This document shows positions 1 through 64,000 of a stretch of DNA of 64,000 nucleotides, one piece after another. Location: the NCBI GenBank assembly GCA_020431405.1, contig JAGQIK010000352.1:5316-69315 (forward strand), read 5' to 3'. Each line of letters opens with the position of its first letter. Within the stretch, counting starts at the first letter, position 1. The DNA comes from Myxococcales bacterium (lineage in GTDB: Bacteria; Myxococcota_A; Polyangia; GCA-2747355). Under the pieces are notes generated by a model. That model was not told the origin of the DNA. It searched no databases and saw nothing but the letters and a program-made list of their open reading frames with translations. The translations under genes and the position numbers were made by a program.

Positions 1-190
1 TCAGCTTCGAGACGGCGCCCCAGCGCGAGGGCCGTCGCTGCGTCTTGGCGCGATGGAGCAGCAGGTTGAGCTCGGCGGCGCGGGTGACGTTGTTGCGGAC
101 GGTGCCGCGAAACCCGTTGGGCGCGGCCGCGACGACAAACGGTGCCTGCAGCGCGATGGCGGCCGCGGCGACGAGGAGTGCCTTTTTCAT
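1..190 (-). CDS. secreted hypothetical protein, partial (C-terminus runs off the window start)
   Basis: ATG at 188-190 on minus strand opens MKKALLVAAAAIALQAPFVVAAAPNGF..., a typical signal peptide; frame stays open to position 1 without stop; absent from ORF track because truncated. Confidence 0.4.
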   Translation of the reverse strand, partial: MKKALLVAAAAIALQAPFVVAAAPNGFRGTVRNNVTRAAELNLLLHRAKTQRRPSRWGAVSKL

Positions 191-284
191 GAAGGCACTC
201 GCAGCAAGTTCCGTGCGCGAGAGGGGGCTTTGTTTTTCGCGCACTTGGGCGCGCGCGAAGTGGCCGATTTTGCGAGACCGTTCG

Positions 285-1286
285 CTATTTGGCCGGCAGC
301 TGCTCCCAGATCAGGCGCCGCAGCTCGTGGTGTCCGCGCGGGTTGGGGTGGATGCAGTCGTTGGCGAACCACAGCGTCGGATCCGACGCGTTGTAGTGTT
401 TGGCGGCCGTGTCGTCGTAGTGAAAGCCGTGGCCGAGGAACGCGCCGTGCACGTCGAGCTGATAGAGGTTGGCGTTGGCGCGCGCGAGGTTGCCGAGCTC
501 TTTGTTGAAGCGGTCGAGGTTGTCGGACATGGCCTGGTTGCCGAGCGTCTTGAGCAGGATGCAGCTGCCCGAGACCTGTTTGTCCGACGGGATGTTGCCT
601 TCGGAATCGCTCGGGTCGTAGACGGTGAACCACACGATCACGACCTTGCCGCCGTACTTGGCCTTGTCGGCGAAGTGGTCGAGCACCGCCTGGAAGTTCG
701 TTTTGACCTGCTCTGCGATGTTGCGGGTGGCGTCGGAGTTGAAGAGCGCTGGGAGGTTGGCCTGCAGGTCGTTGCCGCCGATGGAGACGACGACGAACGT
801 GTCGCCGCTCGGGTTGCTCGGCACCTGCGCGAGCTGTCCGGGAAGGTCTTTGCTCTGCGCGCCGCCCTTGGCGTGATCGGCGATCTGGATGCCGGCAAAG
901 CGCGTCGAGAGATCCTTGCCCGCGTACTCGGGATAGGCAGTGTCGTTGTTCTTGAAGAGCAGCGGCGCGTAGCCTTGCCCCTTGGGCGCGCCCGAGCCGG
1001 CGGCGATGGAGTCGCCGAGGTTGACGAACAGCGTCGGCGTGCCTACCGGCAGCCCGTTGGTGTTCTGCGGTGCGTCGAGACCGGGGGCGGCATCGCCGGC
1101 GTCTGCGCCGCCGCCCTGGTCGGTCGTGGCGCCTGCTTCGGCGCCGGGCGTGCTGCCGTCGGCCGACGGGGCGGGGGTGCTGTCGCTGCAGGCGCAGAGC
1201 GATAGCATCGCCAACGCCGCCAGCAGCGCACGGAGCGTGTGCCTAAGCGAATAGTGGTGCGTCTTCATGCGCGCAGTGTAGCGCAC
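285..1286 (-). CDS. SGNH/GDSL-family hydrolase lipoprotein
   Basis: Lipobox ...AMLSLCACSD; GDSL block FVNLGDSIAAGSG near N-terminus and SIGGNDL block; first codon is GTG at 1286, alternative ATG at 1268 (MKTHHYS...). Confidence 0.65.
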   Translation of the reverse strand: MRYTARMKTHHYSLRHTLRALLAALAMLSLCACSDSTPAPSADGSTPGAEAGATTDQGGGADAGDAAPGLDAPQNTNGLPVGTPTLFVNLGDSIAAGSGAPKGQGYAPLLFKNNDTAYPEYAGKDLSTRFAGIQIADHAKGGAQSKDLPGQLAQVPSNPSGDTFVVVSIGGNDLQANLPALFNSDATRNIAEQVKTNFQAVLDHFADKAKYGGKVVIVWFTVYDPSDSEGNIPSDKQVSGSCILLKTLGNQAMSDNLDRFNKELGNLARANANLYQLDVHGAFLGHGFHYDDTAAKHYNASDPTLWFANDCIHPNPRGHHELRRLIWEQLPAK

Positions 1287-1294
1287 GCGGCTGG

Positions 1295-1894
1295 CTAGCG
1301 CGGCGGAGGACGCCTGTTGCGGCGCGTCGACTTACCGCGGTCTCGAGACGGCTGATCGAAGGGCAGCTCGAGCTGCACGGGGTCGAGCGTCGACTTGACG
1401 GTCGCTTGTTTGTCTTTGCGCAGCGAGCGCGCGCGCTTCTGCATCGCCGGCCGGCCGACGTTATCGAACCACGTCTTGACGCCGGCCTGATCGGTCACGA
1501 CCGAGACGGCCGTGATGCCGAAGCCCACCGACAGCGGCGGGCCGCCGCCCGAGCCCATCATCATCGACGAGCCGCGCACCTGCAGCCCGACGGGCTTGCC
1601 GGCGGCCAGTCGGCGCGCGGCCGCCTTCTCGCTGAACATCGGCAGCGTCACGAGCTTGCCGCGGAAGCGAAACAGCGGGCGGCGCAGCTCCACGCGCACG
1701 TTCTTGTGCTCCGAGTAGCGGCGGATCTCGTTGCCGCGCTCGCGCGTCCAGCGCTTCGATGACGTCACGCGGTGGCGCAGTGTGGTGGAGAGCGGCGTCT
1801 TGTCGCCGTTGCCGGCGTGCGCGATGTGCGGCGAGCCGAGCGTGAACGCCAGCGCGCAGGCGCCGACGAGCGCGCGCGTGTATGTGCTTGCCAT
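1295..1894 (-). CDS. secreted hypothetical protein
   Basis: Internal ATG (cat 1892-1894) preceded by GGAGGTG RBS gives MASTYTRALVGACALAFTLGSPHIAHA signal peptide; the 277-aa track ORF is an upstream in-frame extension. Confidence 0.5.
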   Translation of the reverse strand: MASTYTRALVGACALAFTLGSPHIAHAGNGDKTPLSTTLRHRVTSSKRWTRERGNEIRRYSEHKNVRVELRRPLFRFRGKLVTLPMFSEKAAARRLAAGKPVGLQVRGSSMMMGSGGGPPLSVGFGITAVSVVTDQAGVKTWFDNVGRPAMQKRARSLRKDKQATVKSTLDPVQLELPFDQPSRDRGKSTRRNRRPPPR

Positions 1895-2040
1895 GCGTGG
1901 CACCTCCTGCCTGCCGACCACACGAAGCAACGCACATACCAGGCGCAACGGGGCGAGATCACGTGCTGGAGGCAACGCCGCGGTGGCTGGGCTAGCCGCT
2001 GCAGCTGCCGAAGCGCGGAGGATCGGCGTAAGATCGCAGC

Positions 2041-2760
2041 ATGCGCCACTGGTCGTTGTTGCTGTCTGTGCTGGTCCTCGCGCTCGCCGCCTGTGGGTCG
2101 CGCACGCGTGCGGTCGGCGGCGACGCACGCGCGAGCGACGCGCGCGCCAGCGACGCCCCGGGTGCCGACGGCCCGCAGCCAGCGGGCTGCACGAACAACA
2201 CGCAGTGCGCGAGCACGCACTACTGCAAGCTCGACGGCGCCTGCGGCGCGCAGGGCCGCTGCGAGGCGCGGCCCATCACCTGCCCGAGTATTGCGGCGCC
2301 GGTGTGCGGCTGCGACGGCAAGACGCACGGCAACGCGTGCACAGCGGCCGGCGCGGGGGTCAGCGTGCGGCGCGACGGGCGCTGCGAGGTCGCCGGCTGT
2401 GACGCCGTCAAGTGCGGCGTGCTCGACGACTGCTGCACCTGCAGCGCGCTCGACTTTCTCAACAGCAAGGCGCCGCCGCCTTGTCCGGCGCCGTGTTTTC
2501 AGACGGTGTGCGCGGCGCGCGGCATCAAGCCGACGGCCTACTGTCTCGCGGGCAAGTGCCTGCTCGCCGACAGCAAGCCATGCCGCGGCGACGATGACTG
2601 CTTCGCCATCGACGACTGCTGCACATGCATGGCCTGGCCGAGGGATCTGAAGCCGCCGCTGTGCGATCTCACCTGCGCGCAGAGCAGCTGCTCGGCGCTC
2701 GGCCTGAGCGGCGCCAAACCGGCCTGCATCGAGGGCAGCTGCCGTCTTTCGCTGCCTTGA
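2041..2760 (+). CDS. Cys-rich lipoprotein with Kazal-type inhibitor domain
   Basis: Signal/lipobox MRHWSLLLSVLVLALAACGS; Kazal signature CPSIAAPVCGCDGKTHGNACTAAGAGVSVRRDGRCE; repeated DDCCTC motifs. Confidence 0.6.
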   Translation: MRHWSLLLSVLVLALAACGSRTRAVGGDARASDARASDAPGADGPQPAGCTNNTQCASTHYCKLDGACGAQGRCEARPITCPSIAAPVCGCDGKTHGNACTAAGAGVSVRRDGRCEVAGCDAVKCGVLDDCCTCSALDFLNSKAPPPCPAPCFQTVCAARGIKPTAYCLAGKCLLADSKPCRGDDDCFAIDDCCTCMAWPRDLKPPLCDLTCAQSSCSALGLSGAKPACIEGSCRLSLP

Positions 2761-2839
2761 TGGCGTGCAATTTCGGGTGCTTGAGGCGCAGTGGGATTTT
2801 TTCCGTCCACTTCGCGCGGTAGCGCCCACGAAGAAAAAG

Positions 2840-5011
2840 ATGCCCCGGTGTCGACGACAGCGTGGTGTGCGCGCGGCCTTCGGGGCGGCACTGACGCTCG
2901 CAGCAATGCTCGCCAGCGGGTGCAAGCTCGACCGCCCCAGCGCCACATCCGCCGAGCAGAAGCCGTGTCTGGCCTGCCACGAGGCGGATCGCGCGCGCGC
3001 CAAGTTCCCCGATCACCTCGCGACGGGCTATCCGACCAACTGCGAGCAGTGCCACTCGCAGAAGGAATGGAAGCCGGCCGCGTTCGACCACAGCGGCTTA
3101 CCGCTGGTCGGCGGCCACTCCAAGACCGACTGCGCCAGCTGCCACAGCAAAGAGCCGGTGCCCACCAAGTGCGTTGGCTGTCACGCCGAAGATCAGAAGC
3201 GCGGCCCCGGTCACACCGCGGCCGGTTTTAACACCGAGTGCCAGAGCTGCCACACGGTCATCGCGTGGAAGCCCGCCACCGACGTCGATCACAGCAAGTT
3301 CCCGTTCGAGGGCGGACACGCCAACGTGGCCTGCATCTCGTGTCACCCCGATCCGAGCCAGCCGTCCAAGCCCATCGGCACCACCTGCGTCGCCTGCCAC
3401 GAAAAGGACCGCAGCACGCCGAAGAGCCCCGACCATCTCAAGACGGGTTTCCCGACGACCTGCGAGAGCTGCCACACGATCCAGACCTGGAAGTCGGCCA
3501 CCTTCCCGCACTCCAAGCTGGCGCTGGTGGGCAAGCACCGCACGACGGCGTGCGCGAGCTGCCACACCGATCCGTCCAAGCCCGAGACAGCCAAGGGCAC
3601 GACGTGCGCCGAGTGTCACGCCGGCGACCGCCCCCAGGGCGCCACGGCTGATCGCCCCGATCACTTCGACGCGGCGCTGCCGCCCTGCCAGTACTGCCAC
3701 ACGGCCTTCGGCTGGAAGCCGGCGGCCAAGGACCACAGCAAGTTCCCGCTCACCGGCCAGCACGGCGGCGTGGCGTGCAGCACCTGCCACACCGATCCGA
3801 GCAAGCCGGACGTGCCCATCGCCAAGACCTGCGTTGGCTGCCACGAGGCCGATCGCTCGAAGCCGACGTTCCCCGATCACCGCGCCGTCGGCTTCTCCAC
3901 CGACTGCGACAGCTGCCACTCGACCAACGGCTGGAAGCCGGCGACGTTCGATCACGGACTCAAGTTCCCGCTCACCGGCGGCCACTCGGGCGTGACCTGC
4001 GCCAAGTGCCACGCCACCGAGCCGGTGCCCAAGACCTGCGTCGGCTGCCACCAGAACGACATCCCGAGCGGCGCCACCGCCTCGCGTCCCGATCACACGG
4101 CGTCAGGCTTCTCGACCGCGTGCAGCGACTGCCACGGCACGGGCGGCTGGAAGCCGGCGTCGTTCAACCACACCAAGTTCCCGCTGACGCAAGCGCACGC
4201 CGGCCCGGTCTGCACCGACTGCCACACCGATCCGCAAAACCCGTCGGTGCCGACGGGCACCACCTGCGAGCAGTGCCACCTCGGCGATCGTCCGCCGGCA
4301 GGCACCAACCCCGATCATCTCGTCGGCGGCTTCCCGACCACCTGCGAGAGCTGCCACACGCCTACGGTGTGGAAGGGCGCGACGTTCGATCACTCGGTCT
4401 ATCTGCCGCTGACCGGCAAGCACAGCATCGTGACCTGCACGCAGTGTCACAACACGACGCCGATGCCGACCAAGTGCGAGGGCTGCCACACGCCGCCGGC
4501 GACCAACCACACGGCGACGACCAACTGCGACAACTGCCACAGCGTCAACGGCTGGAAGCCGGCCGTCGTCGACCACAGCAAGTTCCCGCTGACGGGCAAG
4601 CACGCCAGCACCGCGTGCACGCAGTGCCACACCAACCCGAGTCAGCCTAGCGTGCCGACCGCGACGACGTGCGTGGGCTGCCACAACAGCGATCGCAGCA
4701 CGCCGACGATCCCGAACCATCTCGCCAATGGCTTCCCGACCGATTGCGCGCAGTGCCACAGCACCAACGGCTGGACGCCGGCGAGCTTCACGCACACCTT
4801 CCCGATCACGTCGGGCAAGCACAAGAACAAGCCCTGCAACAACTGCCACCTCGACCCCAACAACCTCAAGACCTACTCGTGTCTGGGGACCTGCCACGAG
4901 CACTCGCTGAGCAAGATGGACGACAAGCACAAGGGGCGCAGCGGCTACATCTCCGGCGACTTCATGCACTGCACCAACTCGGGCTGTCATCCCAACGGCA
5001 GGACGCCGTAG
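2840..5011 (+). CDS. multiheme c-type cytochrome lipoprotein (about 27 CXXCH plus 2 variant haem motifs, paired-CXXCH repeat architecture)
   Basis: ATG 2840 gives MPRCRRQRGVRAAFGAALTLAAMLASGC lipoprotein signal; about 50-aa repeat units each carrying two CXXCH (CLACH, CEQCH, CASCH, CVGCH ... CNNCH) and DHSKFPLTG spacers; upstream 25 codons of the track ORF are not coding. Confidence 0.8.
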   Translation: MPRCRRQRGVRAAFGAALTLAAMLASGCKLDRPSATSAEQKPCLACHEADRARAKFPDHLATGYPTNCEQCHSQKEWKPAAFDHSGLPLVGGHSKTDCASCHSKEPVPTKCVGCHAEDQKRGPGHTAAGFNTECQSCHTVIAWKPATDVDHSKFPFEGGHANVACISCHPDPSQPSKPIGTTCVACHEKDRSTPKSPDHLKTGFPTTCESCHTIQTWKSATFPHSKLALVGKHRTTACASCHTDPSKPETAKGTTCAECHAGDRPQGATADRPDHFDAALPPCQYCHTAFGWKPAAKDHSKFPLTGQHGGVACSTCHTDPSKPDVPIAKTCVGCHEADRSKPTFPDHRAVGFSTDCDSCHSTNGWKPATFDHGLKFPLTGGHSGVTCAKCHATEPVPKTCVGCHQNDIPSGATASRPDHTASGFSTACSDCHGTGGWKPASFNHTKFPLTQAHAGPVCTDCHTDPQNPSVPTGTTCEQCHLGDRPPAGTNPDHLVGGFPTTCESCHTPTVWKGATFDHSVYLPLTGKHSIVTCTQCHNTTPMPTKCEGCHTPPATNHTATTNCDNCHSVNGWKPAVVDHSKFPLTGKHASTACTQCHTNPSQPSVPTATTCVGCHNSDRSTPTIPNHLANGFPTDCAQCHSTNGWTPASFTHTFPITSGKHKNKPCNNCHLDPNNLKTYSCLGTCHEHSLSKMDDKHKGRSGYISGDFMHCTNSGCHPNGRTP

Positions 5012-5056
5012 CGCGCGCGTCAGTGCCTCGCGATGCCGCGGCGGGGCCGGGGCTCC

Positions 5057-5923
5057 CTAGTTTCTACAGCACAGCACGCCGCCGTTAGCCGCGGCGGTCT
5101 TGCGCACGGCGCTCGCCTCGCTGGTGTCGCCGCTGCCGCAGGCCCAGGTCGCGGGCAGCTGGCTGCACAGGTCGTGCGAGAAGCGATCGAGCACGCCGCA
5201 GGTGGTGGCGTCTGGCGCGGCGCCGACGGTGCCGCAGCCGAAGATATCGTTTTCGCCCTCGCCGCACATGGCGCCGCCTGGGCCGCTCTGCCGCACGACG
5301 AAGAACACCTGCGCGCCGGCAGCGAAGGCGGCGCCCGCGCAGCCGTTGCCGCCGCTGCGTGTTTTCACTTCGCTGGCGTCTTCGCAGACGTGCCAGCCGA
5401 CCTGGCAGAGATCGGCGACGTTGCAGTCTTTGCCGCTCGGATTCTGGCTGGCGTTGCCCGCCGCGCGGCCGCAAGCCGGCGCGCGCGTGTCGACGAGCCC
5501 CGGCAGCGACCAGCCGCCCGCGCAGGCGGCGATGTCGGGATAGCTCGCGGTCGCGCCGAAGCCTTCGCGCGTGCCGTCGGCGCAGCCGTTGTCATTGCGG
5601 CAGCGCCCGTCGGCGCCGCACTCGAAGGAGACGCAGTCGGCGGCCTGCGCGCAGCTGCCGCCCAGCGGGCAGGTCGGACAGAGCGCGCCGCCGCAGTCGA
5701 CGTCGGTCTCGTCGCCGTCGCGCCGCCCGTTGGCGCACGAGGGCGGGCCCGAGGGGAGCGTCGGCGTGGCGCTGCCGTCGGCGCTCGCGCCGCCGTCGCC
5801 GCTTTGTGCTGCGGCGTCGGCGCTCGGCGCGCCGGCTTCGTCGAACAGATAGTCGACGCTGCCGCTGCAGCCAGCGCAGGCGAAGGCGAAGACAAGCGCG
5901 GCGAAGGGGAGCGCTGCGCTCAC
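5057..5923 (-). CDS. Cys-rich secreted protein, translationally coupled to upstream DUF1552 gene
   Basis: GTG start at 5921-5923 overlaps TGA stop of upstream gene (GTGA); signal VSAALPFAALVFAFACAGCSGS; many Cys pairs (CGGALCPTCPLGGSC, CQVGWHVCED); the 40-aa N-terminal extension in track is rejected. Confidence 0.55.
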   Translation of the reverse strand: MSAALPFAALVFAFACAGCSGSVDYLFDEAGAPSADAAAQSGDGGASADGSATPTLPSGPPSCANGRRDGDETDVDCGGALCPTCPLGGSCAQAADCVSFECGADGRCRNDNGCADGTREGFGATASYPDIAACAGGWSLPGLVDTRAPACGRAAGNASQNPSGKDCNVADLCQVGWHVCEDASEVKTRSGGNGCAGAAFAAGAQVFFVVRQSGPGGAMCGEGENDIFGCGTVGAAPDATTCGVLDRFSHDLCSQLPATWACGSGDTSEASAVRKTAAANGGVLCCRN

Positions 5924-7251
5924 GTCAGGATGCCGGAGGCCTTGCCGCTGCTGGCGTAGGCGCCCGCACCGAACTTGGTCTTCTGCACGCCGTAGAGCTT
6001 GAGCAGGTCGAGGTGCAGGTCGGCGAGGTTGCGGCACTGATTCTTGTCGCTGACCTTGGCCGCGTCGACGCCGTAGATCTCCTGGCCGAGCTTCAGCTCG
6101 CCCGAGACGTTCTCGCTGGCGACCAGCAGCGGGATGTTGGCCGGCGAGTGCGAGCGACCGTCGGACATGTTGCTGCCGAGCAGCACGACGGTCTCCGAGA
6201 GCAGGCCGGCGGCCTTCATGCGCGTCAGCAGGTCAGCCCACAAGCCGACCTGGATCTGATTGATGCGGATCAGGCGCGACCAGTTGTTGTGCGCCGAGTC
6301 GTGCTGCTCGCCGGCGACCGTGCTCGTCGGCTGGTTGGGCCCGATGCCGTCGTTGTACATGATCGTCGCGGCGCGCGTGAGGTCGCACTGCATAGCGGCG
6401 ACGATGATCTTGTGCATGGTGCGAAAGTTGCGGACGTAGCTTTCGCCGGCGGTCTCGGCGGGGGGCTTCTGGCAGTTGGTCGCGAGCGCGGCGTTGGCCA
6501 GCTCGCCTTCGACCTCGCGGATGCTCGCGGCGTAGGCCTCGAGCCGCTGTTTGTCAGACGCGGCGAGGCGCGCTTTGTGGCGCTTGTACTGGTCGAGCAC
6601 GCCGTCGAGGATGCTCTGCCGGCGTTTGATCAGGTACGCCGCCTGTTGGTTGGAGACGTTGTCGCCGCTGCCGAAGACGCGCGTGTAGAGCTGCATCGGG
6701 CTGAGGATGTTGGAGATCGGCGTCGTGTCGTCACGCCAGGCGATGGAGTTGACGTAGTTGATCGAGCCGGTCTTGTCGTGGGCTGCGTCCCAGTTGGGCA
6801 CCTGGTTGTAGCCGACGTGCAGCGAGCGAATGCGCGCGTTGGGCGCGGTGTCGGCGATGTATTGGTCGAGGGTCTTGGCGCACTTCTGATAGTTGGGGTC
6901 TGCGCTCGGGTTGGACGCAGAGGTTGTGCCGACGGGCGACGACGAGAGAAACGCCGCCGTGCCGGCCCAGTGCACGTCGAAGTTAGCGACCGCGCGATAG
7001 CCGCGCAGCACGCTGACGTTGCCCTTGAGGCCGGCGTCGGCGATGGGCTTGAGCGCGCCGCCGAGCTGACCCGAGTAGCCCCAGTCACCGTTGTTGCCAT
7101 CGGGCATCGGCGCGCCGCTGCCGAAGAAGCAGCCGATGAAGCGCTTCTTCAGCGGCGCGGCGGCGTGCGCGGCGCGCTCGAGCGACGACTCGAGCGTGGG
7201 CAGCGCGATGCACACGCCGAGGCCTTTGAGCAGGGTACGTCTCGAGATCAT
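5920..7251 (-). CDS. DUF1552 family protein with Tat signal
   Basis: MISRRTLLKGLGVCIALP twin-arginine signal typical of DUF1552; about 440 aa; ATGA overlap with upstream DUF1592-family gene. Confidence 0.7.
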   Translation of the reverse strand: MISRRTLLKGLGVCIALPTLESSLERAAHAAAPLKKRFIGCFFGSGAPMPDGNNGDWGYSGQLGGALKPIADAGLKGNVSVLRGYRAVANFDVHWAGTAAFLSSSPVGTTSASNPSADPNYQKCAKTLDQYIADTAPNARIRSLHVGYNQVPNWDAAHDKTGSINYVNSIAWRDDTTPISNILSPMQLYTRVFGSGDNVSNQQAAYLIKRRQSILDGVLDQYKRHKARLAASDKQRLEAYAASIREVEGELANAALATNCQKPPAETAGESYVRNFRTMHKIIVAAMQCDLTRAATIMYNDGIGPNQPTSTVAGEQHDSAHNNWSRLIRINQIQVGLWADLLTRMKAAGLLSETVVLLGSNMSDGRSHSPANIPLLVASENVSGELKLGQEIYGVDAAKVSDKNQCRNLADLHLDLLKLYGVQKTKFGAGAYASSGKASGILT

Positions 7252-8993
7252 CTACTCGCTCCGTGGTCGACCTGGGTGAACGCCTTGCTGACCACGAGGC
7301 GCAGCACCATCTCGCGCAGCGTCGGCGCCTTTCCGTCATCGGCGAACGTCAAGTACTCGAGCAGCGGGCCGTCGATGTGCGTGTCCACCAGACGGCGCGT
7401 GGCGTAGATCGTCAGCTTCTGCGCGGCGCAGCTCTGAAACTCGGGCAGCGCGGCGAGCATGCTGTTGAGCTCGGCGAACGTCTTGAAGGGCTTTCCGAGC
7501 AGCTCGCTGTCGGTCTCTACCGGCAGGCCGGTGTCGGCGTACGCGCGGCGCAAGCGGCCGAACATGTCGAAGCCCTCGAGGCCGAGCCCGATCGGATCCA
7601 TGTACTGGTGGCAGCCGTAGCAGACGCTGCCCGAGTTGCGATGGCTGTTGGCGCGCTCCTTGACGGTCGCCGTCGGTGGGATGCTCTGCTGCACCTTCTG
7701 GATTTGCTCGAACAGTGACGCGTCAGGCAGCGGCACGACCTTGCAGAGGATGCGATCCTGCACCAGGCGCCCGCGATGGATCGGGTTGGTTCGCAGCTTC
7801 GACGCGCTGAGCGTGAGCCAGCTGCCCTGCTGCAGGATGCCGCCACGCTCGTCGGTGGCGACGCGCGTCAGCTCGTCGCCGAAGCTGCCCGCCAGGCTGT
7901 AGTGCGCGCCGAGGCGCTTGTTGATGTAGGCGAAGCCAGGACGCAGGATCGCCGTCACGGGTAGGTCGTTGACGAGCACGTCGTGCAGCGTGCGCCAGCT
8001 CTCTTCGTACATGTCGTGCTCGATGGAGCCGGGCTTGCTGCTGCCGAGCTGGCGAAAGTCGAACCACTGCCCCATGAAGCTCTTGATGAACGTCTCCGAG
8101 TTGGCGTCGATGAGCCGCTCGGCCTGCGCGCGCAGCACCTTGGGGTCGGCGAGCGAGCCGTCCTCGGCGTGCGACCACAGCTCGTCGTCAGGAAGCGACG
8201 CGCTGAACATCAGCGCCAGGCGGCTGGCCAGCTCGTAGCTGTCGAGATCGCGCACGCCGGCGAACTCGGGCGCGGGCGGCGCTTCGATGCGGTGAAGCAG
8301 CTGCGGTGCGAGCAGCAGCGTGCCGAGCGCGACGCGCATGGCGTCGACGAAGATCTCGGCGGGCTGCTGCAGATTCTGTCGGGCGAGCGCGAGCGCGCGG
8401 TCGTAGCTGGCCTGGAGCGCCGCGCGCTCGTCGGCGTCGAGCGGGCGGCCGTAGGCGCGTTTGGCAAGCGGCTCGAGGATCGACGCGGCGCAGCTCGCGT
8501 ACGCGAGCTCGGCTTCGCTTTGCGCCTTGCAGGTGAGCAGCGTGGCCTGCGCCGGCGCGGCGAGCACGAGGTCGAGGATCTTCTCGACCGTGTCGAGGCG
8601 ATCACGGATCGCTTTGGTGTCGAGGTCGGTCCACGGCACGGCGTCGAAGCCGGAAAACTGGGTGGTCGCCGTCCAAGCAAGCTGCAGATCGGGCGAGAGC
8701 TGCTGGCCGAGCACGGTCGACACCACGCGCAGGTACTCGTGGTTGGAGAGGTTGCGCACCATCGGTGGGCCCGCGGTGATGCGCGAGCGCAGCGTGGGCA
8801 GATCCGCCGCCGGCGGCTGGTTGGGCGCAGGCTGGTTGGGCGTGACGGGGTTGTTGTTGGCGGGGTCGCCGATGTCGCCCGATCCGCAGGCGACGAGGAG
8901 CGCGACGAGGGCGAGCAACGCGACCAGGCGCGCGTGGGGGCTGCTGCTGCGGCGGCGGGGCATTCGCGCCCACCAGAGCAACGGCCGTACCAC
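7248..8993 (-). CDS. DUF1592/DUF1588/DUF1585-family protein (planctomycete-type, partner of DUF1552), putative haem-binding CXXCH
   Basis: N-terminal lipoprotein-like signal (LALLALVALLVACGSGD); conserved GSVCYGCHQYMDPIGLGLEGFDMFGRLR block characteristic of DUF1588; alternative start at M11. Confidence 0.6.
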   Translation of the reverse strand: MVRPLLWWARMPRRRSSSPHARLVALLALVALLVACGSGDIGDPANNNPVTPNQPAPNQPPAADLPTLRSRITAGPPMVRNLSNHEYLRVVSTVLGQQLSPDLQLAWTATTQFSGFDAVPWTDLDTKAIRDRLDTVEKILDLVLAAPAQATLLTCKAQSEAELAYASCAASILEPLAKRAYGRPLDADERAALQASYDRALALARQNLQQPAEIFVDAMRVALGTLLLAPQLLHRIEAPPAPEFAGVRDLDSYELASRLALMFSASLPDDELWSHAEDGSLADPKVLRAQAERLIDANSETFIKSFMGQWFDFRQLGSSKPGSIEHDMYEESWRTLHDVLVNDLPVTAILRPGFAYINKRLGAHYSLAGSFGDELTRVATDERGGILQQGSWLTLSASKLRTNPIHRGRLVQDRILCKVVPLPDASLFEQIQKVQQSIPPTATVKERANSHRNSGSVCYGCHQYMDPIGLGLEGFDMFGRLRRAYADTGLPVETDSELLGKPFKTFAELNSMLAALPEFQSCAAQKLTIYATRRLVDTHIDGPLLEYLTFADDGKAPTLREMVLRLVVSKAFTQVDHGASR

Positions 8994-9199
8994 GCAGCAA
9001 CTGCTGTGATCATTGCGGATCTCACCGCGCTCGGTGGGGAAGTTGCCCCGTCGCTGCGGACGACTGTGCGCACGTGGCGCCTGCGCAACCGGGGGCCACT
9101 TTTCGGTGCGGTGGCGCTGCCAGCTGCCACCTGGCGCGACCGAGATCGCAATGTTTCCAGATGCTTGAGTTTGGCCTGCACGTTGCTCTAGAACGCACC

Positions 9200-10534
9200 A
9201 TGACCCGCTCGTTGGCGCTGATCACCTGCCTGCTGCTCAGCTTTGCTGGGGTCAGTCGTGCCGCACCCGTCACAGCGCGGGCTCGCCGCCTCGCGCGCGC
9301 CGTGATGCGCGACAACGCCACGCTGCTGTCGCGCAACCGCGCTGGCTTCGCTGCCAAGGCGGAGTTGCTCGCCAGCTCGCCCTTCATCTACTACCGCGCC
9401 GCCGCCGGCCGCTTCTATGCGTACCTGCAACGCGGCATTCACCGCACGGCGCGCTACCGCGCCCTCACCAAGGTGCTCATCAACGGCGACCCGCACATCA
9501 ACGGCAACACGGGTCCGCTGCGCGGCAAGCGCTGGGGCATGATCGACCAAGACGAGGCCGGCCACCCGGCGCCGTTCACGGTCGACCCGATGCGCTGGGC
9601 CGCCGGCGTCTTCCTCGCCGCCGCCGAGCACGGGCTCAGCGCTCGCGACGCGCGCGCGATGGTCGAGACATTCCTCGAAGCCTACGTCGACGGCCTTCGC
9701 CGCTACCCCAAGCGCAGCAAGCTGGACAAGCCCATCGCCGACCTGGTGAAGGGGTCGCGGCGCGCCAAGCGCCGCTCGCTGATCGAGGACAAGCTCCAAC
9801 GCACGGGCGCGTTCAAGACCGACGCGGGCACCAAGCGCATCGAGGGCGGCGAGCGCGCCGAGCTTGTCGACGCCACGCGCCGCTTCATCGCGCAGCTGCC
9901 GGCCAAGCAGCGCCGCAAGCTCGAGCGCTACGAGATCTCCGACATCGTCGACCGCGTGGGTCGCGGCGGCGGAAGCCGTGGCCTGCGCCGCGTGCGTGTC
10001 TCGCTGGTGCTCCGCGCGACGCGCGGCCAGCGCGATCGGCGCGGCAAGGCGCTGATCATCGAGCTCAAGGAGCAGCCGCCGTCGCCCGCGCGCGTCTTTG
10101 GTGCCTCGCCCGTCGCCGAAGACGACGCCGAGCGCGTCATCGCGATGCGCCGCCGGCAGGGCGCGCACGGCAAGCTCGACGGCTTCGTCAAACATCGCGG
10201 CGTGAGCTTCAGCGTCGTCGAGAAGCGCGCCGGCGAGGTCGAGCTCGAGGCGAGCCGCATCACCGACAAAGACTTCCGCGTAGCGCTGGCCAAGGCCGAC
10301 GGCGCCGGGATGGCCTACGCACACGCACGCTCGGGTATCAACGCATCGGCGTCCAAGACCGCCAAGGCGATCCTCGCCGACATCGACGGCGCGAGCAGCT
10401 TCGGTGGCAAGCAGGCCTTTGTCAGCGAGCTCGTGCGGCGAGCCCAGCGCGCCGCGCGCGTGATGACCGCACAGCACGAGACCTACGTCGGCGGCGCCCT
10501 CGACATGATCCGACAGCAGCTAGGCTCGCAATAG
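9200..10534 (+). CDS. DUF2252-like secreted protein
   Basis: ATG 9200 gives MTRSLALITCLLLSFAGVSRA signal; SPFIYYRAAAGRFY and INGDPHINGNTG blocks resemble DUF2252 (SPFaFfRG / GDaHlsNFG); the 42 upstream codons in the track are rejected. Confidence 0.55.
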   Translation: MTRSLALITCLLLSFAGVSRAAPVTARARRLARAVMRDNATLLSRNRAGFAAKAELLASSPFIYYRAAAGRFYAYLQRGIHRTARYRALTKVLINGDPHINGNTGPLRGKRWGMIDQDEAGHPAPFTVDPMRWAAGVFLAAAEHGLSARDARAMVETFLEAYVDGLRRYPKRSKLDKPIADLVKGSRRAKRRSLIEDKLQRTGAFKTDAGTKRIEGGERAELVDATRRFIAQLPAKQRRKLERYEISDIVDRVGRGGGSRGLRRVRVSLVLRATRGQRDRRGKALIIELKEQPPSPARVFGASPVAEDDAERVIAMRRRQGAHGKLDGFVKHRGVSFSVVEKRAGEVELEASRITDKDFRVALAKADGAGMAYAHARSGINASASKTAKAILADIDGASSFGGKQAFVSELVRRAQRAARVMTAQHETYVGGALDMIRQQLGSQ

Positions 10535-10553
10535 CCTGCGCTATAGTGGCGGG

Positions 10554-12482
10554 GTGATTTTCAGATCTGTGCTCGTCCCCGTGATGCTCGCGGCGCTCCT
10601 CGCGTGCGGCTGCAGCAGCGACGCCAACAACAACAACAACACGCCCGCCACGTTCGAAGAGGCCTGCGCCCAGGTGCCTGGTTGCCAGACGCCCGAGAAC
10701 GCCGTCGACGGCCCATCGGTGGCGATCTGGCAGGTGATGCTGCAGCGCGACGCGAGCGGCGCTGCCAGCGTGGGAGAGGTGCGCGAGGTCGACGTGCCGA
10801 GCGGCACCGGCGTTCCGCAGGGGCCGCTGTGGGGCGCCTATCGACTCGTAGCCTACGATGCGGCGGGAAAGGTGCTCGACGCGCAGGCGATCCGTTTCCC
10901 CGAGCGGCTGGTCGTCGAGACCGTCGACGGCACGTCGGAGGAGACCGACTTCACCAACAAGGCCTCGTCGGCGCTGGGCTACCTCGAAGTCGACGCCAGC
11001 GTGGCCAAGATCGCGATCACCGACGCCGACGGCAACCAGCTCGACGCGCGCGACGCACCCGCCCCCGGCGAGCGCCGCAGCGCCTCGCTCGCGGGCGTGC
11101 GGCGAAGCGCCGTGTTGCAGGCCACGGCGCGCACGCCTTGCTCGCACGTGCTGCTGCTCGAGCAGAGTGACACGGCGCTCTTCACTGACGCGATCGTCAA
11201 CGAGGGCTACAAGCTCGCGCCGTTGCCGCTGTCGGCCCAGGCGGTGATCCAGGCGGCGCTCGGCCGGCTGACGCCGCTGGCGTGCGCCGCCGTCGGGCGC
11301 ATCGCCTTCGTCGCGTCGGACACGACGACCACCGGCGCGTGGGTCAACGGTCGCTTCGGCGACATGATGATCATCAACGCCAACTTCGACGTCGAAGGCC
11401 ACACGTTCGACGACGCCGGTCTGACCAACGCCGTGACGCGCAGCATCCTCGAGGGGTCGGTGGTGCACGAGGCGGGACACAACGTCTGGCGTCTTCTCAA
11501 CATGGAGGGTGCAAACAATGTCGCCTTCGCCGACGGCTGGTGGACCGAGCGCCAGCGCGGCCCAGCGCGCGCGGCGATCGCCCGCACGCGAATGCTGCGC
11601 GGCTTTGGCTACGAGTGGCGCCGCGTCCACGATTCGTTCGTCGCGCAGGGCTGGGCCAAGCCCTATGCAACGTATCCGCTCGCGCGCTTCAGCTCCGCCA
11701 CGCCGAGCGACGAAGACCTCGTGCGCCATGGGTTCATGTCGATCTACGGCAATCTCGACGACGCCGAAGACATCGCCGAGCTGATGCGCTGGCCGATCTT
11801 CGGCGCCGCCTCGCGCGCCGCCGGTCTGGCTGACGGTTGGGGGCTGCTCGAGACCGCAGACGTGGGCTGCGTGCAGATGGGCGCCCACGGCGACAAGAGC
11901 GTGCCGCAGAAGCTGGCCGTCATCTACACCAAGCTCGCCTTCATGCACGACCTGGGGTTGATCTCCGACCAGGCCTTCACGCGCTGCGCTGGCAGCAACA
12001 TCAGCATTCCGACGCCGGTCAACGGCTTCACCGTCTACGAGTCGGGCAGCGAGAAGCGGCGCTTCGATAAGAGCCCTTCGGCGATCATCGGCTCGCGCAG
12101 CGACAGCTACGTCTTCGTGATGACCGCCGAGGGTACGGCGAGCTTCGACAACGCCGACTACGCAGCCACGGTGCGGCTCGAGCTGCAGCTGCAGAGCTTC
12201 GGCTTGCTCGAGCAGCTGCTCGGCGCGCCCGACGTCAACCTGGTGGCCTGGCCGCGCGGGCTTTATCCGCTCGCCGCCGGATCACCCAACACGTTCTCGC
12301 TCGCGATGCCGGATCAGCCCTTCGGTGACTTTCAGTCGACCAAGGGCTGGGTGCTCGTCACAAACGCGACCAACGAGCTCATCGTCGGCTCGGTCTACCT
12401 CGAGCAGGCGTTCCGTCCGCGTGCAGGTGTGCCCCAGACGTTCGACCCGCCGCTGCAGTTCCGTTTTCGCATGAAGAAGTAG
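10554..12482 (+). CDS. lipoprotein with HEXXH zinc-metalloprotease motif
   Basis: GTG start; lipobox MLAALLACGCSS; Asn-run linker; SVVHEAGHNVW signature; no other recognisable domain. Confidence 0.55.
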   Translation: MIFRSVLVPVMLAALLACGCSSDANNNNNTPATFEEACAQVPGCQTPENAVDGPSVAIWQVMLQRDASGAASVGEVREVDVPSGTGVPQGPLWGAYRLVAYDAAGKVLDAQAIRFPERLVVETVDGTSEETDFTNKASSALGYLEVDASVAKIAITDADGNQLDARDAPAPGERRSASLAGVRRSAVLQATARTPCSHVLLLEQSDTALFTDAIVNEGYKLAPLPLSAQAVIQAALGRLTPLACAAVGRIAFVASDTTTTGAWVNGRFGDMMIINANFDVEGHTFDDAGLTNAVTRSILEGSVVHEAGHNVWRLLNMEGANNVAFADGWWTERQRGPARAAIARTRMLRGFGYEWRRVHDSFVAQGWAKPYATYPLARFSSATPSDEDLVRHGFMSIYGNLDDAEDIAELMRWPIFGAASRAAGLADGWGLLETADVGCVQMGAHGDKSVPQKLAVIYTKLAFMHDLGLISDQAFTRCAGSNISIPTPVNGFTVYESGSEKRRFDKSPSAIIGSRSDSYVFVMTAEGTASFDNADYAATVRLELQLQSFGLLEQLLGAPDVNLVAWPRGLYPLAAGSPNTFSLAMPDQPFGDFQSTKGWVLVTNATNELIVGSVYLEQAFRPRAGVPQTFDPPLQFRFRMKK

Positions 12483-12516
12483 CGGCCGTGCGCGTCAGAT
12501 CGGGCGGCTTGGCGGA

Positions 12517-14019
12517 CTAGCGGCGCGTCGCGCGGCGCACAGCTTTGAGCAGGCGGCGCTGCAGCTTCGAGCGCGGCACGTAGGCGGCGATCTTGAGCGC
12601 CAGCGCGCGCGACATCTCGTCCATGGCGTCGTCGGGGCCGACGACGACCACCGGCAGGCCAGAGAGCTTGCCGTCCGCGAGCAGCGGCGCCAGCGCGTCG
12701 AGGGCCACGCGCGGCTGTGCGCCGAGATCGACGACGATCGCCTTCTCGTCGTCGGGCGTGATCGCGGCCGGGCTGTCGGCGCGCACGACGCGATAGCCCG
12801 CGCGGCGCAAGTGCGTTGTCGGCGCGTCGGGGGCGCCGGCCGCGCCGTGGTCGACGGCGATGATCTTGCCTTCGGCAGGCTCGGGCTCGATGCGCGGAGC
12901 GCGCGGCGGTGCGTCGCCGAGCACGGCGGAGCGCTCGGCGCGTGTGGCGGCGTAGGTGCCGGTCTTGCGCCGGTGCTGGTCCGAGCTGCGGCCTTCGATC
13001 TGATCGAGCGCCTCGAGCAAGCGCGCCTTGAGGGCGCCCGCGCTGGCGGGCCGCGTCTCGCGGCGCTTGCGCAGCGCCCAGAGCGTGATCTCGTCGAGAG
13101 CGCCGTGCACGTCCGGCGCGGCTTCACTTGGCGGCGAGGGGTCGTCGAGCACGTGCTTGAAGATCAGCGCCTGAACGGTCGGGGCCTTGAACGGCAGGCC
13201 GCCGGTGAGCAGCTCGTAGAGGATCACGCCGAGGGCGTAGATATCGGTCTGCGGCCCGATCGGCTCGCCGGCGCACTGCTCCGGGGCCATGTAGGCGGGC
13301 GTGCCAAGCACGTCGCCTTCGCGCGTGAGCTTGACCGCGCTGTCGGCGATCTTGGCGATGCCGAAGTCGACGATCTTCACGCGCTTGTCGGGGTCGGCGA
13401 GCATCACGTTTTCGGGCTTGAGATCGCGGTGCACGACGCCGGCGGCGTGCGCGACGTCGAGCGCGTCGCAGATCTCGCCCACGATGCGCACCGTCTCGGC
13501 CAGCGGCAGGCGCTTGTCGGGCGAGCTCTTGACCAGCGACTCGAGCGACTGACCCGATAGATACTGCATCGCGATGTAGCTCTGGTCGTTCCACTGGCCG
13601 TAGTCGTAGATCGCGACGATGCCGGGGTGCTCGAGCTTGGAGAGCGCCAGCGCCTCGCGCTCGAAGCGCAGCAGCCGATCACGGCTGTCGACGAGGTGGC
13701 GGTGCACGAACTTGATCGCCACGTCGCGTGCGAGGCCGATCTGCTCGGCGCGATAGACCAAGCCCATCGCGCCTTCGCCGAGGAACGAGCGGATACGGAA
13801 GCGCTTGTTGATCAGCTGTCCGATCAGCGCGTCGGTGCTGGCCGGCTCGGTGGTGGCGCTGCCGAGCCCACCCGTGCCGGCGTTGCCGCCGACGTTGGCG
13901 CCTTGAGCGAGCGTCTCGCCGGTGGACGGTGCCTGCGTTCGCTCGGGCGGCGGCAGGGTCACGCCGCAGCTGGGACAGTTGCCGTCGACGAGGTCGCGGC
14001 CGCAGCGCATGCAGATCAT
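12517..14019 (-). CDS. Ser/Thr protein kinase with N-terminal zinc ribbon and C-terminal receiver-like domain
   Basis: ATG 14017-14019 preceded by GAGAGGAAG RBS and overlapping cyclase TGA stop (ATGA); MICMRCGRDLVDGNCPSCG ribbon; kinase motifs HRDLKPEN, DFG, TPAYMAPE; C-terminal IIAVD...AIVVDLG...PVVVVG...LKIAAYVP pattern resembles a REC fold. Confidence 0.8.
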   Translation of the reverse strand: MICMRCGRDLVDGNCPSCGVTLPPPERTQAPSTGETLAQGANVGGNAGTGGLGSATTEPASTDALIGQLINKRFRIRSFLGEGAMGLVYRAEQIGLARDVAIKFVHRHLVDSRDRLLRFEREALALSKLEHPGIVAIYDYGQWNDQSYIAMQYLSGQSLESLVKSSPDKRLPLAETVRIVGEICDALDVAHAAGVVHRDLKPENVMLADPDKRVKIVDFGIAKIADSAVKLTREGDVLGTPAYMAPEQCAGEPIGPQTDIYALGVILYELLTGGLPFKAPTVQALIFKHVLDDPSPPSEAAPDVHGALDEITLWALRKRRETRPASAGALKARLLEALDQIEGRSSDQHRRKTGTYAATRAERSAVLGDAPPRAPRIEPEPAEGKIIAVDHGAAGAPDAPTTHLRRAGYRVVRADSPAAITPDDEKAIVVDLGAQPRVALDALAPLLADGKLSGLPVVVVGPDDAMDEMSRALALKIAAYVPRSKLQRRLLKAVRRATRR

Positions 14020-15753
14020 GCTTCCTCTCGCAGCTCGAAGATGCGCACCTGCTCCTTGCGCCCGGTGATATCGCGGGCGCCGAGGTCGACGACATCGAAG
14101 TCTTCGCCGAGCTCTTCGCGGGTGGCTTCGCTGATCAGGATCTGTCCCGGCTTGGCGAGCATCTCGAGGCGCGCCGCGATGTTTACCGTGTCGCCGATGG
14201 CCGTGTACTCCATGCGCTTTTCCGAGCCGAGGTTGCCGACGATCGCCGTCCCGGTGCTGATGCCGATACCGAGCTGGAGCTCGCGTCCGAACTCGTCGGC
14301 CCACTTGGCGTTGCCCGTCTCGAGCCACTCGATCATCTCGAGTGCCGCCAGCGCGGCGCGCTCGGCGTCGTCGTCGCGTGGCTCGGGCGCGCCAAAGACG
14401 GCCATCACGCAGTCGCCGATGAACTTGTCGACCATGCCGCCGTGGTTGAAGACAATGCCGGTGAGAAACGTGAACATCTCGTTGAGCAGCCGCCCGCACG
14501 ACGTCTTCGGGCGCGTGCCGCTCGGCGAGCGGCGTGAACGCCACCACGTCGGCGAACAGCACGGTGACCTTGGCGCGTTTTCCGCCGAGCTCGATCGACT
14601 GGCGCTCGTCGACGATCGCCTCGACCAGCGCGTCGCTGAGGTAGCGGCTCATGTTGGCGCGCACGCGCGCCTCGGCGACCAGCCGGTCGCGCGACTCTTC
14701 GAGGCTGCCGGCCATGCTGTTGAAGGAGCGCGCCAGCGCGCCGACCTCGTCGGAGGCGCGCGGCGTGACGCGCGCGGAGAAGTCACCGGACTCGACCAGA
14801 GCCGCGGCACGCGCGATGTCGGTGACCGGCTTGCCGATGCGCCGTCCGAGCAGCAGCCCGACGACCAGCGCGAGCAGCGCCACGACGCCCCCGGCGATCG
14901 CGGCGTAGCGCCAAGCAGCGCGCTCGGCGAGGTAGACCCAGGTGTTGCTCTGCTGCACGACGACGCCCCACTGCACGGCGGGCAGCGCCAGCAGGATCGT
15001 CAGCCGCCGCGCCGAGCCCTTGCCAAGATCGGCGGCGCGCGCGGTGGGGCGCGTCAAGCGCTGGTCGCTCTGGCGCAGCCACGCCATCAGCTCCTTGCTC
15101 GGCTTCGCCGCGCCCCCTCGCGCCAACACGCGCTGTTGGCGATCGACGACGTACAGACCACCACCGGCCTCCTTCTCGAGCCGTCGCTGCGCCGCCTCGC
15201 TGACGGCGTCGATCAGCGGCTTCATCGACACGCGGCTGCGCAAGAAGCCATACACGCGACCTTGCGCCGTCTTGATAGCGATGGTGTGCAAGAGATATGG
15301 CCGTGGTCCCTCGGGATGCTCTTCGATCAGCGGATCGCCCGCCTGCGCGGCGAGCTTGGTGCGAAGCGGCGCCGGCAGCGCGGTCGCGGCCTTCTTCTTG
15401 GCGCTCGAAGCGCCGGCCTGCAGCGCGAGCGCGAGCTCGCCGTCGGGGCTGAAGACCTCGACACGATCGAGCAGATGGGTGCCGCGCAGCCTGCTGCGCA
15501 CCATCGCGACGCGCTGCTCCTGGGTCAGCGAGGTCTCCGTCAACGCGGCGCTGATATCGCCGATGGTGTTGCGAACGCGGCTGAGAAACACGTCGACCTT
15601 CACGCGCACGCTCTCGGCCGTGGCGGTGCGCAGCACGCGAGCCGAGGCGGCCATGTTGTCGGCGTGCTCGTTGGCGAGCACGTAGGCCAGGCCGCCGACG
15701 CTGAGCAGCGAGACGCCGAGCAGCGCGAGCGCGATCTTGATCCACAGCTTCAC
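14016..15753 (-). pseudogene. membrane HAMP-domain adenylate/guanylate cyclase interrupted by a 1-nt insertion frameshift (or sequencing error) in the catalytic domain
   Basis: GTG start 15753; two TM segments flanking an about 240-aa periplasmic region, HAMP, then VTVLFADVVAFTPLAERHAPEDVV in frame A; the catalytic domain continues in frame B (LLNEMFTFLTGIVFNHGGMVDKFIGDCVMAVFGAP...ISTGTAIVGNLGS..YTAIGDTVNIAARLE) to TGA 14016; the frames join at a GGG run (plus-strand CCC 14493-14495), and removing one G restores EDVVRRLLNEMF. Confidence 0.6.
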
Positions 15754-15772
15754 CGCGTCACCGCTTCACGTT

Positions 15773-18007
15773 TCACCGTTTCGCGCCGGCGGTCTTGATC
15801 ACGACGAACCGCACGCGGCGGTTGGCCGCGCGGCCTGCGGCGCTCTTGTTGCTCTTGACCGGCTTGGTCGGACCGAAGCCGACGGCGACCAGCCGGTGCG
15901 CGGCGATGCCGTTCTTGACGAGCACGCGCTTGACCTGCTCGGCGCGCCGCTGCGAGAGGTCGACGTTGAGCTCCTTGTCGCCTTGCGAGTCGGTGTGCCC
16001 CTCGATGCGCAGCTTGCGCACCTGCCAGTTGGCCTTGAGCACGCGTGCGACCTGACTGAGCAGGCTCATCGAGCGCGGCGAGATCGTGTCACGCCCGCTG
16101 GCGAAGTAGACCTTCTCGCTGATCGAGACCTCGCCCTTGACGAGCTTGGCCTTGCCCACGCCCTCGTCGGGGCAGCCGTCGTCATCCTTGATGCCGTTGA
16201 CCGTCTCGGGCTGCAGCGGACACTTGTCCACCGCGTCGGGGATGCCGTCGTGGTCGTTGTCCGGATCAGGACAGCCGTCTTTGTCTTGGAAGCCATCGTG
16301 ATCCTCGGGCTCGTAGGGGCACTTGTCCTGCGGGTTGGGCACGCCGTCGACATCGGGGTCGAGGTCGCCGCGGCTCGCTGCTGCGATGCTGTCCGGCGCG
16401 GCCGGCTTGGCGTAGCGATAGCGCTGGCGCGGGCGCTGCGGGGGCGCCTTGCCCTCGCGCACCAGCTTGGCGTAGGCCTTGGCGGCCTTCTCATTGTAGC
16501 GGATCAAGACCTGCGTGCGACCGAGCTTGCCGCCGAGCCAGTAGACGTGGCAGGCGAGCATCGAGGCGGCGGCTTGCGGCGGCGCGTGCAGCGTGGCGCG
16601 GTAGGTGCCGGCCCCGAGCGCCTTGATCGGCAGCGCGCCGTCGCCGCAGTTGACGGTCAAGCCCGGCACGAACGTCGCCTTGCCGTTGTCGAGGCTCGCG
16701 ACCACGGTGACGTAGGTCTTGCCGCCGCCGTCGATGACGCGGTCGCGGATCGCGAAGCTGGCCTTGATGCCGATCACGTGCAGCGTGACGAACTTCGCCG
16801 GGAAGCCCTGACCCATCACGCCGACGCGCACGCGCCCGCGGCCTTTGACCAGCACCGGCTTGGCGCTGAAGGTCGAGCCCACCGAGACGGTGAAGCCGTC
16901 GGCGGCGATCCAGGCGGCGCCGACCACCTGGATGCGGCCGCGCTTGTCGCGCAGCAGGCGCCGGCTGCTGCGCAGCGTGACCACGCGCAGCATCAGCGAT
17001 TGCGACGAGCGGCTCGAAAGACCGCTGTCGTCGACGGCCTGTACGCGCGCCCAGTAGGTGCCCGGCTTGAGCCGCTCGGCACGAAAGCGCTTGATGCCAG
17101 CGCCCATGGTGACCTCGGCGAGGGGCGCGCGAAGCTGCTTGTTGTTGGCGAGCACGAAGTGGTAGCGCTTCGCACCCGACACCGCGCCCCAGCTCGCCTC
17201 GAAGCGCGCCAGCTCGCCGGGCAGCACCACTTTCATCGCCCGCGTGCCACCGGCCCAGCGCGGCGCGCCGAGCAGGCGACGGGGCTTGGGTGGGCGCTGG
17301 CCGCGCGCCACGGTGACGCCGTGGTTGGTCGGCACCTTCACCGTGCGACCGCGCGCGGCGACCATCGCGTAGCCGTCGAACACCGAGATCGACGAGCGCT
17401 TGCGCTTGTCGACCGCGATCTGCGTGTCGCGCGAGCGCAGCTCGACGGTGGCCGCGGGTGTCTTGACCGTCAGCTTGGCGCGCTTGTCGAGCGCGGCCAG
17501 GCCGCCGCGCACGACACCCTGCTCGAGGCGCACCTCGCGCTGTTTGGAGACGCGCAGGTGGCTGCGCCGCGCGCTGCCGAAGATCACGAGCAGCGCGCGC
17601 TCGCGCAGGCGCAGCTTGGAGCGATCGATGAACGCGATCTCGGCCGAGGCACCATTGCCGGTGTTGACCTTGTAGAGGCGCCACAGCGATTGGTTGCGGC
17701 GCGCGCGCTGCCAGTACGGCGCGCGCGGCCCCTTGGCTTTGACGTTGTTGTGCAGCCACGCCACCTTGCCGGGCGCTGGCGCGGCGTCGAGCAGCAGCTG
17801 GGTGCCTGGCTGGAGCAGGTGCGGCGGCGGTCCGAGCTTGTTGTGCTTGTGGATGACGGTGTAGCGCTTGCCCTCGCCGATGAAACGCTCGGCGATGTTC
17901 CAACACGTGTCTCCGCGCTGGACGATGTACTTCTGCAGCTTGCGGGCGTGGGCGCTCGTGCTCGTCAGCACGGCCATCAGCAGTGTAAGTGCTCGAATCA
18001 GCGGCAT
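15773..18007 (-). CDS. LysM / FecR-like / thrombospondin type-3 repeat / OmpA-domain outer-membrane protein
   Basis: Signal peptide; LysM block YIVQRGDTCWNIAERF; TSP3 Asp-rich repeats DKDGCPDPDNDHDGIPDAVDKCP; C-terminal OmpA/MotB peptidoglycan-binding block (LRIEGHTDSQGDKELNVDLSQRRAEQVKRVL...NRRVRFVV). Confidence 0.8.
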   Translation of the reverse strand: MPLIRALTLLMAVLTSTSAHARKLQKYIVQRGDTCWNIAERFIGEGKRYTVIHKHNKLGPPPHLLQPGTQLLLDAAPAPGKVAWLHNNVKAKGPRAPYWQRARRNQSLWRLYKVNTGNGASAEIAFIDRSKLRLRERALLVIFGSARRSHLRVSKQREVRLEQGVVRGGLAALDKRAKLTVKTPAATVELRSRDTQIAVDKRKRSSISVFDGYAMVAARGRTVKVPTNHGVTVARGQRPPKPRRLLGAPRWAGGTRAMKVVLPGELARFEASWGAVSGAKRYHFVLANNKQLRAPLAEVTMGAGIKRFRAERLKPGTYWARVQAVDDSGLSSRSSQSLMLRVVTLRSSRRLLRDKRGRIQVVGAAWIAADGFTVSVGSTFSAKPVLVKGRGRVRVGVMGQGFPAKFVTLHVIGIKASFAIRDRVIDGGGKTYVTVVASLDNGKATFVPGLTVNCGDGALPIKALGAGTYRATLHAPPQAAASMLACHVYWLGGKLGRTQVLIRYNEKAAKAYAKLVREGKAPPQRPRQRYRYAKPAAPDSIAAASRGDLDPDVDGVPNPQDKCPYEPEDHDGFQDKDGCPDPDNDHDGIPDAVDKCPLQPETVNGIKDDDGCPDEGVGKAKLVKGEVSISEKVYFASGRDTISPRSMSLLSQVARVLKANWQVRKLRIEGHTDSQGDKELNVDLSQRRAEQVKRVLVKNGIAAHRLVAVGFGPTKPVKSNKSAAGRAANRRVRFVVIKTAGAKR

Positions 18008-18087
18008 CAGGTGCTCCGCTGAGCACTATCTCGCGGGCGGGGTATCTCTGGCAACGACGCGCTGAACTGCCGTGCCGCGCCCGGCAG

Positions 18088-19380
18088 CTAGCAGCTGCCG
18101 TCGGTCAGGCAGCGGCGCATCACGCCGGCGGGATCGCCGCCGACGATGATCAGCCCGTTGCCGCCCACAACGCGCACGCTGTTGTAGAAGCCCTTGTCGG
18201 GCGGCGTGCGTTTCCAGACCTCCTTGAGGTCGCTCATGGTCAGCTTGACGATCACCGGCTGGACCTTGGACATGTCGTCGGTCCAGCCCTGTCCGCCCAC
18301 CGCGTAGATATGCGTGCCGTCGGTGGCGATGCCAACAAAGCCGTCCTTGGTGCCCGGCTGATCGAGCACGTAGGAGGTCGCCTTTGCCGTGCGCAGATCG
18401 ATGCGCACCACCACGCCGCGCAGGTCGTTGGGGTCTTCGTAGGAAAAGCCTGCGACGTAGGCGTCGTTGCCCACCACCAGCATGCCGCGCACCTCCGTGT
18501 TGCGCGAGACGCCGTTCTCGGCGTCGGTGAAGATCACGCTGTTGTCGCGCTCGAAGTCGCAGGGCGGCGCGTCGCAGCGCGCGGCGCTGTCGAAGGTCAC
18601 GGCGAAGGCCTCGTGCAGCGTGGCGGGGGCGGGCGCGGGGATGCGACCGCCGACATACATTTTGCCGTTGGCGGCAAACAGCCGCCGGCCCGCGCCGCCG
18701 AACGGCGAGAAGCCGCACGGTGGGCCGCAGGTCGCTTGCGTGGTGGGCAGCTTGACGATCCAGGTGTTGGGACCGTTGGCGTTGCCCGTGACCCACAGCG
18801 AGCCGTCGAGCGCTTCGATATCCCAGACCTCGTCGGCGCCGCTGCTGCCCGTCAGTCGCGTGGTCCAGTCGACGGCGAGCGTCGAGGGGTCGACCTGCGC
18901 CACGAAGCCGTCGCGCGGGTCGCCGCCCTCGCGCGGCACCATGTTGCCGGCGACGTAGAGCTTGCCGCCGCTGGCGGTGATGCCCGTGCCGACGGCCGAC
19001 GTGGCGCCCGGTACCTCGAAGTCGCGGCTCGCGCGCAGCGTGCCGCACGGATCGATAGCGGCGACCGACGCGCGCGCGCCGACCTTCGAGGCGACGAAGA
19101 TCGTGCCGCTGCTGTCGATGTGCAGGTCCTTGACCGATGCTGCGAGCGAAAGACGCCAGGTGGTCGGACAGCCGCTGGCAGGCGTCGCGTCTGCGCCGGC
19201 GCCGCTGTCGGCCGAGGCGCCCGAGTCGAAGCTTGGCGTGCCCATGTCGGCGCTCGACGCGCGCGAGTCCGCCCCGCTCGCGCTCGGGTCACCGCCGAGA
19301 GACGGTTCGAGGCCACCTGCGCAAGCCACGAGGTTTAGAACCAGCCAACATGCCGACGTGATGGCCTGGACGTGGGTCAT
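18088..19380 (-). CDS. lipoprotein, probable beta-propeller-like repeat protein
   Basis: GAAGGGGGG RBS before ATG 19378-19380; lipobox LVLNLVACAGG; Ser/Asp-rich linker then repeated ..LYVAG../..MYVGG../..AYVAG../..IYAVGG.. strands. Confidence 0.55.
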   Translation of the reverse strand: MTHVQAITSACWLVLNLVACAGGLEPSLGGDPSASGADSRASSADMGTPSFDSGASADSGAGADATPASGCPTTWRLSLAASVKDLHIDSSGTIFVASKVGARASVAAIDPCGTLRASRDFEVPGATSAVGTGITASGGKLYVAGNMVPREGGDPRDGFVAQVDPSTLAVDWTTRLTGSSGADEVWDIEALDGSLWVTGNANGPNTWIVKLPTTQATCGPPCGFSPFGGAGRRLFAANGKMYVGGRIPAPAPATLHEAFAVTFDSAARCDAPPCDFERDNSVIFTDAENGVSRNTEVRGMLVVGNDAYVAGFSYEDPNDLRGVVVRIDLRTAKATSYVLDQPGTKDGFVGIATDGTHIYAVGGQGWTDDMSKVQPVIVKLTMSDLKEVWKRTPPDKGFYNSVRVVGGNGLIIVGGDPAGVMRRCLTDGSC

Positions 19381-19571
19381 GTGCCGCCCCCCTTCGGTTG
19401 TGCTCGATCGCGGTGCGATGTGTAGAGCAGGGACCGTGCCGGCGCCGAGGAGGCGGCATTTCGGCGGCTTGGCGGGGCGGCAGGTGGCGAAACGAGGGGC
19501 GTGCAGACCGCAGCGTTACGTCGAGGTGGCAGCGGTGGCTAGGGTGCGCCGCGTGCTGCGCCAGAGCCGCG

Positions 19572-20546
19572 CTAGCCGAGCGGGGACTGTCCGGCCACGA
19601 CCAGAATCCAGCGCAGCGCGAGGCCGCCGACGAGCAGCAGCACGGGCGCGACGAGCGCGGCCCTGCGCCGGCGCAGCACCTCGATGCTCTCCAGCGCCAG
19701 CGGCACCACCAGGCCGGCGACGACGACCAGCGCCCAGAAGATCGCCGTGAAGCGGCCGCCAAGAAACAGCGCCGCAGCGCGCTGGCCAGCCTGCGCGCCG
19801 CTGACCAGCCCGACGAAAAGCAGCGCCAGCAGCGCCAGCTCGACGCCGATCGCGATCATGTCCCAGTTGCGCAGCAGCGCGTGCTCGCGATGGGTCAGTG
19901 GCAGCAGCATCGTCAGCGCCGCGCCGGTAGAGAAGCCGGAGACGAGAAAAAGGGGGCCCAGCAGCGACGAGCTCCACAGCGCGCGCGCCCCGAGGGCGCC
20001 GAGCAGCACGCCGGTGTAGGCGCCGAGCGCGACGCCAAGCGCGATGTTGGCCCACGTCAACGTGCGCTGGCGCTGCTGGGCCCAGCTGTGTAGGCCTTCG
20101 AGGATGCGGCGCAGCGCGCCGATACGCAGCTTCGCTGCGAGCCAATCACGCTCGCTCTCGGTCGTCTGTGACAGCCCGAAGAGCAGCGTGGCCGGGTAGA
20201 TCGCCAGCAGGATCCAGGCGCCCCACGACATCGGCGAGCTCAGCTGAAACGTCGTGTAGAAGCGCAGCACGTGGCGCTTGAGGTCGAGGTCGAGCAGCAG
20301 CGCGAACATGCCGAGCCACAGCGCGGCCGGCGCGGCGAGGATCATCAGCCGTCCCCAGGGCGAGCGCTGCGACGTCTCACTCGCGTCGGCGCCGCCGTCG
20401 GCGAAGCGGCGCGCCAGCAGCGCCGAGACGATCATCACGCCCGCGGCGAGGCCGCCGAGAAACAGATAGACGGGGATCTCCCAGTGCCACACGGGCTGGC
20501 CCAGCGCGCTCAGTGGGTTGTGATGCACGCGTACGATCTCGTTCAT
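19572..20546 (-). CDS. NrfD/PsrC-family polysulfide-reductase-type integral membrane anchor
   Basis: MNEIVRVHHNPLSALGQPVWHWEIPVYLFLGGLAAG typical NrfD/PsrC N-terminus; about 8 predicted TM segments; last gene of the arsR-psrAB-yeeE-psrC operon. Confidence 0.7.
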   Translation of the reverse strand: MNEIVRVHHNPLSALGQPVWHWEIPVYLFLGGLAAGVMIVSALLARRFADGGADASETSQRSPWGRLMILAAPAALWLGMFALLLDLDLKRHVLRFYTTFQLSSPMSWGAWILLAIYPATLLFGLSQTTESERDWLAAKLRIGALRRILEGLHSWAQQRQRTLTWANIALGVALGAYTGVLLGALGARALWSSSLLGPLFLVSGFSTGAALTMLLPLTHREHALLRNWDMIAIGVELALLALLFVGLVSGAQAGQRAAALFLGGRFTAIFWALVVVAGLVVPLALESIEVLRRRRAALVAPVLLLVGGLALRWILVVAGQSPLG

Positions 20547-20547
20547 G

Positions 20548-21765
20548 TCAGCACCCTCCGCCCTTCTTCTTTTTGCGCTTGGGCGCGTAGCCTTTGATGC
20601 TCGCCGGCGGCGGCGGCGCGGCCTTGCGGCCTGTCATCGCCGCCACCAGCGCGCTGCGAAAAGTCCACTCCGCGCGCGCCGCGGCGTCTGCGCCGGCAGC
20701 CAGCGCGGCCGGTTTGGTCAGCGCGTAGGCCTTCCAGCCGGCAAACCCGCCGCGCAGGCGCAGCACCTTTCCCGGATAGCGCGTCACTGCCGGCGGCAGC
20801 ACGGCCAGATCGCCGGCGCCGACGAGCACCAGATCGCGCTTGCCGGCGGCGTAGGCCAAGCCCAGCGCGCCGAGCTTCGTCTCGGGCACGCACTCGGCGC
20901 CCGGCACGCGGCGTTTGGCGCACGCCGCGGCGTCGCGCAGGTCGAGCACGCGCAGCGTCCACGGCCGGTCGAGCACGCGGCGCGCCAGCTCGGCTTGCGT
21001 GATGCTGCCGAGCCTGGCCGGCGCGGCCTTGGGGCGCTCCGGGGCGGCGAGCGCGACGAGCCCGAGCACGGCGAAGCCGCCGATGCCGCCGAAGATCAGT
21101 CGCCGCGGCCGAGGCGCCCAGTCGACCTCGAGCGCACGGCTCTGGCCGTCGTCGACGACGCCGCCTTCGCGCCGCCGCCGCGCGAGCACGTGCTCGAGCT
21201 TCTCGGCGCCGATGAACATGCCCACCGCCATCAACGCCACCAGCAGCGCCAGCACCGGCGCCGGGATCGAAAACACGTCGTAGAGGAAGAGGTGCCCCAG
21301 CTCGCTCGACTTGTAGAAGTCGCCCACCAGCGGCCACGCCTCGGCGAAGAGCACCGAGCCGATCACCACGCCGCCGATGGTGAACATGCCGTCGATGCTG
21401 CCCGACGCGGCGGCCACCACCGAGGTGCCCGGGCAGTAGCCCGAGATGATGAAGCCCACACCGAGCAGAAAGCCGCCCAGCGCCATCGGCCAGAGCCAAG
21501 TGAAGCTCGCCGTCTGCTCGGCGAGCGGCCTGAGGTCGATCACGCCGGCGCCGTGCGCGATCATCACGCCCAGCATCGCCGTCACGATCGCCGAGAACAT
21601 CACCTTGAAGACGCGCATGTCGGAGCCGTAGAACTGCGCCGCCAGCTTGTCGGCACGGCCGAAGCCCGCGCGCTCGAGCACGAAGCCGAAGCCAAAGCCG
21701 AGCAGCAGCGCCACCAGCAGGCCGAGCTCGCGATGCTCGGCGAGAAACGTTGCTATCGCGCTCAT
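20548..21765 (-). CDS. YeeE/YedE-family sulfur-transport membrane protein (second half-transporter) fused to C-terminal rhodanese-like domain
   Basis: ATG 21763-21765 overlaps upstream TGA (ATGA); ISGYCPGTS motif (YeeE/YedE signature Cys loop); C-terminal LRVLDLRD...DLVLVGAGD...LRGGFAGWK rhodanese-fold pattern lacking the catalytic Cys; 62 upstream codons of the track ORF rejected. Confidence 0.65.
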   Translation of the reverse strand: MSAIATFLAEHRELGLLVALLLGFGFGFVLERAGFGRADKLAAQFYGSDMRVFKVMFSAIVTAMLGVMIAHGAGVIDLRPLAEQTASFTWLWPMALGGFLLGVGFIISGYCPGTSVVAAASGSIDGMFTIGGVVIGSVLFAEAWPLVGDFYKSSELGHLFLYDVFSIPAPVLALLVALMAVGMFIGAEKLEHVLARRRREGGVVDDGQSRALEVDWAPRPRRLIFGGIGGFAVLGLVALAAPERPKAAPARLGSITQAELARRVLDRPWTLRVLDLRDAAACAKRRVPGAECVPETKLGALGLAYAAGKRDLVLVGAGDLAVLPPAVTRYPGKVLRLRGGFAGWKAYALTKPAALAAGADAAARAEWTFRSALVAAMTGRKAAPPPPASIKGYAPKRKKKKGGGC

Positions 21766-22298
21766 CGCCACTGCCTCCTGACGAAGTACGCCATGGCGTA
21801 GCCGCCGGCGAAGACCGCCAGCATGAAGACCCACGAGCCGGCCGACAGCATCGCGCCGCCCGAAAGGGCCTGCCCCGACGTGCAGCCGCGCGCCAGACGC
21901 GCAGCGATGCCCATCACGATGCCGCCGCCCAGCGCCGCAGCGAGCCGCCACGGCACGGAGATGTTCGGCCCACGGACGATCTTCTTCTTCAGCCGTCCCG
22001 CGCTGTAGGCGGCGACGAGGGCGCCGAGCAGCACGCCGAGCACCTCGAAGACGAGCCAGTTGTCGAGCGGGTGGTGCCCGCCCGCCGAGAGCGTCGCCAT
22101 GTGCGGGTTGCTCGCGACGTGCGCCGGCGCCAGCGCCGACAGCGCCGTCACGCCCACGCGGTTGGCCGCGCCCGACGCGCCCAGCCCGTGCGCCGCGACG
22201 AGCAGGGAGGCGAGCAGCACCAGCCCCAGCGCGACGCCGGCGACGTACGGGTTCCAGAAGCGTTCGGCGCGAGCGGTTGTTTCAGCTTGCTCTGGCAT
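21762..22298 (-). CDS. YeeE/YedE-family sulfur-transport membrane protein (first half-transporter)
   Basis: AGGAGGAAAG RBS 8 nt upstream of ATG 22296-22298; ARGCTSG signature Cys loop; 4-5 TM segments. Confidence 0.7.
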   Translation of the reverse strand: MPEQAETTARAERFWNPYVAGVALGLVLLASLLVAAHGLGASGAANRVGVTALSALAPAHVASNPHMATLSAGGHHPLDNWLVFEVLGVLLGALVAAYSAGRLKKKIVRGPNISVPWRLAAALGGGIVMGIAARLARGCTSGQALSGGAMLSAGSWVFMLAVFAGGYAMAYFVRRQWR

Positions 22299-22311
22299 CA
22301 CCGCTTTCCTC

Positions 22312-22872
22312 CTAGGACAAGAAGAACAGGTGCGGCTCGGTGCCCTGCTCCGGTTTGAGGGTTTCGTGCTGGCGGCGCGCCAGCAGCTTGGCCAGCGAGC
22401 TCTCGGGGTCGCCGAGATCGCCGAAGACGAGAGACTCCGTCGGGCAAACCTCGACGCACGCCGGGTCTTTGCCCTTGGCCACGCGATGCATACAGAAGGT
22501 GCACTTGTCGACGTAGCCTTCGGGCCGCACGAAGCGCGCGCCGTAGGGACACGCCGCGATGCACGCCTTGCAGCCGGTGCACTTGTCGGGGTCGACCTGC
22601 ACCGCGCCGCCTTCGCTGTAGAAGCTGGCGCCCGTCGGGCAGTTGCTCACGCACGGCGCGTCGGCGCAGTGCATGCAGCGCGACGAGACGATGCGCTGCT
22701 TGAGGTCGGGGAAGGCGCCGCGGATCTCGATCTCGACCCAGCAGCGGAAGCCGCCCTCGGGCACGTCGTTTTCGGCTTTGCAGGCGAGCACGCACGCGTT
22801 GCAGCCAACACACTTGCGCATATCCATCGCCATCGCGTAGCGCTTCTTGCGTTTGCGGAGGATGGCGCTCAT
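22312..22872 (-). CDS. 4Fe-4S ferredoxin-type electron-transfer subunit (PsrB/PhsB/DmsB family)
   Basis: Four Cys clusters (CVGCNACVLAC, CMHCADAPCVSNCP, CTGCKACIAACP, CTFCMHRVAKG..CVEVCP); ATGA overlap with catalytic-subunit stop. Confidence 0.85.
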   Translation of the reverse strand: MSAILRKRKKRYAMAMDMRKCVGCNACVLACKAENDVPEGGFRCWVEIEIRGAFPDLKQRIVSSRCMHCADAPCVSNCPTGASFYSEGGAVQVDPDKCTGCKACIAACPYGARFVRPEGYVDKCTFCMHRVAKGKDPACVEVCPTESLVFGDLGDPESSLAKLLARRQHETLKPEQGTEPHLFFLS

Positions 22873-25106
22873 GACCGCACCTCCGCCTTGGCGATGCGAA
22901 CGAAGTTGACGTTCATCCCGGTGCCGCCCATCAACGGGTCGACCTTGACGCGCGTCACCAGGTCGCTGTCGCAGGCGCCGCGCCCGCGCGCGAAGCGCAG
23001 GCCGCGCGCGCTATGGCCAAAGCCGTGCACCATGTAGACGCAGTCGCCGCGTATTCGCTCGGTGACGCGCGCCTTGATCGGCGTCGACTTGATGCCGTCC
23101 TGATTGACGAGCACGACTTTGTCGCCCGTGCGCAGCGGCGGGTCTTCGAACCCTGGCAGCGCGCGCGCCGCGGCGCGGTTGATCCAGACCTCGTTCTCGC
23201 TCATCAGCTCGCCGAGCTGACGGTTGTTCGTCGTGCGGCCGAAGGTGTGCATCGGCGCGCGCCCGGTGAGCAGGCGGAACATCCCTTGCGGCGGCTCTTC
23301 GGGTGACGAGGGCTCGGGCATCGGGTGGAAGCCGAGCTTGGCGAGCTGGTCGCTATAGAGCTCGACCTTCTTGCTCGGCGTGTCGAAGCTCGGCGCCGGC
23401 AGGCCGTCATCACGACACGCCGGCACGCGCTTGCCGAGCACCACGCCGTCGCGCGCCAGCGCGGCGAAGTCGATCTTGGCCGCGGCGGCGCGCCGGCGCA
23501 CCACGTCCTCGCTGCTCTGGTAGTTGAACTGCGCGCCGAGCCCGAGGCGCTCGCCGAGCTGCTTGGCGATCCACCAGCCAGGCTTGCTTTCGTACATCGG
23601 CGGCACCACCTGCTGGCGCAGCGCGACGTAGGGCTCCTTGTAGGCCGGCACGTGCAGGTCGTCGGTGCGCTCGAGGTAGGTCGCCTCGGGCAGCACCACA
23701 TCAGCCCAGCCGACGATCTCGGCCGGCAGCACGTCGATGGCGACGAGCAGGTCGAGCTTCTCGATCGCCGCGCGCGTGTGGCGCGGATCGGGCAGCGCCT
23801 GCATCAGGTTGGTGCCGTAGACCATCCAGCCTTTGATCGGATAGGGCTTCGCCGTGACCGTCGCGTCGCACAGCCCGGAGGCGAGCGCCGCGCCGGCGAG
23901 CGGATGTTTGCCCGGCAGGCGGTCGGCGCGCGGGCGATGCGGCTTGCGCGCGGACTTGGGGTACTTGTCGCCCGGCACCTCCATCGACGTGGGCAGCAAG
24001 TAGCCGCCGCGGCGACCCCACGAGCCGAGCAGCGCCGAGAGGATCGCGACCGCGCGGCTTCTCTGCGCGTCGTCGCCGTACCAGGTGGCGCGCCGTCCGG
24101 GATGCACCAGCGAGGCCGGCCGCTGCGAGGCGATGAAGCGCCCCGACTCGCGGATTAGCTGCGGCGCGATGCCGGTGAGCGGGTAGGCCCACTCGGGCGT
24201 CTTGTCTGCGACGTGCGCTTTGAGCTTGTCGAAGCCGACCGTGTGCTTGGCGACGAAGTCAGCGTCGTAGCGCTGCTCGCTGATGATGACGTTCATCCAG
24301 GCGAGCAGCAGCGCGATGTCGGTGCCCGGTTTGATCGGCAGCCAGTACTTGGCCTTGCCCGCGGCGATGGAAAAGCGCGGGTCGACCACCACCAGATCGG
24401 CGCCGCGCTCGATGGCGCGCGCCATGTCCTGCACCTGGGTGTTGTGCGTGTTCTCGCCGAGGTGCGAGCCGATCAGCGTCAGGCAGCGCGTGTTCTCGAT
24501 GTCCACGGGCTCGGGCGAGCCGACGCCTTGGCCGTAGGTCAGCTCGAAGCCGACCTCGCGCGGACCGCGACACTGCGCGTAGGACGGCGCCGCGATGTTG
24601 GGCGAGCCGAAGCTCTTGAAGAGCCGCTTGAACCACGAGCCGCCGAAGCCGTGATAGAAGAGCGCCAGCGCCTCGGGGCCGTGTGCCTTGCGGATGCGCT
24701 CCATGCCTTCGGCGACGCGGTTGAGCGCGGCGTCCCAGGAGACCGGCTCGAAGCGTTGCTCGCCGCGTTTCGAGACGCGCACCAGCGGCTTCTGCAGTCG
24801 GTCGGGATCGTAGAGCAGGCCCGTGCCGCCGGTGCCGCGCGGACACAGACGCCCGCGCGAGAGCGGATGCTTGGGGTTGCCGACGATCTTGGTCACGCGA
24901 CCGTTCTTGACGTGCGCCAGGACGCCGCACTTCCAGAAGCAGAGCTCGCAGAAGGTCGGCACGACGTTGTCGCCGTCTGTGTCGGGTGTGATCCCCGCGC
25001 TCGCCGTCGCGCCCCACCAATCCGAGACGAGACCGCTCGCCAGAGCGGCCGCGCCAAAGCTACCCGCGGTGATCTTGATGAACTGCCTGCGATCGATGGA
25101 GGACAT
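22869..25106 (-). CDS. molybdopterin (Mo-bisPGD) oxidoreductase catalytic subunit, PsrA/PhsA/TtrA/ArrA clade, Tat-exported
   Basis: Tat signal SIDRRQFIKITAGSFGAAALASG; N-terminal FeS motif CELCFWKCGV...(27)..CPRG; 745 aa; followed by FeS and NrfD subunits. Confidence 0.85.
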   Translation of the reverse strand: MSSIDRRQFIKITAGSFGAAALASGLVSDWWGATASAGITPDTDGDNVVPTFCELCFWKCGVLAHVKNGRVTKIVGNPKHPLSRGRLCPRGTGGTGLLYDPDRLQKPLVRVSKRGEQRFEPVSWDAALNRVAEGMERIRKAHGPEALALFYHGFGGSWFKRLFKSFGSPNIAAPSYAQCRGPREVGFELTYGQGVGSPEPVDIENTRCLTLIGSHLGENTHNTQVQDMARAIERGADLVVVDPRFSIAAGKAKYWLPIKPGTDIALLLAWMNVIISEQRYDADFVAKHTVGFDKLKAHVADKTPEWAYPLTGIAPQLIRESGRFIASQRPASLVHPGRRATWYGDDAQRSRAVAILSALLGSWGRRGGYLLPTSMEVPGDKYPKSARKPHRPRADRLPGKHPLAGAALASGLCDATVTAKPYPIKGWMVYGTNLMQALPDPRHTRAAIEKLDLLVAIDVLPAEIVGWADVVLPEATYLERTDDLHVPAYKEPYVALRQQVVPPMYESKPGWWIAKQLGERLGLGAQFNYQSSEDVVRRRAAAAKIDFAALARDGVVLGKRVPACRDDGLPAPSFDTPSKKVELYSDQLAKLGFHPMPEPSSPEEPPQGMFRLLTGRAPMHTFGRTTNNRQLGELMSENEVWINRAAARALPGFEDPPLRTGDKVVLVNQDGIKSTPIKARVTERIRGDCVYMVHGFGHSARGLRFARGRGACDSDLVTRVKVDPLMGGTGMNVNFVRIAKAEVRS

Positions 25107-25133
25107 ATCTAGAACCTTTCGGGAGTGCGCGCG

Positions 25134-25499
25134 CTAGAGGCGGCAGCCGGCCATGCACCCGACGAGCTCGATCAATCGAGGCTCGTCGATGCGGTACAGC
25201 CCGCGGCCGCCTGTGCGGTCGACGGCGACCAGTCGCTGGGTGCGCAACACGCGTAGCTGCTGCGAGACGATCGCCTGGTTGGCGTCGAGCGCTTCGGCCA
25301 GCGCGTTGACGTGTCGCGGCGCCTGCGCGAGCAGGGCGACGATGCTGATGCGCAGCGGGTGCGCGAGCGCCTTGAGGATCTCGGCGACATGCTCGGCGCG
25401 CGCGCGATCGTCTGCGATCGATGGGTGGGGAGGGTCCGACGACGACGGGGTTTCCGAGGCGGATGTGACGTCGGTGTGAATAACTCGCGATGTAGCCAT
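25134..25499 (-). CDS. ArsR/SmtB-family HTH transcriptional regulator with C-terminal CxxxC
   Basis: GAAGGGA RBS before ATG 25497-25499; HTH block ILKALAHPLRISIVALL...LAEALDANQAIVSQQLRVL; C-terminal GCMAGC Cys pair; 27 bp upstream of psrA-like gene on same strand. Confidence 0.75.
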   Translation of the reverse strand: MATSRVIHTDVTSASETPSSSDPPHPSIADDRARAEHVAEILKALAHPLRISIVALLAQAPRHVNALAEALDANQAIVSQQLRVLRTQRLVAVDRTGGRGLYRIDEPRLIELVGCMAGCRL

Positions 25500-25718
25500 A
25501 ACGCTATATCCCTTCGTCGCGATAAGGCTAGGCAGGGACTGTGCCACTCTGCGAGTGCGAGTAATTTCAGCTATATGGCGGACAGATTGGGATGACAGGC
25601 CGCAGAAGGTGGATCGCTGCGTCCCGACTGGACTGTCAGCTTGGCAGGCTGCGGGTCAGATCGGCGCGATTTCGGCGCGGGGGCGGGAGAGGGTGTGCCA
25701 GCCCAGGGCTGACGGACG

Positions 25719-26636
25719 CTACTCGGCGTTGATGCCGGTCTTGAGGATCTGCCAGCGCATGCCGAGCGCCTGGCTGTTCTGCGGCGACTTGTCGCCGCTG
25801 CGGATCTTGCGGTAGTCCACCGGCGCGACGGCGGTGGTGACGCCGCCGAGGAAGCTGTGATCGGCGATCAGCGAGCCCGGCTGAATCGCCGTGTGCACGT
25901 TCTCGGTCTTGTTCGCCACGGGGTAGTCGGTGGCGCTGGCGATGTCGACGTTGCCGTAGACGATCTCGATCTTGCTGTCCTGCAGCGTCGAGCCGATCTT
26001 GATGCCCGAGATGGGCTCGGTGTGTCCGTACTTCACGCCGCTGCCGTCGCGCGGGATGTGCACCTTCATGCGCGCGTCGCCAGGGCTGAGCTTGAGCAGG
26101 TCTTGCGGCGAGCGCACGTTCTTGACGAGCAGCGCGGGCGACATGTTGTCGATGACGTGCAGGGCGCCGGTCTTCTGGCGCAGAAAACGGATGAACTCTT
26201 CAGGCGAGCGGAAGTCGGCGCTGTCGATCCAGCGCGCGCGCCAACGCGAGCGACCGTCCTCGGTGACGCGCACGTAGACCTTGAAGGGGACGCGCAGGCC
26301 TTGGTTCTTGGCGAAGGTGTGCAGGTTGATCAACGCGAGGTCGGCGCAGTCGGCGACGAGCCCGTCGCGCACGGCGCCCTTGAGGAAGCGCGCCGAGTGC
26401 TCGGCGAACGCTTGCTGCACGAGCTTGACCTTGGCCTTGTCGTTGAACCAGTTGGCGCCACCCGTGGTGAGCGCCCACGGGTGCGACTGCTGCACCTGGC
26501 GGATGCGCTGCGTGCGGCTCAGCTCTTGTGACGTATAGGCCTTCTTGCCGGCGAAGTCTCCGGCGTGGGCGGTGCTCGCCAGCGTGGAGGCGGCGAGGAT
26601 GGCGGTGAGGATGGATATTCTTCGTCGTGATCTCAT
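25719..26636 (-). CDS. secreted hypothetical protein
   Basis: Signal peptide MRSRRRISILTAILAASTLASTAHA; no recognised motif. Confidence 0.55.
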   Translation of the reverse strand: MRSRRRISILTAILAASTLASTAHAGDFAGKKAYTSQELSRTQRIRQVQQSHPWALTTGGANWFNDKAKVKLVQQAFAEHSARFLKGAVRDGLVADCADLALINLHTFAKNQGLRVPFKVYVRVTEDGRSRWRARWIDSADFRSPEEFIRFLRQKTGALHVIDNMSPALLVKNVRSPQDLLKLSPGDARMKVHIPRDGSGVKYGHTEPISGIKIGSTLQDSKIEIVYGNVDIASATDYPVANKTENVHTAIQPGSLIADHSFLGGVTTAVAPVDYRKIRSGDKSPQNSQALGMRWQILKTGINAE

Positions 26637-26791
26637 CGTTGGTTCCCGGCTTGGTGGCGAGCCATGCGGGTTGCAACGGGTGTGCCGCGGCGCGAGTCAC
26701 TGTGGTTTCGGCGCCCTAGGGCGGTCGTCGGGTTGCCCGGAAGCAACTATGGCCAGTGGTTTGTCTAGATTCCGAGGCGGCGTTCGGCCGC

Positions 26792-27877
26792 TCAGGGTGC
26801 GCTGATCGCGCCGTTAGCGGCGATTCGCGGGGCGCGCGCGCCGAAGTCGAGGCGCGATAGGCGGCGCAGCGTGCGCAGCACACGGGCGCTGCGATCGAGG
26901 CGCGGCCCGCCCGGCACGCGCTGACGCACCGGCCGCACGCGCCCGCGCACGAAGCGGCCGTCCTTGCCGAGCGCGACCTCGAGGATCATCGTCCGTCCCA
27001 GCACGCCGCGCACGTTGATGCCGCCGTAGCTGGCGAACGTGCCCAGCGAGTAGGCCACCAGCCGCCCCTTGTAGATCTCGAGGCCGCGCAGCACGTGCGG
27101 CCCGTGGCCGACGACGAGGTCGGCGCCGGCGTCGATCACGGCGTGCGCGAAGGCGCGCACTGCGCCCCGCGACTCGCCGAAGAAGATCTCTTCGCGTCGG
27201 GGCACGCGCTGCGCACGGCGACCTTCGGCGCCGCCGTGAAACGAGACCATCACCAAGTCGGCCTCGCGCGCGGCTTTGCCGATCAGCGCGCGCGCGGCGT
27301 CGAGGTCGCGCAGATCGTTGAGGCCCTTGTAGGTGGCGAAGGCGATCACGGCGAGGCGCACGCCGCGCACCGTCACGTGTGCGACGCTGCCGGTGGGGCC
27401 GCTGTAGCGGACGCCGAGCGCGTGCAGCGTCTTGATGGTGGCGTGGCGGCCGGCGAGGCCGAAGTCGTCGATGTGGTTGTTGGCGAGGCTGAGCACGTCG
27501 AAGCCCGCGGCGGCGAGCAGCTTGCCGTAGCGCGCCGGCATGCGAAACGCCCAGCACGTCTTGCCGCCAGGGCGGCCGTGGTTGCGCTCGAGAATGCCGC
27601 CCGGCGTGCAGCGCGGCTGTTGGCCGCCGTCGAAGAGCGGACCTTCGAGGTTGCCGAACGCGACGTCGGCGGCGCGCAGGATGGGCGCCACTGCTGCGAG
27701 CAGGCGCCGCCCGTCGCGCGGCGGCAGGCGCGCGCGCGGAAAGGTCGAGCCGAGCATCAGATCGCCGACGGCGGCGATGACGAGCGGCCTCTGCTGCTCA
27801 GCAGGCGCGGCGCGCGTGCTCGTGGCGCACGGCGCGAGTGCCGCGACGACGACGATGACGATGACGCGCACGCGCAC
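26792..27877 (-). CDS. CapA-family (poly-gamma-glutamate synthesis-type metallophosphatase) secreted protein
   Basis: GTG start; signal; CapA blocks AAVGDLMLG, GNLEGP, SLANNHIDDFG, VVGHGPHV; 8 nt after upstream lipoprotein stop. Confidence 0.7.
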   Translation of the reverse strand: MRVRVIVIVVVAALAPCATSTRAAPAEQQRPLVIAAVGDLMLGSTFPRARLPPRDGRRLLAAVAPILRAADVAFGNLEGPLFDGGQQPRCTPGGILERNHGRPGGKTCWAFRMPARYGKLLAAAGFDVLSLANNHIDDFGLAGRHATIKTLHALGVRYSGPTGSVAHVTVRGVRLAVIAFATYKGLNDLRDLDAARALIGKAAREADLVMVSFHGGAEGRRAQRVPRREEIFFGESRGAVRAFAHAVIDAGADLVVGHGPHVLRGLEIYKGRLVAYSLGTFASYGGINVRGVLGRTMILEVALGKDGRFVRGRVRPVRQRVPGGPRLDRSARVLRTLRRLSRLDFGARAPRIAANGAISAP

Positions 27878-27885
27878 GCGCGCGA

Positions 27886-28356
27886 CTAGCGCATCTGACG
27901 CGCGTGCAGGACCTTGCCGCCGCTCTCGGTGCTGACGTGACCGGTAAAGCGTGTCGCCGAGTCCGCGATCAGCTTCGCGTCGCGCACGACGCGCACCGTG
28001 CCGTGCACGATGCAGTTGCTGAGCACGACCCTGGCGTCACGCTCGGCGTACAAGCCGCCGCGCACTTCGCAGTTGCTGAGCACGAGCTTGCAGTCGGACT
28101 TGGCCACCACCGCGCCGTACACGACGATGTGGCTGTGAGCCATCTTCTGATCGTCGTCGCAGATCAGGTTCGGTACCATCGCGCGTCCGCTGACGCTCGG
28201 CGCGCCCGGCGGCGGCGCTGGCGCGTTGGGCGGCGGCGCGGGCTGCTCCTGCGCGGCGCGCTGGTTTTCGGGCGGTGGCCCGTAGCCGCCGTAGTATGGC
28301 GAGCAGGCGGCGACGGAGAGCACGAGCAACGCGGCGGCGGCGAGCGTGATCTTCAT
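27886..28356 (-). CDS. lipoprotein, hypothetical
   Basis: AGGA RBS before ATG 28354-28356 giving MKITLAAAALLVLSVAACS lipobox; Pro-rich linker; 30 upstream codons in track rejected. Confidence 0.5.
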   Translation of the reverse strand: MKITLAAAALLVLSVAACSPYYGGYGPPPENQRAAQEQPAPPPNAPAPPPGAPSVSGRAMVPNLICDDDQKMAHSHIVVYGAVVAKSDCKLVLSNCEVRGGLYAERDARVVLSNCIVHGTVRVVRDAKLIADSATRFTGHVSTESGGKVLHARQMR

Positions 28357-28393
28357 GGGCTGAATCCTAGCAGCGTCGCACGCGCGCAGCCCG

Positions 28394-29605
28394 CTAAAGA
28401 CCCGTCGATCGCACCGGGTACTTCTTCGCTGTGCGCCAGGGCACACCCTTGGGCCACCAGCGTGCGATCGGCGGCGGCGACGACGGCTCCACGCTCTCGC
28501 CCGCGCGCGGCGTGACCAGCGTGACGGCTGCGCGCTTGGCCGCGGCGATGGTGCGCTCGATGGGCTCGACCCAGCTGTGCAGCGCGAGGTTGAACGTGCC
28601 CCAGTGCACGGGCAGCAGCACGTGGCCGCGCACGTCGCGATGCGCTTGCACGGCCTGCTCGGGGCCGAGGTGCACGTCGGGCCAGAGCTGATCGTAAGCG
28701 CCGACCTCGATCATCGTGATGTCGAAGGGGCCGAGGCGGCGCCCGATCTCGCTGAAGCGCTTGAACATCGCCGTGTCGCCGCTGTAGTACGCACGGTGCT
28801 TGGGGCCGAGCATCGCCCAGCCCGACCACAGGGTCTTGTCCTTGTCGGTGAGCCAGCGGCCAGAGAAGTGGCGCGCCGGCGTCGAGACGAGCGTGATGCC
28901 TTTGACCTTCGTGCGCTGCCACCAGTCGAGCTCGGTGATGCGCTCCGCGGCGATGTCCCAGTAGCGCAGGTGCGAGCCGACACCCAGCGGCACGATGAAG
29001 CGCAGCCCTTTGCGTTTGGCGAGCTCGATGATGGTCGGATGGTCGAGGTGGTCGTAGTGATCGTGCGAGATGACCACGGCGTCGACGCGCTCGAGCTTCG
29101 CCAGCGCGATCGGCGGCTGGTGAAAGCGCTGGGGCCCAAGCCAAGTGAACGGAGAGGTGCGCTTGCCCCACACCGGATCGAGCAGCAGGCGCACCCCGTC
29201 GATCTCGACAAACAGCGTCGAGTGGCCGAACCAGCTCACGCGAAGCCCACTGGGCGGCGCGCTGGCGAAGTCGGCGCGCGCGCGTTTTCGGACCGGCGGC
29301 GGTTGCTCGGGCTCACCGTGCTCGACGCCGGTGACCCAGCGCTTGAGCATCGTCCAGTAGCTGCCGCGCACCTCGGGCAGCGCGTTGAAGAAGCGCCCCT
29401 CGCGAAAGTGCTTCGAGCGCGAGATGCGCGTCAGGTGTTGGCCGTGCGGCGCTTTGCCGGCGGGCACGCGCGCGTCGATGGCGAGCGCGCCGAGCAGCAC
29501 CACGATCGCGCCGAAGAGGTAGCCCACGCGCCGCAGCCAGCGGCGCGCCCGCGAACGCTTGGCACTGCGCGTACCGGCACTGCGCGTACCGTCACTGCGC
29601 GTCAT
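28394..29605 (-). CDS. MBL-fold metallo-hydrolase (NAPE-PLD-like) with N-terminal membrane anchor
   Basis: ISHDHYDHLD zinc-binding motif; TM segment VGYLFGAIVVLLGALAI; N-terminal TRSDGTRSAGTRSA encoded by a 15-nt tandem repeat. Confidence 0.75.
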   Translation of the reverse strand: MTRSDGTRSAGTRSAKRSRARRWLRRVGYLFGAIVVLLGALAIDARVPAGKAPHGQHLTRISRSKHFREGRFFNALPEVRGSYWTMLKRWVTGVEHGEPEQPPPVRKRARADFASAPPSGLRVSWFGHSTLFVEIDGVRLLLDPVWGKRTSPFTWLGPQRFHQPPIALAKLERVDAVVISHDHYDHLDHPTIIELAKRKGLRFIVPLGVGSHLRYWDIAAERITELDWWQRTKVKGITLVSTPARHFSGRWLTDKDKTLWSGWAMLGPKHRAYYSGDTAMFKRFSEIGRRLGPFDITMIEVGAYDQLWPDVHLGPEQAVQAHRDVRGHVLLPVHWGTFNLALHSWVEPIERTIAAAKRAAVTLVTPRAGESVEPSSPPPIARWWPKGVPWRTAKKYPVRSTGL

Positions 29606-29621
29606 GCGCGGGAGATGCTCA

Positions 29622-30050
29622 CTAAGGGCAGGTCCCCTGAGCGCCGTTGCCGGCGATACACGCTAGCCCGCTCGGGCAGCCCGCGTTCTCGCAGCAGTAC
29701 ACAGGCGGCGTCGCCGGTGTGCACACGCTGTTGATGCAGTCGGAGCCCTGCGTGCAGCCGCAGGCGTTGATACAGGTGGTGAGCGCGAGGTCGCGTGTCG
29801 TGTCGGGAGCGCTGACCCCGTCCACCGTCGCATCGACGACCGCTGTGTCGGTGGCTGCGTCAACGGTTACGCCGTCGCCTACGCCCATGTCGCTCGAAGA
29901 GTCGACGTCCGAGTCAACGTTCTTGCCGGGCTTCGTGGAGGGCAAGTTGCCGAGCGATCCAGGGATGCGCGGCGGGGAGCTCGAGTTGCTGCAGGCCGCG
30001 ATCGCCAGGCCGATCAAGGCCAGCGCGACAAAGGAGGTAAGCGTACGCAT
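29622..30050 (-). CDS. small Cys-rich lipoprotein
   Basis: Lipobox ALIGLAIAACSNSS; Asp/Val-rich linker; C-terminal 10-Cys module CINACGCTQGSDCINSVCTP...CCENAGCPSGLACIAG. Confidence 0.55.
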   Translation of the reverse strand: MRTLTSFVALALIGLAIAACSNSSSPPRIPGSLGNLPSTKPGKNVDSDVDSSSDMGVGDGVTVDAATDTAVVDATVDGVSAPDTTRDLALTTCINACGCTQGSDCINSVCTPATPPVYCCENAGCPSGLACIAGNGAQGTCP

Positions 30051-30130
30051 GACATCAGCAGTCTATCGCAATTCGACTGGATATTCCCTTCGGCGGCGAG
30101 ATCACGGAGCGCCCACCGTATTATTGCGGC

Positions 30131-30688
30131 ATGGCAAACGACTGGCTGAGAGATGTTGGCGAGGCCTTCGAGCGCATCGGTCGCGGCGCCAAGGCCGTCG
30201 CTGATGACGTACGCAAGGTGGTTGGTATCGGCGTTGGGACGATCAAGCTCGAGCTGCAGCAGCTCGACTACACGCCGGGTGACGTGATCCTCGGCGAGCT
30301 GCGCTTGCAGCTCAGCGAGCCGACCGACGCCAAGCGCGTGGTGGTGGCGCTCGTCGGCACCCGCGACAAGACGACCTACGACAAGGTGGACGGTCGCCGC
30401 ATCCCGCGCACCCACACCGAGACCGTCTACGAGCTCGAGCGCGAGGTCGGCGGCGAGGCGCGTTACCTCGACGAGGTGCTGCCCTTCGAGCTCGTCGTGC
30501 CGAGCGACGCCACGGCACCGCGCCCCGAGATCACCTCCGACGGCTGGGTCGGCGACGTGGCGCGCATCGTCACGTCTGTGGCGAGCGCCGTGCGCAAGCC
30601 GATCCAGTGGCGCGTCGTCGCCTTCGTCGACATCCCGTGGCGCCGCAACGTCAAGGCGCGCGTCGACATCGGTGTCGTCGAGCGCTGA
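30131..30688 (+). CDS. hypothetical protein
   Basis: 185-aa ORF with plausible amino-acid composition, no motif recognised. Confidence 0.4.
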   Translation: MANDWLRDVGEAFERIGRGAKAVADDVRKVVGIGVGTIKLELQQLDYTPGDVILGELRLQLSEPTDAKRVVVALVGTRDKTTYDKVDGRRIPRTHTETVYELEREVGGEARYLDEVLPFELVVPSDATAPRPEITSDGWVGDVARIVTSVASAVRKPIQWRVVAFVDIPWRRNVKARVDIGVVER

Positions 30689-30857
30689 GCGCACCCCCCC
30701 ACCTGAAGCCCCCCCCCGCCACAGATTTCTGAGGGCTGATCCCTATCAGCTCGCAGCACAAGTCGGCACACGACCACGTCCTTTCAAGGAGATACAATCG
30801 GCGCAGGCATTGCACGTGCGAGGCGTGGTTTTTCGCCGGCACGTCAAAGGGGTTTTC

Positions 30858-32396
30858 ATGCGTTCGAGCAGCAGCTCAACTCACAAGGGTCTATTCATCG
30901 CGGGCATCGCAGCGCTGACCATCGCGCTGCCAGCCCGCCCGGCCGACGCCTTCTGTGGCTTCTATGTCGGCGGCGCCGGCGCGGACATGTTCGCGGATGC
31001 GACCCAGGTCGTGATGATGCGGCAGGGCACGACCACCGTCTTGACCATGCAGAACCGATACGATGGGCCGCTGTCGAGCTTCGCCATGATCGTGCCCATC
31101 CCCGAGGTGCTGCAGAAGGAGCAGGTCAAGACGCTCGAACCGGAGATCTTCAAGAAGGTCGACACGCTGACCTCCCCGCGCCTGGTCGAGTACTGGGAGC
31201 AGGACCCTTGCCGGCCGCCCATCGAGGACGACGCGCGCAACTTCGCGCCCAGCGCCCCGGGCAGCACGCAGAACTCGGGCGGCGGCGTCACGGTCGAGGC
31301 CAAGTTCGCAGTCGGCGAGTACGAGATCGTCGTGCTCTCCACCAACGAGTCGACGGCCCTCGAGAACTGGCTCAAGGCCAACAACTACGCCATCCCCGCG
31401 GGGGCCTCGAGCTACCTCGCACCTTACGTCCAGGGCGGCAGCTACTTCTTCGCCGCCAAGGTCGACGTCAAGAAGGTCAAGTTCGTCGACGGGCGCGCCG
31501 TGCTCAGCCCGCTGCGCTTTCACTACGACTCGAAGGACTTCAAGCTGCCCGTGCGCCTCGGCATGATCAACTCGCAGGGCAAGCAGGACCTCATCGTCTA
31601 CCTGCTCGGAGAGAACCAGCGCTACGAGCTGCAGAACTACCCCAACATCACCATCCCCACCAACATCGAGGTCGCCAACGAGGTGCGCGACGACTTCGGC
31701 GCCTTCTACCGCAAGCTCTTCGCCGAGACCGTGCGCCAGAATCCCAAGGCGGCAGTCACCGAGTACTCGTGGGCCTCGAGCAGCTGCGACCCGTGCCCCG
31801 GCCCCGTACGCCTGACGGCGAGCGACGTGGCGACGCTCGGCGCCGACGTGATCGAGCAGCAGTCCGGCACCCAGCCCGGCTCCTCGTGGCGCAACTGGGT
31901 CATCACGCGCATCCACATGCGCTACAGCAAGGACGAGGTCGGCGAGGACCTGGTGTTCCGCAAGGCGCCGCCGATCGTTGGCGGGCGCGAGATCAAGGTC
32001 AACGGCAAGCTCGAGAAGGGCTCGTCGCCGTCGCAGAGCAACAACTTCCAGGCGCGCTATATCATCCGCCACCGCTGGACCGGGACCATCGGCTGCTTCA
32101 CGCCGCAGTACGGCACCTGGGGCGGCGATCCCAAGAACGCCGGCAGCGGGCCTTCGGTCAGCTCGGCGTTGAGCCCCAACTCCACCGGCGCCAGCGTCGG
32201 CAACGATCCGGCGGCTGGACCAGCGCTCGAGAACCTCGTGCGCGAAGAGGTCACCGAGCTCAAGATCAAGCCGCTGCTCTCGAGCGGCGGCTGCTCCATC
32301 GGCGGCAATGACGCGCTGATCATCCCCACGCTGGCGCTCGTGGTGGGGCTCGTCGTGTTCGGCAGCGTCCGACGTCGCCGTCGCCAGCGCCGCTAG
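30858..32396 (+). CDS. secreted conserved hypothetical protein with MYXO-CTERM-like C-terminal sorting tail
   Basis: AAAGGGG RBS before ATG 30858; signal MRSSSSSTHKGLFIAGIAALTIALPARPADA; C-terminus SSGGCSIGGNDALIIPTLALVVGLVVFGSVRRRRRQRR (Cys + TM + Arg cluster); 62 upstream codons in track rejected. Confidence 0.65.
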   Translation: MRSSSSSTHKGLFIAGIAALTIALPARPADAFCGFYVGGAGADMFADATQVVMMRQGTTTVLTMQNRYDGPLSSFAMIVPIPEVLQKEQVKTLEPEIFKKVDTLTSPRLVEYWEQDPCRPPIEDDARNFAPSAPGSTQNSGGGVTVEAKFAVGEYEIVVLSTNESTALENWLKANNYAIPAGASSYLAPYVQGGSYFFAAKVDVKKVKFVDGRAVLSPLRFHYDSKDFKLPVRLGMINSQGKQDLIVYLLGENQRYELQNYPNITIPTNIEVANEVRDDFGAFYRKLFAETVRQNPKAAVTEYSWASSSCDPCPGPVRLTASDVATLGADVIEQQSGTQPGSSWRNWVITRIHMRYSKDEVGEDLVFRKAPPIVGGREIKVNGKLEKGSSPSQSNNFQARYIIRHRWTGTIGCFTPQYGTWGGDPKNAGSGPSVSSALSPNSTGASVGNDPAAGPALENLVREEVTELKIKPLLSSGGCSIGGNDALIIPTLALVVGLVVFGSVRRRRRQRR

Positions 32397-32404
32397 GTCC
32401 GCGC

Positions 32405-34579
32405 ATGAAAAGGCGGTGGGGGTCGCTGGCAGCGTTGGCGGCGCTCGCGCTGCTGCTTTCGCTGCCGGCCTGCGAGGAGCGGGGCTCGAAGTCGGCGCGG
32501 GCGGCCAAGCGCGTACGGGCTGGCAGCGCAGGCGGCACGCAAGCGATAGCGAAGTCATCGGCGCCGCCCGTCGCGCGGCGCGCCGTGACGCCGCGCGCGC
32601 CAGCGCGTTTCGGTCCAGCGCTCACCCGGCTGCAAGGCGCTTACGACCGCAAGGTTCATAGCGAGACGAAGGTCTGCGCGCCGTGCCACGCGCAGATCTA
32701 CGCTCAGTGGCGCGAGAGCGTGCACGCCTTCGCCTCGCTGAGCAATCCGTACTACCGCACGGCCTTCGACGCCTTCGTCAAGAGCCCGGCCGGCAGCAAG
32801 CGCAACTTCTGCGGCGGCTGCCACGATCCCGCGCTGATGCTGAGCGGCAAGATGGCCGCCGCCGACTTCAGCTCGGACAAAGTGGCCGATGATCGCCTCG
32901 CGCACGTCGGCGTGACGTGCATGACTTGCCATGGCATCGCCAAGGCGAGCACAGACGGTAACGCCAGTTACACGCTCGACACCAGCGCCGTTCCGATCCC
33001 GAAGAAGGGCGACAAGGCGTCGTTGAAGGCGCACCTGGCGCGCGTCGGCGGCAAGGCGCTGCGCATGCCGTCGCTGTGCGCGTCCTGTCACGTCGGCTTT
33101 CTCTCCAAACGCAGCGGGCACGCCGCCAGCGTCACCGGGCTCGACGAGCACGGCAACTGGCGCCGCTCGGGCTACGCAGGCAACAAGCTGACGCGTCTCG
33201 ATCGCGTCGAGGCCAAGACCTGCGTCGGCTGCCACATGAAGAAGGTCAAGGGGCTCGCCTCGCATCGCTTCGCCGGCGGCCACTCGGCGCTCGCGGCGGC
33301 CATCGGCTCGGCCGAGCAGCTCGCCGCCGTGCGCGCGATGGTCAAGTCCGCCGCGCGCGTCAACGTGGCGAGCTACCGCCTGCAAAAGCGCAAAGGCAAG
33401 ATGCCGGCTCGGCTTTGGATCGACGTCGTGATCTACAACAGCGGCACGGGTCATCGCTTCCCCGGCGGCGCGCTCGACCTGCGCGACACCTGGCTCAAGC
33501 TCGAGCTGCTCGACGCCAAGGGCAAACGGATCGCCAGCGCGGGCACGCGCTACGAGCGCGACACCGCCGATACGACGGCGCTGCTGCTCAAGGCCAGCGT
33601 GGCCACGGTTGGCGGAAAGATCGTCGAAGGGCATCAGGTGGGCAGCTTCCGCGCGCCGGTGGCCGACCGTTCGATCGCGCCGCGCGACGCGCTGGTCGTG
33701 CGCTATCGCCACGACGTCGCAGCCGGCGCCAAGGCGCTCGTCTTCCCGCTGCGCGTGCGCGCGCGCCTGCGCCATCGCCGCCTCGCCAAGGTCGCCTACG
33801 ACGCCGCCTGCGCGCAGTCCAAGACGCCGCGAGGCAAGCGCTTCCGGCGCGCCACCAAGAAGCACCTGGGCTTCGATGTCGACGCCTGCGCAGCGCAGCC
33901 GGTGATCGAGGTCGCGCGCGCCGAGGCGACGCTCGTCGCCGGCAAGCAGCGCGTCAGCGCGCGCTGGGACGTCAACTACCAGCACGGGCTCGGCCTATTG
34001 CATCAGGTCTCCGAGGCCACCGACGAGGCGCGCGCCGCGTTCGAGCACGCGTTGACGCTGACGCCCGACAAGGCACTGCGCGCGCGAGCGATGTGGGGCC
34101 TCGGCTCGGTCTCGGCGCGCCAGAACCGCACCGACGAGGCGCTGCGCTGGTTCGCCAAGGCGCAAGCGCTGGTCGGGGCGCAGCCGGCGCTCGACTTCGC
34201 GCGCGCGCGCGCCGAGCAGCGGCGCTTCCACCATCGCGCCGCGCTCGGCCACTACGAGCGCGCCGCCAACAAGAGCCACGACGAGCGCGTTTGGCGCGGC
34301 CTCGGCACCTGCGCCGGGACCGTCTTCGACGCCAACCGCAGCCTCGGCGCCGCACACCGCGGCCTCGCGCTCGAGCCGCGCGACCCGGATCTTCTGCGCC
34401 TGCAGCTGCTCGCGCTGCGTCGGCTCGGCGCGCCCGCCGCGCAGATCGCCGCCGCCGCCAGCGCCTTCGACAGCCACAAGCGCGATGAAGCGTTCGGTGC
34501 AATCCGCGACCGCTGCCTCAAGGACCAGGCGCGCTGCCGGCGCGAGCGTCAGCCGATCCCGATCATCACCCTGCGCTAG
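32405..34579 (+). CDS. multihaem c-type cytochrome (5 CXXCH) lipoprotein with C-terminal TPR-like region
   Basis: Lipobox LALLLSLPACEE; CAPCH, CGGCH, CMTCH, CASCH, CVGCH; C-terminal helical repeat region (ALTLTPDKALRARAMWGLGSV...). Confidence 0.7.
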   Translation: MKRRWGSLAALAALALLLSLPACEERGSKSARAAKRVRAGSAGGTQAIAKSSAPPVARRAVTPRAPARFGPALTRLQGAYDRKVHSETKVCAPCHAQIYAQWRESVHAFASLSNPYYRTAFDAFVKSPAGSKRNFCGGCHDPALMLSGKMAAADFSSDKVADDRLAHVGVTCMTCHGIAKASTDGNASYTLDTSAVPIPKKGDKASLKAHLARVGGKALRMPSLCASCHVGFLSKRSGHAASVTGLDEHGNWRRSGYAGNKLTRLDRVEAKTCVGCHMKKVKGLASHRFAGGHSALAAAIGSAEQLAAVRAMVKSAARVNVASYRLQKRKGKMPARLWIDVVIYNSGTGHRFPGGALDLRDTWLKLELLDAKGKRIASAGTRYERDTADTTALLLKASVATVGGKIVEGHQVGSFRAPVADRSIAPRDALVVRYRHDVAAGAKALVFPLRVRARLRHRRLAKVAYDAACAQSKTPRGKRFRRATKKHLGFDVDACAAQPVIEVARAEATLVAGKQRVSARWDVNYQHGLGLLHQVSEATDEARAAFEHALTLTPDKALRARAMWGLGSVSARQNRTDEALRWFAKAQALVGAQPALDFARARAEQRRFHHRAALGHYERAANKSHDERVWRGLGTCAGTVFDANRSLGAAHRGLALEPRDPDLLRLQLLALRRLGAPAAQIAAAASAFDSHKRDEAFGAIRDRCLKDQARCRRERQPIPIITLR

Positions 34580-35763
34580 AGCGCGCAGCCTTGCTCGACG
34601 CAAACGCCGCTACGGATCTGCGCGTTGCCCGCGCCCGGAGCGCACCAGCTCGGATAGAGCGGCGGCAGCGACGACGACAGCGGCGACGTGCCGGTGGCGA
34701 GCCAGTACGGGTGGCGCAGCACGAAGTCCCACAGCGGCGCGAACGCCGTCATGCCGGGCGCGGGGGCGGCGAAGGGCGGCACCGAGTGGTCGCAGTTGTG
34801 CACGCACTCGAGGATGAAGTGTCCGTCGGCGGCGAGCGCCTTCTCGAGGTTTTTCGAGGCGCCGTCGAAGTCGGTCAGCACGCAAGTGTCCTTGGGCCCG
34901 CCCCACAGCACGAGCGCCGGCAGCGCCCGCTGTGCCTTGGTCCACGGCAGCAGCAGGTTGTTGAGCACGCCGTTGCCTGGACCGGCGACGCCGCCCGAGG
35001 CCGAGATGAACGACGAGAGGTAGAAGCTGCGCACGCTGGCGAGCTGCGCCACGTAGAGCGCGCCGGCGCTGACGCCGAAGCCGGCGACGCACTCGCGGTT
35101 GATGGCGAACTGCTTCGATACGCAGGCGAGCATGTCGTCGAAGAACGTGTGCTCCTCGTCGCGGCGCGCCTGGTTGGCCGAGTCGACGGTGATCGGCCAC
35201 GGCAGGTCGCGCAGCCCGAGCAGCTTGAGGTCGCCCTTGGCCTCGGGGATCACGGCGATGAAGCGCTGCTGGTCGGCGGCGTTTTGTACCTCGACGCGCG
35301 TGAGCATCTTGTCGGCGCTGCCGCCGAGCCAGTGCCACATGAAGATCAGCGGGAAGCGCTCGCCTGGCTGCGGGTTGTTGGGCAGCACGAGGATCAGCTC
35401 GCGCTGCGCGCCCGACGAGACGAGGGTGTTGCGGCCGGCGACGAGCGCGGGGCAGGTGCCGCCGCCGTAGGTCGGCGGGGGCGGCGCGGTGGTGGCGCCG
35501 CTGGGTGGCGGCGAGGCGCACATGGTGACGAGGATGTTGCTGTCGGGGCTCGCGTCGGCGCGCGTGCCGTCAGCGGTCGCGTCGCGTGCGTCGCCTGCAG
35601 CGTCGCGCGTGCTGTCCGGTGCGGGCTGGGTGTCGCGCTGCCCGTCGGCGGCGGCCGCGTCGCGCGCGGCGTCGTGTTGGCTGTCGGCGCTCGAGGCGCC
35701 GCTGTCCGCGCAGCCAACGAGCGCGAGTAAGGAGACGGCGAAGGCGGCTCGCGACAACAGCAT
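34576..35763 (-). CDS. alpha/beta-hydrolase (esterase / PHB-depolymerase-like) lipoprotein
   Basis: Lipobox VSLLALVGCADSG; GFGVSAGA (GxSxG nucleophile elbow); stop overlaps the convergent cytochrome stop (CTAG). Confidence 0.6.
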   Translation of the reverse strand: MLLSRAAFAVSLLALVGCADSGASSADSQHDAARDAAAADGQRDTQPAPDSTRDAAGDARDATADGTRADASPDSNILVTMCASPPPSGATTAPPPPTYGGGTCPALVAGRNTLVSSGAQRELILVLPNNPQPGERFPLIFMWHWLGGSADKMLTRVEVQNAADQQRFIAVIPEAKGDLKLLGLRDLPWPITVDSANQARRDEEHTFFDDMLACVSKQFAINRECVAGFGVSAGALYVAQLASVRSFYLSSFISASGGVAGPGNGVLNNLLLPWTKAQRALPALVLWGGPKDTCVLTDFDGASKNLEKALAADGHFILECVHNCDHSVPPFAAPAPGMTAFAPLWDFVLRHPYWLATGTSPLSSSLPPLYPSWCAPGAGNAQIRSGVCVEQGCAL

Positions 35764-35772
35764 CTCTCGATG

Positions 35773-37113
35773 CTATCGCATGCCTATCGCGCTAGCCATG
35801 CGAAGCTCGCGCAGCGCCTCGGCCATCATCGCGTCCACGGCGCCGTCGTAGGCGCTTTCAGGGCGCTGGCGCCGGTGCATCGTGCCCAGCGACGTGTTCC
35901 ACGTGACGAGGCTCTTACCCTGCGGGTTGCGCAGCGAGTTGAACAGCGAGTCGCCGATGAGGTTCATGTCCTCGGGGTCGAGCAGGTTCAGCGCTGGCGC
36001 GCGGCGGCTGCCAAAGCGCTCGTCGAGCCAGCGGCCGACACGATAGAGCCGGTAGCTCGGCACGTAGGGCATCAGGTGATGGGCTGCGTGATGCTCGGTG
36101 AAGGCGTTGCCGAGCACTTCGACGACGCGGCTGAAGTGAATGTCGGAGATGTTGAGCGCCATCAGCTCCACCGCCGGGTTCTCCTGCTCCGGGTAGAGCT
36201 GGTAGGGCGAAAGATGCGTCATGAAGACGGCGAAGAAGAAGGCCATCGCGATCCACAGCGCGGCGATCCAGAACAGCGCCAGGAACGGCGAGACGCCGTA
36301 GAGCGCGAGGGGCAGACAGATCGAGCGCAGCGCCGAGAGCCACGTCTTGGGGCGGCGCCAGTCGCGGTTGCGGAACGCGACCTCGCCGGCGAAGAACACC
36401 ACGATGGGCAAGCCCATCAGCAGCAGGCTCAACAGGTAGAACGCCTGCCGCACGCGGCTGGGGCTTTTGCCCATGGCTTTGGCCGTCGCGTACCACGCCG
36501 CGAGCGGCGAGAGCAGCACGCGCTCGGCGATGCGGCGCGGCAAGCTCTTCGAGCTGTCGCTCTTGACCGACGGCAGCTTGGGGTACTTGGGGTCGTGCTC
36601 GAGCGACTGGCTGTTGCGGTGATGCTCCATGTGCGACTTGTGAAAGCTGTCGTAGTCGAGCAGCACGGCGGGTGCGAGCGCGCCGCCGATGATGCGGTTG
36701 GCGCGCTTGGACGGTACGAACGAGGCGTGTACGCAGTCGTGCACGATCGACAGCACGCCGTACAGCGACACGCCGACGAGCGGCAGCAGCAGCAGCGCGA
36801 GCACGCCGTAGCCGGCGGCGTGAAGGTGAAAGGCTGCGATCATCGGGATCACGATCGCGGCGAGGGTGCGCGTCAGCGTCCACACGCCGCCCCACGTGCT
36901 GGCCACGATCTCGCTGCGCTGCTCGCGCGCGAACGAGCGCACTTCGCTGCGCAGCTCGCGCCGTACTTCGGCGGTGGCGTCGGCGTCCTCGAGCGTGCTC
37001 TGGAACCACTCGAGGTAGGCATCGGCGCTGGCTTGGCGGTTATCGTGGTCGCGGAGCGAGCTCTGCGTCGCGTCGGTCGTCGTCGTCGTCGTCGTCTTTC
37101 TTGTCGTGGCCAT
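35773..37113 (-). CDS. membrane fatty-acid desaturase
   Basis: GGAGGA RBS before ATG 37111-37113; three His boxes HDCVH, HKSHMEHH, HHAAHH; multiple TM segments; Thr-run (TTTTTT) at N-terminus; 43 upstream codons rejected. Confidence 0.85.
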   Translation of the reverse strand: MATTRKTTTTTTTDATQSSLRDHDNRQASADAYLEWFQSTLEDADATAEVRRELRSEVRSFAREQRSEIVASTWGGVWTLTRTLAAIVIPMIAAFHLHAAGYGVLALLLLPLVGVSLYGVLSIVHDCVHASFVPSKRANRIIGGALAPAVLLDYDSFHKSHMEHHRNSQSLEHDPKYPKLPSVKSDSSKSLPRRIAERVLLSPLAAWYATAKAMGKSPSRVRQAFYLLSLLLMGLPIVVFFAGEVAFRNRDWRRPKTWLSALRSICLPLALYGVSPFLALFWIAALWIAMAFFFAVFMTHLSPYQLYPEQENPAVELMALNISDIHFSRVVEVLGNAFTEHHAAHHLMPYVPSYRLYRVGRWLDERFGSRRAPALNLLDPEDMNLIGDSLFNSLRNPQGKSLVTWNTSLGTMHRRQRPESAYDGAVDAMMAEALRELRMASAIGMR

Positions 37114-37276
37114 ATCGCTATCCTCCGCGGCCCCTCGGCCGTCTTCGTTACGGCCACACGCCAGTACACGCGGCGTGCCAGTACACAAGCGGGCGAAATG
37201 AAACGCGCGCGGCGAGACGACGAAGGCGGCGCCTCCTCGCATGTCGGGACTTCCGGAGATGTCAGCAGGGAAGCTG

Positions 37277-38074
37277 CTACTGGCAGCCGAGCAGCTCGTT
37301 GAGGCAGGCGTTGACGACGCAGTTCTGGCACTGATTGGAGGCGGGGATCACGCAGTCGCTCTGGCACTGGTTGGCGATGGCGCCGGTGATGCACGTGTTC
37401 ATCACGCTGAACTGCTGGCGCGCCACCGCCGAGCCGCGCGAGATGCAGCCGCCGATGCAGAGCTGGTCGACGGGGGGGCACTTGTCGATGCAGTCGAGGA
37501 TCTCGCCGCAGGTCAGCGGCGCGCCGAGGTCGGCGCTGCCCATGTCGCCGCCGCCGTCGCCACCCGCGCCGCCGTCGACGAGCACGCCGCCGTCGGGCGC
37601 GGCGATGGTGCCGTAGCAGATGCCGACCTCGCTGGCGCAGGCGGTCTGAACGCAGCCGTCGCACTGCGCGGGCGTGCCGCTCTGGCAGGGTGTGGCACAG
37701 GCGCCGACCAGCGCGCCGTTGATGCAGGCCGCCATGGTGTTGAAGCGCGCGAGGCCGACGGGCGTTCCCGAAGCGAGACAGCCTTGCAGGCACGCGGTGT
37801 CGGCGGGCGAGCAGCTCTGCAGACAGCCCGCGATCTTGGCGCAGTCGGTGAGCGGCGCCGCATCGGGCAGCGGTCCGAAGTCGGCGCGCGCGTCAACGGC
37901 CGGTGCGTCGTCTGCGGAGTCGGGCGTCGCGTCGAGGCCGCTGTCGACGCCGGGTGCGTCGCCCGCGGCGTCGCGCGTGTCAACCGCCGCGTCGAGCCGC
38001 GCGTCGCCTGGCGCCGATGCGTCACCGCAGGCTGCGACCACGAGCAGGATGCCGAGCGGAATGGCGAGCTTCAT
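37277..38074 (-). CDS. Cys-rich lipoprotein
   Basis: Lipobox ILLVVAACGDAS; Asp/Ala-rich linker; two duplicated about 75-aa Cys modules (CAKIAGCLQSCSP..CLQGC.. / CGEILDCIDKCPP..CIGGC..). Confidence 0.6.
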   Translation of the reverse strand: MKLAIPLGILLVVAACGDASAPGDARLDAAVDTRDAAGDAPGVDSGLDATPDSADDAPAVDARADFGPLPDAAPLTDCAKIAGCLQSCSPADTACLQGCLASGTPVGLARFNTMAACINGALVGACATPCQSGTPAQCDGCVQTACASEVGICYGTIAAPDGGVLVDGGAGGDGGGDMGSADLGAPLTCGEILDCIDKCPPVDQLCIGGCISRGSAVARQQFSVMNTCITGAIANQCQSDCVIPASNQCQNCVVNACLNELLGCQ

Positions 38075-38083
38075 CGGTTGATG

Positions 38084-39169
38084 CTACCTGAGCTTGTGCG
38101 CGATGCGGCCGCTGATCAGCGTGCCGAGCACGCGCGCGCGGCTGAGCTCTTTGCGCAGGCGCAGCGGCAGCGACAGCTGCTCGGGCAGCGAGAGCCACAG
38201 CCGCAGCAGGTGCCGCTTGCGCTCGCTGGCCGGCGCGTCCTCGTAGCCCGTTCGCGCGTGCACGATGGTGTGGTTGGACAGCAACTGGATGTCGCCCGCC
38301 GCGAAGTCCATCTCGAGCGCCGCGCCAGGGGCGTTCATCGCCTCGTCGTAGAAGTCGATCACCGCCTGCGCGCGCTGGTCGATCGGCGGCGCACCGGCGA
38401 GGCGCGCGACGGAGCGGAAATAGCCGATGTGCCAGAACGTGCGCAGCTCGTCGGCGGCGTGCGCGCAGGGCACGATCGGGATGTAGGGCACGCCGCCTTC
38501 GCCCTTGGTGTCCATCAGGAAGGGCTGGTAGAGGCGTTCGACGAGATCGGGGCGCTCGGCGAGCAGCGTGTTGTAGGCGGTGACCGAGCTGGCGATGCGG
38601 CTGCGCCCGCCGCTGGCAGCCGTCTCGAGACACAGCAGGCCGACCACGTCGGCGAGGTCGCAGTGGAAGTCGATGTGCTCGCGCGTGCGGTACTGCCGCA
38701 CGGTGCCGTCGGGCGGCGCGCCGGTGTCGCGTACGTGGCCGAGCAGCTCGCCGGCGGGGTTCTGCGCGCCGGGGATACCGAGGTGAAGGCCGAAGCACCA
38801 GAAGAAGAGCTCGGCGTCTTGCTCGCTCATGCGATCGACGGGGACGCCGCTGACGAGCTGAAAGCCGAGGCCGTGGCGGATGGCGCGGCGATAGCGATCG
38901 ATTTTGCGCGCGAGCGTCGGCAGCGGAAAGTCGCGCTCGCGCAGCTCGCCGGTGGGGCGGCCGAGCGCGCGCGCGTGCCGCACGGCGGCGAGGATTTCGT
39001 CGGCCTCGGCCTCGTCGAGCACGTCGCGATAGCGCGTCGCATCGCCGAGCTCGTCGCCGCGCCAGGCCGCCTCGCAGCGCAGCGGCTGCCGGCGTACGCG
39101 CTCGTGCGGTCGCGCGAAGTAGTGCAGCGACTGCGCGATCTGAGAGCGGTAGCGAGGCAGCGCGATCAT
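38084..39169 (-). CDS. TauD/TfdA-family Fe(II)/2-oxoglutarate-dependent dioxygenase
   Basis: HIDFHCD (HxD) and distal IVHARTG His; about 360 aa; 10-bp gaps to neighbours on the same strand. Confidence 0.65.
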   Translation of the reverse strand: MIALPRYRSQIAQSLHYFARPHERVRRQPLRCEAAWRGDELGDATRYRDVLDEAEADEILAAVRHARALGRPTGELRERDFPLPTLARKIDRYRRAIRHGLGFQLVSGVPVDRMSEQDAELFFWCFGLHLGIPGAQNPAGELLGHVRDTGAPPDGTVRQYRTREHIDFHCDLADVVGLLCLETAASGGRSRIASSVTAYNTLLAERPDLVERLYQPFLMDTKGEGGVPYIPIVPCAHAADELRTFWHIGYFRSVARLAGAPPIDQRAQAVIDFYDEAMNAPGAALEMDFAAGDIQLLSNHTIVHARTGYEDAPASERKRHLLRLWLSLPEQLSLPLRLRKELSRARVLGTLISGRIAHKLR

Positions 39170-39181
39170 CGCGTGGGAATG

Positions 39182-39952
39182 CTAGCGCGGCTTGCCGACG
39201 GGCAACAGCAGCAGCGGGGTGTGCGCGTCGGTAAGCGACAGCAGGCGTCTGAGGCCCGGCTCGTCGAAGGCGCCCACCGGCGTGGCCGAAAGCCCCAGCG
39301 CGGTCGCCATCAGGCAGACGTTCTGCGCCGCGTGGCCGACCTCGATGTGCACGTACTGTTTGGCGCGTGCGCCGTACTTCGCCGCCGTGCGCGCGTAGAG
39401 GCCCGTGACGACGAGCGCGGCGGGCGCGAGCTCGATCCAGCGCTGTTTGACGGCGAGCGTGGCGAGGCGTGCGCGCTGGTCACCGCGCGCCACGCGCTGC
39501 AAGGTGTGCCGCTCTGGGTCATAGCGATACGCGCCGGCCGGCAGCTTGGACACGTGGCCGGCGACGACGTGGAAGGTCAGCGGGTAGAGCGCGCCTGCCG
39601 AAGGCGCGGTGTGCAGCGGCCGGCGCCCCGGAGCGCGGTGCGTGATGCCCTGCGCTGCCCACAGCAGCCGCGCGAGCGCCTCGAGCGAGAGCGGCGTCTT
39701 GTCGTAGCGCCGCCGCGAGCGGCGCCGCTGCAGTAGGTCGGTGAGCACGTCGCGCGCGTTGCTGGAGCTCGGCGCTGTGGGCGTGACGGCGGGCAGCGAG
39801 ATGAGGCGCGGCTTAGAGGCCGCCGTGGTGGGCGGCGTGCGCGTCGGCTTCGGCTCCGCCTCGCCGCGGCAACTGCTCGCGAGCAGGATCACTGACAGCG
39901 TCAGGCTGCTCCACGTCAGTCTGCTCCTCGTCAGTCTGCTCCTCTGGCTCAT
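39182..39952 (-). CDS. SagB-type dehydrogenase / nitroreductase-family lipoprotein
   Basis: AGGAGG RBS before ATG 39950-39952; lipobox LSVILLASSCRGE; YDKTPLSLEALARLLWAAQGIT and PSAGALYP blocks typical of SagB-type nitroreductase fold; 75 upstream codons rejected. Confidence 0.65.
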   Translation of the reverse strand: MSQRSRLTRSRLTWSSLTLSVILLASSCRGEAEPKPTRTPPTTAASKPRLISLPAVTPTAPSSSNARDVLTDLLQRRRSRRRYDKTPLSLEALARLLWAAQGITHRAPGRRPLHTAPSAGALYPLTFHVVAGHVSKLPAGAYRYDPERHTLQRVARGDQRARLATLAVKQRWIELAPAALVVTGLYARTAAKYGARAKQYVHIEVGHAAQNVCLMATALGLSATPVGAFDEPGLRRLLSLTDAHTPLLLLPVGKPR

Positions 39953-40301
39953 CGTCTCGCGCCTCCTGTGCCGCGTTCGACGTCGTATCTGGCGGCAGCG
40001 CGACCGCACGCACGTCAGCCTGGCGTGATCCATCGGGCACCGATTTGACCCGTGTGTCATCGCGACCCGCGCGCCGCTGACGCAGCCGCCGACGCGCGCG
40101 GGCCAGCTGTCGTCGCGCGCGACGCAGCAGCCGCCGCGCCCAGGGAAACTCCGTCGCCAGAAACGCCAACGATGCAACGATCACGAGCGTCCCCGGCCCG
40201 GGGAGCACCAGCATGGCGGCGCCTGCCAGCAGGCCGAGGCCACCTACGACCACGACCAGCACGCGGCGAAGACGCCGACGATATGGTCTGCCGAGCGTCA
40301 C
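39813..40301 (-). CDS. PGPGW-family small transmembrane protein (C-terminal extent uncertain)
   Basis: LVVVVGGLGLLAGAAMLVLPGPGTLVIVASLAFLATEFPW matches the PGPGW motif family; low-complexity tail overlaps the sagB-like start by 140 nt, so true stop or frame of tail doubtful. Confidence 0.45.
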   Translation of the reverse strand: MTLGRPYRRRLRRVLVVVVGGLGLLAGAAMLVLPGPGTLVIVASLAFLATEFPWARRLLRRARRQLARARRRLRQRRAGRDDTRVKSVPDGSRQADVRAVALPPDTTSNAAQEARDDEPEEQTDEEQTDVEQPDAVSDPAREQLPRRGGAEADAHAAHHGGL

Positions 40302-40372
40302 GCCCGTAGGTTGTGCAACGCATAGGCCATGCTGGAGGGAGCGTGACGAGCGCGAAGTAATCCATGCTGCTC

Positions 40373-41257
40373 CTAGCGCGCGGGGCAGCGCCGGTAGCGC
40401 AGGCGCCGCACGCTGTAGCGCTGCAGGCAGCCCTTGACGCCAAACACCCAGGGCAGCGTCGATCCGCCGCTGCCGGTCGCGCTCGCCGGCGACGCGCTCG
40501 CCGGCGACGCGCTCGCGCCCGCTTTGCGCAGGCAGCGCCAGGCGGCCAGCGTCTTGTCGCGGCCAGGCCCGCGCGAGTAGCCGAAGGTGCTGCGCACGCG
40601 CGTCTGCTCGCAGACGAGCGTCAGGGCGCGCGTCGGCTTGCCGCAGGGCACCTGACGATCGACGAGCTGGGTTTGGGTGCGGCGTCGGCGGCCGCGCCAG
40701 CGTTTGCAGCGGTGCGCCTTGAGCTGCAGCGAGAGCAAGAGTCGCCCGCCGGCGCGCCTGTGCGTGCCGGTCCAGACGGTCGTCCAGCGCAGCCGCTCGC
40801 GCGAGTAGTCGCCGAAGCTCAGGGTCGAGCTGACGCGCTCGCCGCTGTCACGCACCGTGGCGCGCCCGCGCCCGCGCGCGTGCAGGGTCAGCTTGACGGT
40901 GCTGTTGTCGCTGTCGTCGCTGGCGAAGTCGTGCCCGCGGCCGTGGCGATTCTCGTGCGCTCGCACGCGGGCCTCCAGCACGCGCGGCGGTCGCGCCGAG
41001 GCGCTGCTTGTCGACAGCGTCAGCATGGCGAGCAACCCGGCGATGGATTCGCCGCGGACGACAGCTCCGCGGCCGGCGAATCGGCGCATGACGCGATCAG
41101 ACACCGCGCGACCGGCCGCCGTCAAACCCGCTGCACTTGTTGCGAGTCTGTGCGAGCCTGCGGGTATGTCGATGCTCGAAAAGGGAGCCAAGGCTCCAGA
41201 CTTCACGCTTCCCGCGCACGATGGCAGCACCGTCGCGCTCGCCGATCTCGCCGGCAA
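40373..41257 (-). CDS. hypothetical secreted protein (weak)
   Basis: Internal signal-like AGLLAMLTLSTSSASA; Arg-rich; contains 15-nt tandem repeat encoding ASPASASPAS; could be spurious. Confidence 0.3.
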   Translation of the reverse strand: MPARSASATVLPSCAGSVKSGALAPFSSIDIPAGSHRLATSAAGLTAAGRAVSDRVMRRFAGRGAVVRGESIAGLLAMLTLSTSSASARPPRVLEARVRAHENRHGRGHDFASDDSDNSTVKLTLHARGRGRATVRDSGERVSSTLSFGDYSRERLRWTTVWTGTHRRAGGRLLLSLQLKAHRCKRWRGRRRRTQTQLVDRQVPCGKPTRALTLVCEQTRVRSTFGYSRGPGRDKTLAAWRCLRKAGASASPASASPASATGSGGSTLPWVFGVKGCLQRYSVRRLRYRRCPAR

Positions 41258-41639
41258 GCACGTCGTGATCTGGTTCTACCCGGTGGCCGACACCCCTGGC
41301 TGAACGGTCGAGGGCCAAGGATTCCGTGATCGAATCCAAGCGTTCGTAGACCGCAACACCGTCGTGCTCGGCGTCAGCTTCGACAGCGTCGAAGCCAATC
41401 GCGCCTTCGCCGAGAAGTACTGCTTTACCTACCGCCTGCTAAGCGACACGACGAAGGCGATGTGCGTCGCATACGGCGCGGCCGGCGCGCCGCCGCACAA
41501 GTACGCGCAGCGCGTCTCGTACCTGCTCGGCCCCGACGGCACCGTGCTCGAGGCCTACCCCAACGTTTCGCCCGCCACCCACGCTGCTCAGGTGCTCGAG
41601 CATCTCGACGCACATCGAGCGGGCGGCGGCGCCAGCTAG
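41166..41639 (+). CDS. bcp: Bcp/PrxQ-type 1-Cys peroxiredoxin with in-frame TGA (41301-41303) at the peroxidatic-Cys position: candidate selenoprotein
   Basis: Continuous frame through the TGA: ...HVVIWFYPVADTPG-U-TVEGQGFRDRIQAFVDRNTVVLGVSFDSVEANRAFAEKYCFTYRLLSDT... aligns with the Bcp active site YFYPKAMTPGCTVQACGLRD; track splits it into 40857..41303 and 41364..41639. Confidence 0.6.
41319..41337 (+). other. SECIS-like hairpin 15 nt downstream of the in-frame TGA
   Basis: GGAUUC-CGUGAUC-GAAUCC perfect 6-bp stem with 7-nt GU-containing loop. Confidence 0.3.
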
Positions 41640-41902
41640 CGCATCTGGCTGCCCTTGCTGCCGCGCCGGTTGTAGCCGACGGCGATCTGCTGGCGCTTGT
41701 CGGCCTCTTGCTGGCAGCTCACGCACAGCCGCACGCCGGGCACGGCGCGCCGGCGCGCCTCGGGGATCGCTTCGCCGCAGTCGGCGCACTCGCTCAGGCC
41801 AGGGCCGCGCGGCAGGCGGCTTCGGATCTGCCCCACCGCGTCGTCGATGCTGGCATCGATCTGCTCTTGAACCGCCCCATCTCTGGTGAACCCACTCGCC
41901 AT
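41636..41902 (-). CDS. TraR/DksA-family C4-type zinc-finger protein
   Basis: AGGAGA RBS before ATG 41900-41902; CADCGEAIPEARRRAVPGVRLCVSCQQ zinc finger; 88 aa; the 415-aa track ORF is an upstream extension; stop overlaps convergent bcp stop (CTAG). Confidence 0.7.
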   Translation of the reverse strand: MASGFTRDGAVQEQIDASIDDAVGQIRSRLPRGPGLSECADCGEAIPEARRRAVPGVRLCVSCQQEADKRQQIAVGYNRRGSKGSQMR

Positions 41903-41959
41903 GCTTGATCTCCTAGCGCAGGTCGCCGTCTCGAGCAACGCGTAGCGCCCACATCCTCG

Positions 41960-42472
41960 ATGGCGGACAATAGCGACGTCGTGAGAGTTGCCATCCGCAC
42001 CGATAGCGTCGTCGACGGCACGCTGGCGATGGTCGTTGGCATCGTGATGCTCGGCGGTCTCGCCACGCGCATTCCGTCGCTTCAAACCACCGCCGACTTC
42101 CTCAAGCTCGGCGGCTTTTCGCTGCTCGCGTTGGTCATCATCGGCTGGGGCTTCTACCGGCTGCGCCTCGGGCTCAATCGCGCCATCATCGAGATCGTGG
42201 GCGACCGCTTTCGCGTCACCCACTCGGTGCGCGTGCGCGAACCGTGGCAGAACTGCGATGTCGCGCTCTCGAACGTCTCGCACCTGACCCAGCGGCGCCA
42301 CGAGGTTACGACCGGGCGCGGCGAGAAGAAGGTCATCTTCGAGGTCTACGTGACCATGCGCGACGGCGTGCACGTGCTGCTGGCGCGCAGCAAGAGCGAC
42401 GCGAAGATCGAGCACACCGCGACCCTCGTGGCCGACGGCTTGGGTGTCGATGTCCAGCGCCCGACCCGCTGA
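41960..42472 (+). CDS. hypothetical membrane protein (2 TM)
   Basis: Two hydrophobic helices (LAMVVGIVMLGGLA, FSLLALVIIGWGFY). Confidence 0.45.
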   Translation: MADNSDVVRVAIRTDSVVDGTLAMVVGIVMLGGLATRIPSLQTTADFLKLGGFSLLALVIIGWGFYRLRLGLNRAIIEIVGDRFRVTHSVRVREPWQNCDVALSNVSHLTQRRHEVTTGRGEKKVIFEVYVTMRDGVHVLLARSKSDAKIEHTATLVADGLGVDVQRPTR

Positions 42473-42481
42473 GGGCGGTGT

Positions 42482-42850
42482 ATGATAGACGTCATGGCAC
42501 ACGACGATAACAACCGCGGTCTGGTCCGCTGCCCGGCGTGCGGCACCCACCGCCGCCGCGATGACACCGAGCACTGTCGCCACTGCGACGAGGCGCCAGC
42601 GCCCAAGCGTCGCGGCCGAGGCCGCAGCGCCCTGATCGCCGCCGCGTTGCTCGGTCTGAGCGCCTTCCCGGCGGCGTGCGGCGACAGCAGCAGCAAGCCG
42701 GACATCGGCGCGGCGCCCGCCTACGGCATTCCGCCGATAGAAGCGGGCATCGAAGCGGGCAGGCCCGACGCCACGCCCGACAGTGGCGCGGACCAGCAGC
42801 TGCCCGCGCCAGCCTATGGCATCCCACCCGTCGACGCGGGGACCGACTGA
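42482..42850 (+). CDS. small zinc-ribbon membrane protein
   Basis: CPACGTH...CRHC ribbon followed by TM LIAAALLGLSAFPAACG and duplicated APAYGIPP(I/V)(E/D)AG tail. Confidence 0.4.
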   Translation: MIDVMAHDDNNRGLVRCPACGTHRRRDDTEHCRHCDEAPAPKRRGRGRSALIAAALLGLSAFPAACGDSSSKPDIGAAPAYGIPPIEAGIEAGRPDATPDSGADQQLPAPAYGIPPVDAGTD

Positions 42851-43179
42851 TCGCTGCGCGCAGCGCTCGGAGCTGGCGAGCATCTTCTGGCCGTCGAGCG
42901 GTGACCAGCAGGCGCGACAGAGCCTGAGGCAACGTCTCTCGGCGCATGTCTCTCGGCGCGGCGGCGCGCGCTGGGCGACGAGGGGCGCGACGTGCTGCGC
43001 GTCGACGCCGAGGAGATCGCGCTCGACGGCGGCCGTGTCGACATCGACATCGACCGGCTCGACAACAGCGAGGGGCTCGAGGCGTTGGTGGAGGCGATCC
43101 CGGCGGCCAAGCCGATGGTCGACGCCCTTGGCTAGCAGCTATTGGCTAGTAGCTCGCGGCTAGCGCTTGCCCGGGGCTA

Positions 43180-43560
43180 TCAGCCGCAGCCGCCGCCGAC
43201 GCAGCTGGTCTTGCACTTGGCGCCGGCTGCGCACTGCTGCTGGCAGTGACCGCCCGCGCAGCTCTGCTTGCAGCGCGCGCCGTTGCCGCACTTCTGCTGG
43301 CAGTATCCGCCGGCGCAGCTGGTCTTGCAGCGCGAGCCGTTGCCGCAGGTCTGCTGGCAGCGACCGCCCGCGCAGGAGAGCTTGCAGCGGCCGCCGGGCG
43401 GGCAGACCTGCTGGCAGCCGCCCTTGGCGCAGTGGCCGCGGTAGTTCTTCAGCGCCGTCGGCTCGCTGGCCGCGTTGACCGTGGCGGGCGAGCTCGAGAT
43501 CAACAGCGCGGCGAGCGCCAGCGCCGAGAGGGCGCAGAGCGTCTTGGTGAGCAGATTCAT
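43180..43560 (-). CDS. small secreted cysteine-rich tandem-repeat protein
   Basis: Signal MNLLTKTLCALSALALAALLISSSPATVNA; about eight tandem 8-9 aa repeats (GGRCQQTCGNGSRCKTSCAGG / YCQQKCGNGARCKQSCAGG / HCQQQCAAGAKCKTSCVGGGC). Confidence 0.65.
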   Translation of the reverse strand: MNLLTKTLCALSALALAALLISSSPATVNAASEPTALKNYRGHCAKGGCQQVCPPGGRCKLSCAGGRCQQTCGNGSRCKTSCAGGYCQQKCGNGARCKQSCAGGHCQQQCAAGAKCKTSCVGGGCG

Positions 43561-43580
43561 CGGGGCCTCCCTCGCGGCGA

Positions 43581-43892
43581 CTAGGCGTGGTCTCCGTCGT
43601 CGCCTTGCGTCTCGGCACCGGCGAGCTGCGCGAGCTCGTCGATGGTCTTCTTGATGACGATCCGGTCGGCGATTCCGACCACGTCACCGGTGGCGATGAC
43701 CACGTCTTGACTGCCGAAGAGCGGCTTCTTGACGTGGATCAGGTCGAGCGCGTCGCGACTCAAGCGCACCGAAAGGCCTTTGACCTTCCAGCTCGCGATA
43801 TCGATGACCCAGTCTTTGAGCTGTCCGAGGTCGTGTCCGCTCTCGGTGGTCACGTCTTTGCCCAGAAGCTCGCTGGCTTTGCGGTCGCTCAT
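43581..43892 (-). CDS. PRC-barrel domain protein
   Basis: AAGGACGAGG RBS before ATG 43890-43892 (MSDRKAS...); LLGKDVTTESGHDLGQLKDWVIDIASWKVKGLSV PRC-barrel-like core; upstream 32 codons of track ORF rejected. Confidence 0.55.
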   Translation of the reverse strand: MSDRKASELLGKDVTTESGHDLGQLKDWVIDIASWKVKGLSVRLSRDALDLIHVKKPLFGSQDVVIATGDVVGIADRIVIKKTIDELAQLAGAETQGDDGDHA

Positions 43893-43977
43893 CGCCTCGT
43901 CCTTGGTTGCGGCGGCATTATCCATCGCGCGACGTGCTTGACCACGACATTTTGGTTGTGCGCTAGGATCGTCGCTG

Positions 43978-44634
43978 GTGAACGACACCGAGTTATCGCG
44001 CTCGCTCGCGAGCCGCGGCTACGCCGTTCGAGAGGGCTTCGTCGACGAGGCCCACATCGCCGCGCTCGCCGCCGAGGCGCGCGAGCTCTACCGCGAGGGC
44101 CGCTTTCGGCGCGCCGGCATCGGCGCCTCGCGCAAGCTCGCGCGCGACATCCGCGGCGACGAGATCTGGTGGATCGACATCCCGACCGCCGAGCAGGCGC
44201 GCTACCTGGCTCGGCTCGCAGAGCTCGCCAGCGAGGTCAATCGCGCGCTGCTGCTCGGATTGATCTCGGTGGAGTGTCATCTCGCGCGTTATGCGGCGGG
44301 GCTCGGCTACGACCGCCATCGCGATCGCCAGCAGGGCGACGACGCGCGCGTGCTCAGCTGCACGCTCTATCTCAACGACGACTGGCAGCCCGAGGACGGC
44401 GGGCAGCTGCGCCTGCACCCGCCCGGCGAGCCGGCGCTGGACGTGCTTCCGCGCGCCGGCACCATGGCGTGCTTTCTCAGCGACGAGCTCGAGCACGAGG
44501 TGCTGCCGGCGCGCAGGGCGCGCTGGAGCCTCACCTCGTGGCTGCGCCGCCGCAGCCATGATCCGCTCGACGCGCGCGGCATCCCGCTGGTCTTTCCCGA
44601 GGCAGACAGCAGCCGGCGGCGGCCGCGTCGCTGA
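43978..44634 (+). CDS. 2OG-Fe(II) oxygenase (prolyl-4-hydroxylase-like)
   Basis: HRDRQ (HxD) ... LSDELEHEVLP distal His; LYLNDDW and RLHPPGE jelly-roll blocks. Confidence 0.65.
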   Translation: MNDTELSRSLASRGYAVREGFVDEAHIAALAAEARELYREGRFRRAGIGASRKLARDIRGDEIWWIDIPTAEQARYLARLAELASEVNRALLLGLISVECHLARYAAGLGYDRHRDRQQGDDARVLSCTLYLNDDWQPEDGGQLRLHPPGEPALDVLPRAGTMACFLSDELEHEVLPARRARWSLTSWLRRRSHDPLDARGIPLVFPEADSSRRRPRR

Positions 44635-44713
44635 TCCGGCGTGGATCCAGCGTGGATCCGCTGTGCGTTGCGCTGCGCCGCGCGCGCGGCTACTGTCCGC
44701 CGCGAGATAACTC

Positions 44714-45520
44714 GTGAGCTCCAAGCCCACCGACCCACCAGGCGCCGCGCCGGCGCCGTCAACGCCGCCATCGAAGGACGACGAGCTGCGTCGCTTGCAG
44801 GAGGCGCTGCGCGAGGCTCAGCGCAAGGCGAGCGACTCGCGCGCCCTGCTCGAGCACGCGGGTCAGCGCCTCAGCGAAAACGTCCAGACCATCGTTGACG
44901 AGCAGAGCGAGCTGGCGCGGCTGCGCGTGGCGCTGGTCAACAGCGAGCTGCGCCTGGCCGAGCTCGAAGCGCGCGCGGCGCGTGGCGTGGTCGCACCAGC
45001 GCCCGCGGCGCCCGTCGAGCGCGCCAGCGTCGCCGAGGAGGCGTCGCGCGCTGACGAAGCGCACGAGCACGCGGCGGCGCTCGCGCGGCTCGAGGCGGAT
45101 CTGCAAGCCAGCGAGGTGCGCGCGCGCCGTGCCGAGCGGCGCCAGCGCGAGCTCGAGGCGGCCCTCGAGTCCAACGGCCAACGTGACGCGCTGGCAGAGC
45201 GCCGTCAGCGCGAGCTCGAAGCTGCGCTCGAGGCGAGCGATCGGCGCGCGGCGCAATCCGAGCAGCAGCAGGGCGCCCTCGAGGCGGCGCTCGAGTCGAG
45301 CCAGGCGCGCGCCGAGCGCTGGCAGCAGCTGCAGCGCACCCTCGAGTCAGACCTCGAAAAGGCACGCGCGCGCAACGAGACGCTCGAGGTCGAGCTGTCT
45401 CGCAAGCGCGTCGAGCTGCACGCGCTCGAGTCGCGACTCGAAGAGGCCTCGCGCACGCGCTCGCAAAAGGCCGTGCGCTGGCTGCAGGACCGCCTCGAGC
45501 GCCTGCGTAGCCGCCGCTAG
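44714..45520 (+). CDS. coiled-coil protein with internal repeats
   Basis: GTG start; Pro/Ala-rich N-terminus then heptad-like repeats including duplicated RRQRELEAALE(S/A). Confidence 0.5.
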   Translation: MSSKPTDPPGAAPAPSTPPSKDDELRRLQEALREAQRKASDSRALLEHAGQRLSENVQTIVDEQSELARLRVALVNSELRLAELEARAARGVVAPAPAAPVERASVAEEASRADEAHEHAAALARLEADLQASEVRARRAERRQRELEAALESNGQRDALAERRQRELEAALEASDRRAAQSEQQQGALEAALESSQARAERWQQLQRTLESDLEKARARNETLEVELSRKRVELHALESRLEEASRTRSQKAVRWLQDRLERLRSRR

Positions 45521-45596
45521 CCACCGGCCCGAGCGCATCGCTGAGACTGACAGCGGTCATAGCGGCACATGGTGCGGCGGCGCCAGACTGCGGGCC

Positions 45597-46646
45597 GTGC
45601 GCGCGCTCGTCACCGGTGCCAACGGGCACATCGGCTGTCACGTCACCCGCGCCGCCGTCGTGCGCGGCTGGCAGCCGGTGGCGTTCGTGCGCGAGACGTC
45701 GGACCATCGCGGCCTTTCGGATCTCGACGTCGAGGTGCGCACCGGCGACCTGCTCGATCGCGCCAGCCTCGAGCGCGCCATGGAGGGCGTCGAGCTGGTG
45801 CTGCATGTCGGCGCCGCGCACCGCAACTGCGCCGCCGACCGCGACGCGATCCGTCTGCCGGCGGTGGAGGGCACGCGCAACGTGATCGAGGCCGCGCGCG
45901 CGGCGGGCGTGCGCCGCGTTGTCTACACCAGCACCGCGGCAACCGTCGGCTTTGCCGCGAACCCCGACGCACCGCTCGACGAGCACGCACACCTCGACCA
46001 CGCCAAGTCGGCCTACACCGAGGCCAAGATCGCCGCCGAGGCGCTGGCGCAGCAGGCCGCGCGGCGCGGCGACGTCGAGATCGTCACGCTCAATCCGAGC
46101 ACGGTGCTCGGCCCGCGCGACTACCGCATCACGCCCGCGACGCGCGCCATCGTCGGCATCCTGCAGGGCGATCCGCTCTTTCTGCACATCTGCCCGACCC
46201 ACGTCGAGGACGTGGCCGAGGCGCACCTGCTCGCCGCCGAGCACGGCGAGCCCGGCGCGCGCTATCTCGTCACCGGTGACAACATCTCGCCCGCGGCGCT
46301 GTCGGCGCTGCTCGGCGTGCTGACGGGCAAGCGACCCTCGACCATCCGTCCGCCAGCGTTTCTGATCAAGCTGCTGGTGGGGCACGCCGAGCGCAAGGCC
46401 CTGCGCAAGGGCGAAGACAGCGCGGCCTCGCGCGACGCCATCGACGACCTCGCCGGAGGTCATCTCGTCTACGACTCGTCGCGCTCGCGCGAGGAGCTCG
46501 GCGCGACCTTCCGCTCGGCGGAAGCGACGATGCGCGACACCTTGCGCTGGCTGCTGTTCGTGCACGCGCTCAAGCCGCGCGTAGCCAGCCGCGTCGCCGC
46601 GACGCTCGGCACGTCGGCCGATCCCGACAGCAGCTGGATCAACTGA
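45597..46646 (+). CDS. NAD-dependent epimerase/dehydratase (extended SDR) family protein
   Basis: Probable GTG start giving (M)RALVTGANGHIGCHV Rossmann GxxGxxG; YxxxK in SAYTEAK; the N-terminal 230 aa of the 583-aa track ORF are antisense noise. Confidence 0.65.
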   Translation: MRALVTGANGHIGCHVTRAAVVRGWQPVAFVRETSDHRGLSDLDVEVRTGDLLDRASLERAMEGVELVLHVGAAHRNCAADRDAIRLPAVEGTRNVIEAARAAGVRRVVYTSTAATVGFAANPDAPLDEHAHLDHAKSAYTEAKIAAEALAQQAARRGDVEIVTLNPSTVLGPRDYRITPATRAIVGILQGDPLFLHICPTHVEDVAEAHLLAAEHGEPGARYLVTGDNISPAALSALLGVLTGKRPSTIRPPAFLIKLLVGHAERKALRKGEDSAASRDAIDDLAGGHLVYDSSRSREELGATFRSAEATMRDTLRWLLFVHALKPRVASRVAATLGTSADPDSSWIN

Positions 46647-46712
46647 CGACCAGCCTCTTGCTGCGCGGGTCCCAAGCGTCGAGACGAGCGGCGCGGCGCG
46701 GCGGTCCGTGGT

Positions 46713-47426
46713 ATGACCGCCGCCATGAGCAACACCGAGATCGTCTCCTATTCGCAGACCGATGGCATCGCGACGATCGCGATGGACGACGGCAAGGCAA
46801 ACGCGCTCTCCACCGAGATGGTGAAGCAGCTCGAGCAGGCGTTCGACCGCGCCGCCGCCGAGGCCAAGGGCGTGGTCGTCGTTGGCCGCGAAGGCAAGTT
46901 CTGCGCGGGCTTCGACCTGCGCGAGATGATGGCCGGGCCGGACTCGGCGCTGGCGCTGGTCAAGCGCGGCGGCGAGCTGCTGATGCGGATCTACGACTTC
47001 CCGATGCCGGTCGTGATCGCCTGCAGCGGCCACGCGATGGCCGGCGGCGCGCTGCTGGTAGCCACCGGCGACACGCGTCTCGGCGCGCAGGGGGCCTTCA
47101 AGATCGGCCTCAACGAGGTGCAGGTGAGCATGCCGGTGCCGATCCTGGCCCACGAGCTGGCGCGCGATCGGCTGCTGCCCACCGAGCTCTTCGCCTCGGT
47201 GGTGCAGGCCAAGATCTACGATCCGGACGGCGCCGCGCGCGCCGGCTGGCTCGACCGCGTCGTGGCTCCCGAGAAGCTGCTCGACGAGGCCAGGGCGGTC
47301 GCGCGCGAGCTGATGAAGCTGCCGGCGCGCGCCTACGCCATGAGCAAGCACAGCTTGCGGCGCGGCACGATCAAGCACATCCGCGACACGTTGGAGTCCA
47401 ACGTCGCCGAGCTGATGCCCAAGTAG
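46713..47426 (+). CDS. enoyl-CoA hydratase/isomerase (crotonase) family protein
   Basis: FCAGFDLRE oxyanion-hole block, VIACSGHAMAGGALL, about 237 aa. Confidence 0.8.
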   Translation: MTAAMSNTEIVSYSQTDGIATIAMDDGKANALSTEMVKQLEQAFDRAAAEAKGVVVVGREGKFCAGFDLREMMAGPDSALALVKRGGELLMRIYDFPMPVVIACSGHAMAGGALLVATGDTRLGAQGAFKIGLNEVQVSMPVPILAHELARDRLLPTELFASVVQAKIYDPDGAARAGWLDRVVAPEKLLDEARAVARELMKLPARAYAMSKHSLRRGTIKHIRDTLESNVAELMPK

Positions 47427-47439
47427 CGCAGAAAACGAG

Positions 47440-48636
47440 TCAGCGCAGGTCGGGGTGATGCTCGCGCGCCTTGGCGAGCTTGGCGTCGTCGATGTTGCCG
47501 CCGCTGACCACCAGCACGACCTTGCTGGGGCGCGCGAGCCCGGCGAGGTCACTCTGCGCGAGGCGATCGGCCAAGACGCGCTCTAGGCCGGCCAGCGGCA
47601 GCGCGCCGGCGCCTTCCACGCGCTGCCCGCTCAGGCCGAGCTGCAGCACAGCGCGCTCGACCTGCGACTCCGGCACGCTGACGACATAGTCGAGACGCGA
47701 GCGCAGCAGCCTGACCATCTTGTCGTTGGGACGCTTGGTGACCAGCGTGCCGTCGGCGATGGTCGGCGCGAAGGGAAGCTCTCCAAGCTTGGCTCCGGGC
47801 TTGTTGCGCAGCGTCAGCGCCATCGCGCCGTTGTTGTCCGACTGCACGCCGATCAACCGCGGGCGATTCTTCTGCCCGCGAAACCACGACGCGATACCGC
47901 CCATCAGGCCGCCGCCCCCGAGCGCGCCGAGCACCCAGTCGTGCTTGCCGAGCCGCAGCTGCGTGCCGATCTCGCGGCCGATGGTGCCCTGGCCCTCGAT
48001 CACGTCGCGGTCGGCGTAGCCGCTGATGAACGCCATGCCGTGGTCTTTGGCGTAGCGCTTGGCCAGCTCGACCGACTCGCCGTAGTCGGCGCCGGAGATC
48101 TTGACCTCGACGTTCTTGCCGATGCGGCGCGTGCGGTCGGCCTTCATCTTGGACGCGTTCTCGGGCATGAAGATCACCGCCGGCACGCCGCTCTTTTTGG
48201 CAGCGGTGGCCACACCTTGCGAGTGATTGCCCGTGCTCGCGCAGACCACACCGCAGACGCGCTGGTCGTTCGGCAAAGAGCGCACCTTGTTGGTGGCGCC
48301 GCGGATCTTGAACGAGCCGACCTCGGTCTGCGACTCGAGCTTGAGCCACACCTCGACGCCGTACTTCTTGCTCAGCGCTTCACTCTTGAGCAGCGGCGTG
48401 GGCAGGTTGTCGATGTGCGCGGCGATGCGGCGCGCGGCGCGGCGGATCCCGCGGCGCGTGGCGCGAATCTGGCCGCTGCGGAAGCGGCCCCTCTCGTGCC
48501 GGCTGACGTTGTGCTGGCGGACGTTGGGCTGCACCTTGTAGGTGCCGCGACCGCCGGCGCCGAGCGCCGCTGCGGGCGCCGACAGCAGCACCGCGAGCTG
48601 CAGCGCGACCAGCCGACATCGCCACGAACGAACCAT
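47440..48636 (-). CDS. PLP-dependent threonine/serine dehydratase (short TdcB/IlvA-type), N-terminal start uncertain
   Basis: PLP-Lys block EVGSFKIRGATNKV, ASTGNHSQGVA, GGGGLMGGIA, SGGNID match TdcB-like dehydratases; first about 70 aa of the ORF look non-native. Confidence 0.7.
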   Translation of the reverse strand: MVRSWRCRLVALQLAVLLSAPAAALGAGGRGTYKVQPNVRQHNVSRHERGRFRSGQIRATRRGIRRAARRIAAHIDNLPTPLLKSEALSKKYGVEVWLKLESQTEVGSFKIRGATNKVRSLPNDQRVCGVVCASTGNHSQGVATAAKKSGVPAVIFMPENASKMKADRTRRIGKNVEVKISGADYGESVELAKRYAKDHGMAFISGYADRDVIEGQGTIGREIGTQLRLGKHDWVLGALGGGGLMGGIASWFRGQKNRPRLIGVQSDNNGAMALTLRNKPGAKLGELPFAPTIADGTLVTKRPNDKMVRLLRSRLDYVVSVPESQVERAVLQLGLSGQRVEGAGALPLAGLERVLADRLAQSDLAGLARPSKVVLVVSGGNIDDAKLAKAREHHPDLR

Positions 48637-48789
48637 AGGTTCGTTCGATACAAGATTCAGACCAGCACCGCATCGCGAAGCGCCAGGGAAAAACGCGAGC
48701 TTGTGGTGCGAGCGTCCGCGACGCTCACCGACTTTCGGCGGACCATCGGCCGAGGCTCCGATAGGCGGCCATCTTGGTGCACGCCCTCT

Positions 48790-50124
48790 ATGGCCCTATA
48801 TTGCTTCGTCATGGCAACCGATGGCCTCATCGCGCGATGCCAACAATGCGGTGGCAACGTCGAGCTGCGTATCGCCGGCCCACCCATCACCTGCGGTTTC
48901 TGCGCGGCCGCCGGCCCGCTCGACGAGCGCACCACCAGTAGGCTCGAGCAGCTGCGCACCGACCTGGTGCGACACGGCGGCAGCGCGCAGCAACTTGCCG
49001 GCAAACAGCGCCTGCTCGCTAGGCGTCGAGGCAGCACCGCCCTGGTGGTGATGCTCGCGCTGTGGGCCATCGTCGGGGCGGCGCTGTGGTTCACGCCGGC
49101 GCCGCTGCCCGACGGGGTCGGCGTCGGAGCCGCGCTCTTCCACGGCGTCAGGCGACAGCCCGACACCATTGGAAACCCGATCATCATGCGCTGGTGGTTC
49201 GTCTTCGCCTGCGCTTGTGGCTTCAGCGTCAACTTGCTGTTGTGGTCGCTCTACCGGCGCCGAATCGCGCAGGTGGCGAGCACCGTGCTACCGCTGCCGC
49301 CGGCAGGCGATGGTCGCGCGCCGCGCTGTCGCTGCTGCGGCGCCGACCTGGCCGCAGAAGGCTCGGTGCGGCGCTGCGAGTACTGCGAAGCCGACCACAT
49401 CGTGATGGGCCAGCGCTACCAGCAGCATCAGGCCTCGCTCGACCGCGCGCTCGAGCAGCTTCGACGGCAGGTCAGCGCGTCACTGCAGCAGCGCGCCAGC
49501 GGCCTCGAGCGCTTCGGCGCCTTGAGCACCTTCTTGCCGCTATCGCTGGTGCTGTTGATGCCGGCTGCAGTCTTCGCCCCCGGCACGTATCCAGTGCTGT
49601 GGGCTTTTCCAGGGCTGGCGCTGATCGCCTCGCTGGTGATCATCGGCGTCGCAGCGGGCAGCGCCGTGCCAGCGCCGCGCACGTTGAGCGACGTACGTGC
49701 AGGTGACGCGATGATCGTGTCGGGCACGCGCTACGAAGTGCAGGCCACCTTTCGCGTCGCTGGTCAGGGGGAGCTGTCGCTGCTGCGCTCGGCTGACGGC
49801 GCGCTGCTCGGCGTGTGCGTCGAGCTCGACGCCGACGACACGTTCCAGGCGCGCACCTTCGCGGTCTCTGCAGGCGGCGACCCTTACACCGCGGCGCTCG
49901 GCAGCGTCGAGAGGCTGCCGCTCGACGCTGCGCCAAGCGGTTTGTTCGCCGGGCGCGATCAGATCGCGGCGCTAGCCACGATGGGCGCGGGAGGGCAGGT
50001 GCTGATGTCGATTTGTCTCTGGGCGGCACAGCCGGCGGCGGGTCAACCACCGGAGCTGACCCTCGAGCCCGCTTCGCGCGTCGACGAGTCAGGCCTGGTG
50101 CTGATCGCCCGCGAGCGAGCGTGA
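48790..50124 (+). CDS. hypothetical membrane protein with two CxxC pairs
   Basis: In-frame ATG 48790 (MALYCFVMATDGLIARCQQCGG...CGFCAAAG; later CRCCGADL...CEYCEADH); 3-4 TM segments; the 5' 283 codons of the 727-aa track ORF rejected. Confidence 0.45.
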   Translation: MALYCFVMATDGLIARCQQCGGNVELRIAGPPITCGFCAAAGPLDERTTSRLEQLRTDLVRHGGSAQQLAGKQRLLARRRGSTALVVMLALWAIVGAALWFTPAPLPDGVGVGAALFHGVRRQPDTIGNPIIMRWWFVFACACGFSVNLLLWSLYRRRIAQVASTVLPLPPAGDGRAPRCRCCGADLAAEGSVRRCEYCEADHIVMGQRYQQHQASLDRALEQLRRQVSASLQQRASGLERFGALSTFLPLSLVLLMPAAVFAPGTYPVLWAFPGLALIASLVIIGVAAGSAVPAPRTLSDVRAGDAMIVSGTRYEVQATFRVAGQGELSLLRSADGALLGVCVELDADDTFQARTFAVSAGGDPYTAALGSVERLPLDAAPSGLFAGRDQIAALATMGAGGQVLMSICLWAAQPAAGQPPELTLEPASRVDESGLVLIARERA

Positions 50125-50580
50125 GAGGGCGAAAAAGAAGTGGTCGCCTTCGCCGCGCTCGGCGTCGAGGCCGCCGAGCCCGAGACACAGCGAAGGGCCC
50201 AGCGGTGTGACCTCGTCGTAGAGCAGGTGGCGAAACGGCAGGCGCGAAGGTGTGTAGCGCAGCCTGACCACCGTCGAGACGTCGCGCCAGTGTGATGGGC
50301 CAATGTCGGCGACGAAGCGGCCGATGCGAAGGCGGGTGGGCCCGAAAAACCAGGAGCCCGCGTCGAAGTCGATGCCGAACGAGAAGAGCTTGAAGGCGAA
50401 CGCTTCGGACGCGCGCACCGACAGCCTGCGCGCGCCGCGGTTGGTCAGCCGCGCCAGCAAGAAGCCCTCGAAACACCCCGTAGGCAGCGAGATCAGCACG
50501 TTTTTGTGGGCGGCGGCGTAGCAGCGTTCGAGCTGCTCGAGGCTCATCAAGCGCAGATCGTCGAGGGCGGTCGTGTTCAC
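50089..50580 (-). CDS. hypothetical protein
   Basis: GTG start; divergent from tetR; no motif. Confidence 0.4.
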   Translation of the reverse strand: MNTTALDDLRLMSLEQLERCYAAAHKNVLISLPTGCFEGFLLARLTNRGARRLSVRASEAFAFKLFSFGIDFDAGSWFFGPTRLRIGRFVADIGPSHWRDVSTVVRLRYTPSRLPFRHLLYDEVTPLGPSLCLGLGGLDAERGEGDHFFFALSRSLAGDQHQA

Positions 50581-50602
50581 GGGTTGACCTTTTGCCCGGG
50601 TC

Positions 50603-50635
50603 TGTTAAACAGATGTTTAGAACAAGTGTTTAACA
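50603..50635. promoter_or_regulatory. TetR-type operator: perfect inverted repeat TGTTAAACA-N15-TGTTTAACA with third half-site TGTTTAGAACA between
   Basis: Located in 56-bp divergent intergenic region; right half-site ends 1 nt before tetR ATG 50637. Confidence 0.5.
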
Positions 50636-50636
50636 C

Positions 50637-51254
50637 ATGAGAACCGCCACCGCCAGCCCCTCCCCAGACACGTCCGCCGCAGGCGGCGTGCGTGATCAGA
50701 TCCTCGACGCCGCCAGCGCCGAGTTCGCCGAGCGCGGGCTCGGGGGGGCGTCGGTGCGCAAGATCGCGGCGCGCGCCGGCACCACGGCGGCGATGATCAA
50801 CTACTACTTCGGCGGCAAGCAGGCGCTCTACGACGAGGTCGTCGCGCGCGCGCAGTCGGAGCTCTTGATGGCGATTACCCTCGCGCTCGGCGAGCCCGGC
50901 GGCGAGGACGAGCTGGCGCCGCGGCTGGCGGGCGCCTACTTCGACTTCTTGTGCGACGAGCGCGACCTGCCGCGGCTGCTGCTGCGCGAGGTGCTCGATC
51001 GCGGCGAGGCGCTGCAGGGGCTCGCCCAGCGCTACCTCGCGCCGCTGCGCCAGCTGTTCGAGGAGCACTTTGGCGACAGCGACGCCGCGTTCGATGGTGC
51101 CGTGAGCATCTTCGGCGCGGTGGCTGCCTACTTCACCTACGCGCCGCTGCTCGCCACGCTGCGCGACGAAGATCCACTCGGCGCCGAAGCCCTCGCTCGG
51201 CGTCGCGCACACGTGATGGCGCTGGCCGCGTTGGTCGGCGAGCAGCTCGGATGA
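50637..51254 (+). CDS. TetR/AcrR-family transcriptional regulator
   Basis: HTH block ILDAASAEFAERGLGGASVRKIAARAGTTAAMINYYFGGKQALY; stop overlaps radical-SAM start (ATGA). Confidence 0.85.
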   Translation: MRTATASPSPDTSAAGGVRDQILDAASAEFAERGLGGASVRKIAARAGTTAAMINYYFGGKQALYDEVVARAQSELLMAITLALGEPGGEDELAPRLAGAYFDFLCDERDLPRLLLREVLDRGEALQGLAQRYLAPLRQLFEEHFGDSDAAFDGAVSIFGAVAAYFTYAPLLATLRDEDPLGAEALARRRAHVMALAALVGEQLG

Positions 51255-52306
51255 CTGCGATCACGTCGGAGGCCAAGACCATGTCGAGAGCAAACGCCTT
51301 GGAGATTCTGCGACTGGCGCTGCAAGCGCGCTTCGACTTCAAGCATCAGCTCTATCTGATCCACGCGGTCACGGCGCGCTGCAACGCGCGCTGCGGTTTC
51401 TGCGCCTGGAACCCCGAGTTCTACGAGGGGTCCGACGAGCTGACGACCGACGAGATCAAGACGCTCTATGCCGACGCTCGCGAAGCTGGCTTCGTCGCGC
51501 TGTCGCTGTGGGGCGGCGAGCCGCTGCTGCGCCCTGATATCGGAGAGCTGCTCGAATACGCGCACGGGCTTGGCTTCGTGACGCACATCGTGACCAACGG
51601 CGCTTTGCTCGAGCGCAAGCTCGACAGGGTCGTACCGCACCTCGACCGCATCAGCATCTCGCTCGATCACCCGTCGAGCCATCACGACACCCTGCGCGGC
51701 GTCAAAGGCCTCTACGGCAAGATCCTCAGCGCGACGCTGAAGATCCGTGCGCGCTACCCGCGCAAGAAGATCGTCTTCGTCTACACCATCCAGCGCGAAA
51801 ACGCCGATCCGAAAACCCTCGAGGAGATGGCGCAGCTGATGAAGCAGCTCGGCGTCTCGGGTGTCTTCAATGGGCTGCGCCTCGAAGCGGCCACCGACGA
51901 CACGACGATCGACCTCGACAAGTACAACCCCAGCACCGAGGCGCTCGCCGGCGCCTACGCCACGCTGCGCGACCTCAAGCGACGCGGCTATCCGATCGTC
52001 AACTCGTTCACGCACATCGACAAGATGATGGACCTGCCGATGCACTACCGCTGTCATTGGCCCAAGTACATGCTGCCCATCGAGGCCAACGGCGACGTGG
52101 TCGACTGCATGCACTGGGGGCAGCGACCGATCGCGAACCTGCGCAGCACGCCGCTGGCGCGCGTGCTCGAGCATCCGCGTCTGCGCGCGCTCGCTGGCGA
52201 CGCCGGCGAGGCCTGCCACAAGTGTCTCTCCGTACACCGCGTCGAGATCTCGGAGATCTGCCAGGGCAACTTCGAGCCGCTCGCTTCCTGGGCGCAGGTG
52301 CGCTAG
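51251..52306 (+). CDS. radical SAM protein with C-terminal auxiliary Cys cluster (possible SPASM/twitch-like)
   Basis: CNARCGFC (CxxxCxxC) cluster, GGEPLL, TNGALL blocks; C-terminal C..C(H)..C..C cysteines (CHWPKY...CMHWG...CHKCLSVH...CQG); 100 upstream codons of track ORF rejected. Confidence 0.75.
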   Translation: MTAITSEAKTMSRANALEILRLALQARFDFKHQLYLIHAVTARCNARCGFCAWNPEFYEGSDELTTDEIKTLYADAREAGFVALSLWGGEPLLRPDIGELLEYAHGLGFVTHIVTNGALLERKLDRVVPHLDRISISLDHPSSHHDTLRGVKGLYGKILSATLKIRARYPRKKIVFVYTIQRENADPKTLEEMAQLMKQLGVSGVFNGLRLEAATDDTTIDLDKYNPSTEALAGAYATLRDLKRRGYPIVNSFTHIDKMMDLPMHYRCHWPKYMLPIEANGDVVDCMHWGQRPIANLRSTPLARVLEHPRLRALAGDAGEACHKCLSVHRVEISEICQGNFEPLASWAQVR

Positions 52307-52474
52307 TCGATGCGTCAGGCGTTGCGCGGCCGCAACGGCGCGCGTCTCGAGCGCGTCACGCCCGATGTGCGACACCAGACCCCAGCGAATGACAGATTCC
52401 TGTGACCCACGCAGGCTAGAATGCCGAGATCTCGTGTTCGAGCCGTTGGTGCGGTGTTTGCTCTCGACGCGGAC

Positions 52475-53149
52475 ATGACCCACCGAATCGCTTCTCTGAT
52501 CTTGATGGCGGCGCTCCTCGGCGCCTGCGACACGCGAACGACGCCAAGCGCCAGCGACTCGACGAGCTCGGGCGACGGCGCGAGCAACGTCGACACGGCG
52601 CCCGGCATCGACGGCGGCAGCGCGCCCGATCTCGCGCCAGGGCCCGACCATGGATTGGTGGGGCTCTCCTGCGTGGTCGCCACGCGCACCGACGTGTGCT
52701 GTCCGGTGCCGCGCGCCGCTGCCATGCAGGACCTCGCCGTCGATCCGTGCCTGGTGCCCTATCCGGCCAAGTCGGGCGACGTCACCGCCGCCTGTCAGGC
52801 CAAACGCCCCGACTGCTCGCTGGTCGACTGCGCGCCCGCCGACGCGCCGTCGCGCGTGGCCAAGCCCGTCAACGGCAGCTGCGCCTTCGTCGACGAGTGC
52901 GCGACAGCGGCGGACTGCGCCGTGGCGCTCGACTTCGATCGCACCTGCTGCGTCTGCCCACAGGCGGTGCCGCGCGCGTTGTTGGCCCAGAAGCGCTGCC
53001 TGCAGGAGATCATCGGCAGCCAGTGGCCCAGCGCGCCGAGCGGCTGCGAGCAGCTCCCCTGCGGCGCCGCCTGCAAGTGCGCGCCGCCGCCGACCCTTCG
53101 CTGCGAGACCGACGGCGACGCGCTCGCACGCTGCGCCGCTGCGCCGTAG
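52475..53149 (+). CDS. Cys-rich lipoprotein
   Basis: MTHRIASLILMAALLGACD lipobox; 20+ Cys including CCPVP, CCVCPQ, CKCAPPPTLRCE. Confidence 0.55.
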   Translation: MTHRIASLILMAALLGACDTRTTPSASDSTSSGDGASNVDTAPGIDGGSAPDLAPGPDHGLVGLSCVVATRTDVCCPVPRAAAMQDLAVDPCLVPYPAKSGDVTAACQAKRPDCSLVDCAPADAPSRVAKPVNGSCAFVDECATAADCAVALDFDRTCCVCPQAVPRALLAQKRCLQEIIGSQWPSAPSGCEQLPCGAACKCAPPPTLRCETDGDALARCAAAP

Positions 53150-53201
53150 GTCTGCGCAGCCGAGGCAGCGACGTGTCCGCGCGCTGGTGTAAGGTAGCTG
53201 C

Positions 53202-54689
53202 ATGGGGGCAGCGCGCGGGGGCAGGCGTTGGCTGTGGGCCGTCGTCCTGATCGCATCGGCGATGGCAGCCGTGGTGGTGGTGTGGCTGCTGCGGCCAGCC
53301 AAGCTGAGCGGCCTGGTGCGAGCGCGCGCTTCGCACGCGCGCTCGAGCGTCGCGCGCATCGAGCGTGCCCTTGCCCACGACCGCACGCGAGTGCAGGGCG
53401 TGGCCAAGCATCGCTTCCTGGCCGCCGAGCCCGAGCTTGCCGAGGCTCGCGCGCTGCTCGACAAGCAGACCGCCGCGGCGACGCGCGCTCGCTCGCTCGG
53501 CGCGAGCATCGGCCGGCTGCTCGAGCGTGATCGCGCCGAAGACGGGCCCGAGATCGATATCGCCGCCAATCAGATCCGCGCCATCGCTGCTGGCGGCATC
53601 GGCCGCGCGCAGCGCATCAACGCGCTGGTGGTGCGGTTGTCGCAGCTGCTGCGCTACCGCGATCAGGCGCCCGCGCTGCGCAAGCAGGCCAGCGACGACG
53701 CCGCGGCCATCGCCGCGCAGCCGCCGCCCGCGCTGCTCGCGGCTGTGGGTGCGGTAAGGAAGAGGAACGCCGCCGCCGGCGAGCATCTCGAGGCGCGCTT
53801 TGCTGGCGCCGCCAAGGAGCACGCGCGGGCCAAGGCCATCGCCGCGCGCGTCGAGGCGGCGTGGGCAAAAAAGCCGGTGGCCTATGTCGCCGCAGGGCGC
53901 GCCGCCGACGCACTACACGCGCTGCGCCAGCAAGTCGACCAGCGCGCGGCGCGCGCGCGGCAGTCCATCGCCGACCTCGACCACGACGTCGATCGCATCC
54001 TCGTCGACATGCGTCCCAAGAGGCACTGCGACGGCAGCGTTTGTTCGAGCCATCAGCACAAGGTCACGGTGGTGCGAGACGGTCGCGTGGTGTCCTCGAG
54101 CTGGGTTGGCATCGAAGCGACGACGTATGACGCGCATCGGAGCTCGCTCGGGCTGGTGCTGTCGAGCAAGCCGCGCGGATACGTCGACGAGCAGGCCAAC
54201 CACGTGCCGCACCCGCCGGGCTACAACTACGTCGGCCGTACGGGCTACGGCGTGTGGCACGTGGCCAGCGCCGACCCTGTCGAGCGACCGACCAAGCCGC
54301 CCGAGCCGAAGAAGATGCCGGCCATCGCCGCCAAGCAGCGAGGCCCGACGACCGTCGCGGCGACCTGGATCTTCGCGCGCGGACGATCCTTCGAGCAGTT
54401 CTGCGGACCGAAGCGCGTTCGACAGGACGACTACCAGGCCTATCACGACGCCATCTACGAGAAGAAGCCGTACTTCGGCAACGGGCAGCGCAAGCGCTAC
54501 GGCACGGGCGGGTGGATCACGATGCCGTGCTTCAACAAGAGCGAGTACGCCGTGTTTCTCGCAGCGGTGGCTGCGCGCCGAGCCGCCGCGGCCGCGGCCG
54601 CCGCGCGCCGATATCGCGGCTATCGCCGCACGGGCCGCCGCCGCTCGGGATTCGGCTACCGCCGCAGCTACGGCGGTTACGGCAAGTAG
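53202..54689 (+). CDS. membrane-anchored hypothetical protein with Gly/Arg/Tyr-rich C-terminus
   Basis: AAGGTAG RBS; N-terminal TM WLWAVVLIASAMAAVVVVWLL; coiled-coil-like middle; tail RRYRGYRRTGRRRSGFGYRRSYGGYGK. Confidence 0.5.
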   Translation: MGAARGGRRWLWAVVLIASAMAAVVVVWLLRPAKLSGLVRARASHARSSVARIERALAHDRTRVQGVAKHRFLAAEPELAEARALLDKQTAAATRARSLGASIGRLLERDRAEDGPEIDIAANQIRAIAAGGIGRAQRINALVVRLSQLLRYRDQAPALRKQASDDAAAIAAQPPPALLAAVGAVRKRNAAAGEHLEARFAGAAKEHARAKAIAARVEAAWAKKPVAYVAAGRAADALHALRQQVDQRAARARQSIADLDHDVDRILVDMRPKRHCDGSVCSSHQHKVTVVRDGRVVSSSWVGIEATTYDAHRSSLGLVLSSKPRGYVDEQANHVPHPPGYNYVGRTGYGVWHVASADPVERPTKPPEPKKMPAIAAKQRGPTTVAATWIFARGRSFEQFCGPKRVRQDDYQAYHDAIYEKKPYFGNGQRKRYGTGGWITMPCFNKSEYAVFLAAVAARRAAAAAAAARRYRGYRRTGRRRSGFGYRRSYGGYGK

Positions 54690-54740
54690 CGCGAGTGGCG
54701 CCGGCGTCGAGCACGGCGCCGCGAGATCGCGCCGCGAATC

Positions 54741-56186
54741 CTACAGCGCGACCATCGCGGGGGCCGCGCGTCTCGCCTCGCCGAGCACCATCGGCACGCT
54801 GACGTCCGCGTCGAAGGCGAACAGTGCGGCGCGCGCACCGTGGCGCAGGTAGATCACGACGAAGCCGTCGGTGCGTACCACGAGCTCGTTGGTGACTGCC
54901 TCGTTGGTCGCTCTCAGCACGTGCAACAGGTGCAGCAGCGCCGTGCCGCCGCGCGTGGCGTCGTCGAGATGCGCGGCCGCGAGGGCAGCGAGCACGAGCT
55001 GCTGCTCGGCCTCGGGCGAGCCTTCGCCGAGTGCGATGATGCGCCCGCTCGGCGCGTCGCATACGGCGACCAGCGCACGCTCGCGCAGCTTGCGCGCCGC
55101 CGCCTGCAGTGCCGCTGGCGCTGGCGAGCGCTCGACGTGGTGGATCGGTCGCGGCAGGCTCTGCTCGGGCTGCGTCGTGCGCGACGTCTCGCACGCTTTG
55201 AGCGCGGCGTTGGCTAGCTGCGCGCGCGCTGCGACGCCAGCGCCGTAGGCCAGCGCGAGCCGCCGCGGGCTCGAGACCAACAGCAGCTCGTTGAAGCGAT
55301 CGCCGCAGCCGACCATCCGGGTCGCGCCTTCGTCGGGGATCGACGGCAGCTGCAGCAGCTGCGCGCCGTGGGCGAGCTTTCTGAGCAGGCCGATGGTGGC
55401 AGCGGGCACGCCGAGCGTGTCGAGCGGCAGCGGCGCCGCGGCGCGCGCCGGATCGCGCCACAGCAGCAAGCTCGTCGCGGCGACGTCACGGCTGAGCTCG
55501 AAAAAGCGCGACGCGGCGCAAGCGGGCGTGTCATCGAGAGCAGCGGCGACGGCCTGGCAGACGTCGAGCGTGCTGAAGCAGAGGCGCTGATCGTAGTCGG
55601 CGACCTTGCCGAACCAGTGTTCGGTCCAGCGGTGCACCTCCTTGCTCGCCGCCGTGTACATCTTCGCCTCGTCATCCATGTGCGCGTGAGCGACGGAGAC
55701 GAGCGACATGGTGCACAGCGTCAGCAGCGCGCGCCGCGCCAGGGGAAGGTCGCTCGCCAAGAGCTCGCCCACCGACCGCTTCTGGGCGACGGCTTCGCGT
55801 GCCGCGCGCTGGAGCGCGCGCGCCGCCTCGTCGTCGATCTCGGTGATGCGCGCGTGAAGCGAAGGCTGTCGCGGATCGTTGACGTAGCCCACGCGGCCGC
55901 CGCACATGACGAAGCCGCCGCGTTCAGCGCCCGGCTCGCCGAGCAGCAACAGCCCCGTCTCGGAGGTGCCTTCGGCGCGTTCGAGCAGCCGCACCACACG
56001 CTGCAAGATCTCGAAGCTCTCGTGTGCGTGTGTTTCGGTCGCGCCCGGCTCGCGGCGCGCGGGGCGCAGGTGCGTCAGCGTAGGACGATTGCGTATGCCC
56101 CGCCGTGGCGGGCCGTCGTCGAGCAGGGGCGCGTCGACTGGCGCGACACCGAGCAAGGTTTCGTTGCGGCGAGGATCTCGGTCCAT
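54741..56186 (-). CDS. hypothetical protein
   Basis: 481-aa ORF with protein-like composition, no motif recognised; start uncertain. Confidence 0.35.
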   Translation of the reverse strand: MDRDPRRNETLLGVAPVDAPLLDDGPPRRGIRNRPTLTHLRPARREPGATETHAHESFEILQRVVRLLERAEGTSETGLLLLGEPGAERGGFVMCGGRVGYVNDPRQPSLHARITEIDDEAARALQRAAREAVAQKRSVGELLASDLPLARRALLTLCTMSLVSVAHAHMDDEAKMYTAASKEVHRWTEHWFGKVADYDQRLCFSTLDVCQAVAAALDDTPACAASRFFELSRDVAATSLLLWRDPARAAAPLPLDTLGVPAATIGLLRKLAHGAQLLQLPSIPDEGATRMVGCGDRFNELLLVSSPRRLALAYGAGVAARAQLANAALKACETSRTTQPEQSLPRPIHHVERSPAPAALQAAARKLRERALVAVCDAPSGRIIALGEGSPEAEQQLVLAALAAAHLDDATRGGTALLHLLHVLRATNEAVTNELVVRTDGFVVIYLRHGARAALFAFDADVSVPMVLGEARRAAPAMVAL

Positions 56187-56359
56187 ACTGAGTGAAACGA
56201 CCGCGAGCGCGGATGATCAGCGTATCACGGGGAAGCAGGCAAAACGCGAGGGAAAGCGCCCAGTTCAGGGCCAAGCTGGCACTGTTCGTGATTTTTCTGT
56301 GCTTTGAGCTACAATTATTCTGACGGGCTATCCGCTCGCTGGATTAAAGGGTTTGGACC

Positions 56360-57259
56360 GTGCCGCCGTTGTCCATGGACAGGATGGTCAGCTATCAGCA
56401 GCGCATCGAGTACGGCGGCCTGACGTTCGAGGTCGCGACGCGGCCGATGTTCGACGCCGGCGACAGCTTCACCATCGAAGCGACCCTCCGTTTTGGCGAG
56501 CAGCTGGTGGCGGCGCGACGCGCGCAGGCCGCGCCGCCCGAGGAGCGTATTCGCGTTCACCACCTGGTCGCACACCATCACCGCTGGCTGGTGATGGACC
56601 TCGCCAGCGGGAGCTTCGACGAAGAGATCGCTGCCACGCCGGGCACCGGCGAGTTCAAGGCGGTCGGCGCGAAAGCCGACGAGCGCGTGTTTGTCGAGGA
56701 CGCACATCAGAGCGTCGACGCGGTGATGCGCGGTTTGCTCGCCGGCGAGTCGCCGCTCGACAGCGGTCCCGTGCGCGAGCAGATCGCGCTGTCAGGATCG
56801 CTCGAAGTGCTCGGCCCGGCGGACCTCGTGCAGTACTTCGGCGGCGCTGGGCGCGCCGGCACGCTGAAGCTCGACGCCGACAAGCGCCGCGGCTTCGTCG
56901 AGCTGCGCGGCGGTCACGTGGTGGGGGCCAGCACGCCGACCATCCCGCGGCTCGGTGTGCTGCTCGTCGACGAGGGCAAGCTCGACGAGGTGCAGCTCGA
57001 GCGTGTCGTGCGTGCGCAGCGCGACGCCGCGGCGCCGATCCGGCTCGGCGCTGCGCTCGTCGCTGCCGGCCTCGTCACCAGCGATGACGTCTCGTCCGCA
57101 CTGCGCCGGCAGTGGCAGCTCGCGCTCGCCGAGATGATCCAGTGGCAGCAGGGGAGCTTCGAGTTTCACCCGCGCGCCGCCGGCGAGCAGCGCCCCGAAG
57201 AGGTGGCTGTCGCGCTCGATACGCAGACGCTGCTGCTCGACGTGCTGACGAGCGACTAG
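56360..57259 (+). CDS. DUF4388-domain protein
   Basis: AAAGGG RBS, GTG start; LSGSLEVLGPADLVQYFGGAGRAGTLKLDAD...GFVELRGGHVVGA matches DUF4388 core. Confidence 0.55.
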   Translation: MPPLSMDRMVSYQQRIEYGGLTFEVATRPMFDAGDSFTIEATLRFGEQLVAARRAQAAPPEERIRVHHLVAHHHRWLVMDLASGSFDEEIAATPGTGEFKAVGAKADERVFVEDAHQSVDAVMRGLLAGESPLDSGPVREQIALSGSLEVLGPADLVQYFGGAGRAGTLKLDADKRRGFVELRGGHVVGASTPTIPRLGVLLVDEGKLDEVQLERVVRAQRDAAAPIRLGAALVAAGLVTSDDVSSALRRQWQLALAEMIQWQQGSFEFHPRAAGEQRPEEVAVALDTQTLLLDVLTSD

Positions 57260-57265
57260 CGCCCG

Positions 57266-58066
57266 CTACTTCGCCGCGGACGACGACTGCGCGGCGAGCG
57301 CGTTGTACTGCCGCGGGTCGACGCGTCCGCGATAGCTGTTGGAGGCGAGCCGCAGCCGGCCCGCGCGCAGCTCGAAGCGCAGCAGCGCGCGCCGCGATCC
57401 TGCGAAGCGCTCGGCGTCGAAGCGCCAGAAGCGTCCATCGCGCAGATAGAGCCGGTGCAGGCTGTTGCCGCAGAACGAGCGCGCCATCGTCTGCAGGTCG
57501 CGCCACCGACCGTGTGCGTCGCGCGCCTGCTGCACGATAGGCAGCGCGCTGTCGAGCGCGTCGAACGCGACGGTGTGGCCGCTGTTGTTGACCAACAGCA
57601 ATCGAAGCGTCTTACCGCGCACATCGGCGACGAGCTGCAGCGACTTCTGGTGTGCCACCAGCCGGCGCAGCACGCGGTCGGCGCCGCGCAGCGCTCGCGA
57701 GGGGTTGGTCGACCCGGCGAACCCGCCCAGCGCGCGCCGGTCGGTGATGTCCGAGCGCGCCAGCCAGTGTGCGGTCGTCGCGCGCACGCGTGTGACCCTC
57801 GCGAACCGCGCGTGGCCCGAGCGCGGCGCGAGGGCGGCGATAGGCGAGGCGGGCCAGCGGCGCGCGAAGCGAGCGAGCGGGCCGACGAGGTCCGACGCGG
57901 CGAGGGCGTCGACGGAGCGCCGCCGCTTGGCCGTCGGGCGCGCGCTGGCCACGCGTCTGACGGCAGGCGGCACGCGCGAGCCCGGAGGGGGCGCGGCGCC
58001 GGCGCGAGCGCTCGCGGCACCCAGCATCAAGACGAGCGCTGCGACCAGTCGACGGGATGCGACCAC
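57266..58066 (-). CDS. secreted hypothetical protein
   Basis: Signal MVASRRLVAALVLMLGAASARA; Arg-rich. Confidence 0.45.
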   Translation of the reverse strand: MVASRRLVAALVLMLGAASARAGAAPPPGSRVPPAVRRVASARPTAKRRRSVDALAASDLVGPLARFARRWPASPIAALAPRSGHARFARVTRVRATTAHWLARSDITDRRALGGFAGSTNPSRALRGADRVLRRLVAHQKSLQLVADVRGKTLRLLLVNNSGHTVAFDALDSALPIVQQARDAHGRWRDLQTMARSFCGNSLHRLYLRDGRFWRFDAERFAGSRRALLRFELRAGRLRLASNSYRGRVDPRQYNALAAQSSSAAK

Positions 58067-58239
58067 ACACCTCCTGCGTCTCCAGCGTAGCGCATTCGCA
58101 TGGCCGAGGGGCGAGACCCCAGCGCTGCGCCGAGTACGCCAACAGTCGTTTGCACTCGGCGCCTGCGCGCGACGCGATCACTGGCGTTATCGCTGGTACA
58201 CGGCTTGCTCCACCAGCGCGCGTGACCTTCACGCTGCCG

Positions 58240-59361
58240 ATGCTCGCCACCGCCGCCGCGTTGACCGCGACGCTCTGCGTCGGCTGCGGCGCCGATGGCT
58301 CGCCGCCCTTCACGTCGCCGCGCGCAGACCTCGGCGCATCCGGCGATGACGCGGGTACGCCGCGCACGAGCCGCGGCGATGGTGCGACGCCCGAAGGCGA
58401 CGCGGGCAGCTCGCAGCAGGTCACGCACCTCCAGCTCGCCGAGCATTACGCGCCCGTCTGGTACCAGGACACCGACAGCCGCAACTACAAGGCCGACTAC
58501 ATCACGCGCTATGACTTCGATGGCGATACGCGCTCGGACAACAACTGGAACAACCTCGACAGCAAGTCGGCCGACCTGCGCGCCGTGATCTACTACTCGG
58601 TGGTCGAGACCGAGTCGCACTACTTCGTGCTCTACACCGACTTTCATCCGCGCGACTGGGCCAAGAGCTGCAGCACGTACCTGATCCCCGGCTATCAGCC
58701 GTGCCACGAAAACGACATGGAAGGCGCGATGGTCGTGGTGCGCAAGGTCGACGGCGAACCCTTCGGCCGCTTCGAGGTGCTCTACACCGAGGCGCACAAC
58801 GCGCTTCACATCTACAGCAACGAGCCCTCGGTCGCGCGACGCAGCGGCCGGCTGGAGTCGGTCGAGGTCACCTTCGAGGACAAGACGCACCCCGAGCTGT
58901 ACGTCGAATCCAAGGGCCACGGCGTGTGCGCGTTGCTGCACGAGGCGAGCTCGCACTGCCAGCGCGGCGTCGCCGATCCGCGCGAGTTCGACGGGGGCGA
59001 CGGGCTGGTCTACCGCTACAAGGGACGCGCCGAGGCGCCCCGCTCGGGCAACGACCGCGACGTCGGCTACGCGCTGCGCCCGCTGGGGCCGCTGTGGAAG
59101 CGGCGCGCCGACATCTGCGACGGCGGCTGCACGTTCGATGGCGAGATGCGCTACGCCGGCATGACGCTAGGCCTCGCCTTCGACGGCGATGACCACGGCG
59201 ACGACAAGGCCAACCCGCCCTGGGCCTGGGACGACCCCGACGATGGTGCGGTCGCGCGCGGTGATTTCTTCTTCCGTCCCGCCGAGACGCTCGACAAGCA
59301 CATCAAGCTCGACGGCGTTATCTCGAAGACCTATCTGCACAACCCGTATCTGCAGCCGTAG
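58240..59361 (+). CDS. hypothetical lipoprotein (possibly Vps62/DUF946-like)
   Basis: ATG 58240 gives MLATAAALTATLCVGCGADGS lipobox; HYAPVWYQDTD and AVIYYSVVETESHYFVLYTDFHP blocks; 61 upstream codons rejected. Confidence 0.5.
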   Translation: MLATAAALTATLCVGCGADGSPPFTSPRADLGASGDDAGTPRTSRGDGATPEGDAGSSQQVTHLQLAEHYAPVWYQDTDSRNYKADYITRYDFDGDTRSDNNWNNLDSKSADLRAVIYYSVVETESHYFVLYTDFHPRDWAKSCSTYLIPGYQPCHENDMEGAMVVVRKVDGEPFGRFEVLYTEAHNALHIYSNEPSVARRSGRLESVEVTFEDKTHPELYVESKGHGVCALLHEASSHCQRGVADPREFDGGDGLVYRYKGRAEAPRSGNDRDVGYALRPLGPLWKRRADICDGGCTFDGEMRYAGMTLGLAFDGDDHGDDKANPPWAWDDPDDGAVARGDFFFRPAETLDKHIKLDGVISKTYLHNPYLQP

Positions 59362-59396
59362 CGTTTCGGCGGCGACACTTTGCCTCGTCGCCGCTG

Positions 59397-60608
59397 ATGG
59401 CGGACAATCAGCAGGTGCCCTCCCTGCGACGCCCGCGTTTGCTGCTGCTGGTCTTGCTCGCGCCGGCGCTGAGCGCCGCGGGCTGCGGTGGCGCGTCGAC
59501 ATCGCGCGACGGCGCCGCGGGCGACCAGCGCATCGCCGACGCGCTCAAGTTCGGCGACGCCAAGGGCGGCGAGTGTCAGGCGGCTGCCGAGTGCGACGAC
59601 CAGAACCCGTGCACGCTCGACACCTGCAACAATGGCCGCTGCGGGCACGCGCCCGACCCCGCGGCGACAAGCTGCAGCGATGGCAACAGCTGCACCAGCG
59701 GCGACCACTGTGTAAACGGCAGCTGCGTTGCCGGCTCGCCGATCGCCAACAACGATCCATGCGAGGGCGAGGTCGGCTATTGCGGGCCGACGGGCTGTCT
59801 GCAGTGCCAGCTCAGCTCGCACTGCGCCGACATGGACGGCAACCCGTGCACGGTGCCGGAGTGCGCGCAGGGCGGATTCTGCGCCGAGGTGCCGGGCAAC
59901 AACGGCGGCAGCTGCGACGACGGCGACGCGTGCACCGACAGCGACACGTGTCAGGCCGGAAGCTGCGCCGGCACGCCGAAGGACTGCTCGCTGCCGCCCG
60001 ACGCGTGTCACAGCGCGGGCACTTGCGTGGCCGCCACCGGCCAGTGCGACTACCCGATCCTCGGCGGTGGCCCGTGCGACGACAATGACTCGTGCACCAG
60101 CGGCGACTACTGCAATCAGCAGGGTCAGTGTGTCGGCGTCGCGCAGTCCGGCTGGCAGCGCAAGGTCAGCATCGACTACCAGCAGAACGATCCGGACAAC
60201 AACTGGGCGGCGCTGCAGACCGCCAGCTACACCGTCGACGGCAAGATCACCGACGTGCGCGTCACCGGCTCATCCGACGACGGCGGCTATTGCTACGCCT
60301 ACTGGGGCACCGGCCACATCGAGCGCTATCGCCACGTCGGCAGCGTCGGCTTCTACAACGTCAACGGCCAGCTCTACATCCCCATCGGCGGCGGCGGCGG
60401 GCTGTGCCCGACCAACCCGCCGTCGTTCGACAACAACGGCACCGTCAGGATCTGTCAGGGCAACGCCGACGCGGGCGCCTTCGCCTACGGCAACGGAACG
60501 CTCGGCAGCGGCTTGGCTGTGGGCACGCAGATCAACGTCAAAGCGCGCCACGTCATCGGCAGCGGCGCTGACGCGGTGCACTGCTATCTCGAAGTGCGCT
60601 GCCCCTAG
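59397..60608 (+). CDS. Cys-rich lipoprotein with Dictyostelium-type (CxDxNxCTxDxC) repeats
   Basis: Lipobox LLLLVLLAPALSAAGCGG; repeats CDDQNPCTLDTCNNGRCGH, CSDGNSCTSGDHCVNGSC, CDDGDACTDSDTCQAGSC, CDDNDSCTSGDYCNQQGQC; C-terminal beta-rich domain. Confidence 0.65.
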   Translation: MADNQQVPSLRRPRLLLLVLLAPALSAAGCGGASTSRDGAAGDQRIADALKFGDAKGGECQAAAECDDQNPCTLDTCNNGRCGHAPDPAATSCSDGNSCTSGDHCVNGSCVAGSPIANNDPCEGEVGYCGPTGCLQCQLSSHCADMDGNPCTVPECAQGGFCAEVPGNNGGSCDDGDACTDSDTCQAGSCAGTPKDCSLPPDACHSAGTCVAATGQCDYPILGGGPCDDNDSCTSGDYCNQQGQCVGVAQSGWQRKVSIDYQQNDPDNNWAALQTASYTVDGKITDVRVTGSSDDGGYCYAYWGTGHIERYRHVGSVGFYNVNGQLYIPIGGGGGLCPTNPPSFDNNGTVRICQGNADAGAFAYGNGTLGSGLAVGTQINVKARHVIGSGADAVHCYLEVRCP

Positions 60609-60641
60609 TACCTGGTAGGCGCTGGCGGTGATGGCCAAGCC

Positions 60642-61406
60642 GTGTTAGTCGGAGGCGTGGAAAAGACCTCCGCCGGGCCGCTGCGCGTGCTCTTTTCGGT
60701 CGGCTTCTGGACCGTCTTCGCGCTGATCTGCATCGCGTTTCTGTTCATCGCCGTGACGCTGTGGCTCGTCACGTTCCCCTTCGATCGGCAGCGCCGCATC
60801 AACCACTACTTCAGCTGCTTCTGGGGCCATGTTTTTGTCGTGCTCTTTCCGGGCTGGCGACTGCGCGTCAGCGGCCGCCGCAACATCGACCGGCGCCAGA
60901 GCTACGTGATGGTGGCCAATCACACCTCGCTCGGCGACATCCCGTTCCTCTTCTCCATCTACCGCCAGTTCAAGTGGGTTAGCAAAGCCTCGGTCTTCAA
61001 GACGCCGGTGCTCGGCTGGAACATGTGGCTTTGCCGCTACATCCCGTTGGTGCGAAGCAACGCCGCCAGCATCGCCGCCATGATGGAGACCTGCCGCGAG
61101 TGGCTGCGCGCCAAGATGTCCGTGATGATGTTTCCCGAAGGCACACGCTCGGTGGATGGACAGCTGCAGCCTTTCAAGCACGGCGCGTTCACGCTGGCGC
61201 ACGAGGTGGGCTGCGCGGTGGTGCCGATCGCGATCCACGGCGGACACGAAGTGATGCCCAAGCATCAGCAGACGCTCGCGCCGCGAGCCCGCATCCACGT
61301 CGAGATCCTCGAGCCGATGTTTCCCGCGGACTACGGAGACGTGCAGAGCTTCAGCGACGCGGTGCACGCACGCATCCGGCTGGCGCTCGGGCAGGTCGCG
61401 GCCTAG
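60642..61406 (+). CDS. 1-acyl-sn-glycerol-3-phosphate acyltransferase (PlsC/LPLAT family)
   Basis: N-terminal TM; ANHTSLGD (HX4D) and FPEGTRS acyltransferase motifs. Confidence 0.75.
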   Translation: MLVGGVEKTSAGPLRVLFSVGFWTVFALICIAFLFIAVTLWLVTFPFDRQRRINHYFSCFWGHVFVVLFPGWRLRVSGRRNIDRRQSYVMVANHTSLGDIPFLFSIYRQFKWVSKASVFKTPVLGWNMWLCRYIPLVRSNAASIAAMMETCREWLRAKMSVMMFPEGTRSVDGQLQPFKHGAFTLAHEVGCAVVPIAIHGGHEVMPKHQQTLAPRARIHVEILEPMFPADYGDVQSFSDAVHARIRLALGQVAA

Positions 61407-61409
61407 GCG

Positions 61410-62918
61410 CTAGTCGCGCAGCCAGCGGCGCTGGCGCGCGGGCTTTGTCGCTCGGCGTCTGGCGCGCTCAGATCCGTCGTGCGAGCCAAGCTGGCGTGGC
61501 AGCGAGCGGTTGCTGCGCTGATAGTCGTCAGCCAGCAGCGCGCGGACGTGTGTGCTGTCCTCGCCGCGCTGCGCTTCGAGGAAACGAACGAGCAGCACGG
61601 CGAGTCGGTCGAGGGCGATGCTGTGGGTCTGGCCGATCTGCGTGTGCAGCCAGCGGCTGAGCTCGAAGAAGGCCTCGAAGGGCGAGTCGCCGGCGCAGAG
61701 CAGCGGCAGCAGCGAGCGGAAGTTGCCGCTGTTGGCGACGAGGTCCCAGTAGCGAGCGAAGCGCTTGATCTGCTGCAGCTCGGCGAAGCTGACGTCGGCG
61801 GTGGCGAGCACCTCGTAGGGCGGCGCCGACGAGTAGATCATGCCGAAGGCCTCGTCGTGGCGCGCGATGGGGGCGCCGTTGAGGCGCTTGAGCACGCCGA
61901 CCTGGATCTCGGCGGGCCCCAGCGCGAAGAGCTGATCGAAGCCGCGCCCGAAGGAGGCGAGGCTCTCGCCCGGCAGGCCCGCGATGAGGTCGGTGTGCAG
62001 GTAGACGCCGCGCTCGCGCAGAAAGCTGATGTTGTCGACGAGCCGTTCGCGCGACTGGCGGCGCGAGATGCGGCGGTTGACCTCGTCGTCCATCGACTGC
62101 ACGCCGACCTCGAACTGCAGCGAGCCGGCGGGGAACTGCGCGATCTCGTCGCGCAGCGGCTGCGGCAGGCGATCGGGGACGAGCTCGAAGTGAAGCAGCA
62201 CGTCGCCGGCGCTGGCGAGGCGCTCGCGAAAGAAACGCAGGATCCGCACCGCGCTGTCGATGGCGAGATTGAAGGTGCGATCGACGAACTTGAAGTGGCG
62301 CGCGCCGCGGTCGAGCAGGCGCTGCATGGCGGCGAGAAACGCCGTCTCGTCGAAGGCGCGCACGCCCTTGTCGAGCGCCGAGAGGCAGAATTCGCAGCGA
62401 AACGGGCAGCCGCGCGAGGCCTCGACGTAGATCACACGGTGCGCGATGTCGTCATCGTCGTACAGATCGTAGGGCAGCGCGAGCGTGGCGAGGTCGGGCG
62501 GCGCGGCGTCGATGATGTGCGCAGAGGGCCGCTCGCCCGCGACGAGGGCGGCGGCGAGCTCGGCGAAGGCGACGTCACCCTCGCCACGGATCACGTAGTC
62601 GGCGACGGAGGCGATGGGCTGGCGTTCGGTCTCGTGGCTGACCTCGGGGCCGCCGACGACGATCTGCACGTCGGGGGCGACGGCCGCGAGGGTGCGCGCG
62701 ACGGCGAGCGTCTGCTCGACGTTCCAGATGTAGCAGCCGAGCGCGACGACCTCGGGCGCATCGGCGAGGATGCGCTCGACGACATCCGATGGGCGTTCGT
62801 GGATCGTCAGCTCGAGCAGCCTCGCGCGCGGCCGCAGCGCGCCGAGGTTCGCCAGCAGGTAGCGCATGCCGAGCGAGGCGTGGATGTAACGCGCGTTGAG
62901 TGCGACGAGCGTGATCAC
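61410..62918 (-). CDS. B12-binding domain radical SAM protein (class B, DUF4080-type)
   Basis: N-terminal cobalamin-binding Rossmann-like region (VVALGCYIWN...VVGGPEVS), SRGCPFRCEFC radical-SAM cluster. Confidence 0.75.
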   Translation of the reverse strand: MITLVALNARYIHASLGMRYLLANLGALRPRARLLELTIHERPSDVVERILADAPEVVALGCYIWNVEQTLAVARTLAAVAPDVQIVVGGPEVSHETERQPIASVADYVIRGEGDVAFAELAAALVAGERPSAHIIDAAPPDLATLALPYDLYDDDDIAHRVIYVEASRGCPFRCEFCLSALDKGVRAFDETAFLAAMQRLLDRGARHFKFVDRTFNLAIDSAVRILRFFRERLASAGDVLLHFELVPDRLPQPLRDEIAQFPAGSLQFEVGVQSMDDEVNRRISRRQSRERLVDNISFLRERGVYLHTDLIAGLPGESLASFGRGFDQLFALGPAEIQVGVLKRLNGAPIARHDEAFGMIYSSAPPYEVLATADVSFAELQQIKRFARYWDLVANSGNFRSLLPLLCAGDSPFEAFFELSRWLHTQIGQTHSIALDRLAVLLVRFLEAQRGEDSTHVRALLADDYQRSNRSLPRQLGSHDGSERARRRATKPARQRRWLRD

Positions 62919-62972
62919 GCGTGGGAAGATACTATACTGATGGTCTTACGCCTCTTACTGCGAAGGATGTCC

Positions 62973-64000
62973 ATGAGCCGAGCTGTTTGGATCGCGGCGC
63001 TGTGTTTGACTGTCTGCGCTTGCTCGGATGATGGGGGCAGCGCTGTCGCCGACGCGAGCGACGGCGCGGCGCGCGACGGGCGCAGCGGCGATGGCGCTCT
63101 GCCGAGCGGCGATGGCGCCACCGACGTGCGGGTGCCTACCGCTGACGGGCGCACGGGCGACGGTCAGGTTGGCGGCGATGGCAGCACGCCGCAGCCTGAC
63201 AGCAGCGCGGCCGACAGCATCGCGGCCGACGGCAGCGGCGACGCACCCGCGCCGCAGTCAGACGGCGCCAACCCGCAGCCCGATGCGGGCGCGTCGCTGT
63301 CGGCGCTCGATGACGACTTCAACAATGCGCAGACCATGTCGTCGTGGATCAACCTCTACCCGGCGCGGTTGACGACGCTCGACATCGGCTCGAGCGCCGC
63401 CGGCCGGCTGACCATGGTGCCCGTCGCGCAGACCAACAACGCGTGGTACTCCGACAGCCGCGGGCCGCTGCTCTACAAGCTCGTCACGGGCAACTTCGTC
63501 GTCGAAGCCAGCGTGCGCATCGGGCGCACGAGCAATCCGGCGCTGCCGCCCACCGGGCAGTTCAACGCGGCCGGCTTCGTGATCCGCGATCCCGCCAGCA
63601 GCAACCCCGGCGGCGAACGCTGGGTGATGTACAACATCGGCTACCAGGACAGCGCCGTCGCGCGCGAGACCAAGACCACGCGCGCCGCCTCGGGCAGCTC
63701 GCTGTCGACGCTCTACCTCAACAACACGCCGTCCGCCTCGACGAGCGCGATACTGCGCGTCTGTCGCGTGGGCAATACGTTCCACTTCTTTCATCGACAC
63801 GGAAGCGCGAGCAGCTTCACCGCCGAGCCCTACGCGGCGAGCACGCGCATCAGCGGAAACGGCGCCGCTCAGGTCACACCAGGCACCACGCTCGGCTCGC
63901 CGATCCAGTTCACGCGTACTGACATGCCGGCCACGCTGCAGGTGGGCCTGATGACCGGCACCTGGGCTGCCCCGCACGACGCGCGCGGCGAGTTCGACTG
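62973..64000 (+). CDS. lipoprotein, partial (runs off window end), possibly ConA-like lectin/glucanase fold
   Basis: AAGGA RBS before ATG 62973; lipobox WIAALCLTVCACSDDG; Asp/Gly-rich linker; open frame to 64000 with no stop; not in ORF track because it lacks a stop. Confidence 0.55.
   Translation, partial: MSRAVWIAALCLTVCACSDDGGSAVADASDGAARDGRSGDGALPSGDGATDVRVPTADGRTGDGQVGGDGSTPQPDSSAADSIAADGSGDAPAPQSDGANPQPDAGASLSALDDDFNNAQTMSSWINLYPARLTTLDIGSSAAGRLTMVPVAQTNNAWYSDSRGPLLYKLVTGNFVVEASVRIGRTSNPALPPTGQFNAAGFVIRDPASSNPGGERWVMYNIGYQDSAVARETKTTRAASGSSLSTLYLNNTPSASTSAILRVCRVGNTFHFFHRHGSASSFTAEPYAASTRISGNGAAQVTPGTTLGSPIQFTRTDMPATLQVGLMTGTWAAPHDARGEFD

Follow-up and report, generated by a model that had tools for sequence, protein, structure and literature searches.

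The locus raises one question: what does a respiratory molybdenum reductase do with a split sulfur channel encoded among its subunit genes? In the window, by which the whole analysed stretch of 64,000 nucleotides is meant, a six-gene operon lies on the minus strand in the order arsR, psrA, psrB, YeeE1, YeeE2::rhodanese-like fusion, psrC. The answer favoured here, held tentatively and with doubt slightly ahead of confidence, is a Psr-type, menaquinol-dependent, periplasm-facing sulfane-sulfur reductase, with an arm that would deliver sulfur to enzyme or channel and with control by an ArsR regulator of the CxxxC type.

Layout and spread of the module

25532..25546, minus strand: candidate sigma-54 promoter, TGGCAC-N5-CTGC (pattern scan; one consensus match, weak)
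25485..25522, no strand assigned: imperfect inverted repeat spanning the arsR start, 16-nt arms, 75% complementary (repeat search)
25134..25499, minus strand: ArsR/SmtB-family regulator, 121 aa from ATG 25499 (Pfam HTH_5, 1.8e-10)
22869..25106, minus strand: PsrA, Tat-exported Mo-bisPGD catalytic subunit, 745 aa (Pfam, Thermus PsrA match)
22312..22872, minus strand: PsrB, four-[4Fe-4S] ferredoxin subunit, 186 aa (Pfam Fer4_11, 1.2e-22)
21762..22298, minus strand: YeeE1, half-size YeeE/YedE protein, PmpA/YedE1-like (Pfam Sulf_transp, profile 170-309)
21166..21765, minus strand: YeeE2 part of the 405-aa fusion, residues 1-200, PmpB/YedE2-like (Pfam Sulf_transp, profile 3-182)
21046..21105, minus strand: extra transmembrane helix, fusion residues 221-240 (AF2 helix)
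20722..21015, minus strand: rhodanese-fold domain, predicted periplasmic, residues 251-348 (AF2, Foldseek, family profile)
20551..20631, minus strand: C-terminal swinging arm, residues 379-405 (terminal Cys conservation, pLDDT)
19572..20546, minus strand: PsrC, NrfD-type quinol-oxidising membrane anchor, 324 aa (Pfam NrfD, 1.5e-42)

All six open reading frames lie where the earlier note had put them, on one strand, and the junctions read from the sequence are those it gave. A 27-bp gap separates the arsR stop (25134) from the psrA ATG (25106). psrA and psrB overlap in ATGA. The psrB stop (22312) and the YeeE1 ATG (22298) are 13 bp apart, with AGGAGG inside the gap; YeeE1 and YeeE2 overlap in ATGA, and 1 bp lies between the YeeE2 stop TGA and the psrC ATG. 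A search of the psrB/yeeE junction gave no terminator-like or promoter-like site, in line with the claim of a single operon that includes the YeeE genes. arsR-psrA-psrB-YeeE1-YeeE2::rhodanese-psrC is a genuine operon.

Relatives were sought with the 405-aa fusion protein in a scan of one genome per species. The scan yielded 520, and 80 loci were retrieved out of these 520 related species genomes. PsrA-PsrB-YeeE-YeeE::rhodanese-PsrC is present in 80/80; because every related locus carries the identical gene set, the arrangement is far beyond chance. The psrB-yeeE-psrC synteny for which a search had been proposed is likewise found in all 80 loci retrieved with the fusion protein, and the suggestion that the arrangement is unusual, in the sense of rare, does not survive. 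Sources are Myxococcota (cultured Anaeromyxobacter among them), Bdellovibrionota, Acidobacteriota and Latescibacterota. Fixed module in at least four phyla, among the 80 loci retrieved. Self-contained; the flanks bear no relation to the module in the window and in locus L084. Just two kinds of neighbour recur, ArsR in 35 loci and a PAS/sigma-54 activator in 29. A second Mo enzyme, Phs-like with a cytochrome b anchor, occurs in Anaeromyxobacter oryzae and in locus L012, where the accessory set is unfused: YeeE1', YeeE2' and a secreted, Cys-less rhodanese with the end KKKI(S/G)GGCG. The accessory set therefore tracks the reductase type, not one operon.

The reductase and its closest relatives

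PsrA with Pfam domains Molybdop_Fe4S4, Molybdopterin and Molydop_binding, Tat motif DRRQFIK and a CX2CX3C..C motif. PsrB with 16 Cys in four groups in its translation. PsrC with 8 hydrophobic/TM segments and zero Cys. Pfam and sequence motifs agree with the original assignment of an ArsR with GCMAGC, a Tat-exported Mo-bisPGD subunit, a four-cluster ferredoxin and an NrfD anchor. PsrA matches Thermus PsrA (2vpw_A) over residues 5-742 (707 bits, E 2e-211), has conserved residues opposite Thermus H145, C173 and R332 in the alignment, and is 45-49% identical to the Thermus-type clade. The phylogenetic placement that had been proposed as a check gives a YeeE-linked PsrA clade (NJ bootstrap 100/100), sister to a clade without YeeE that takes in the solved Thermus enzyme. 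Sister-clade contexts read PsrA-PsrB-anchor-periplasmic rhodanese, without YeeE, in 5/5 cases; the rhodanese partner is therefore ancestral to this PsrA lineage, and the statement that canonical psr operons contain no YeeE holds for the closest characterised relatives, the Thermus type. In Thermus the rhodanese comes with a signal peptide, and its loop, IIIYCGIGHRG, is canonical; a sister-clade rhodanese protein from Chloroflexota has four canonical YCASGHR loops.

Against NCBIfam models PsrA scores 467.9 bits for PhsA (cut-off 694), 126 for ArrA (cut-off 1600) and 63 for TtrA (cut-off 1750). An NrfD-type anchor with 8 TM segments is the criterion that separates Psr from Phs (PMC12949373). PsrA, PhsA and SrrA are inseparable by sequence and phylogenetically mixed (PMC12949373), so that the choice of substrate remains wide: polysulfide, thiosulfate, selenite or another chalcogen. 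The published view that sequence does not fix the substrate of PsrA/PhsA/SrrA (PMC12949373, PMC13047784) agrees with the caution already expressed for this locus.

Selenite (Srr-like) or another chalcogen or metalloid as substrate, with the arm Cys and YeeE/YedE handling selenium (R-S-Se-) and ArsR sensing the metalloid, is quite improbable. ArsR-family C-terminal Cys clusters can, as in A. ferrooxidans ArsR, bind As(III), and some ArsR orthologues of the module carry CCxxxC. NCBIfam selenium YedE models match both YeeE halves weakly, at about TsuA level, and the same mixing of PsrA, PhsA and SrrA, together with the rhodanese-domain genes of srr operons, suits a selenite enzyme (PMC12949373, PMC12481199). 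The ArrA and TtrA scores, however, are far under their cut-offs, PhsA and Thermus PsrA are the named references that it matches best (SrrA being compared by description), GGCGG-type arms are known from sulfur carriers, and neither ars nor selenium-utilisation genes are conserved near the loci.

Channel halves, cysteine arm and regulator

YeeE1 matches the C-terminal half of YeeE and aligns to 6leo_A (StYeeE) residues 237-327; its Cys139 (ARGCTSG), kept in 80/80 loci, falls opposite StYeeE C293, which lies at the periplasmic mouth. YeeE2 matches the N-terminal half, plus an H7-like helix (helices from the AF2 model). Aligned directly to 6leo it matches weakly (E 0.38). Cys111 in its GYCPGTS loop, also kept in 80/80 loci, is equated with StYeeE C91 on the ground that the single PmpB Cys is placed at C91 (PMC11582611). 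The two Cys that are essential to StYeeE thus have counterparts in the halves in 80/80 loci, the C91 position following PMC11582611. The two half-size proteins with ARGCTSG and GYCPGTS had been recognised correctly; the N and C labels given to them are reversed by homology, the profile running 170-309 and then 3-182.

Fusion protein with 6 TM segments by hydropathy; alternate loops differ in K+R, 13 vs 3. The extra helix 221-240 comes after an Arg-rich cytoplasmic linker and is predicted to return the chain to the periplasm. The AF2 model has a rhodanese fold at residues 251-348 with pLDDT >90. Many single-domain rhodaneses are matched by Foldseek (prob 1.0, TM-score on target length 0.55-0.69), and the family profile against PDB sequences gives 1yt8 (E 1.5e-11); Pfam at E<=0.01 detected no rhodanese on the window fusion protein. 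The canonical catalytic position is Cys in 0/80 orthologues. C282 and C292 are each present in 65/80 loci, and in the 12 Cys-less loci resolved pairwise by regex they are jointly replaced by canonical F/Y...N/S/T; they are probably a disulfide pair. A periplasmic domain is predicted from this co-replacement, from the K+R difference and from the StYeeE topology, in which the N-terminus lies outside (PMC7449682), and further because the unfused A. oryzae paralogue has a signal peptide.

Arm composed of a Pro-rich linker and then KRKKKKGGGC-COOH in the window protein; the family form is (K/R)n-GGC-COOH. Terminal Cys invariant in 80/80 loci and in alignment A1, and kept in distant family members of ~30% identity. 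The tail is exactly GGCGG, the SoxY carrier-arm motif, in 14/80 loci. Across residues 381-405, averaged as the final three blocks of 10, pLDDT drops from 73 to 50. The family of this C-terminal module is narrow: 1.84 billion representatives contain only 107 clusters of it, in every case at the very end of the chain. The earlier note was right about the fold and the missing catalytic Cys, and overlooked the invariant (K/R)n-GGC arm. The terminal Cys is likely the active residue, and the cysteine-tipped tail is probably a tethered sulfur carrier for enzyme and channel both.

Gene content, conservation, folds, topology and invariant Cys residues form the observed frame of the preferred reading. 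Within it we infer a substrate, a catalytic direction, docking of the arm to PsrA and to the channel, and a ligand of the regulator. The reductase would use sulfane sulfur (polysulfide or protein-bound persulfide; thiosulfate possible). The soluble, Sud-type periplasmic rhodanese of the relatives would here have been remodelled into a swinging arm tethered to the membrane: active-site Cys lost, fold anchored to the membrane by the extra helix, and reactive Cys moved to the tip of a flexible, Pro/Lys-rich arm of ~25 residues ending in GGC. This arm is covalently joined to one half of a split YedE1E2/PmpAB-type channel with one invariant Cys per half. The arm Cys would catch periplasmic sulfane sulfur as persulfide or polysulfide and hand it to the PsrA molybdenum site for reduction to sulfide, with electrons passing from quinol via PsrC to PsrB. 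It may also pass sulfur to the YeeE1 Cys at the periplasmic mouth, from which the sulfur would move via YeeE2 Cys111 to the cytoplasm. There the ArsR-type repressor would sense it through the C-terminal CxxxC, and the operon would be derepressed. A funnel in the Thermus PsrA structure, which we take to be positively charged, could repel the Lys-rich arm.

Polysulfide reduction with menaquinone is thermodynamically uphill; the enzyme might therefore run as a sulfide dehydrogenase. PsrABC would then be a periplasmic sulfide:menaquinone oxidoreductase, the arm Cys would take up zero-valent sulfur, and the YeeE pair would import this product for cytoplasmic oxidation or assimilation, a reading judged unlikely yet with a real chance of being right. 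Sulfide oxidation with menaquinone is exergonic, polysulfide reduction not. A carrier arm tied to an importer is easiest to understand if the product of the enzyme is imported, and the module is without periplasmic sulfur-handling genes besides the arm. All characterised YeeE-family members import: TsuA (PMC7449682), YedE1E2 (PMC10812762) and SoxT (PMC11582611). Against this, no Psr-type enzyme is known to run in the sulfide-oxidising direction, TusA, DsrE, PDO and sHdr genes are not conserved near the loci, and the soluble Sud-like rhodaneses of the sister clade suit the reductive Wolinella paradigm.

The regulator scores 70.5 bits for NCBIfam HTH_metalloreg (above the cut-off of 55) and 54.8 bits for BigR (below the cut-off of 155). 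Its C-terminal CxxxC (GCMAGC) is the sole Cys pair of the protein, and 33/35 psrA-adjacent orthologues have a C-terminal CxxxC. The label BigR/SqrR-like fits loosely: besides the low BigR score, the alpha2 Cys of BigR/SqrR is absent and the C-terminal CxxxC stands instead. The candidate sigma-54 motif sits 33 nt upstream of the arsR ATG and is overlapped by the alternative start GTG 25547; in six arsR-less loci (L025, L030, L040, L065, L079, L080) a TGGCAC-N5-yTGC-like motif precedes psrA by 44-63 nt. The inverted repeat 25485..25522 is, speculatively, a possible operator. An ArsR gene adjoins the module in about half of the 80 loci (35), so the sensing step is not universal.

The adjoining regulator bears on two further explanations. 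In one, distinctly unlikely, two functions are loosely coupled: PsrABC respires free polysulfide or thiosulfate alone, and YeeE pair and arm serve inducer uptake and sensing, like SoxT1B/SoxR. Precedent exists in SoxT1B and SoxR, the YeeE-like SoxT supplying sulfur to an ArsR-type repressor (PMC11582611); the split YedE1E2, which imports zero-valent sulfur, adjoins ArsR genes elsewhere (PMC10812762), as the module adjoins an ArsR with conserved CxxxC in 35 loci. YeeE pair and arm are nevertheless present in 80/80 loci, against about half for the adjacent ArsR; the YeeE genes stand between psrB and psrC with overlapping or nearly abutting junctions; the soluble rhodanese of the relatives is lost in the clade, suggesting the arm protein as its replacement; and a second reductase type comes with an equivalent accessory set.

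In the other, highly improbable, surplus cytoplasmic sulfane sulfur leaves through the YeeE pair to the arm and is reduced by PsrA to H2S, an anaerobic substitute for persulfide dioxygenase under a persulfide-sensing ArsR. Export is not known for any member of the YeeE family, thiol reductants in the cytoplasm are already able to reduce persulfides, and the soluble periplasmic rhodaneses of the relatives indicate an external substrate. A cytoplasmic sensor does suit a cytoplasmic stressor, and the usual targets of BigR/SqrR-type ArsR proteins are operons for sulfane-sulfur detoxification, YeeE-like proteins among their products (PMC10812762).

Comparison with known systems

Thermus thermophilus PsrABC (PDB 2vpw-2vpz) shares with the window a Tat-exported Mo-bisPGD PsrA, a four-cluster PsrB, a haem-less NrfD-family anchor and an operon-encoded rhodanese-fold partner. 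In Thermus a TorD/NarJ-like chaperone and a two-component regulator are encoded upstream in the operon; the window clade is without a chaperone gene. The Thermus rhodanese is soluble, with signal peptide and catalytic Cys, and YeeE genes are absent; that of the window clade is Cys-less, membrane-tethered, fused to a YeeE half and provided with a C-terminal GGC arm. SrrABCDEF of Bacillus selenitireducens, compared by description, has the Psr-like ABC core and operon rhodanese-domain accessory proteins (PMC12481199, PMC12949373), but adds an SrrD chaperone and a pair of large, soluble rhodanese-domain proteins, neither of which the window module has; no YeeE is reported for it.

Wolinella succinogenes PsrABC with Sud has the same logic, a periplasmic rhodanese-fold Cys giving sulfur to a Mo enzyme (PMC6378623, PMC12949373); Sud requires its single Cys for polysulfide-sulfur transfer, as cited in PMC6378623. 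Compared by description, Sud is a soluble dimer with the canonical loop Cys and no channel link.

YedE1E2 (Cupriavidus, Sinorhizobium) and PmpAB (Serratia) are, like the window pair, two half-size YeeE proteins with one conserved Cys each, encoded C-half-like first and N-half-like second beside an ArsR-family (BigR/PigS-type) gene (PMC10812762, PMC11582611). They are of ~130 aa without an extra domain, and their partners are detoxification genes (PDO, rhodanese or SQR) rather than a respiratory Mo enzyme; in the window one half is extended by two more helices, a periplasmic domain and the arm. Spirochaeta thermophila YeeE/TsuA (PDB 6leo) with YeeD/TsuB belongs to the same Sulf_transp family and has the two essential Cys positions, but TsuA consists of one polypeptide of ~340 aa, whose TusA-like partner is cytoplasmic. 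The window has a split channel, no TusA-like gene and a periplasmic Cys-bearing partner domain.

SoxY of SoxYZ resembles the arm in having a flexible C-terminal peptide with a Gly-flanked Cys at its very end, the DsrC arm being a looser likeness; sulfur intermediates are bound covalently to the SoxY Cys, which carries them into the active sites of its partners (PMC6067878, PMC5336275). The window arm is unrelated to SoxY in sequence and fold and has no SoxZ partner. It follows a rhodanese fold, stands behind a Lys/Arg cluster, is membrane-tethered and has a reductase as partner, not Sox enzymes. Rhodanese partners being normal for this PsrA lineage, the novelty is how the rhodanese is built and what carries it.

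Operon layout and regulator

All six minus-strand open reading frames named in the earlier note are present on translation, and the junctions it gave (27 bp, ATGA, 13 bp, ATGA and 1 bp) read the same in the sequence. An AGGAGG ribosome-binding site lies within the 13-bp junction. G + C content of the window is about 70%. In Pfam the six proteins match HTH_5 (ArsR), the three domains of Mo-bisPGD enzymes, a four-cluster ferredoxin, Sulf_transp in both YeeE proteins, and NrfD. A protein annotated from a Myxococcales MAG shares 100% identity with the 405-aa YeeE-rhodanese protein. A pattern scan of the psrB/yeeE junction gave neither promoter-like nor terminator-like sites, and an internal start or stop of transcription there is rejected, in keeping with the proposal of a single operon. 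Terminator-like matches lie within psrC or on the opposite strand and are about as frequent as in shuffled sequence. Zero Rfam families were matched over 19000-26500, so a Moco riboswitch is absent from this interval. The flanking genes have no relation to the operon: they encode one OmpA/FecR/LysM, one PGA_cap and one MBL-fold protein, and two unknowns. Features of the operon and its surroundings are as follows.

19572-25499, minus strand: operon arsR-psrA-psrB-YeeE1-YeeE2::Rhd-psrC, in which YeeE2::Rhd is a 405-aa protein joining a YeeE half to a rhodanese-like domain
25485-25522: imperfect inverted repeat across the arsR start codon, with 16-nt arms, 75% complementary, and TCGCGA ends
25532-25546, minus strand: sigma-54-type motif TGGCAC-N5-CTGC, 33 nt 5' of the arsR ATG
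25547: alternative GTG start of arsR, overlapping the sigma-54-type motif
15737-29734, both strands: many long antisense open reading frames, e.g. 20545-21801 (plus strand) and 22060-23037 (plus strand)

The antisense frames are the usual artefact of 70% G + C and not genes. The inverted repeat is a possible ArsR operator. Sigma-54-type motifs comparable to that of the window occur 44-63 nt 5' of psrA in six related loci lacking arsR. Homologues of the PAS/sigma-54 activator were not found in the window by tblastn (E < 1e-5).

ArsR is encoded directly 5' of the module in 35 loci, and its C-terminal CxxxC is kept in 33 of them. Its description as BigR/SqrR-like in the earlier note holds loosely. 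The window ArsR scores 54.8 bits against the BigR equivalog cut-off of 155. In BigR/SqrR an alpha2 Cys is paired with a C-terminal one; in the window protein Ala takes the alpha2 position and only the C-terminal CxxxC is present, whereas about 23 of 34 ArsR orthologues do carry the BigR/SqrR-like alpha2 Cys. Two tandem arsR paralogues precede psrA in five Anaeromyxobacter-type loci (handles L023, L029, L051, L069 and L076), several of them with C-terminal CCxxxC plus an alpha2 Cys.

Reductase class, distribution and relatives

PsrA contains Molybdop_Fe4S4, Molybdopterin and Molydop_binding domains (Pfam). Its translation has the Tat motif DRRQFIK and the N-terminal FS0 Cys motif CX2CX3C..C, as expected of the Psr type. 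It matches Thermus thermophilus PsrA (2vpw_A) over the full length (707 bits, E 2e-211). The phmmer alignment to 2vpw_A shows conservation of Thermus C173, which we take to be the Mo-ligand Cys, and of H145 and R332, presumably its neighbouring His and Arg. PsrC belongs to the NrfD family (Pfam, 1.5e-42) and has eight hydrophobic segments by hydropathy, in keeping with the haem-less NrfD-family anchor of eight TM helices that separates Psr from Phs (PMC12949373).

PhsA is the best NCBIfam model for the catalytic subunit, yet the score is under its cut-off (467.9 bits vs 694), and the anchor is NrfD, not dihaem cytochrome b. Scores are far lower for the equivalogs ArrA (126 bits vs cut-off 1600) and TtrA (63 bits vs cut-off 1750). 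The SrrABCDEF operon includes an srrD chaperone gene and the rhodanese-domain genes srrE and srrF (PMC12949373); by gene content, the module has neither a chaperone gene nor separate rhodanese genes. PsrA, PhsA and SrrA are not phylogenetically separable (PMC12949373), and sequence cannot tell the substrate of these enzymes (PMC13047784). The window enzyme is thus Psr-type by architecture, with a substrate that sequence does not fix. Selenium or a metalloid as the substrate would agree with the inseparability of SrrA; set against the ArrA and TtrA scores, it is very unlikely.

With one genome scanned for each GTDB species, 520 relatives were obtained; the best 80 loci were retrieved and compared with the six window proteins by tblastn. 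PsrA (59-73% identical), PsrB, YeeE1, YeeE2::Rhd and PsrC were found in all retrieved loci with a sufficiently long contig. The psrB-yeeE-psrC arrangement, for which a synteny search had been suggested, recurs, and most retrieved loci keep the gene order of the window. A minority (Holophagales and a few others) has the order PsrA-PsrB-PsrC-YeeE1-YeeE2::Rhd. Chance adjacency is rejected, the module being common to 80/80 loci. Hosts are Myxococcota, Bdellovibrionota, Acidobacteriota (Thermoanaerobaculia, Holophagales) and Latescibacterota; cultured hosts are Anaeromyxobacter oryzae Red232, A. soli SG29 and A. terrae SG22. When neighbours were clustered, no more than two recurred, ArsR and a PAS/sigma-54 activator (the latter at 29 loci), and in a Bdellovibrionales MAG housekeeping genes stand on both sides of the six-gene module. 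The module is self-contained.

In one related locus (L071, 4268-6028) the YeeE::rhodanese gene is followed by a pair of adjacent PsrC-like genes, whose products are 43% and 51% identical to the window PsrC. Myxococcota-typical modules also occur in three MAG loci (L027, L045 and L047) under the labels 'uncultured Enterobacteriaceae', 'Rickettsiales' and 'Planctomycetaceae'; such names are apparently artefacts of binning or taxonomy.

The clade of the Thermus enzyme was sought with a PsrA sequence rebuilt from the PDB alignment. Its gene order is PsrA-PsrB-anchor-rhodanese, with no YeeE, in 5/5 contexts (Thermus, Trueperaceae, two Chloroflexota-type contigs and one 1.9-Mb contig). In Thermus the rhodanese carries a signal peptide and a canonical IIIYCGIGHRG loop, in contrast to the window domain, which has no catalytic Cys; the Chloroflexota rhodanese protein has four canonical YCASGHR loops. 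In a neighbour-joining tree covering YeeE-linked and Thermus-type sequences, the YeeE-linked PsrAs (60-70% identical to the window) stand apart from the Thermus type (45-49%) with bootstrap 100/100. Because this separate clade has a rhodanese in every context, a rhodanese partner is ancestral to this PsrA lineage. The window clade appears to have replaced a soluble, Cys-active rhodanese by a tethered, Cys-less one with a terminal Cys arm, carried on a YeeE half. At about residues 371-401 (2vpw_A), Thermus PsrA is some 20-25 residues longer than the window PsrA; the inserted stretch contains a Gly-flanked Cys (PAAGGCSGPSGG).

A second, paralogous cluster adjoins the main one in A. oryzae Red232 (L029, 92-5670) and in a MAG (L012, 13303-18905). 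Its PsrA' is 46-47% identical. It encodes a PsrB' that is fused to cytochrome b561, a Phs-like anchor. YeeE1', a YeeE2' that lacks the extra domain, and a separate secreted Cys-less rhodanese with the tail KKKI(S/G)GGCG are also encoded. Since a Phs-like enzyme is here paired with the same accessory trio, the trio goes with two different reductase types, fused or unfused.

Split transporter, rhodanese domain and C-terminal arm

The N and C labels given to the YeeE halves in the earlier note are to be reversed: the first gene encodes the C-terminal half and the second the N-terminal half. YeeE1 matches positions 170-309 of the Sulf_transp profile (Pfam) and is aligned with residues 237-327 of Spirochaeta thermophila YeeE (StYeeE, PDB 6leo), with Cys139 opposite C293. 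YeeE2 matches profile positions 3-182, the N-terminal half of YeeE (Pfam). Cys139 of YeeE1 and Cys111 of YeeE2 are each kept in 80/80 loci. Pairing of Cys111 with StYeeE C91 follows PMC11582611, the direct 6leo alignment being weak. Two half-proteins, each with the counterpart of a Cys essential in StYeeE, correspond to the split type of PmpA/PmpB and YedE1/YedE2 (PMC11582611, PMC10812762); the window proteins (178 and 405 aa) are larger than the approximately 130 aa typical of that type. Use of such a channel for export in detoxification is highly improbable.

The rhodanese fold claimed for the second half is borne out. Pfam gave no rhodanese domain in the 405-aa window protein at E <= 0.01, and the fold was settled by structure and family profile. 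In the AF2 model (mean pLDDT 81.8) the order is YeeE half, H7-like helix, Arg-rich linker, extra TM helix, rhodanese fold (251-348, confident), helix and disordered tail. By Foldseek the domain resembles numerous single-domain rhodaneses (probability 1.0), and the family profile detects rhodanese chains by sequence (1yt8, E 1.5e-11). The domain was also said to lack the catalytic Cys. This is correct for the active-site loop position after the central beta-strand, which is G/A/D/T/S/H/N/V and Cys in 0/80 orthologues, but an invariant Cys in the terminal GGC had been overlooked.

C282 and C292 each occur in 65/80 loci. In the 12 Cys-less loci resolved pairwise (regular-expression search) they are jointly replaced by canonical F/Y...N/S/T, the pattern expected of a putative structural disulfide. 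In StYeeE the N-terminus is outside, as are both ends of the N-terminal half, and H7 brings the chain back to the cytoplasm (PMC7449682). On this topology the Arg-rich linker is predicted to be cytoplasmic, and the sixth helix to put the rhodanese domain in the periplasm. Hydropathy agrees, with six TM segments and 13 vs 3 K + R in alternate loops. A periplasmic location is also argued for because the putative disulfide pair, Tat export of PsrA and the signal-peptide-like N-terminus of the unfused A. oryzae paralogue point the same way.

Across 34 aligned homologues (50-61% identical) the terminal GGC is invariant and follows a Pro-rich linker and a Lys/Arg cluster. Tails of 80/80 orthologues are (K/R)n-GGC plus 0-2 residues, with the terminal Cys in every one; 14/80 end in exact GGCGG. 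The C-terminal 161 residues, searched against 1.84 billion representative proteins, matched 107 clusters only. As every match extends to the extreme C-terminus and GGC is retained at the end of divergent members (about 30% identity), the terminal Cys is the defining residue of a narrow protein family.

A generic rhodanese as the explanation of the C-terminal module is rejected on the same search. A sorting signal of the GlyGly-CTERM/MYXO-CTERM type is likewise rejected, since the chain ends 0-2 residues after the Cys and has no hydrophobic segment there. SoxY binds its sulfur intermediates to the Cys of a C-terminal motif that acts as a swinging arm (PMC6067878, PMC5336275). Likeness to SoxY is a motif match only, in the C-terminal GGCGG; a rhodanese fold, not a SoxY fold, precedes the arm, and the module has neither SoxZ nor other sox genes.

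Proposed sulfur transfer and comparison with known systems

In metagenomes, genes of Psr/Phs-type enzymes serve as markers of sulfur and thiosulfate respiration. To our knowledge, the route of insoluble or scarce sulfane sulfur to their active site is known only for Wolinella Sud. The module suggests a hard-wired alternative, in which a tethered Cys arm joins the reductase and a YeeE-type sulfur channel.

The analysis itself shows the folds, the topology, the gene content with its conservation, and the invariant residues; what follows on the substrate, the direction of catalysis, docking and the ligand of the regulator we infer. The operon may encode a quinol-dependent periplasmic sulfane-sulfur reductase, served by the arm Cys and linked to channel and ArsR; this reading as a whole is held tentatively, at somewhat less than an even chance. 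The arm Cys would capture sulfur as persulfide or polysulfide and offer it to PsrA, taking the role of Sud in Wolinella, which delivers polysulfide sulfur (Klimmek 1999, as cited in PMC6378623). It could also feed sulfur to a Cys relay into the cytoplasm, because it belongs to a channel of the YedE1E2 type in which two Cys are invariant. The CxxxC pair of ArsR would sense sulfur arriving there. SoxT-SoxR signalling is an analogue of the relay-to-ArsR step (PMC11582611); a YeeE serving for sensing only is distinctly unlikely. Uptake of zero-valent sulfur by YedE1E2 is a second analogue (PMC10812762); an enzyme working in the oxidative direction, with its product imported, is unlikely.

If such a tethered-arm link between reductase and channel is confirmed, sulfur biochemistry gains a new carrier-arm system, YeeE/YedE half-proteins acquire a defined partner and substrate, and it is explained how a periplasmic enzyme reports to a cytoplasmic ArsR-type sensor. 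Anaeromyxobacter and relatives would be overlooked players in cryptic sulfur cycling. Among Myxococcota, Acidobacteriota and Bdellovibrionota from soil, sediment and groundwater, no fewer than 80 species genomes (probably several hundred) contain the module, and the cultured Anaeromyxobacter carriers make the idea directly testable.

Rather doubtfully, the arm may be the third C-terminal Cys swinging-arm carrier after SoxY and DsrC, the true substrate of PsrA a protein-tethered persulfide, and a single-sulfur shuttle the coupling of redox to membrane transfer. The arm would then move single sulfur atoms between the periplasmic Mo site and the relay YeeE1 C139 to YeeE2 C111, and quinone-linked sulfur redox would be directly coupled to the passage of sulfur across the membrane, inward or outward. 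The open-access literature searched yielded no description of the combination, of the fusion or of the terminal-Cys rhodanese family. The components are known singly: PsrABC with rhodanese, split YeeE with ArsR, and GGCGG carrier arms.

Follow-up and report, generated by a model that had tools for sequence, protein, structure and literature searches.

The gene at positions 41166..41639 on the forward strand of the window (the whole 64-kb stretch of DNA that was analysed) very probably encodes a selenocysteine (Sec)-containing peroxiredoxin of the PrxQ/BCP type, in which the in-frame UGA at 41301-41303 is recoded as Sec. The architecture of this gene, in which a TGA stands at the catalytic position and the reading frame is conserved beyond it, recurs across many lineages, and is accompanied by a covarying, Sec-specific hairpin.

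Reading frame and protein family

The frame opens with an ATG at 41166, reaches the TGA at 41301-41303 after 45 codons, and continues for 111 more to a TAG at 41637-41639, giving a total of 157 codons (45 + 1 + 111) whose status as a single full-length selenoprotein CDS is supported by translation through the TGA, Pfam, homolog alignment, and PDB matches. A second in-frame ATG, at 41172, coincides with the usual start of the homologs (MLxxG), and may be the true start instead of 41166. Mechanical ORF calling yields two ORFs across the gene, 40857..41303 and 41364..41639; these boundaries, together with the positions that an initial annotation of the window had given for the ATG, the TGA, the TAG, and the hairpin described below, are all correct.

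The protein before the stop ends in WFYPVADTPG, and the TGA that follows is read here as Sec at residue 46 (U46), the peroxidatic position, a reading for which the homologs, two further assemblies, and at least 120 other genomes provide evidence. When the protein is aligned with 11 full-length Cys homologs, its stop coincides precisely with the Cys that these carry in the ADTPGC motif, which bears out the proposal that the TGA had taken the place of the peroxidatic Cys. The active-site motif P39-V-A-D-T43-P-G-U46 (41280..41303; PxxxTxxC/U) is recognizable from the sequence, from nearly invariant alignment columns, and from its published description (PMC13188914). Downstream of the TGA, all 13 of the 13 invariant columns of the same alignment are kept, including Arg116 (codon 41511..41513), the conserved catalytic arginine of peroxiredoxins, which matches the corresponding Arg in solved BCP structures. 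Coding character continues without a break across the TGA, since these invariant residues are all preserved and GC3 in the gene frame is unchanged, at 0.82 ahead of the TGA and 0.83 past it, compared with 0.70 and 0.48 for the two alternative frames.

When a Cys is placed at the stop, the translation matches Pfam AhpC-TSA (PF00578) over residues 7-128 with E=1e-31. The Bcp equivalog profile of NCBIfam (NF006960) aligns end to end, residues 1-149 covering profile positions 1-154 of 156, and the 15 PDB matches at E<=1e-10 are all of the BCP/PrxQ type, the best ones ranging from E=2e-22 to 6e-13; the initial description of a Bcp-type protein aligned along its whole length thus holds. Bcp and PrxQ (NF053650) are the best-scoring NCBIfam families for this protein, although both cut-offs are missed (107.6 bits against 140 for Bcp, and 100.5 bits against 260 for PrxQ). 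From these best hits and the structure matches, the protein is assigned to the PrxQ/BCP subfamily as a diverged member. Two other subfamilies of the peroxiredoxin superfamily, the experimentally characterised Sec-peroxiredoxin type PrxU (NF040737) and the thiol peroxidase Prx-SUH (NF045827), resemble the window protein in being Sec-containing, but identity with either was rejected, as the scores reach 36 bits against a cut-off of 270 for PrxU and 17.5 bits against 298 for Prx-SUH.

With the PrxQ/BCP proteins, such as E. coli Bcp, Xanthomonas campestris BCP (3GKK/5IIZ), and Sulfolobus solfataricus Bcp1 (3DRN), the window protein shares a full-length alignment, the PxxxTxxC pocket, and the catalytic Arg, but differs from them in having Sec for the peroxidatic Cys and no Cys at either the +5 or the alpha-3 resolving position. 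The initial annotation had claimed that the resolving Cys was replaced by Gly, which is incorrect: the residue at +5, corresponding to the resolving Cys50 of E. coli Bcp, is Gln51, while Gly50 lies at +4. The alpha-3 position, as aligned to Cys84 of the Xanthomonas protein, is occupied by Ala82. A resolving Cys separates 2-Cys from 1-Cys mechanisms, and proteins of the subfamily may lack it. Two Cys residues, Cys86 and Cys100, are present in the window protein, and neither is conserved across the family. Cys86 lies one helical turn past the alpha-3 resolving position.

The same gene occurs in other material. A 91-aa protein fragment in two ENA metagenome assemblies is identical over its whole length to the product of the downstream ORF, and both ENA contigs, which stem from other samples, keep the TGA, with one synonymous change relative to the window; the TGA is thus not an assembly error. 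The three copies of this exact gene (that of the window and those of the two ENA contigs) are nearly identical, and selection within the lineage is therefore not measurable. In order to cover more distant relatives, species-representative genomes were scanned for the pattern F-[YF]-P-x-A-D-T-P-G followed by TGA, which gave at least 120 exact matches where approximately one is expected by chance (calculated at 60% GC). Among the matches listed, 115 have at least 95 conserved in-frame codons after the TGA, and nearly all have 100-114; TGA thus stands at this codon in at least 120 genomes, almost all of which preserve the frame beyond it, and the orthologs do not represent a truncation without downstream conservation. 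Represented among the matches listed are Acidobacteriota, Thermoanaerobaculia, Binatia, Rokubacteriota, Planctomycetota, Chloroflexota, and further groups, and at least seven matches bear a Myxococcota label (Kofleriaceae, Polyangia, Myxococcus, Archangium, Anaeromyxobacter, and MAGs given as Myxococcales or Myxococcota). The nearest TGA-bearing relatives among the matches listed are only ~59% identical to the window protein. The Cys form of the pattern had no match in viral contigs.

The hairpin downstream of the UGA

Starting 15 nt past the TGA, the window carries a hairpin (41319..41337, forward strand) with the 6-bp stem GGAUUC/GAAUCC and the 7-nt loop CGUGAUC, whose loop begins 21 nt past the UGA. 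Its identification as the apical hairpin of a bacterial SECIS (bSECIS) element is based on its fold, the published bSECIS criteria, covariation within its class (type B, see below), a covariance model, and its rare codons. MFE folds of the window sequence only predict an extended SECIS-like element at 41305..41353, in which lower stems CGGUC/GACCG and GGGCC/G.GUUC surround the apical hairpin; the MFE of the whole element is -18.4 kcal/mol, while the apical hairpin by itself is weak (-5.2 kcal/mol). The published criteria (PMC13188914) involve a loop of 3-9 nt, an upper stem of 4-16 bp, a spacing of 16-37 nt, a whole-element MFE no higher than -7.5 kcal/mol, and a G within the first two loop positions that is followed by a U. 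With its 7-nt loop, 6-bp stem, C-G-U loop start, 21-nt spacing, and the whole-element energy given above, the window element fits the bSECISearch model described in the same work, differing from the common loop pattern in that the optional N1-N2 closing pair is not formed.

In a genome of 70% GC, thermodynamic stability alone cannot identify such an element: the local fold of 41295-41360 is no better than that of shuffled sequences (z=-0.76), the local MFE equals that of synonymous recodings of the same peptide, with no significant difference, and a stem of at least 6 bp appears at the SECIS position in 4.3% of these recodings. The significance of the hairpin is thus drawn from comparative data and not from its own stability. 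It is built from codons that are rarely used, with relative usage of 3.5% for GGA, 6.8% for CGT, 4.1% for CGA, 18% for GAT, and 11% for CAA.

In the 115 TGA loci, the most stable 42-nt segments of the whole gene start between -9 and +9 relative to the TGA. A control set was assembled from 120 metagenome loci that carry the same motif with TGY (Cys) at the site. A hairpin of bSECIS geometry with a contiguous stem of at least 6 bp is present in 86 of 114 TGA genes (75%) as opposed to 30 of 109 TGY genes (28%; p=5e-13), and the difference persists when the downstream motif is matched (x-[TS]-x-E-x-x-x-F-R-D; 66 of 91 versus 5 of 35, p=3e-9). The region +4..+48 is also more stable in the TGA genes, at -14.7 versus -9.9 kcal/mol in the TGY genes.

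Two hairpin registers are found among the TGA genes. Type A displays a GUU triloop that begins 17 nt past the UGA (54 loci with a stem of at least 6 bp, 68 with at least 5 bp), while type B, the register of the window, has a loop that begins at 21 nt (7 nt long in 15 loci; 22 loci when lengths of 5-8 nt are included); the geometry of the window element, with loop start 21 and loop length 7, is the second commonest class in the family. The CGUGAUC loop hardly varies across type B, and the two arms vary jointly, appearing as GGAUUC/GAAUCC, GGGCUUC/GAAGCCC, GGGCUC/GAGCCC, and UUGAAUUC/GAAUUCAA; loci close to type B, with 6-nt loops, provide a further arm pair, GCGAUUUC/GAAAUCGC. The 19-nt type B hairpin is on average 91% identical to that of the window, while the flanks are 67% and 56% identical, and in five loci of other lineages the 19 nt are identical to those of the window.

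Among the 14 type B members other than the window, 90% of cells are paired, a percentage that is partly circular because the set was picked by the presence of a stem, while the outer two pairs and the diversity of pair types are not. Double-sided changes occur at five of the eight pairs in these 14 sequences, their covariation score was reached by none of 500 shuffles, and the true register outscores all slid registers. A covariance model built from the 14 other species, with the window left out, matches 41301-41348 at 60.8 bits (E=4.7e-16), and this is the sole strong match in the 64 kb; when sequence alone is modelled the score is 47.8 bits, indicating that base pairing contributes ~13 bits. 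Tests that mixed the registers were less clear. RNAalifold found no consensus (0.0 kcal/mol) on one gapless alignment of the 115 TGA loci, and pairing was low when the register of the window was imposed on all TGA sequences, both results being due to the existence of at least two registers in the family. A test on 20 sequences selected by their loop, a set in which type A members and loops 6 or 8 nt long were still present, gave 70.8% paired with a score reached by 2 of 500 shuffles, which is modest support. Judged from these sequence comparisons, the window hairpin is a member of a recurring, covarying, Sec-specific hairpin class. The suggestion that a SECIS element would sit at the hairpin is therefore well supported, by the published bSECIS geometry, by the Sec-specific class, and by the 60.8-bit model match.

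Selenocysteine decoding and competing explanations

Sec decoding in this organism is suggested by the architecture of the gene and by its relatives, which include Anaeromyxobacter, for which Sec use and three Sec-peroxiredoxins are documented (PMC1794560). Within the 64-kb window, no selA, selB, selD, or tRNA-Sec was found: a Pfam scan of 38 window ORFs gave no SelA, SelB, or SelD, and the window contains no tRNA and no Rfam family. A scan for in-frame TGA read-through detected no second selenoprotein gene in the 64 kb, the three other candidates that it raised all being antisense frames of real genes. In 60 related loci there was no tRNA-Sec, and a tblastn search over 1.6 Mb of related loci, using an E. 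coli SelD sequence as the query, produced no SelD match.

The most likely scheme, which follows, draws on what is established for the bacterial Sec pathway and for catalysis by peroxiredoxins. The mRNA stem-loop at 41319-41337, whose G-U-containing loop begins 21 nt past the UGA, would bring SelB and its Sec-tRNA(Sec) to the ribosome, and the UGA would be decoded as Sec46, leading to the full 157-residue enzyme. The peroxidatic role would fall to Sec46, which shares the P-x-x-x-T-x-x-U pocket with Thr43 and Arg116, and peroxide would be reduced via a selenenic acid on Sec46. Since neither of the known resolving positions is a Cys (Gln51 and Ala82), recycling would probably be 1-Cys-like, carried out directly by an external thioredoxin- or glutaredoxin-type reductant; as a matter of speculation, Cys86 could be a lineage-specific resolving partner.

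Such a gene could potentially also be a fossil, in which Sec-PrxQ and its SECIS were inherited by an organism whose machinery for Sec decoding disappeared or was never present, so that the TGA would terminate translation and the gene would be a young pseudogene. This explanation would account for a 64-kb window devoid of Sec machinery and of other selenoprotein genes, and bacteria often lose the Sec trait and their selenoprotein genes (PMC1794560); however, the gene displays no signs of decay, its 111-codon frame being intact after the TGA, with unchanged GC3 and all invariant residues kept, and the SECIS hairpin is perfect although it needs rare codons. The TGA is, in addition, retained in three assemblies, and the arrangement is also kept in at least seven other Myxococcota genomes, including that of the Sec user Anaeromyxobacter, all of which makes the fossil gene an unlikely reading. 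The independence of the three assemblies with identical TGA also speaks against a Cys-type Bcp gene with a chance hairpin, in which an ordinary nonsense mutation changed TGC/TGT into TGA or the TGA is a mistake of sequencing or assembly. A single base change is sufficient to turn a Cys codon into TGA, and a 6-bp stem forms in the right place in 4.3% of synonymous recodings, but the type B hairpin is shared with other TGA orthologs, is far better preserved than its flanks (91% versus 56-67%), is recognized by a model built without the window at 60.8 bits, and has few counterparts in Cys-codon homologs. Mutation or error is thus exceedingly improbable.

The stop could also be bypassed by means other than Sec, through near-cognate insertion of Trp or Cys or a reassigned code, or the downstream ORF could be expressed alone, as would be implied by the GenBank annotation of its 101 codons as a protein. 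TGA is a normal stop codon here, as it terminates approximately one-third of the high-GC3 ORFs in the 64-kb window, and an enzyme with Trp or Gly as its peroxidatic residue would have no activity; the annotated fragment, for its part, has none of the active site and would have to start at ATC, a non-standard codon, and either variant leaves the Sec-specific hairpin without a role. These readings are consequently considered very unlikely, and recoding of the UGA as Sec is the interpretation retained here.

Known selenoproteins and database annotation

'Peroxiredoxin (Prx)', with PF00578 and a TxxU motif, counts as an established family of bacterial selenoproteins in a 2026 review (PMC13188914), and a survey performed in 2006 (Zhang et al., PMC1794560) had already counted 12 Sec-Prx members and five Cys-to-Sec events; the initial annotation was thus right in regarding Sec-for-Cys peroxiredoxins as known. 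The bacterial Sec-Prx described in these two works have an AhpC/TSA fold, Sec in a T-x-x-U motif, Cys homologs, and a bSECIS directly 3' of the UGA, as does the window gene, and the family is known from Deltaproteobacteria and Myxococcota, the three copies of Anaeromyxobacter being an example. Nothing essential differs between the window protein and the known Sec-Prx, and the window protein falls within the published family definition and is of an already known type; its copy is diverged, with at most 59% identity to any TGA-bearing copy retrieved, and it is not annotated as a selenoprotein in the source record. In the literature search, no paper was found that treats the BCP/PrxQ subtype separately as a selenoprotein. 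The gene leaves the current understanding of selenoproteins unchanged, and its main use lies in the correction of annotation.

In GenBank, the annotated part of the gene is MCA9668679.1 (41334..41639, forward strand), a 101-aa 'peroxiredoxin' whose start is the ATC of Ile57, as established through a cluster look-up and its sequence, which begins MQAFVDRN. It lies on the same contig of a 'Myxococcales bacterium' MAG as MCA9668690.1, to which another protein encoded nearby in the window is 100% identical. The entire active site is missing from this entry, and the public annotation of the gene is thus wrong. In the two ENA assemblies the gene is split into two ORFs, and with GenBank holding only the 101-aa fragment, the prediction that ORF calling would miss the selenoprotein proved accurate. 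The organism probably makes the full-length selenoenzyme, which would imply Sec decoding, and a requirement for selenium, in this uncultured Myxococcales bacterium. The occurrence of the TGA arrangement in at least 120 species-level genomes suggests that standard gene callers split or shorten Sec-peroxiredoxins, leading to biased selenoproteome censuses.

It is conceivable, although rather doubtful, that Sec-PrxQ ranks among the selenoproteins with the widest distribution in phyla of soil and sediment (Acidobacteriota, Thermoanaerobaculia, Binatia, Rokubacteriota, Planctomycetota, and Myxococcota), with two alternative SECIS architectures within the same conserved G-F-R-D codons, where the type A stem would include the codon of the +5 (resolving-Cys) residue. 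If this were true, evolution would have tied the SECIS class to the redox mechanism (Sec-Cys versus 1-Sec), and most Sec-PrxQ would be missing from public protein databases owing to systematic mis-annotation. The matched TGA and TGY gene sets represent a natural experiment on how a bacterial SECIS coexists with a conserved peptide motif.

The type A hairpin and the resolving-Cys position

In the TGA-bearing PrxQ loci drawn from species-representative genomes (L003-L122), the commoner of the two SECIS classes among the matches listed is type A, a hairpin of the form GGUUGCGG-GUU-CCGCGACC that lies within +12 to +30 after the TGA. Its stem, among these same matches, incorporates the codon of the +5 residue, which corresponds to the resolving-Cys position of E. 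coli Bcp, and the type A loci listed carry Cys at this position in 31 of 68 cases, Arg in 26 of 68, and Ser in 8 of 68. Where the +5 codon changes from UGC (Cys) to UCC (Ser), the Arg codon with which it pairs changes from CGC to CGG; judged from the sequences, this is a compensatory change, one that ties a catalytic-site residue to the predicted RNA stem.

A Cys-codon homolog and irregular loci

A type A hairpin is also present in L195, a metagenome control locus (contig Ga0209488_10040736) in which the codon at this site is TGT (Cys), directly followed by an 8-bp hairpin, GGUCGCGG-GUU-CCGCGACC. This locus may represent a recent Sec-to-Cys conversion that has kept a fossil SECIS; for Prx, no events in the direction Sec to Cys were counted in a survey from 2006 (PMC1794560).

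Some TGA-bearing loci are irregular. In L097, from a Rokubacteria MAG (contig CAVZOE010000001.1), similarity to PrxQ ends approximately 30 codons past the TGA and gives way to an Arg-rich frame, which points to a probable frameshift, whether in a pseudogene or through an assembly indel error. Others are irregular in their taxonomy (L041, L044, L057 and L008): these TGA-bearing PrxQ genes are of the kind typical of Binatia, Acidobacteriota or Myxococcota, yet the MAGs that contain them go under the names Klebsiella pneumoniae, Patescibacteria group, Rickettsiales and Clostridia, which look like the result of mis-binning or mislabelling.

Genomic surroundings and stop codon usage

The peroxiredoxin gene of the window (41166-41639, plus strand) converges with a minus-strand gene at 41636-41920 for a zinc-finger protein of the DksA/TraR type (E=9e-15 to PF01258), and the TAG stops of the two overlap in the palindrome CTAG (41636-41639). 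The nearest genes upstream are those of a nitroreductase-family protein (39182-40180) and a TauD/TfdA-family dioxygenase (38084-39181), both on the opposite strand; no evident redox partner (Trx, Grx, AhpD or similar) was found adjoining the peroxiredoxin gene.

Elsewhere, the window encodes a multi-haem cytochrome c7/c3 protein (2708-5011, plus strand) and, at 19572-25133 on the minus strand, a molybdopterin oxidoreductase together with its membrane subunit of the NrfD type. The molybdoenzyme contains no in-frame TGA and is therefore not a formate dehydrogenase of the Sec type. A putative 126-codon ORF (43180-43560, minus strand), without a match in a Pfam search, displays a signal-peptide-like N-terminus followed by approximately ten Cys-rich units of the form C-x-G-G-x-C-x-Q-x-C-x-x-G-x-x-C-K-x-S.

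In genomes of approximately 70% GC, TGA is usually the predominant stop codon, and the TAG majority in the window thus appears unusual: the 39 high-GC3 ORFs end in TAG 26 times, in TGA 13 times, and never in TAA.
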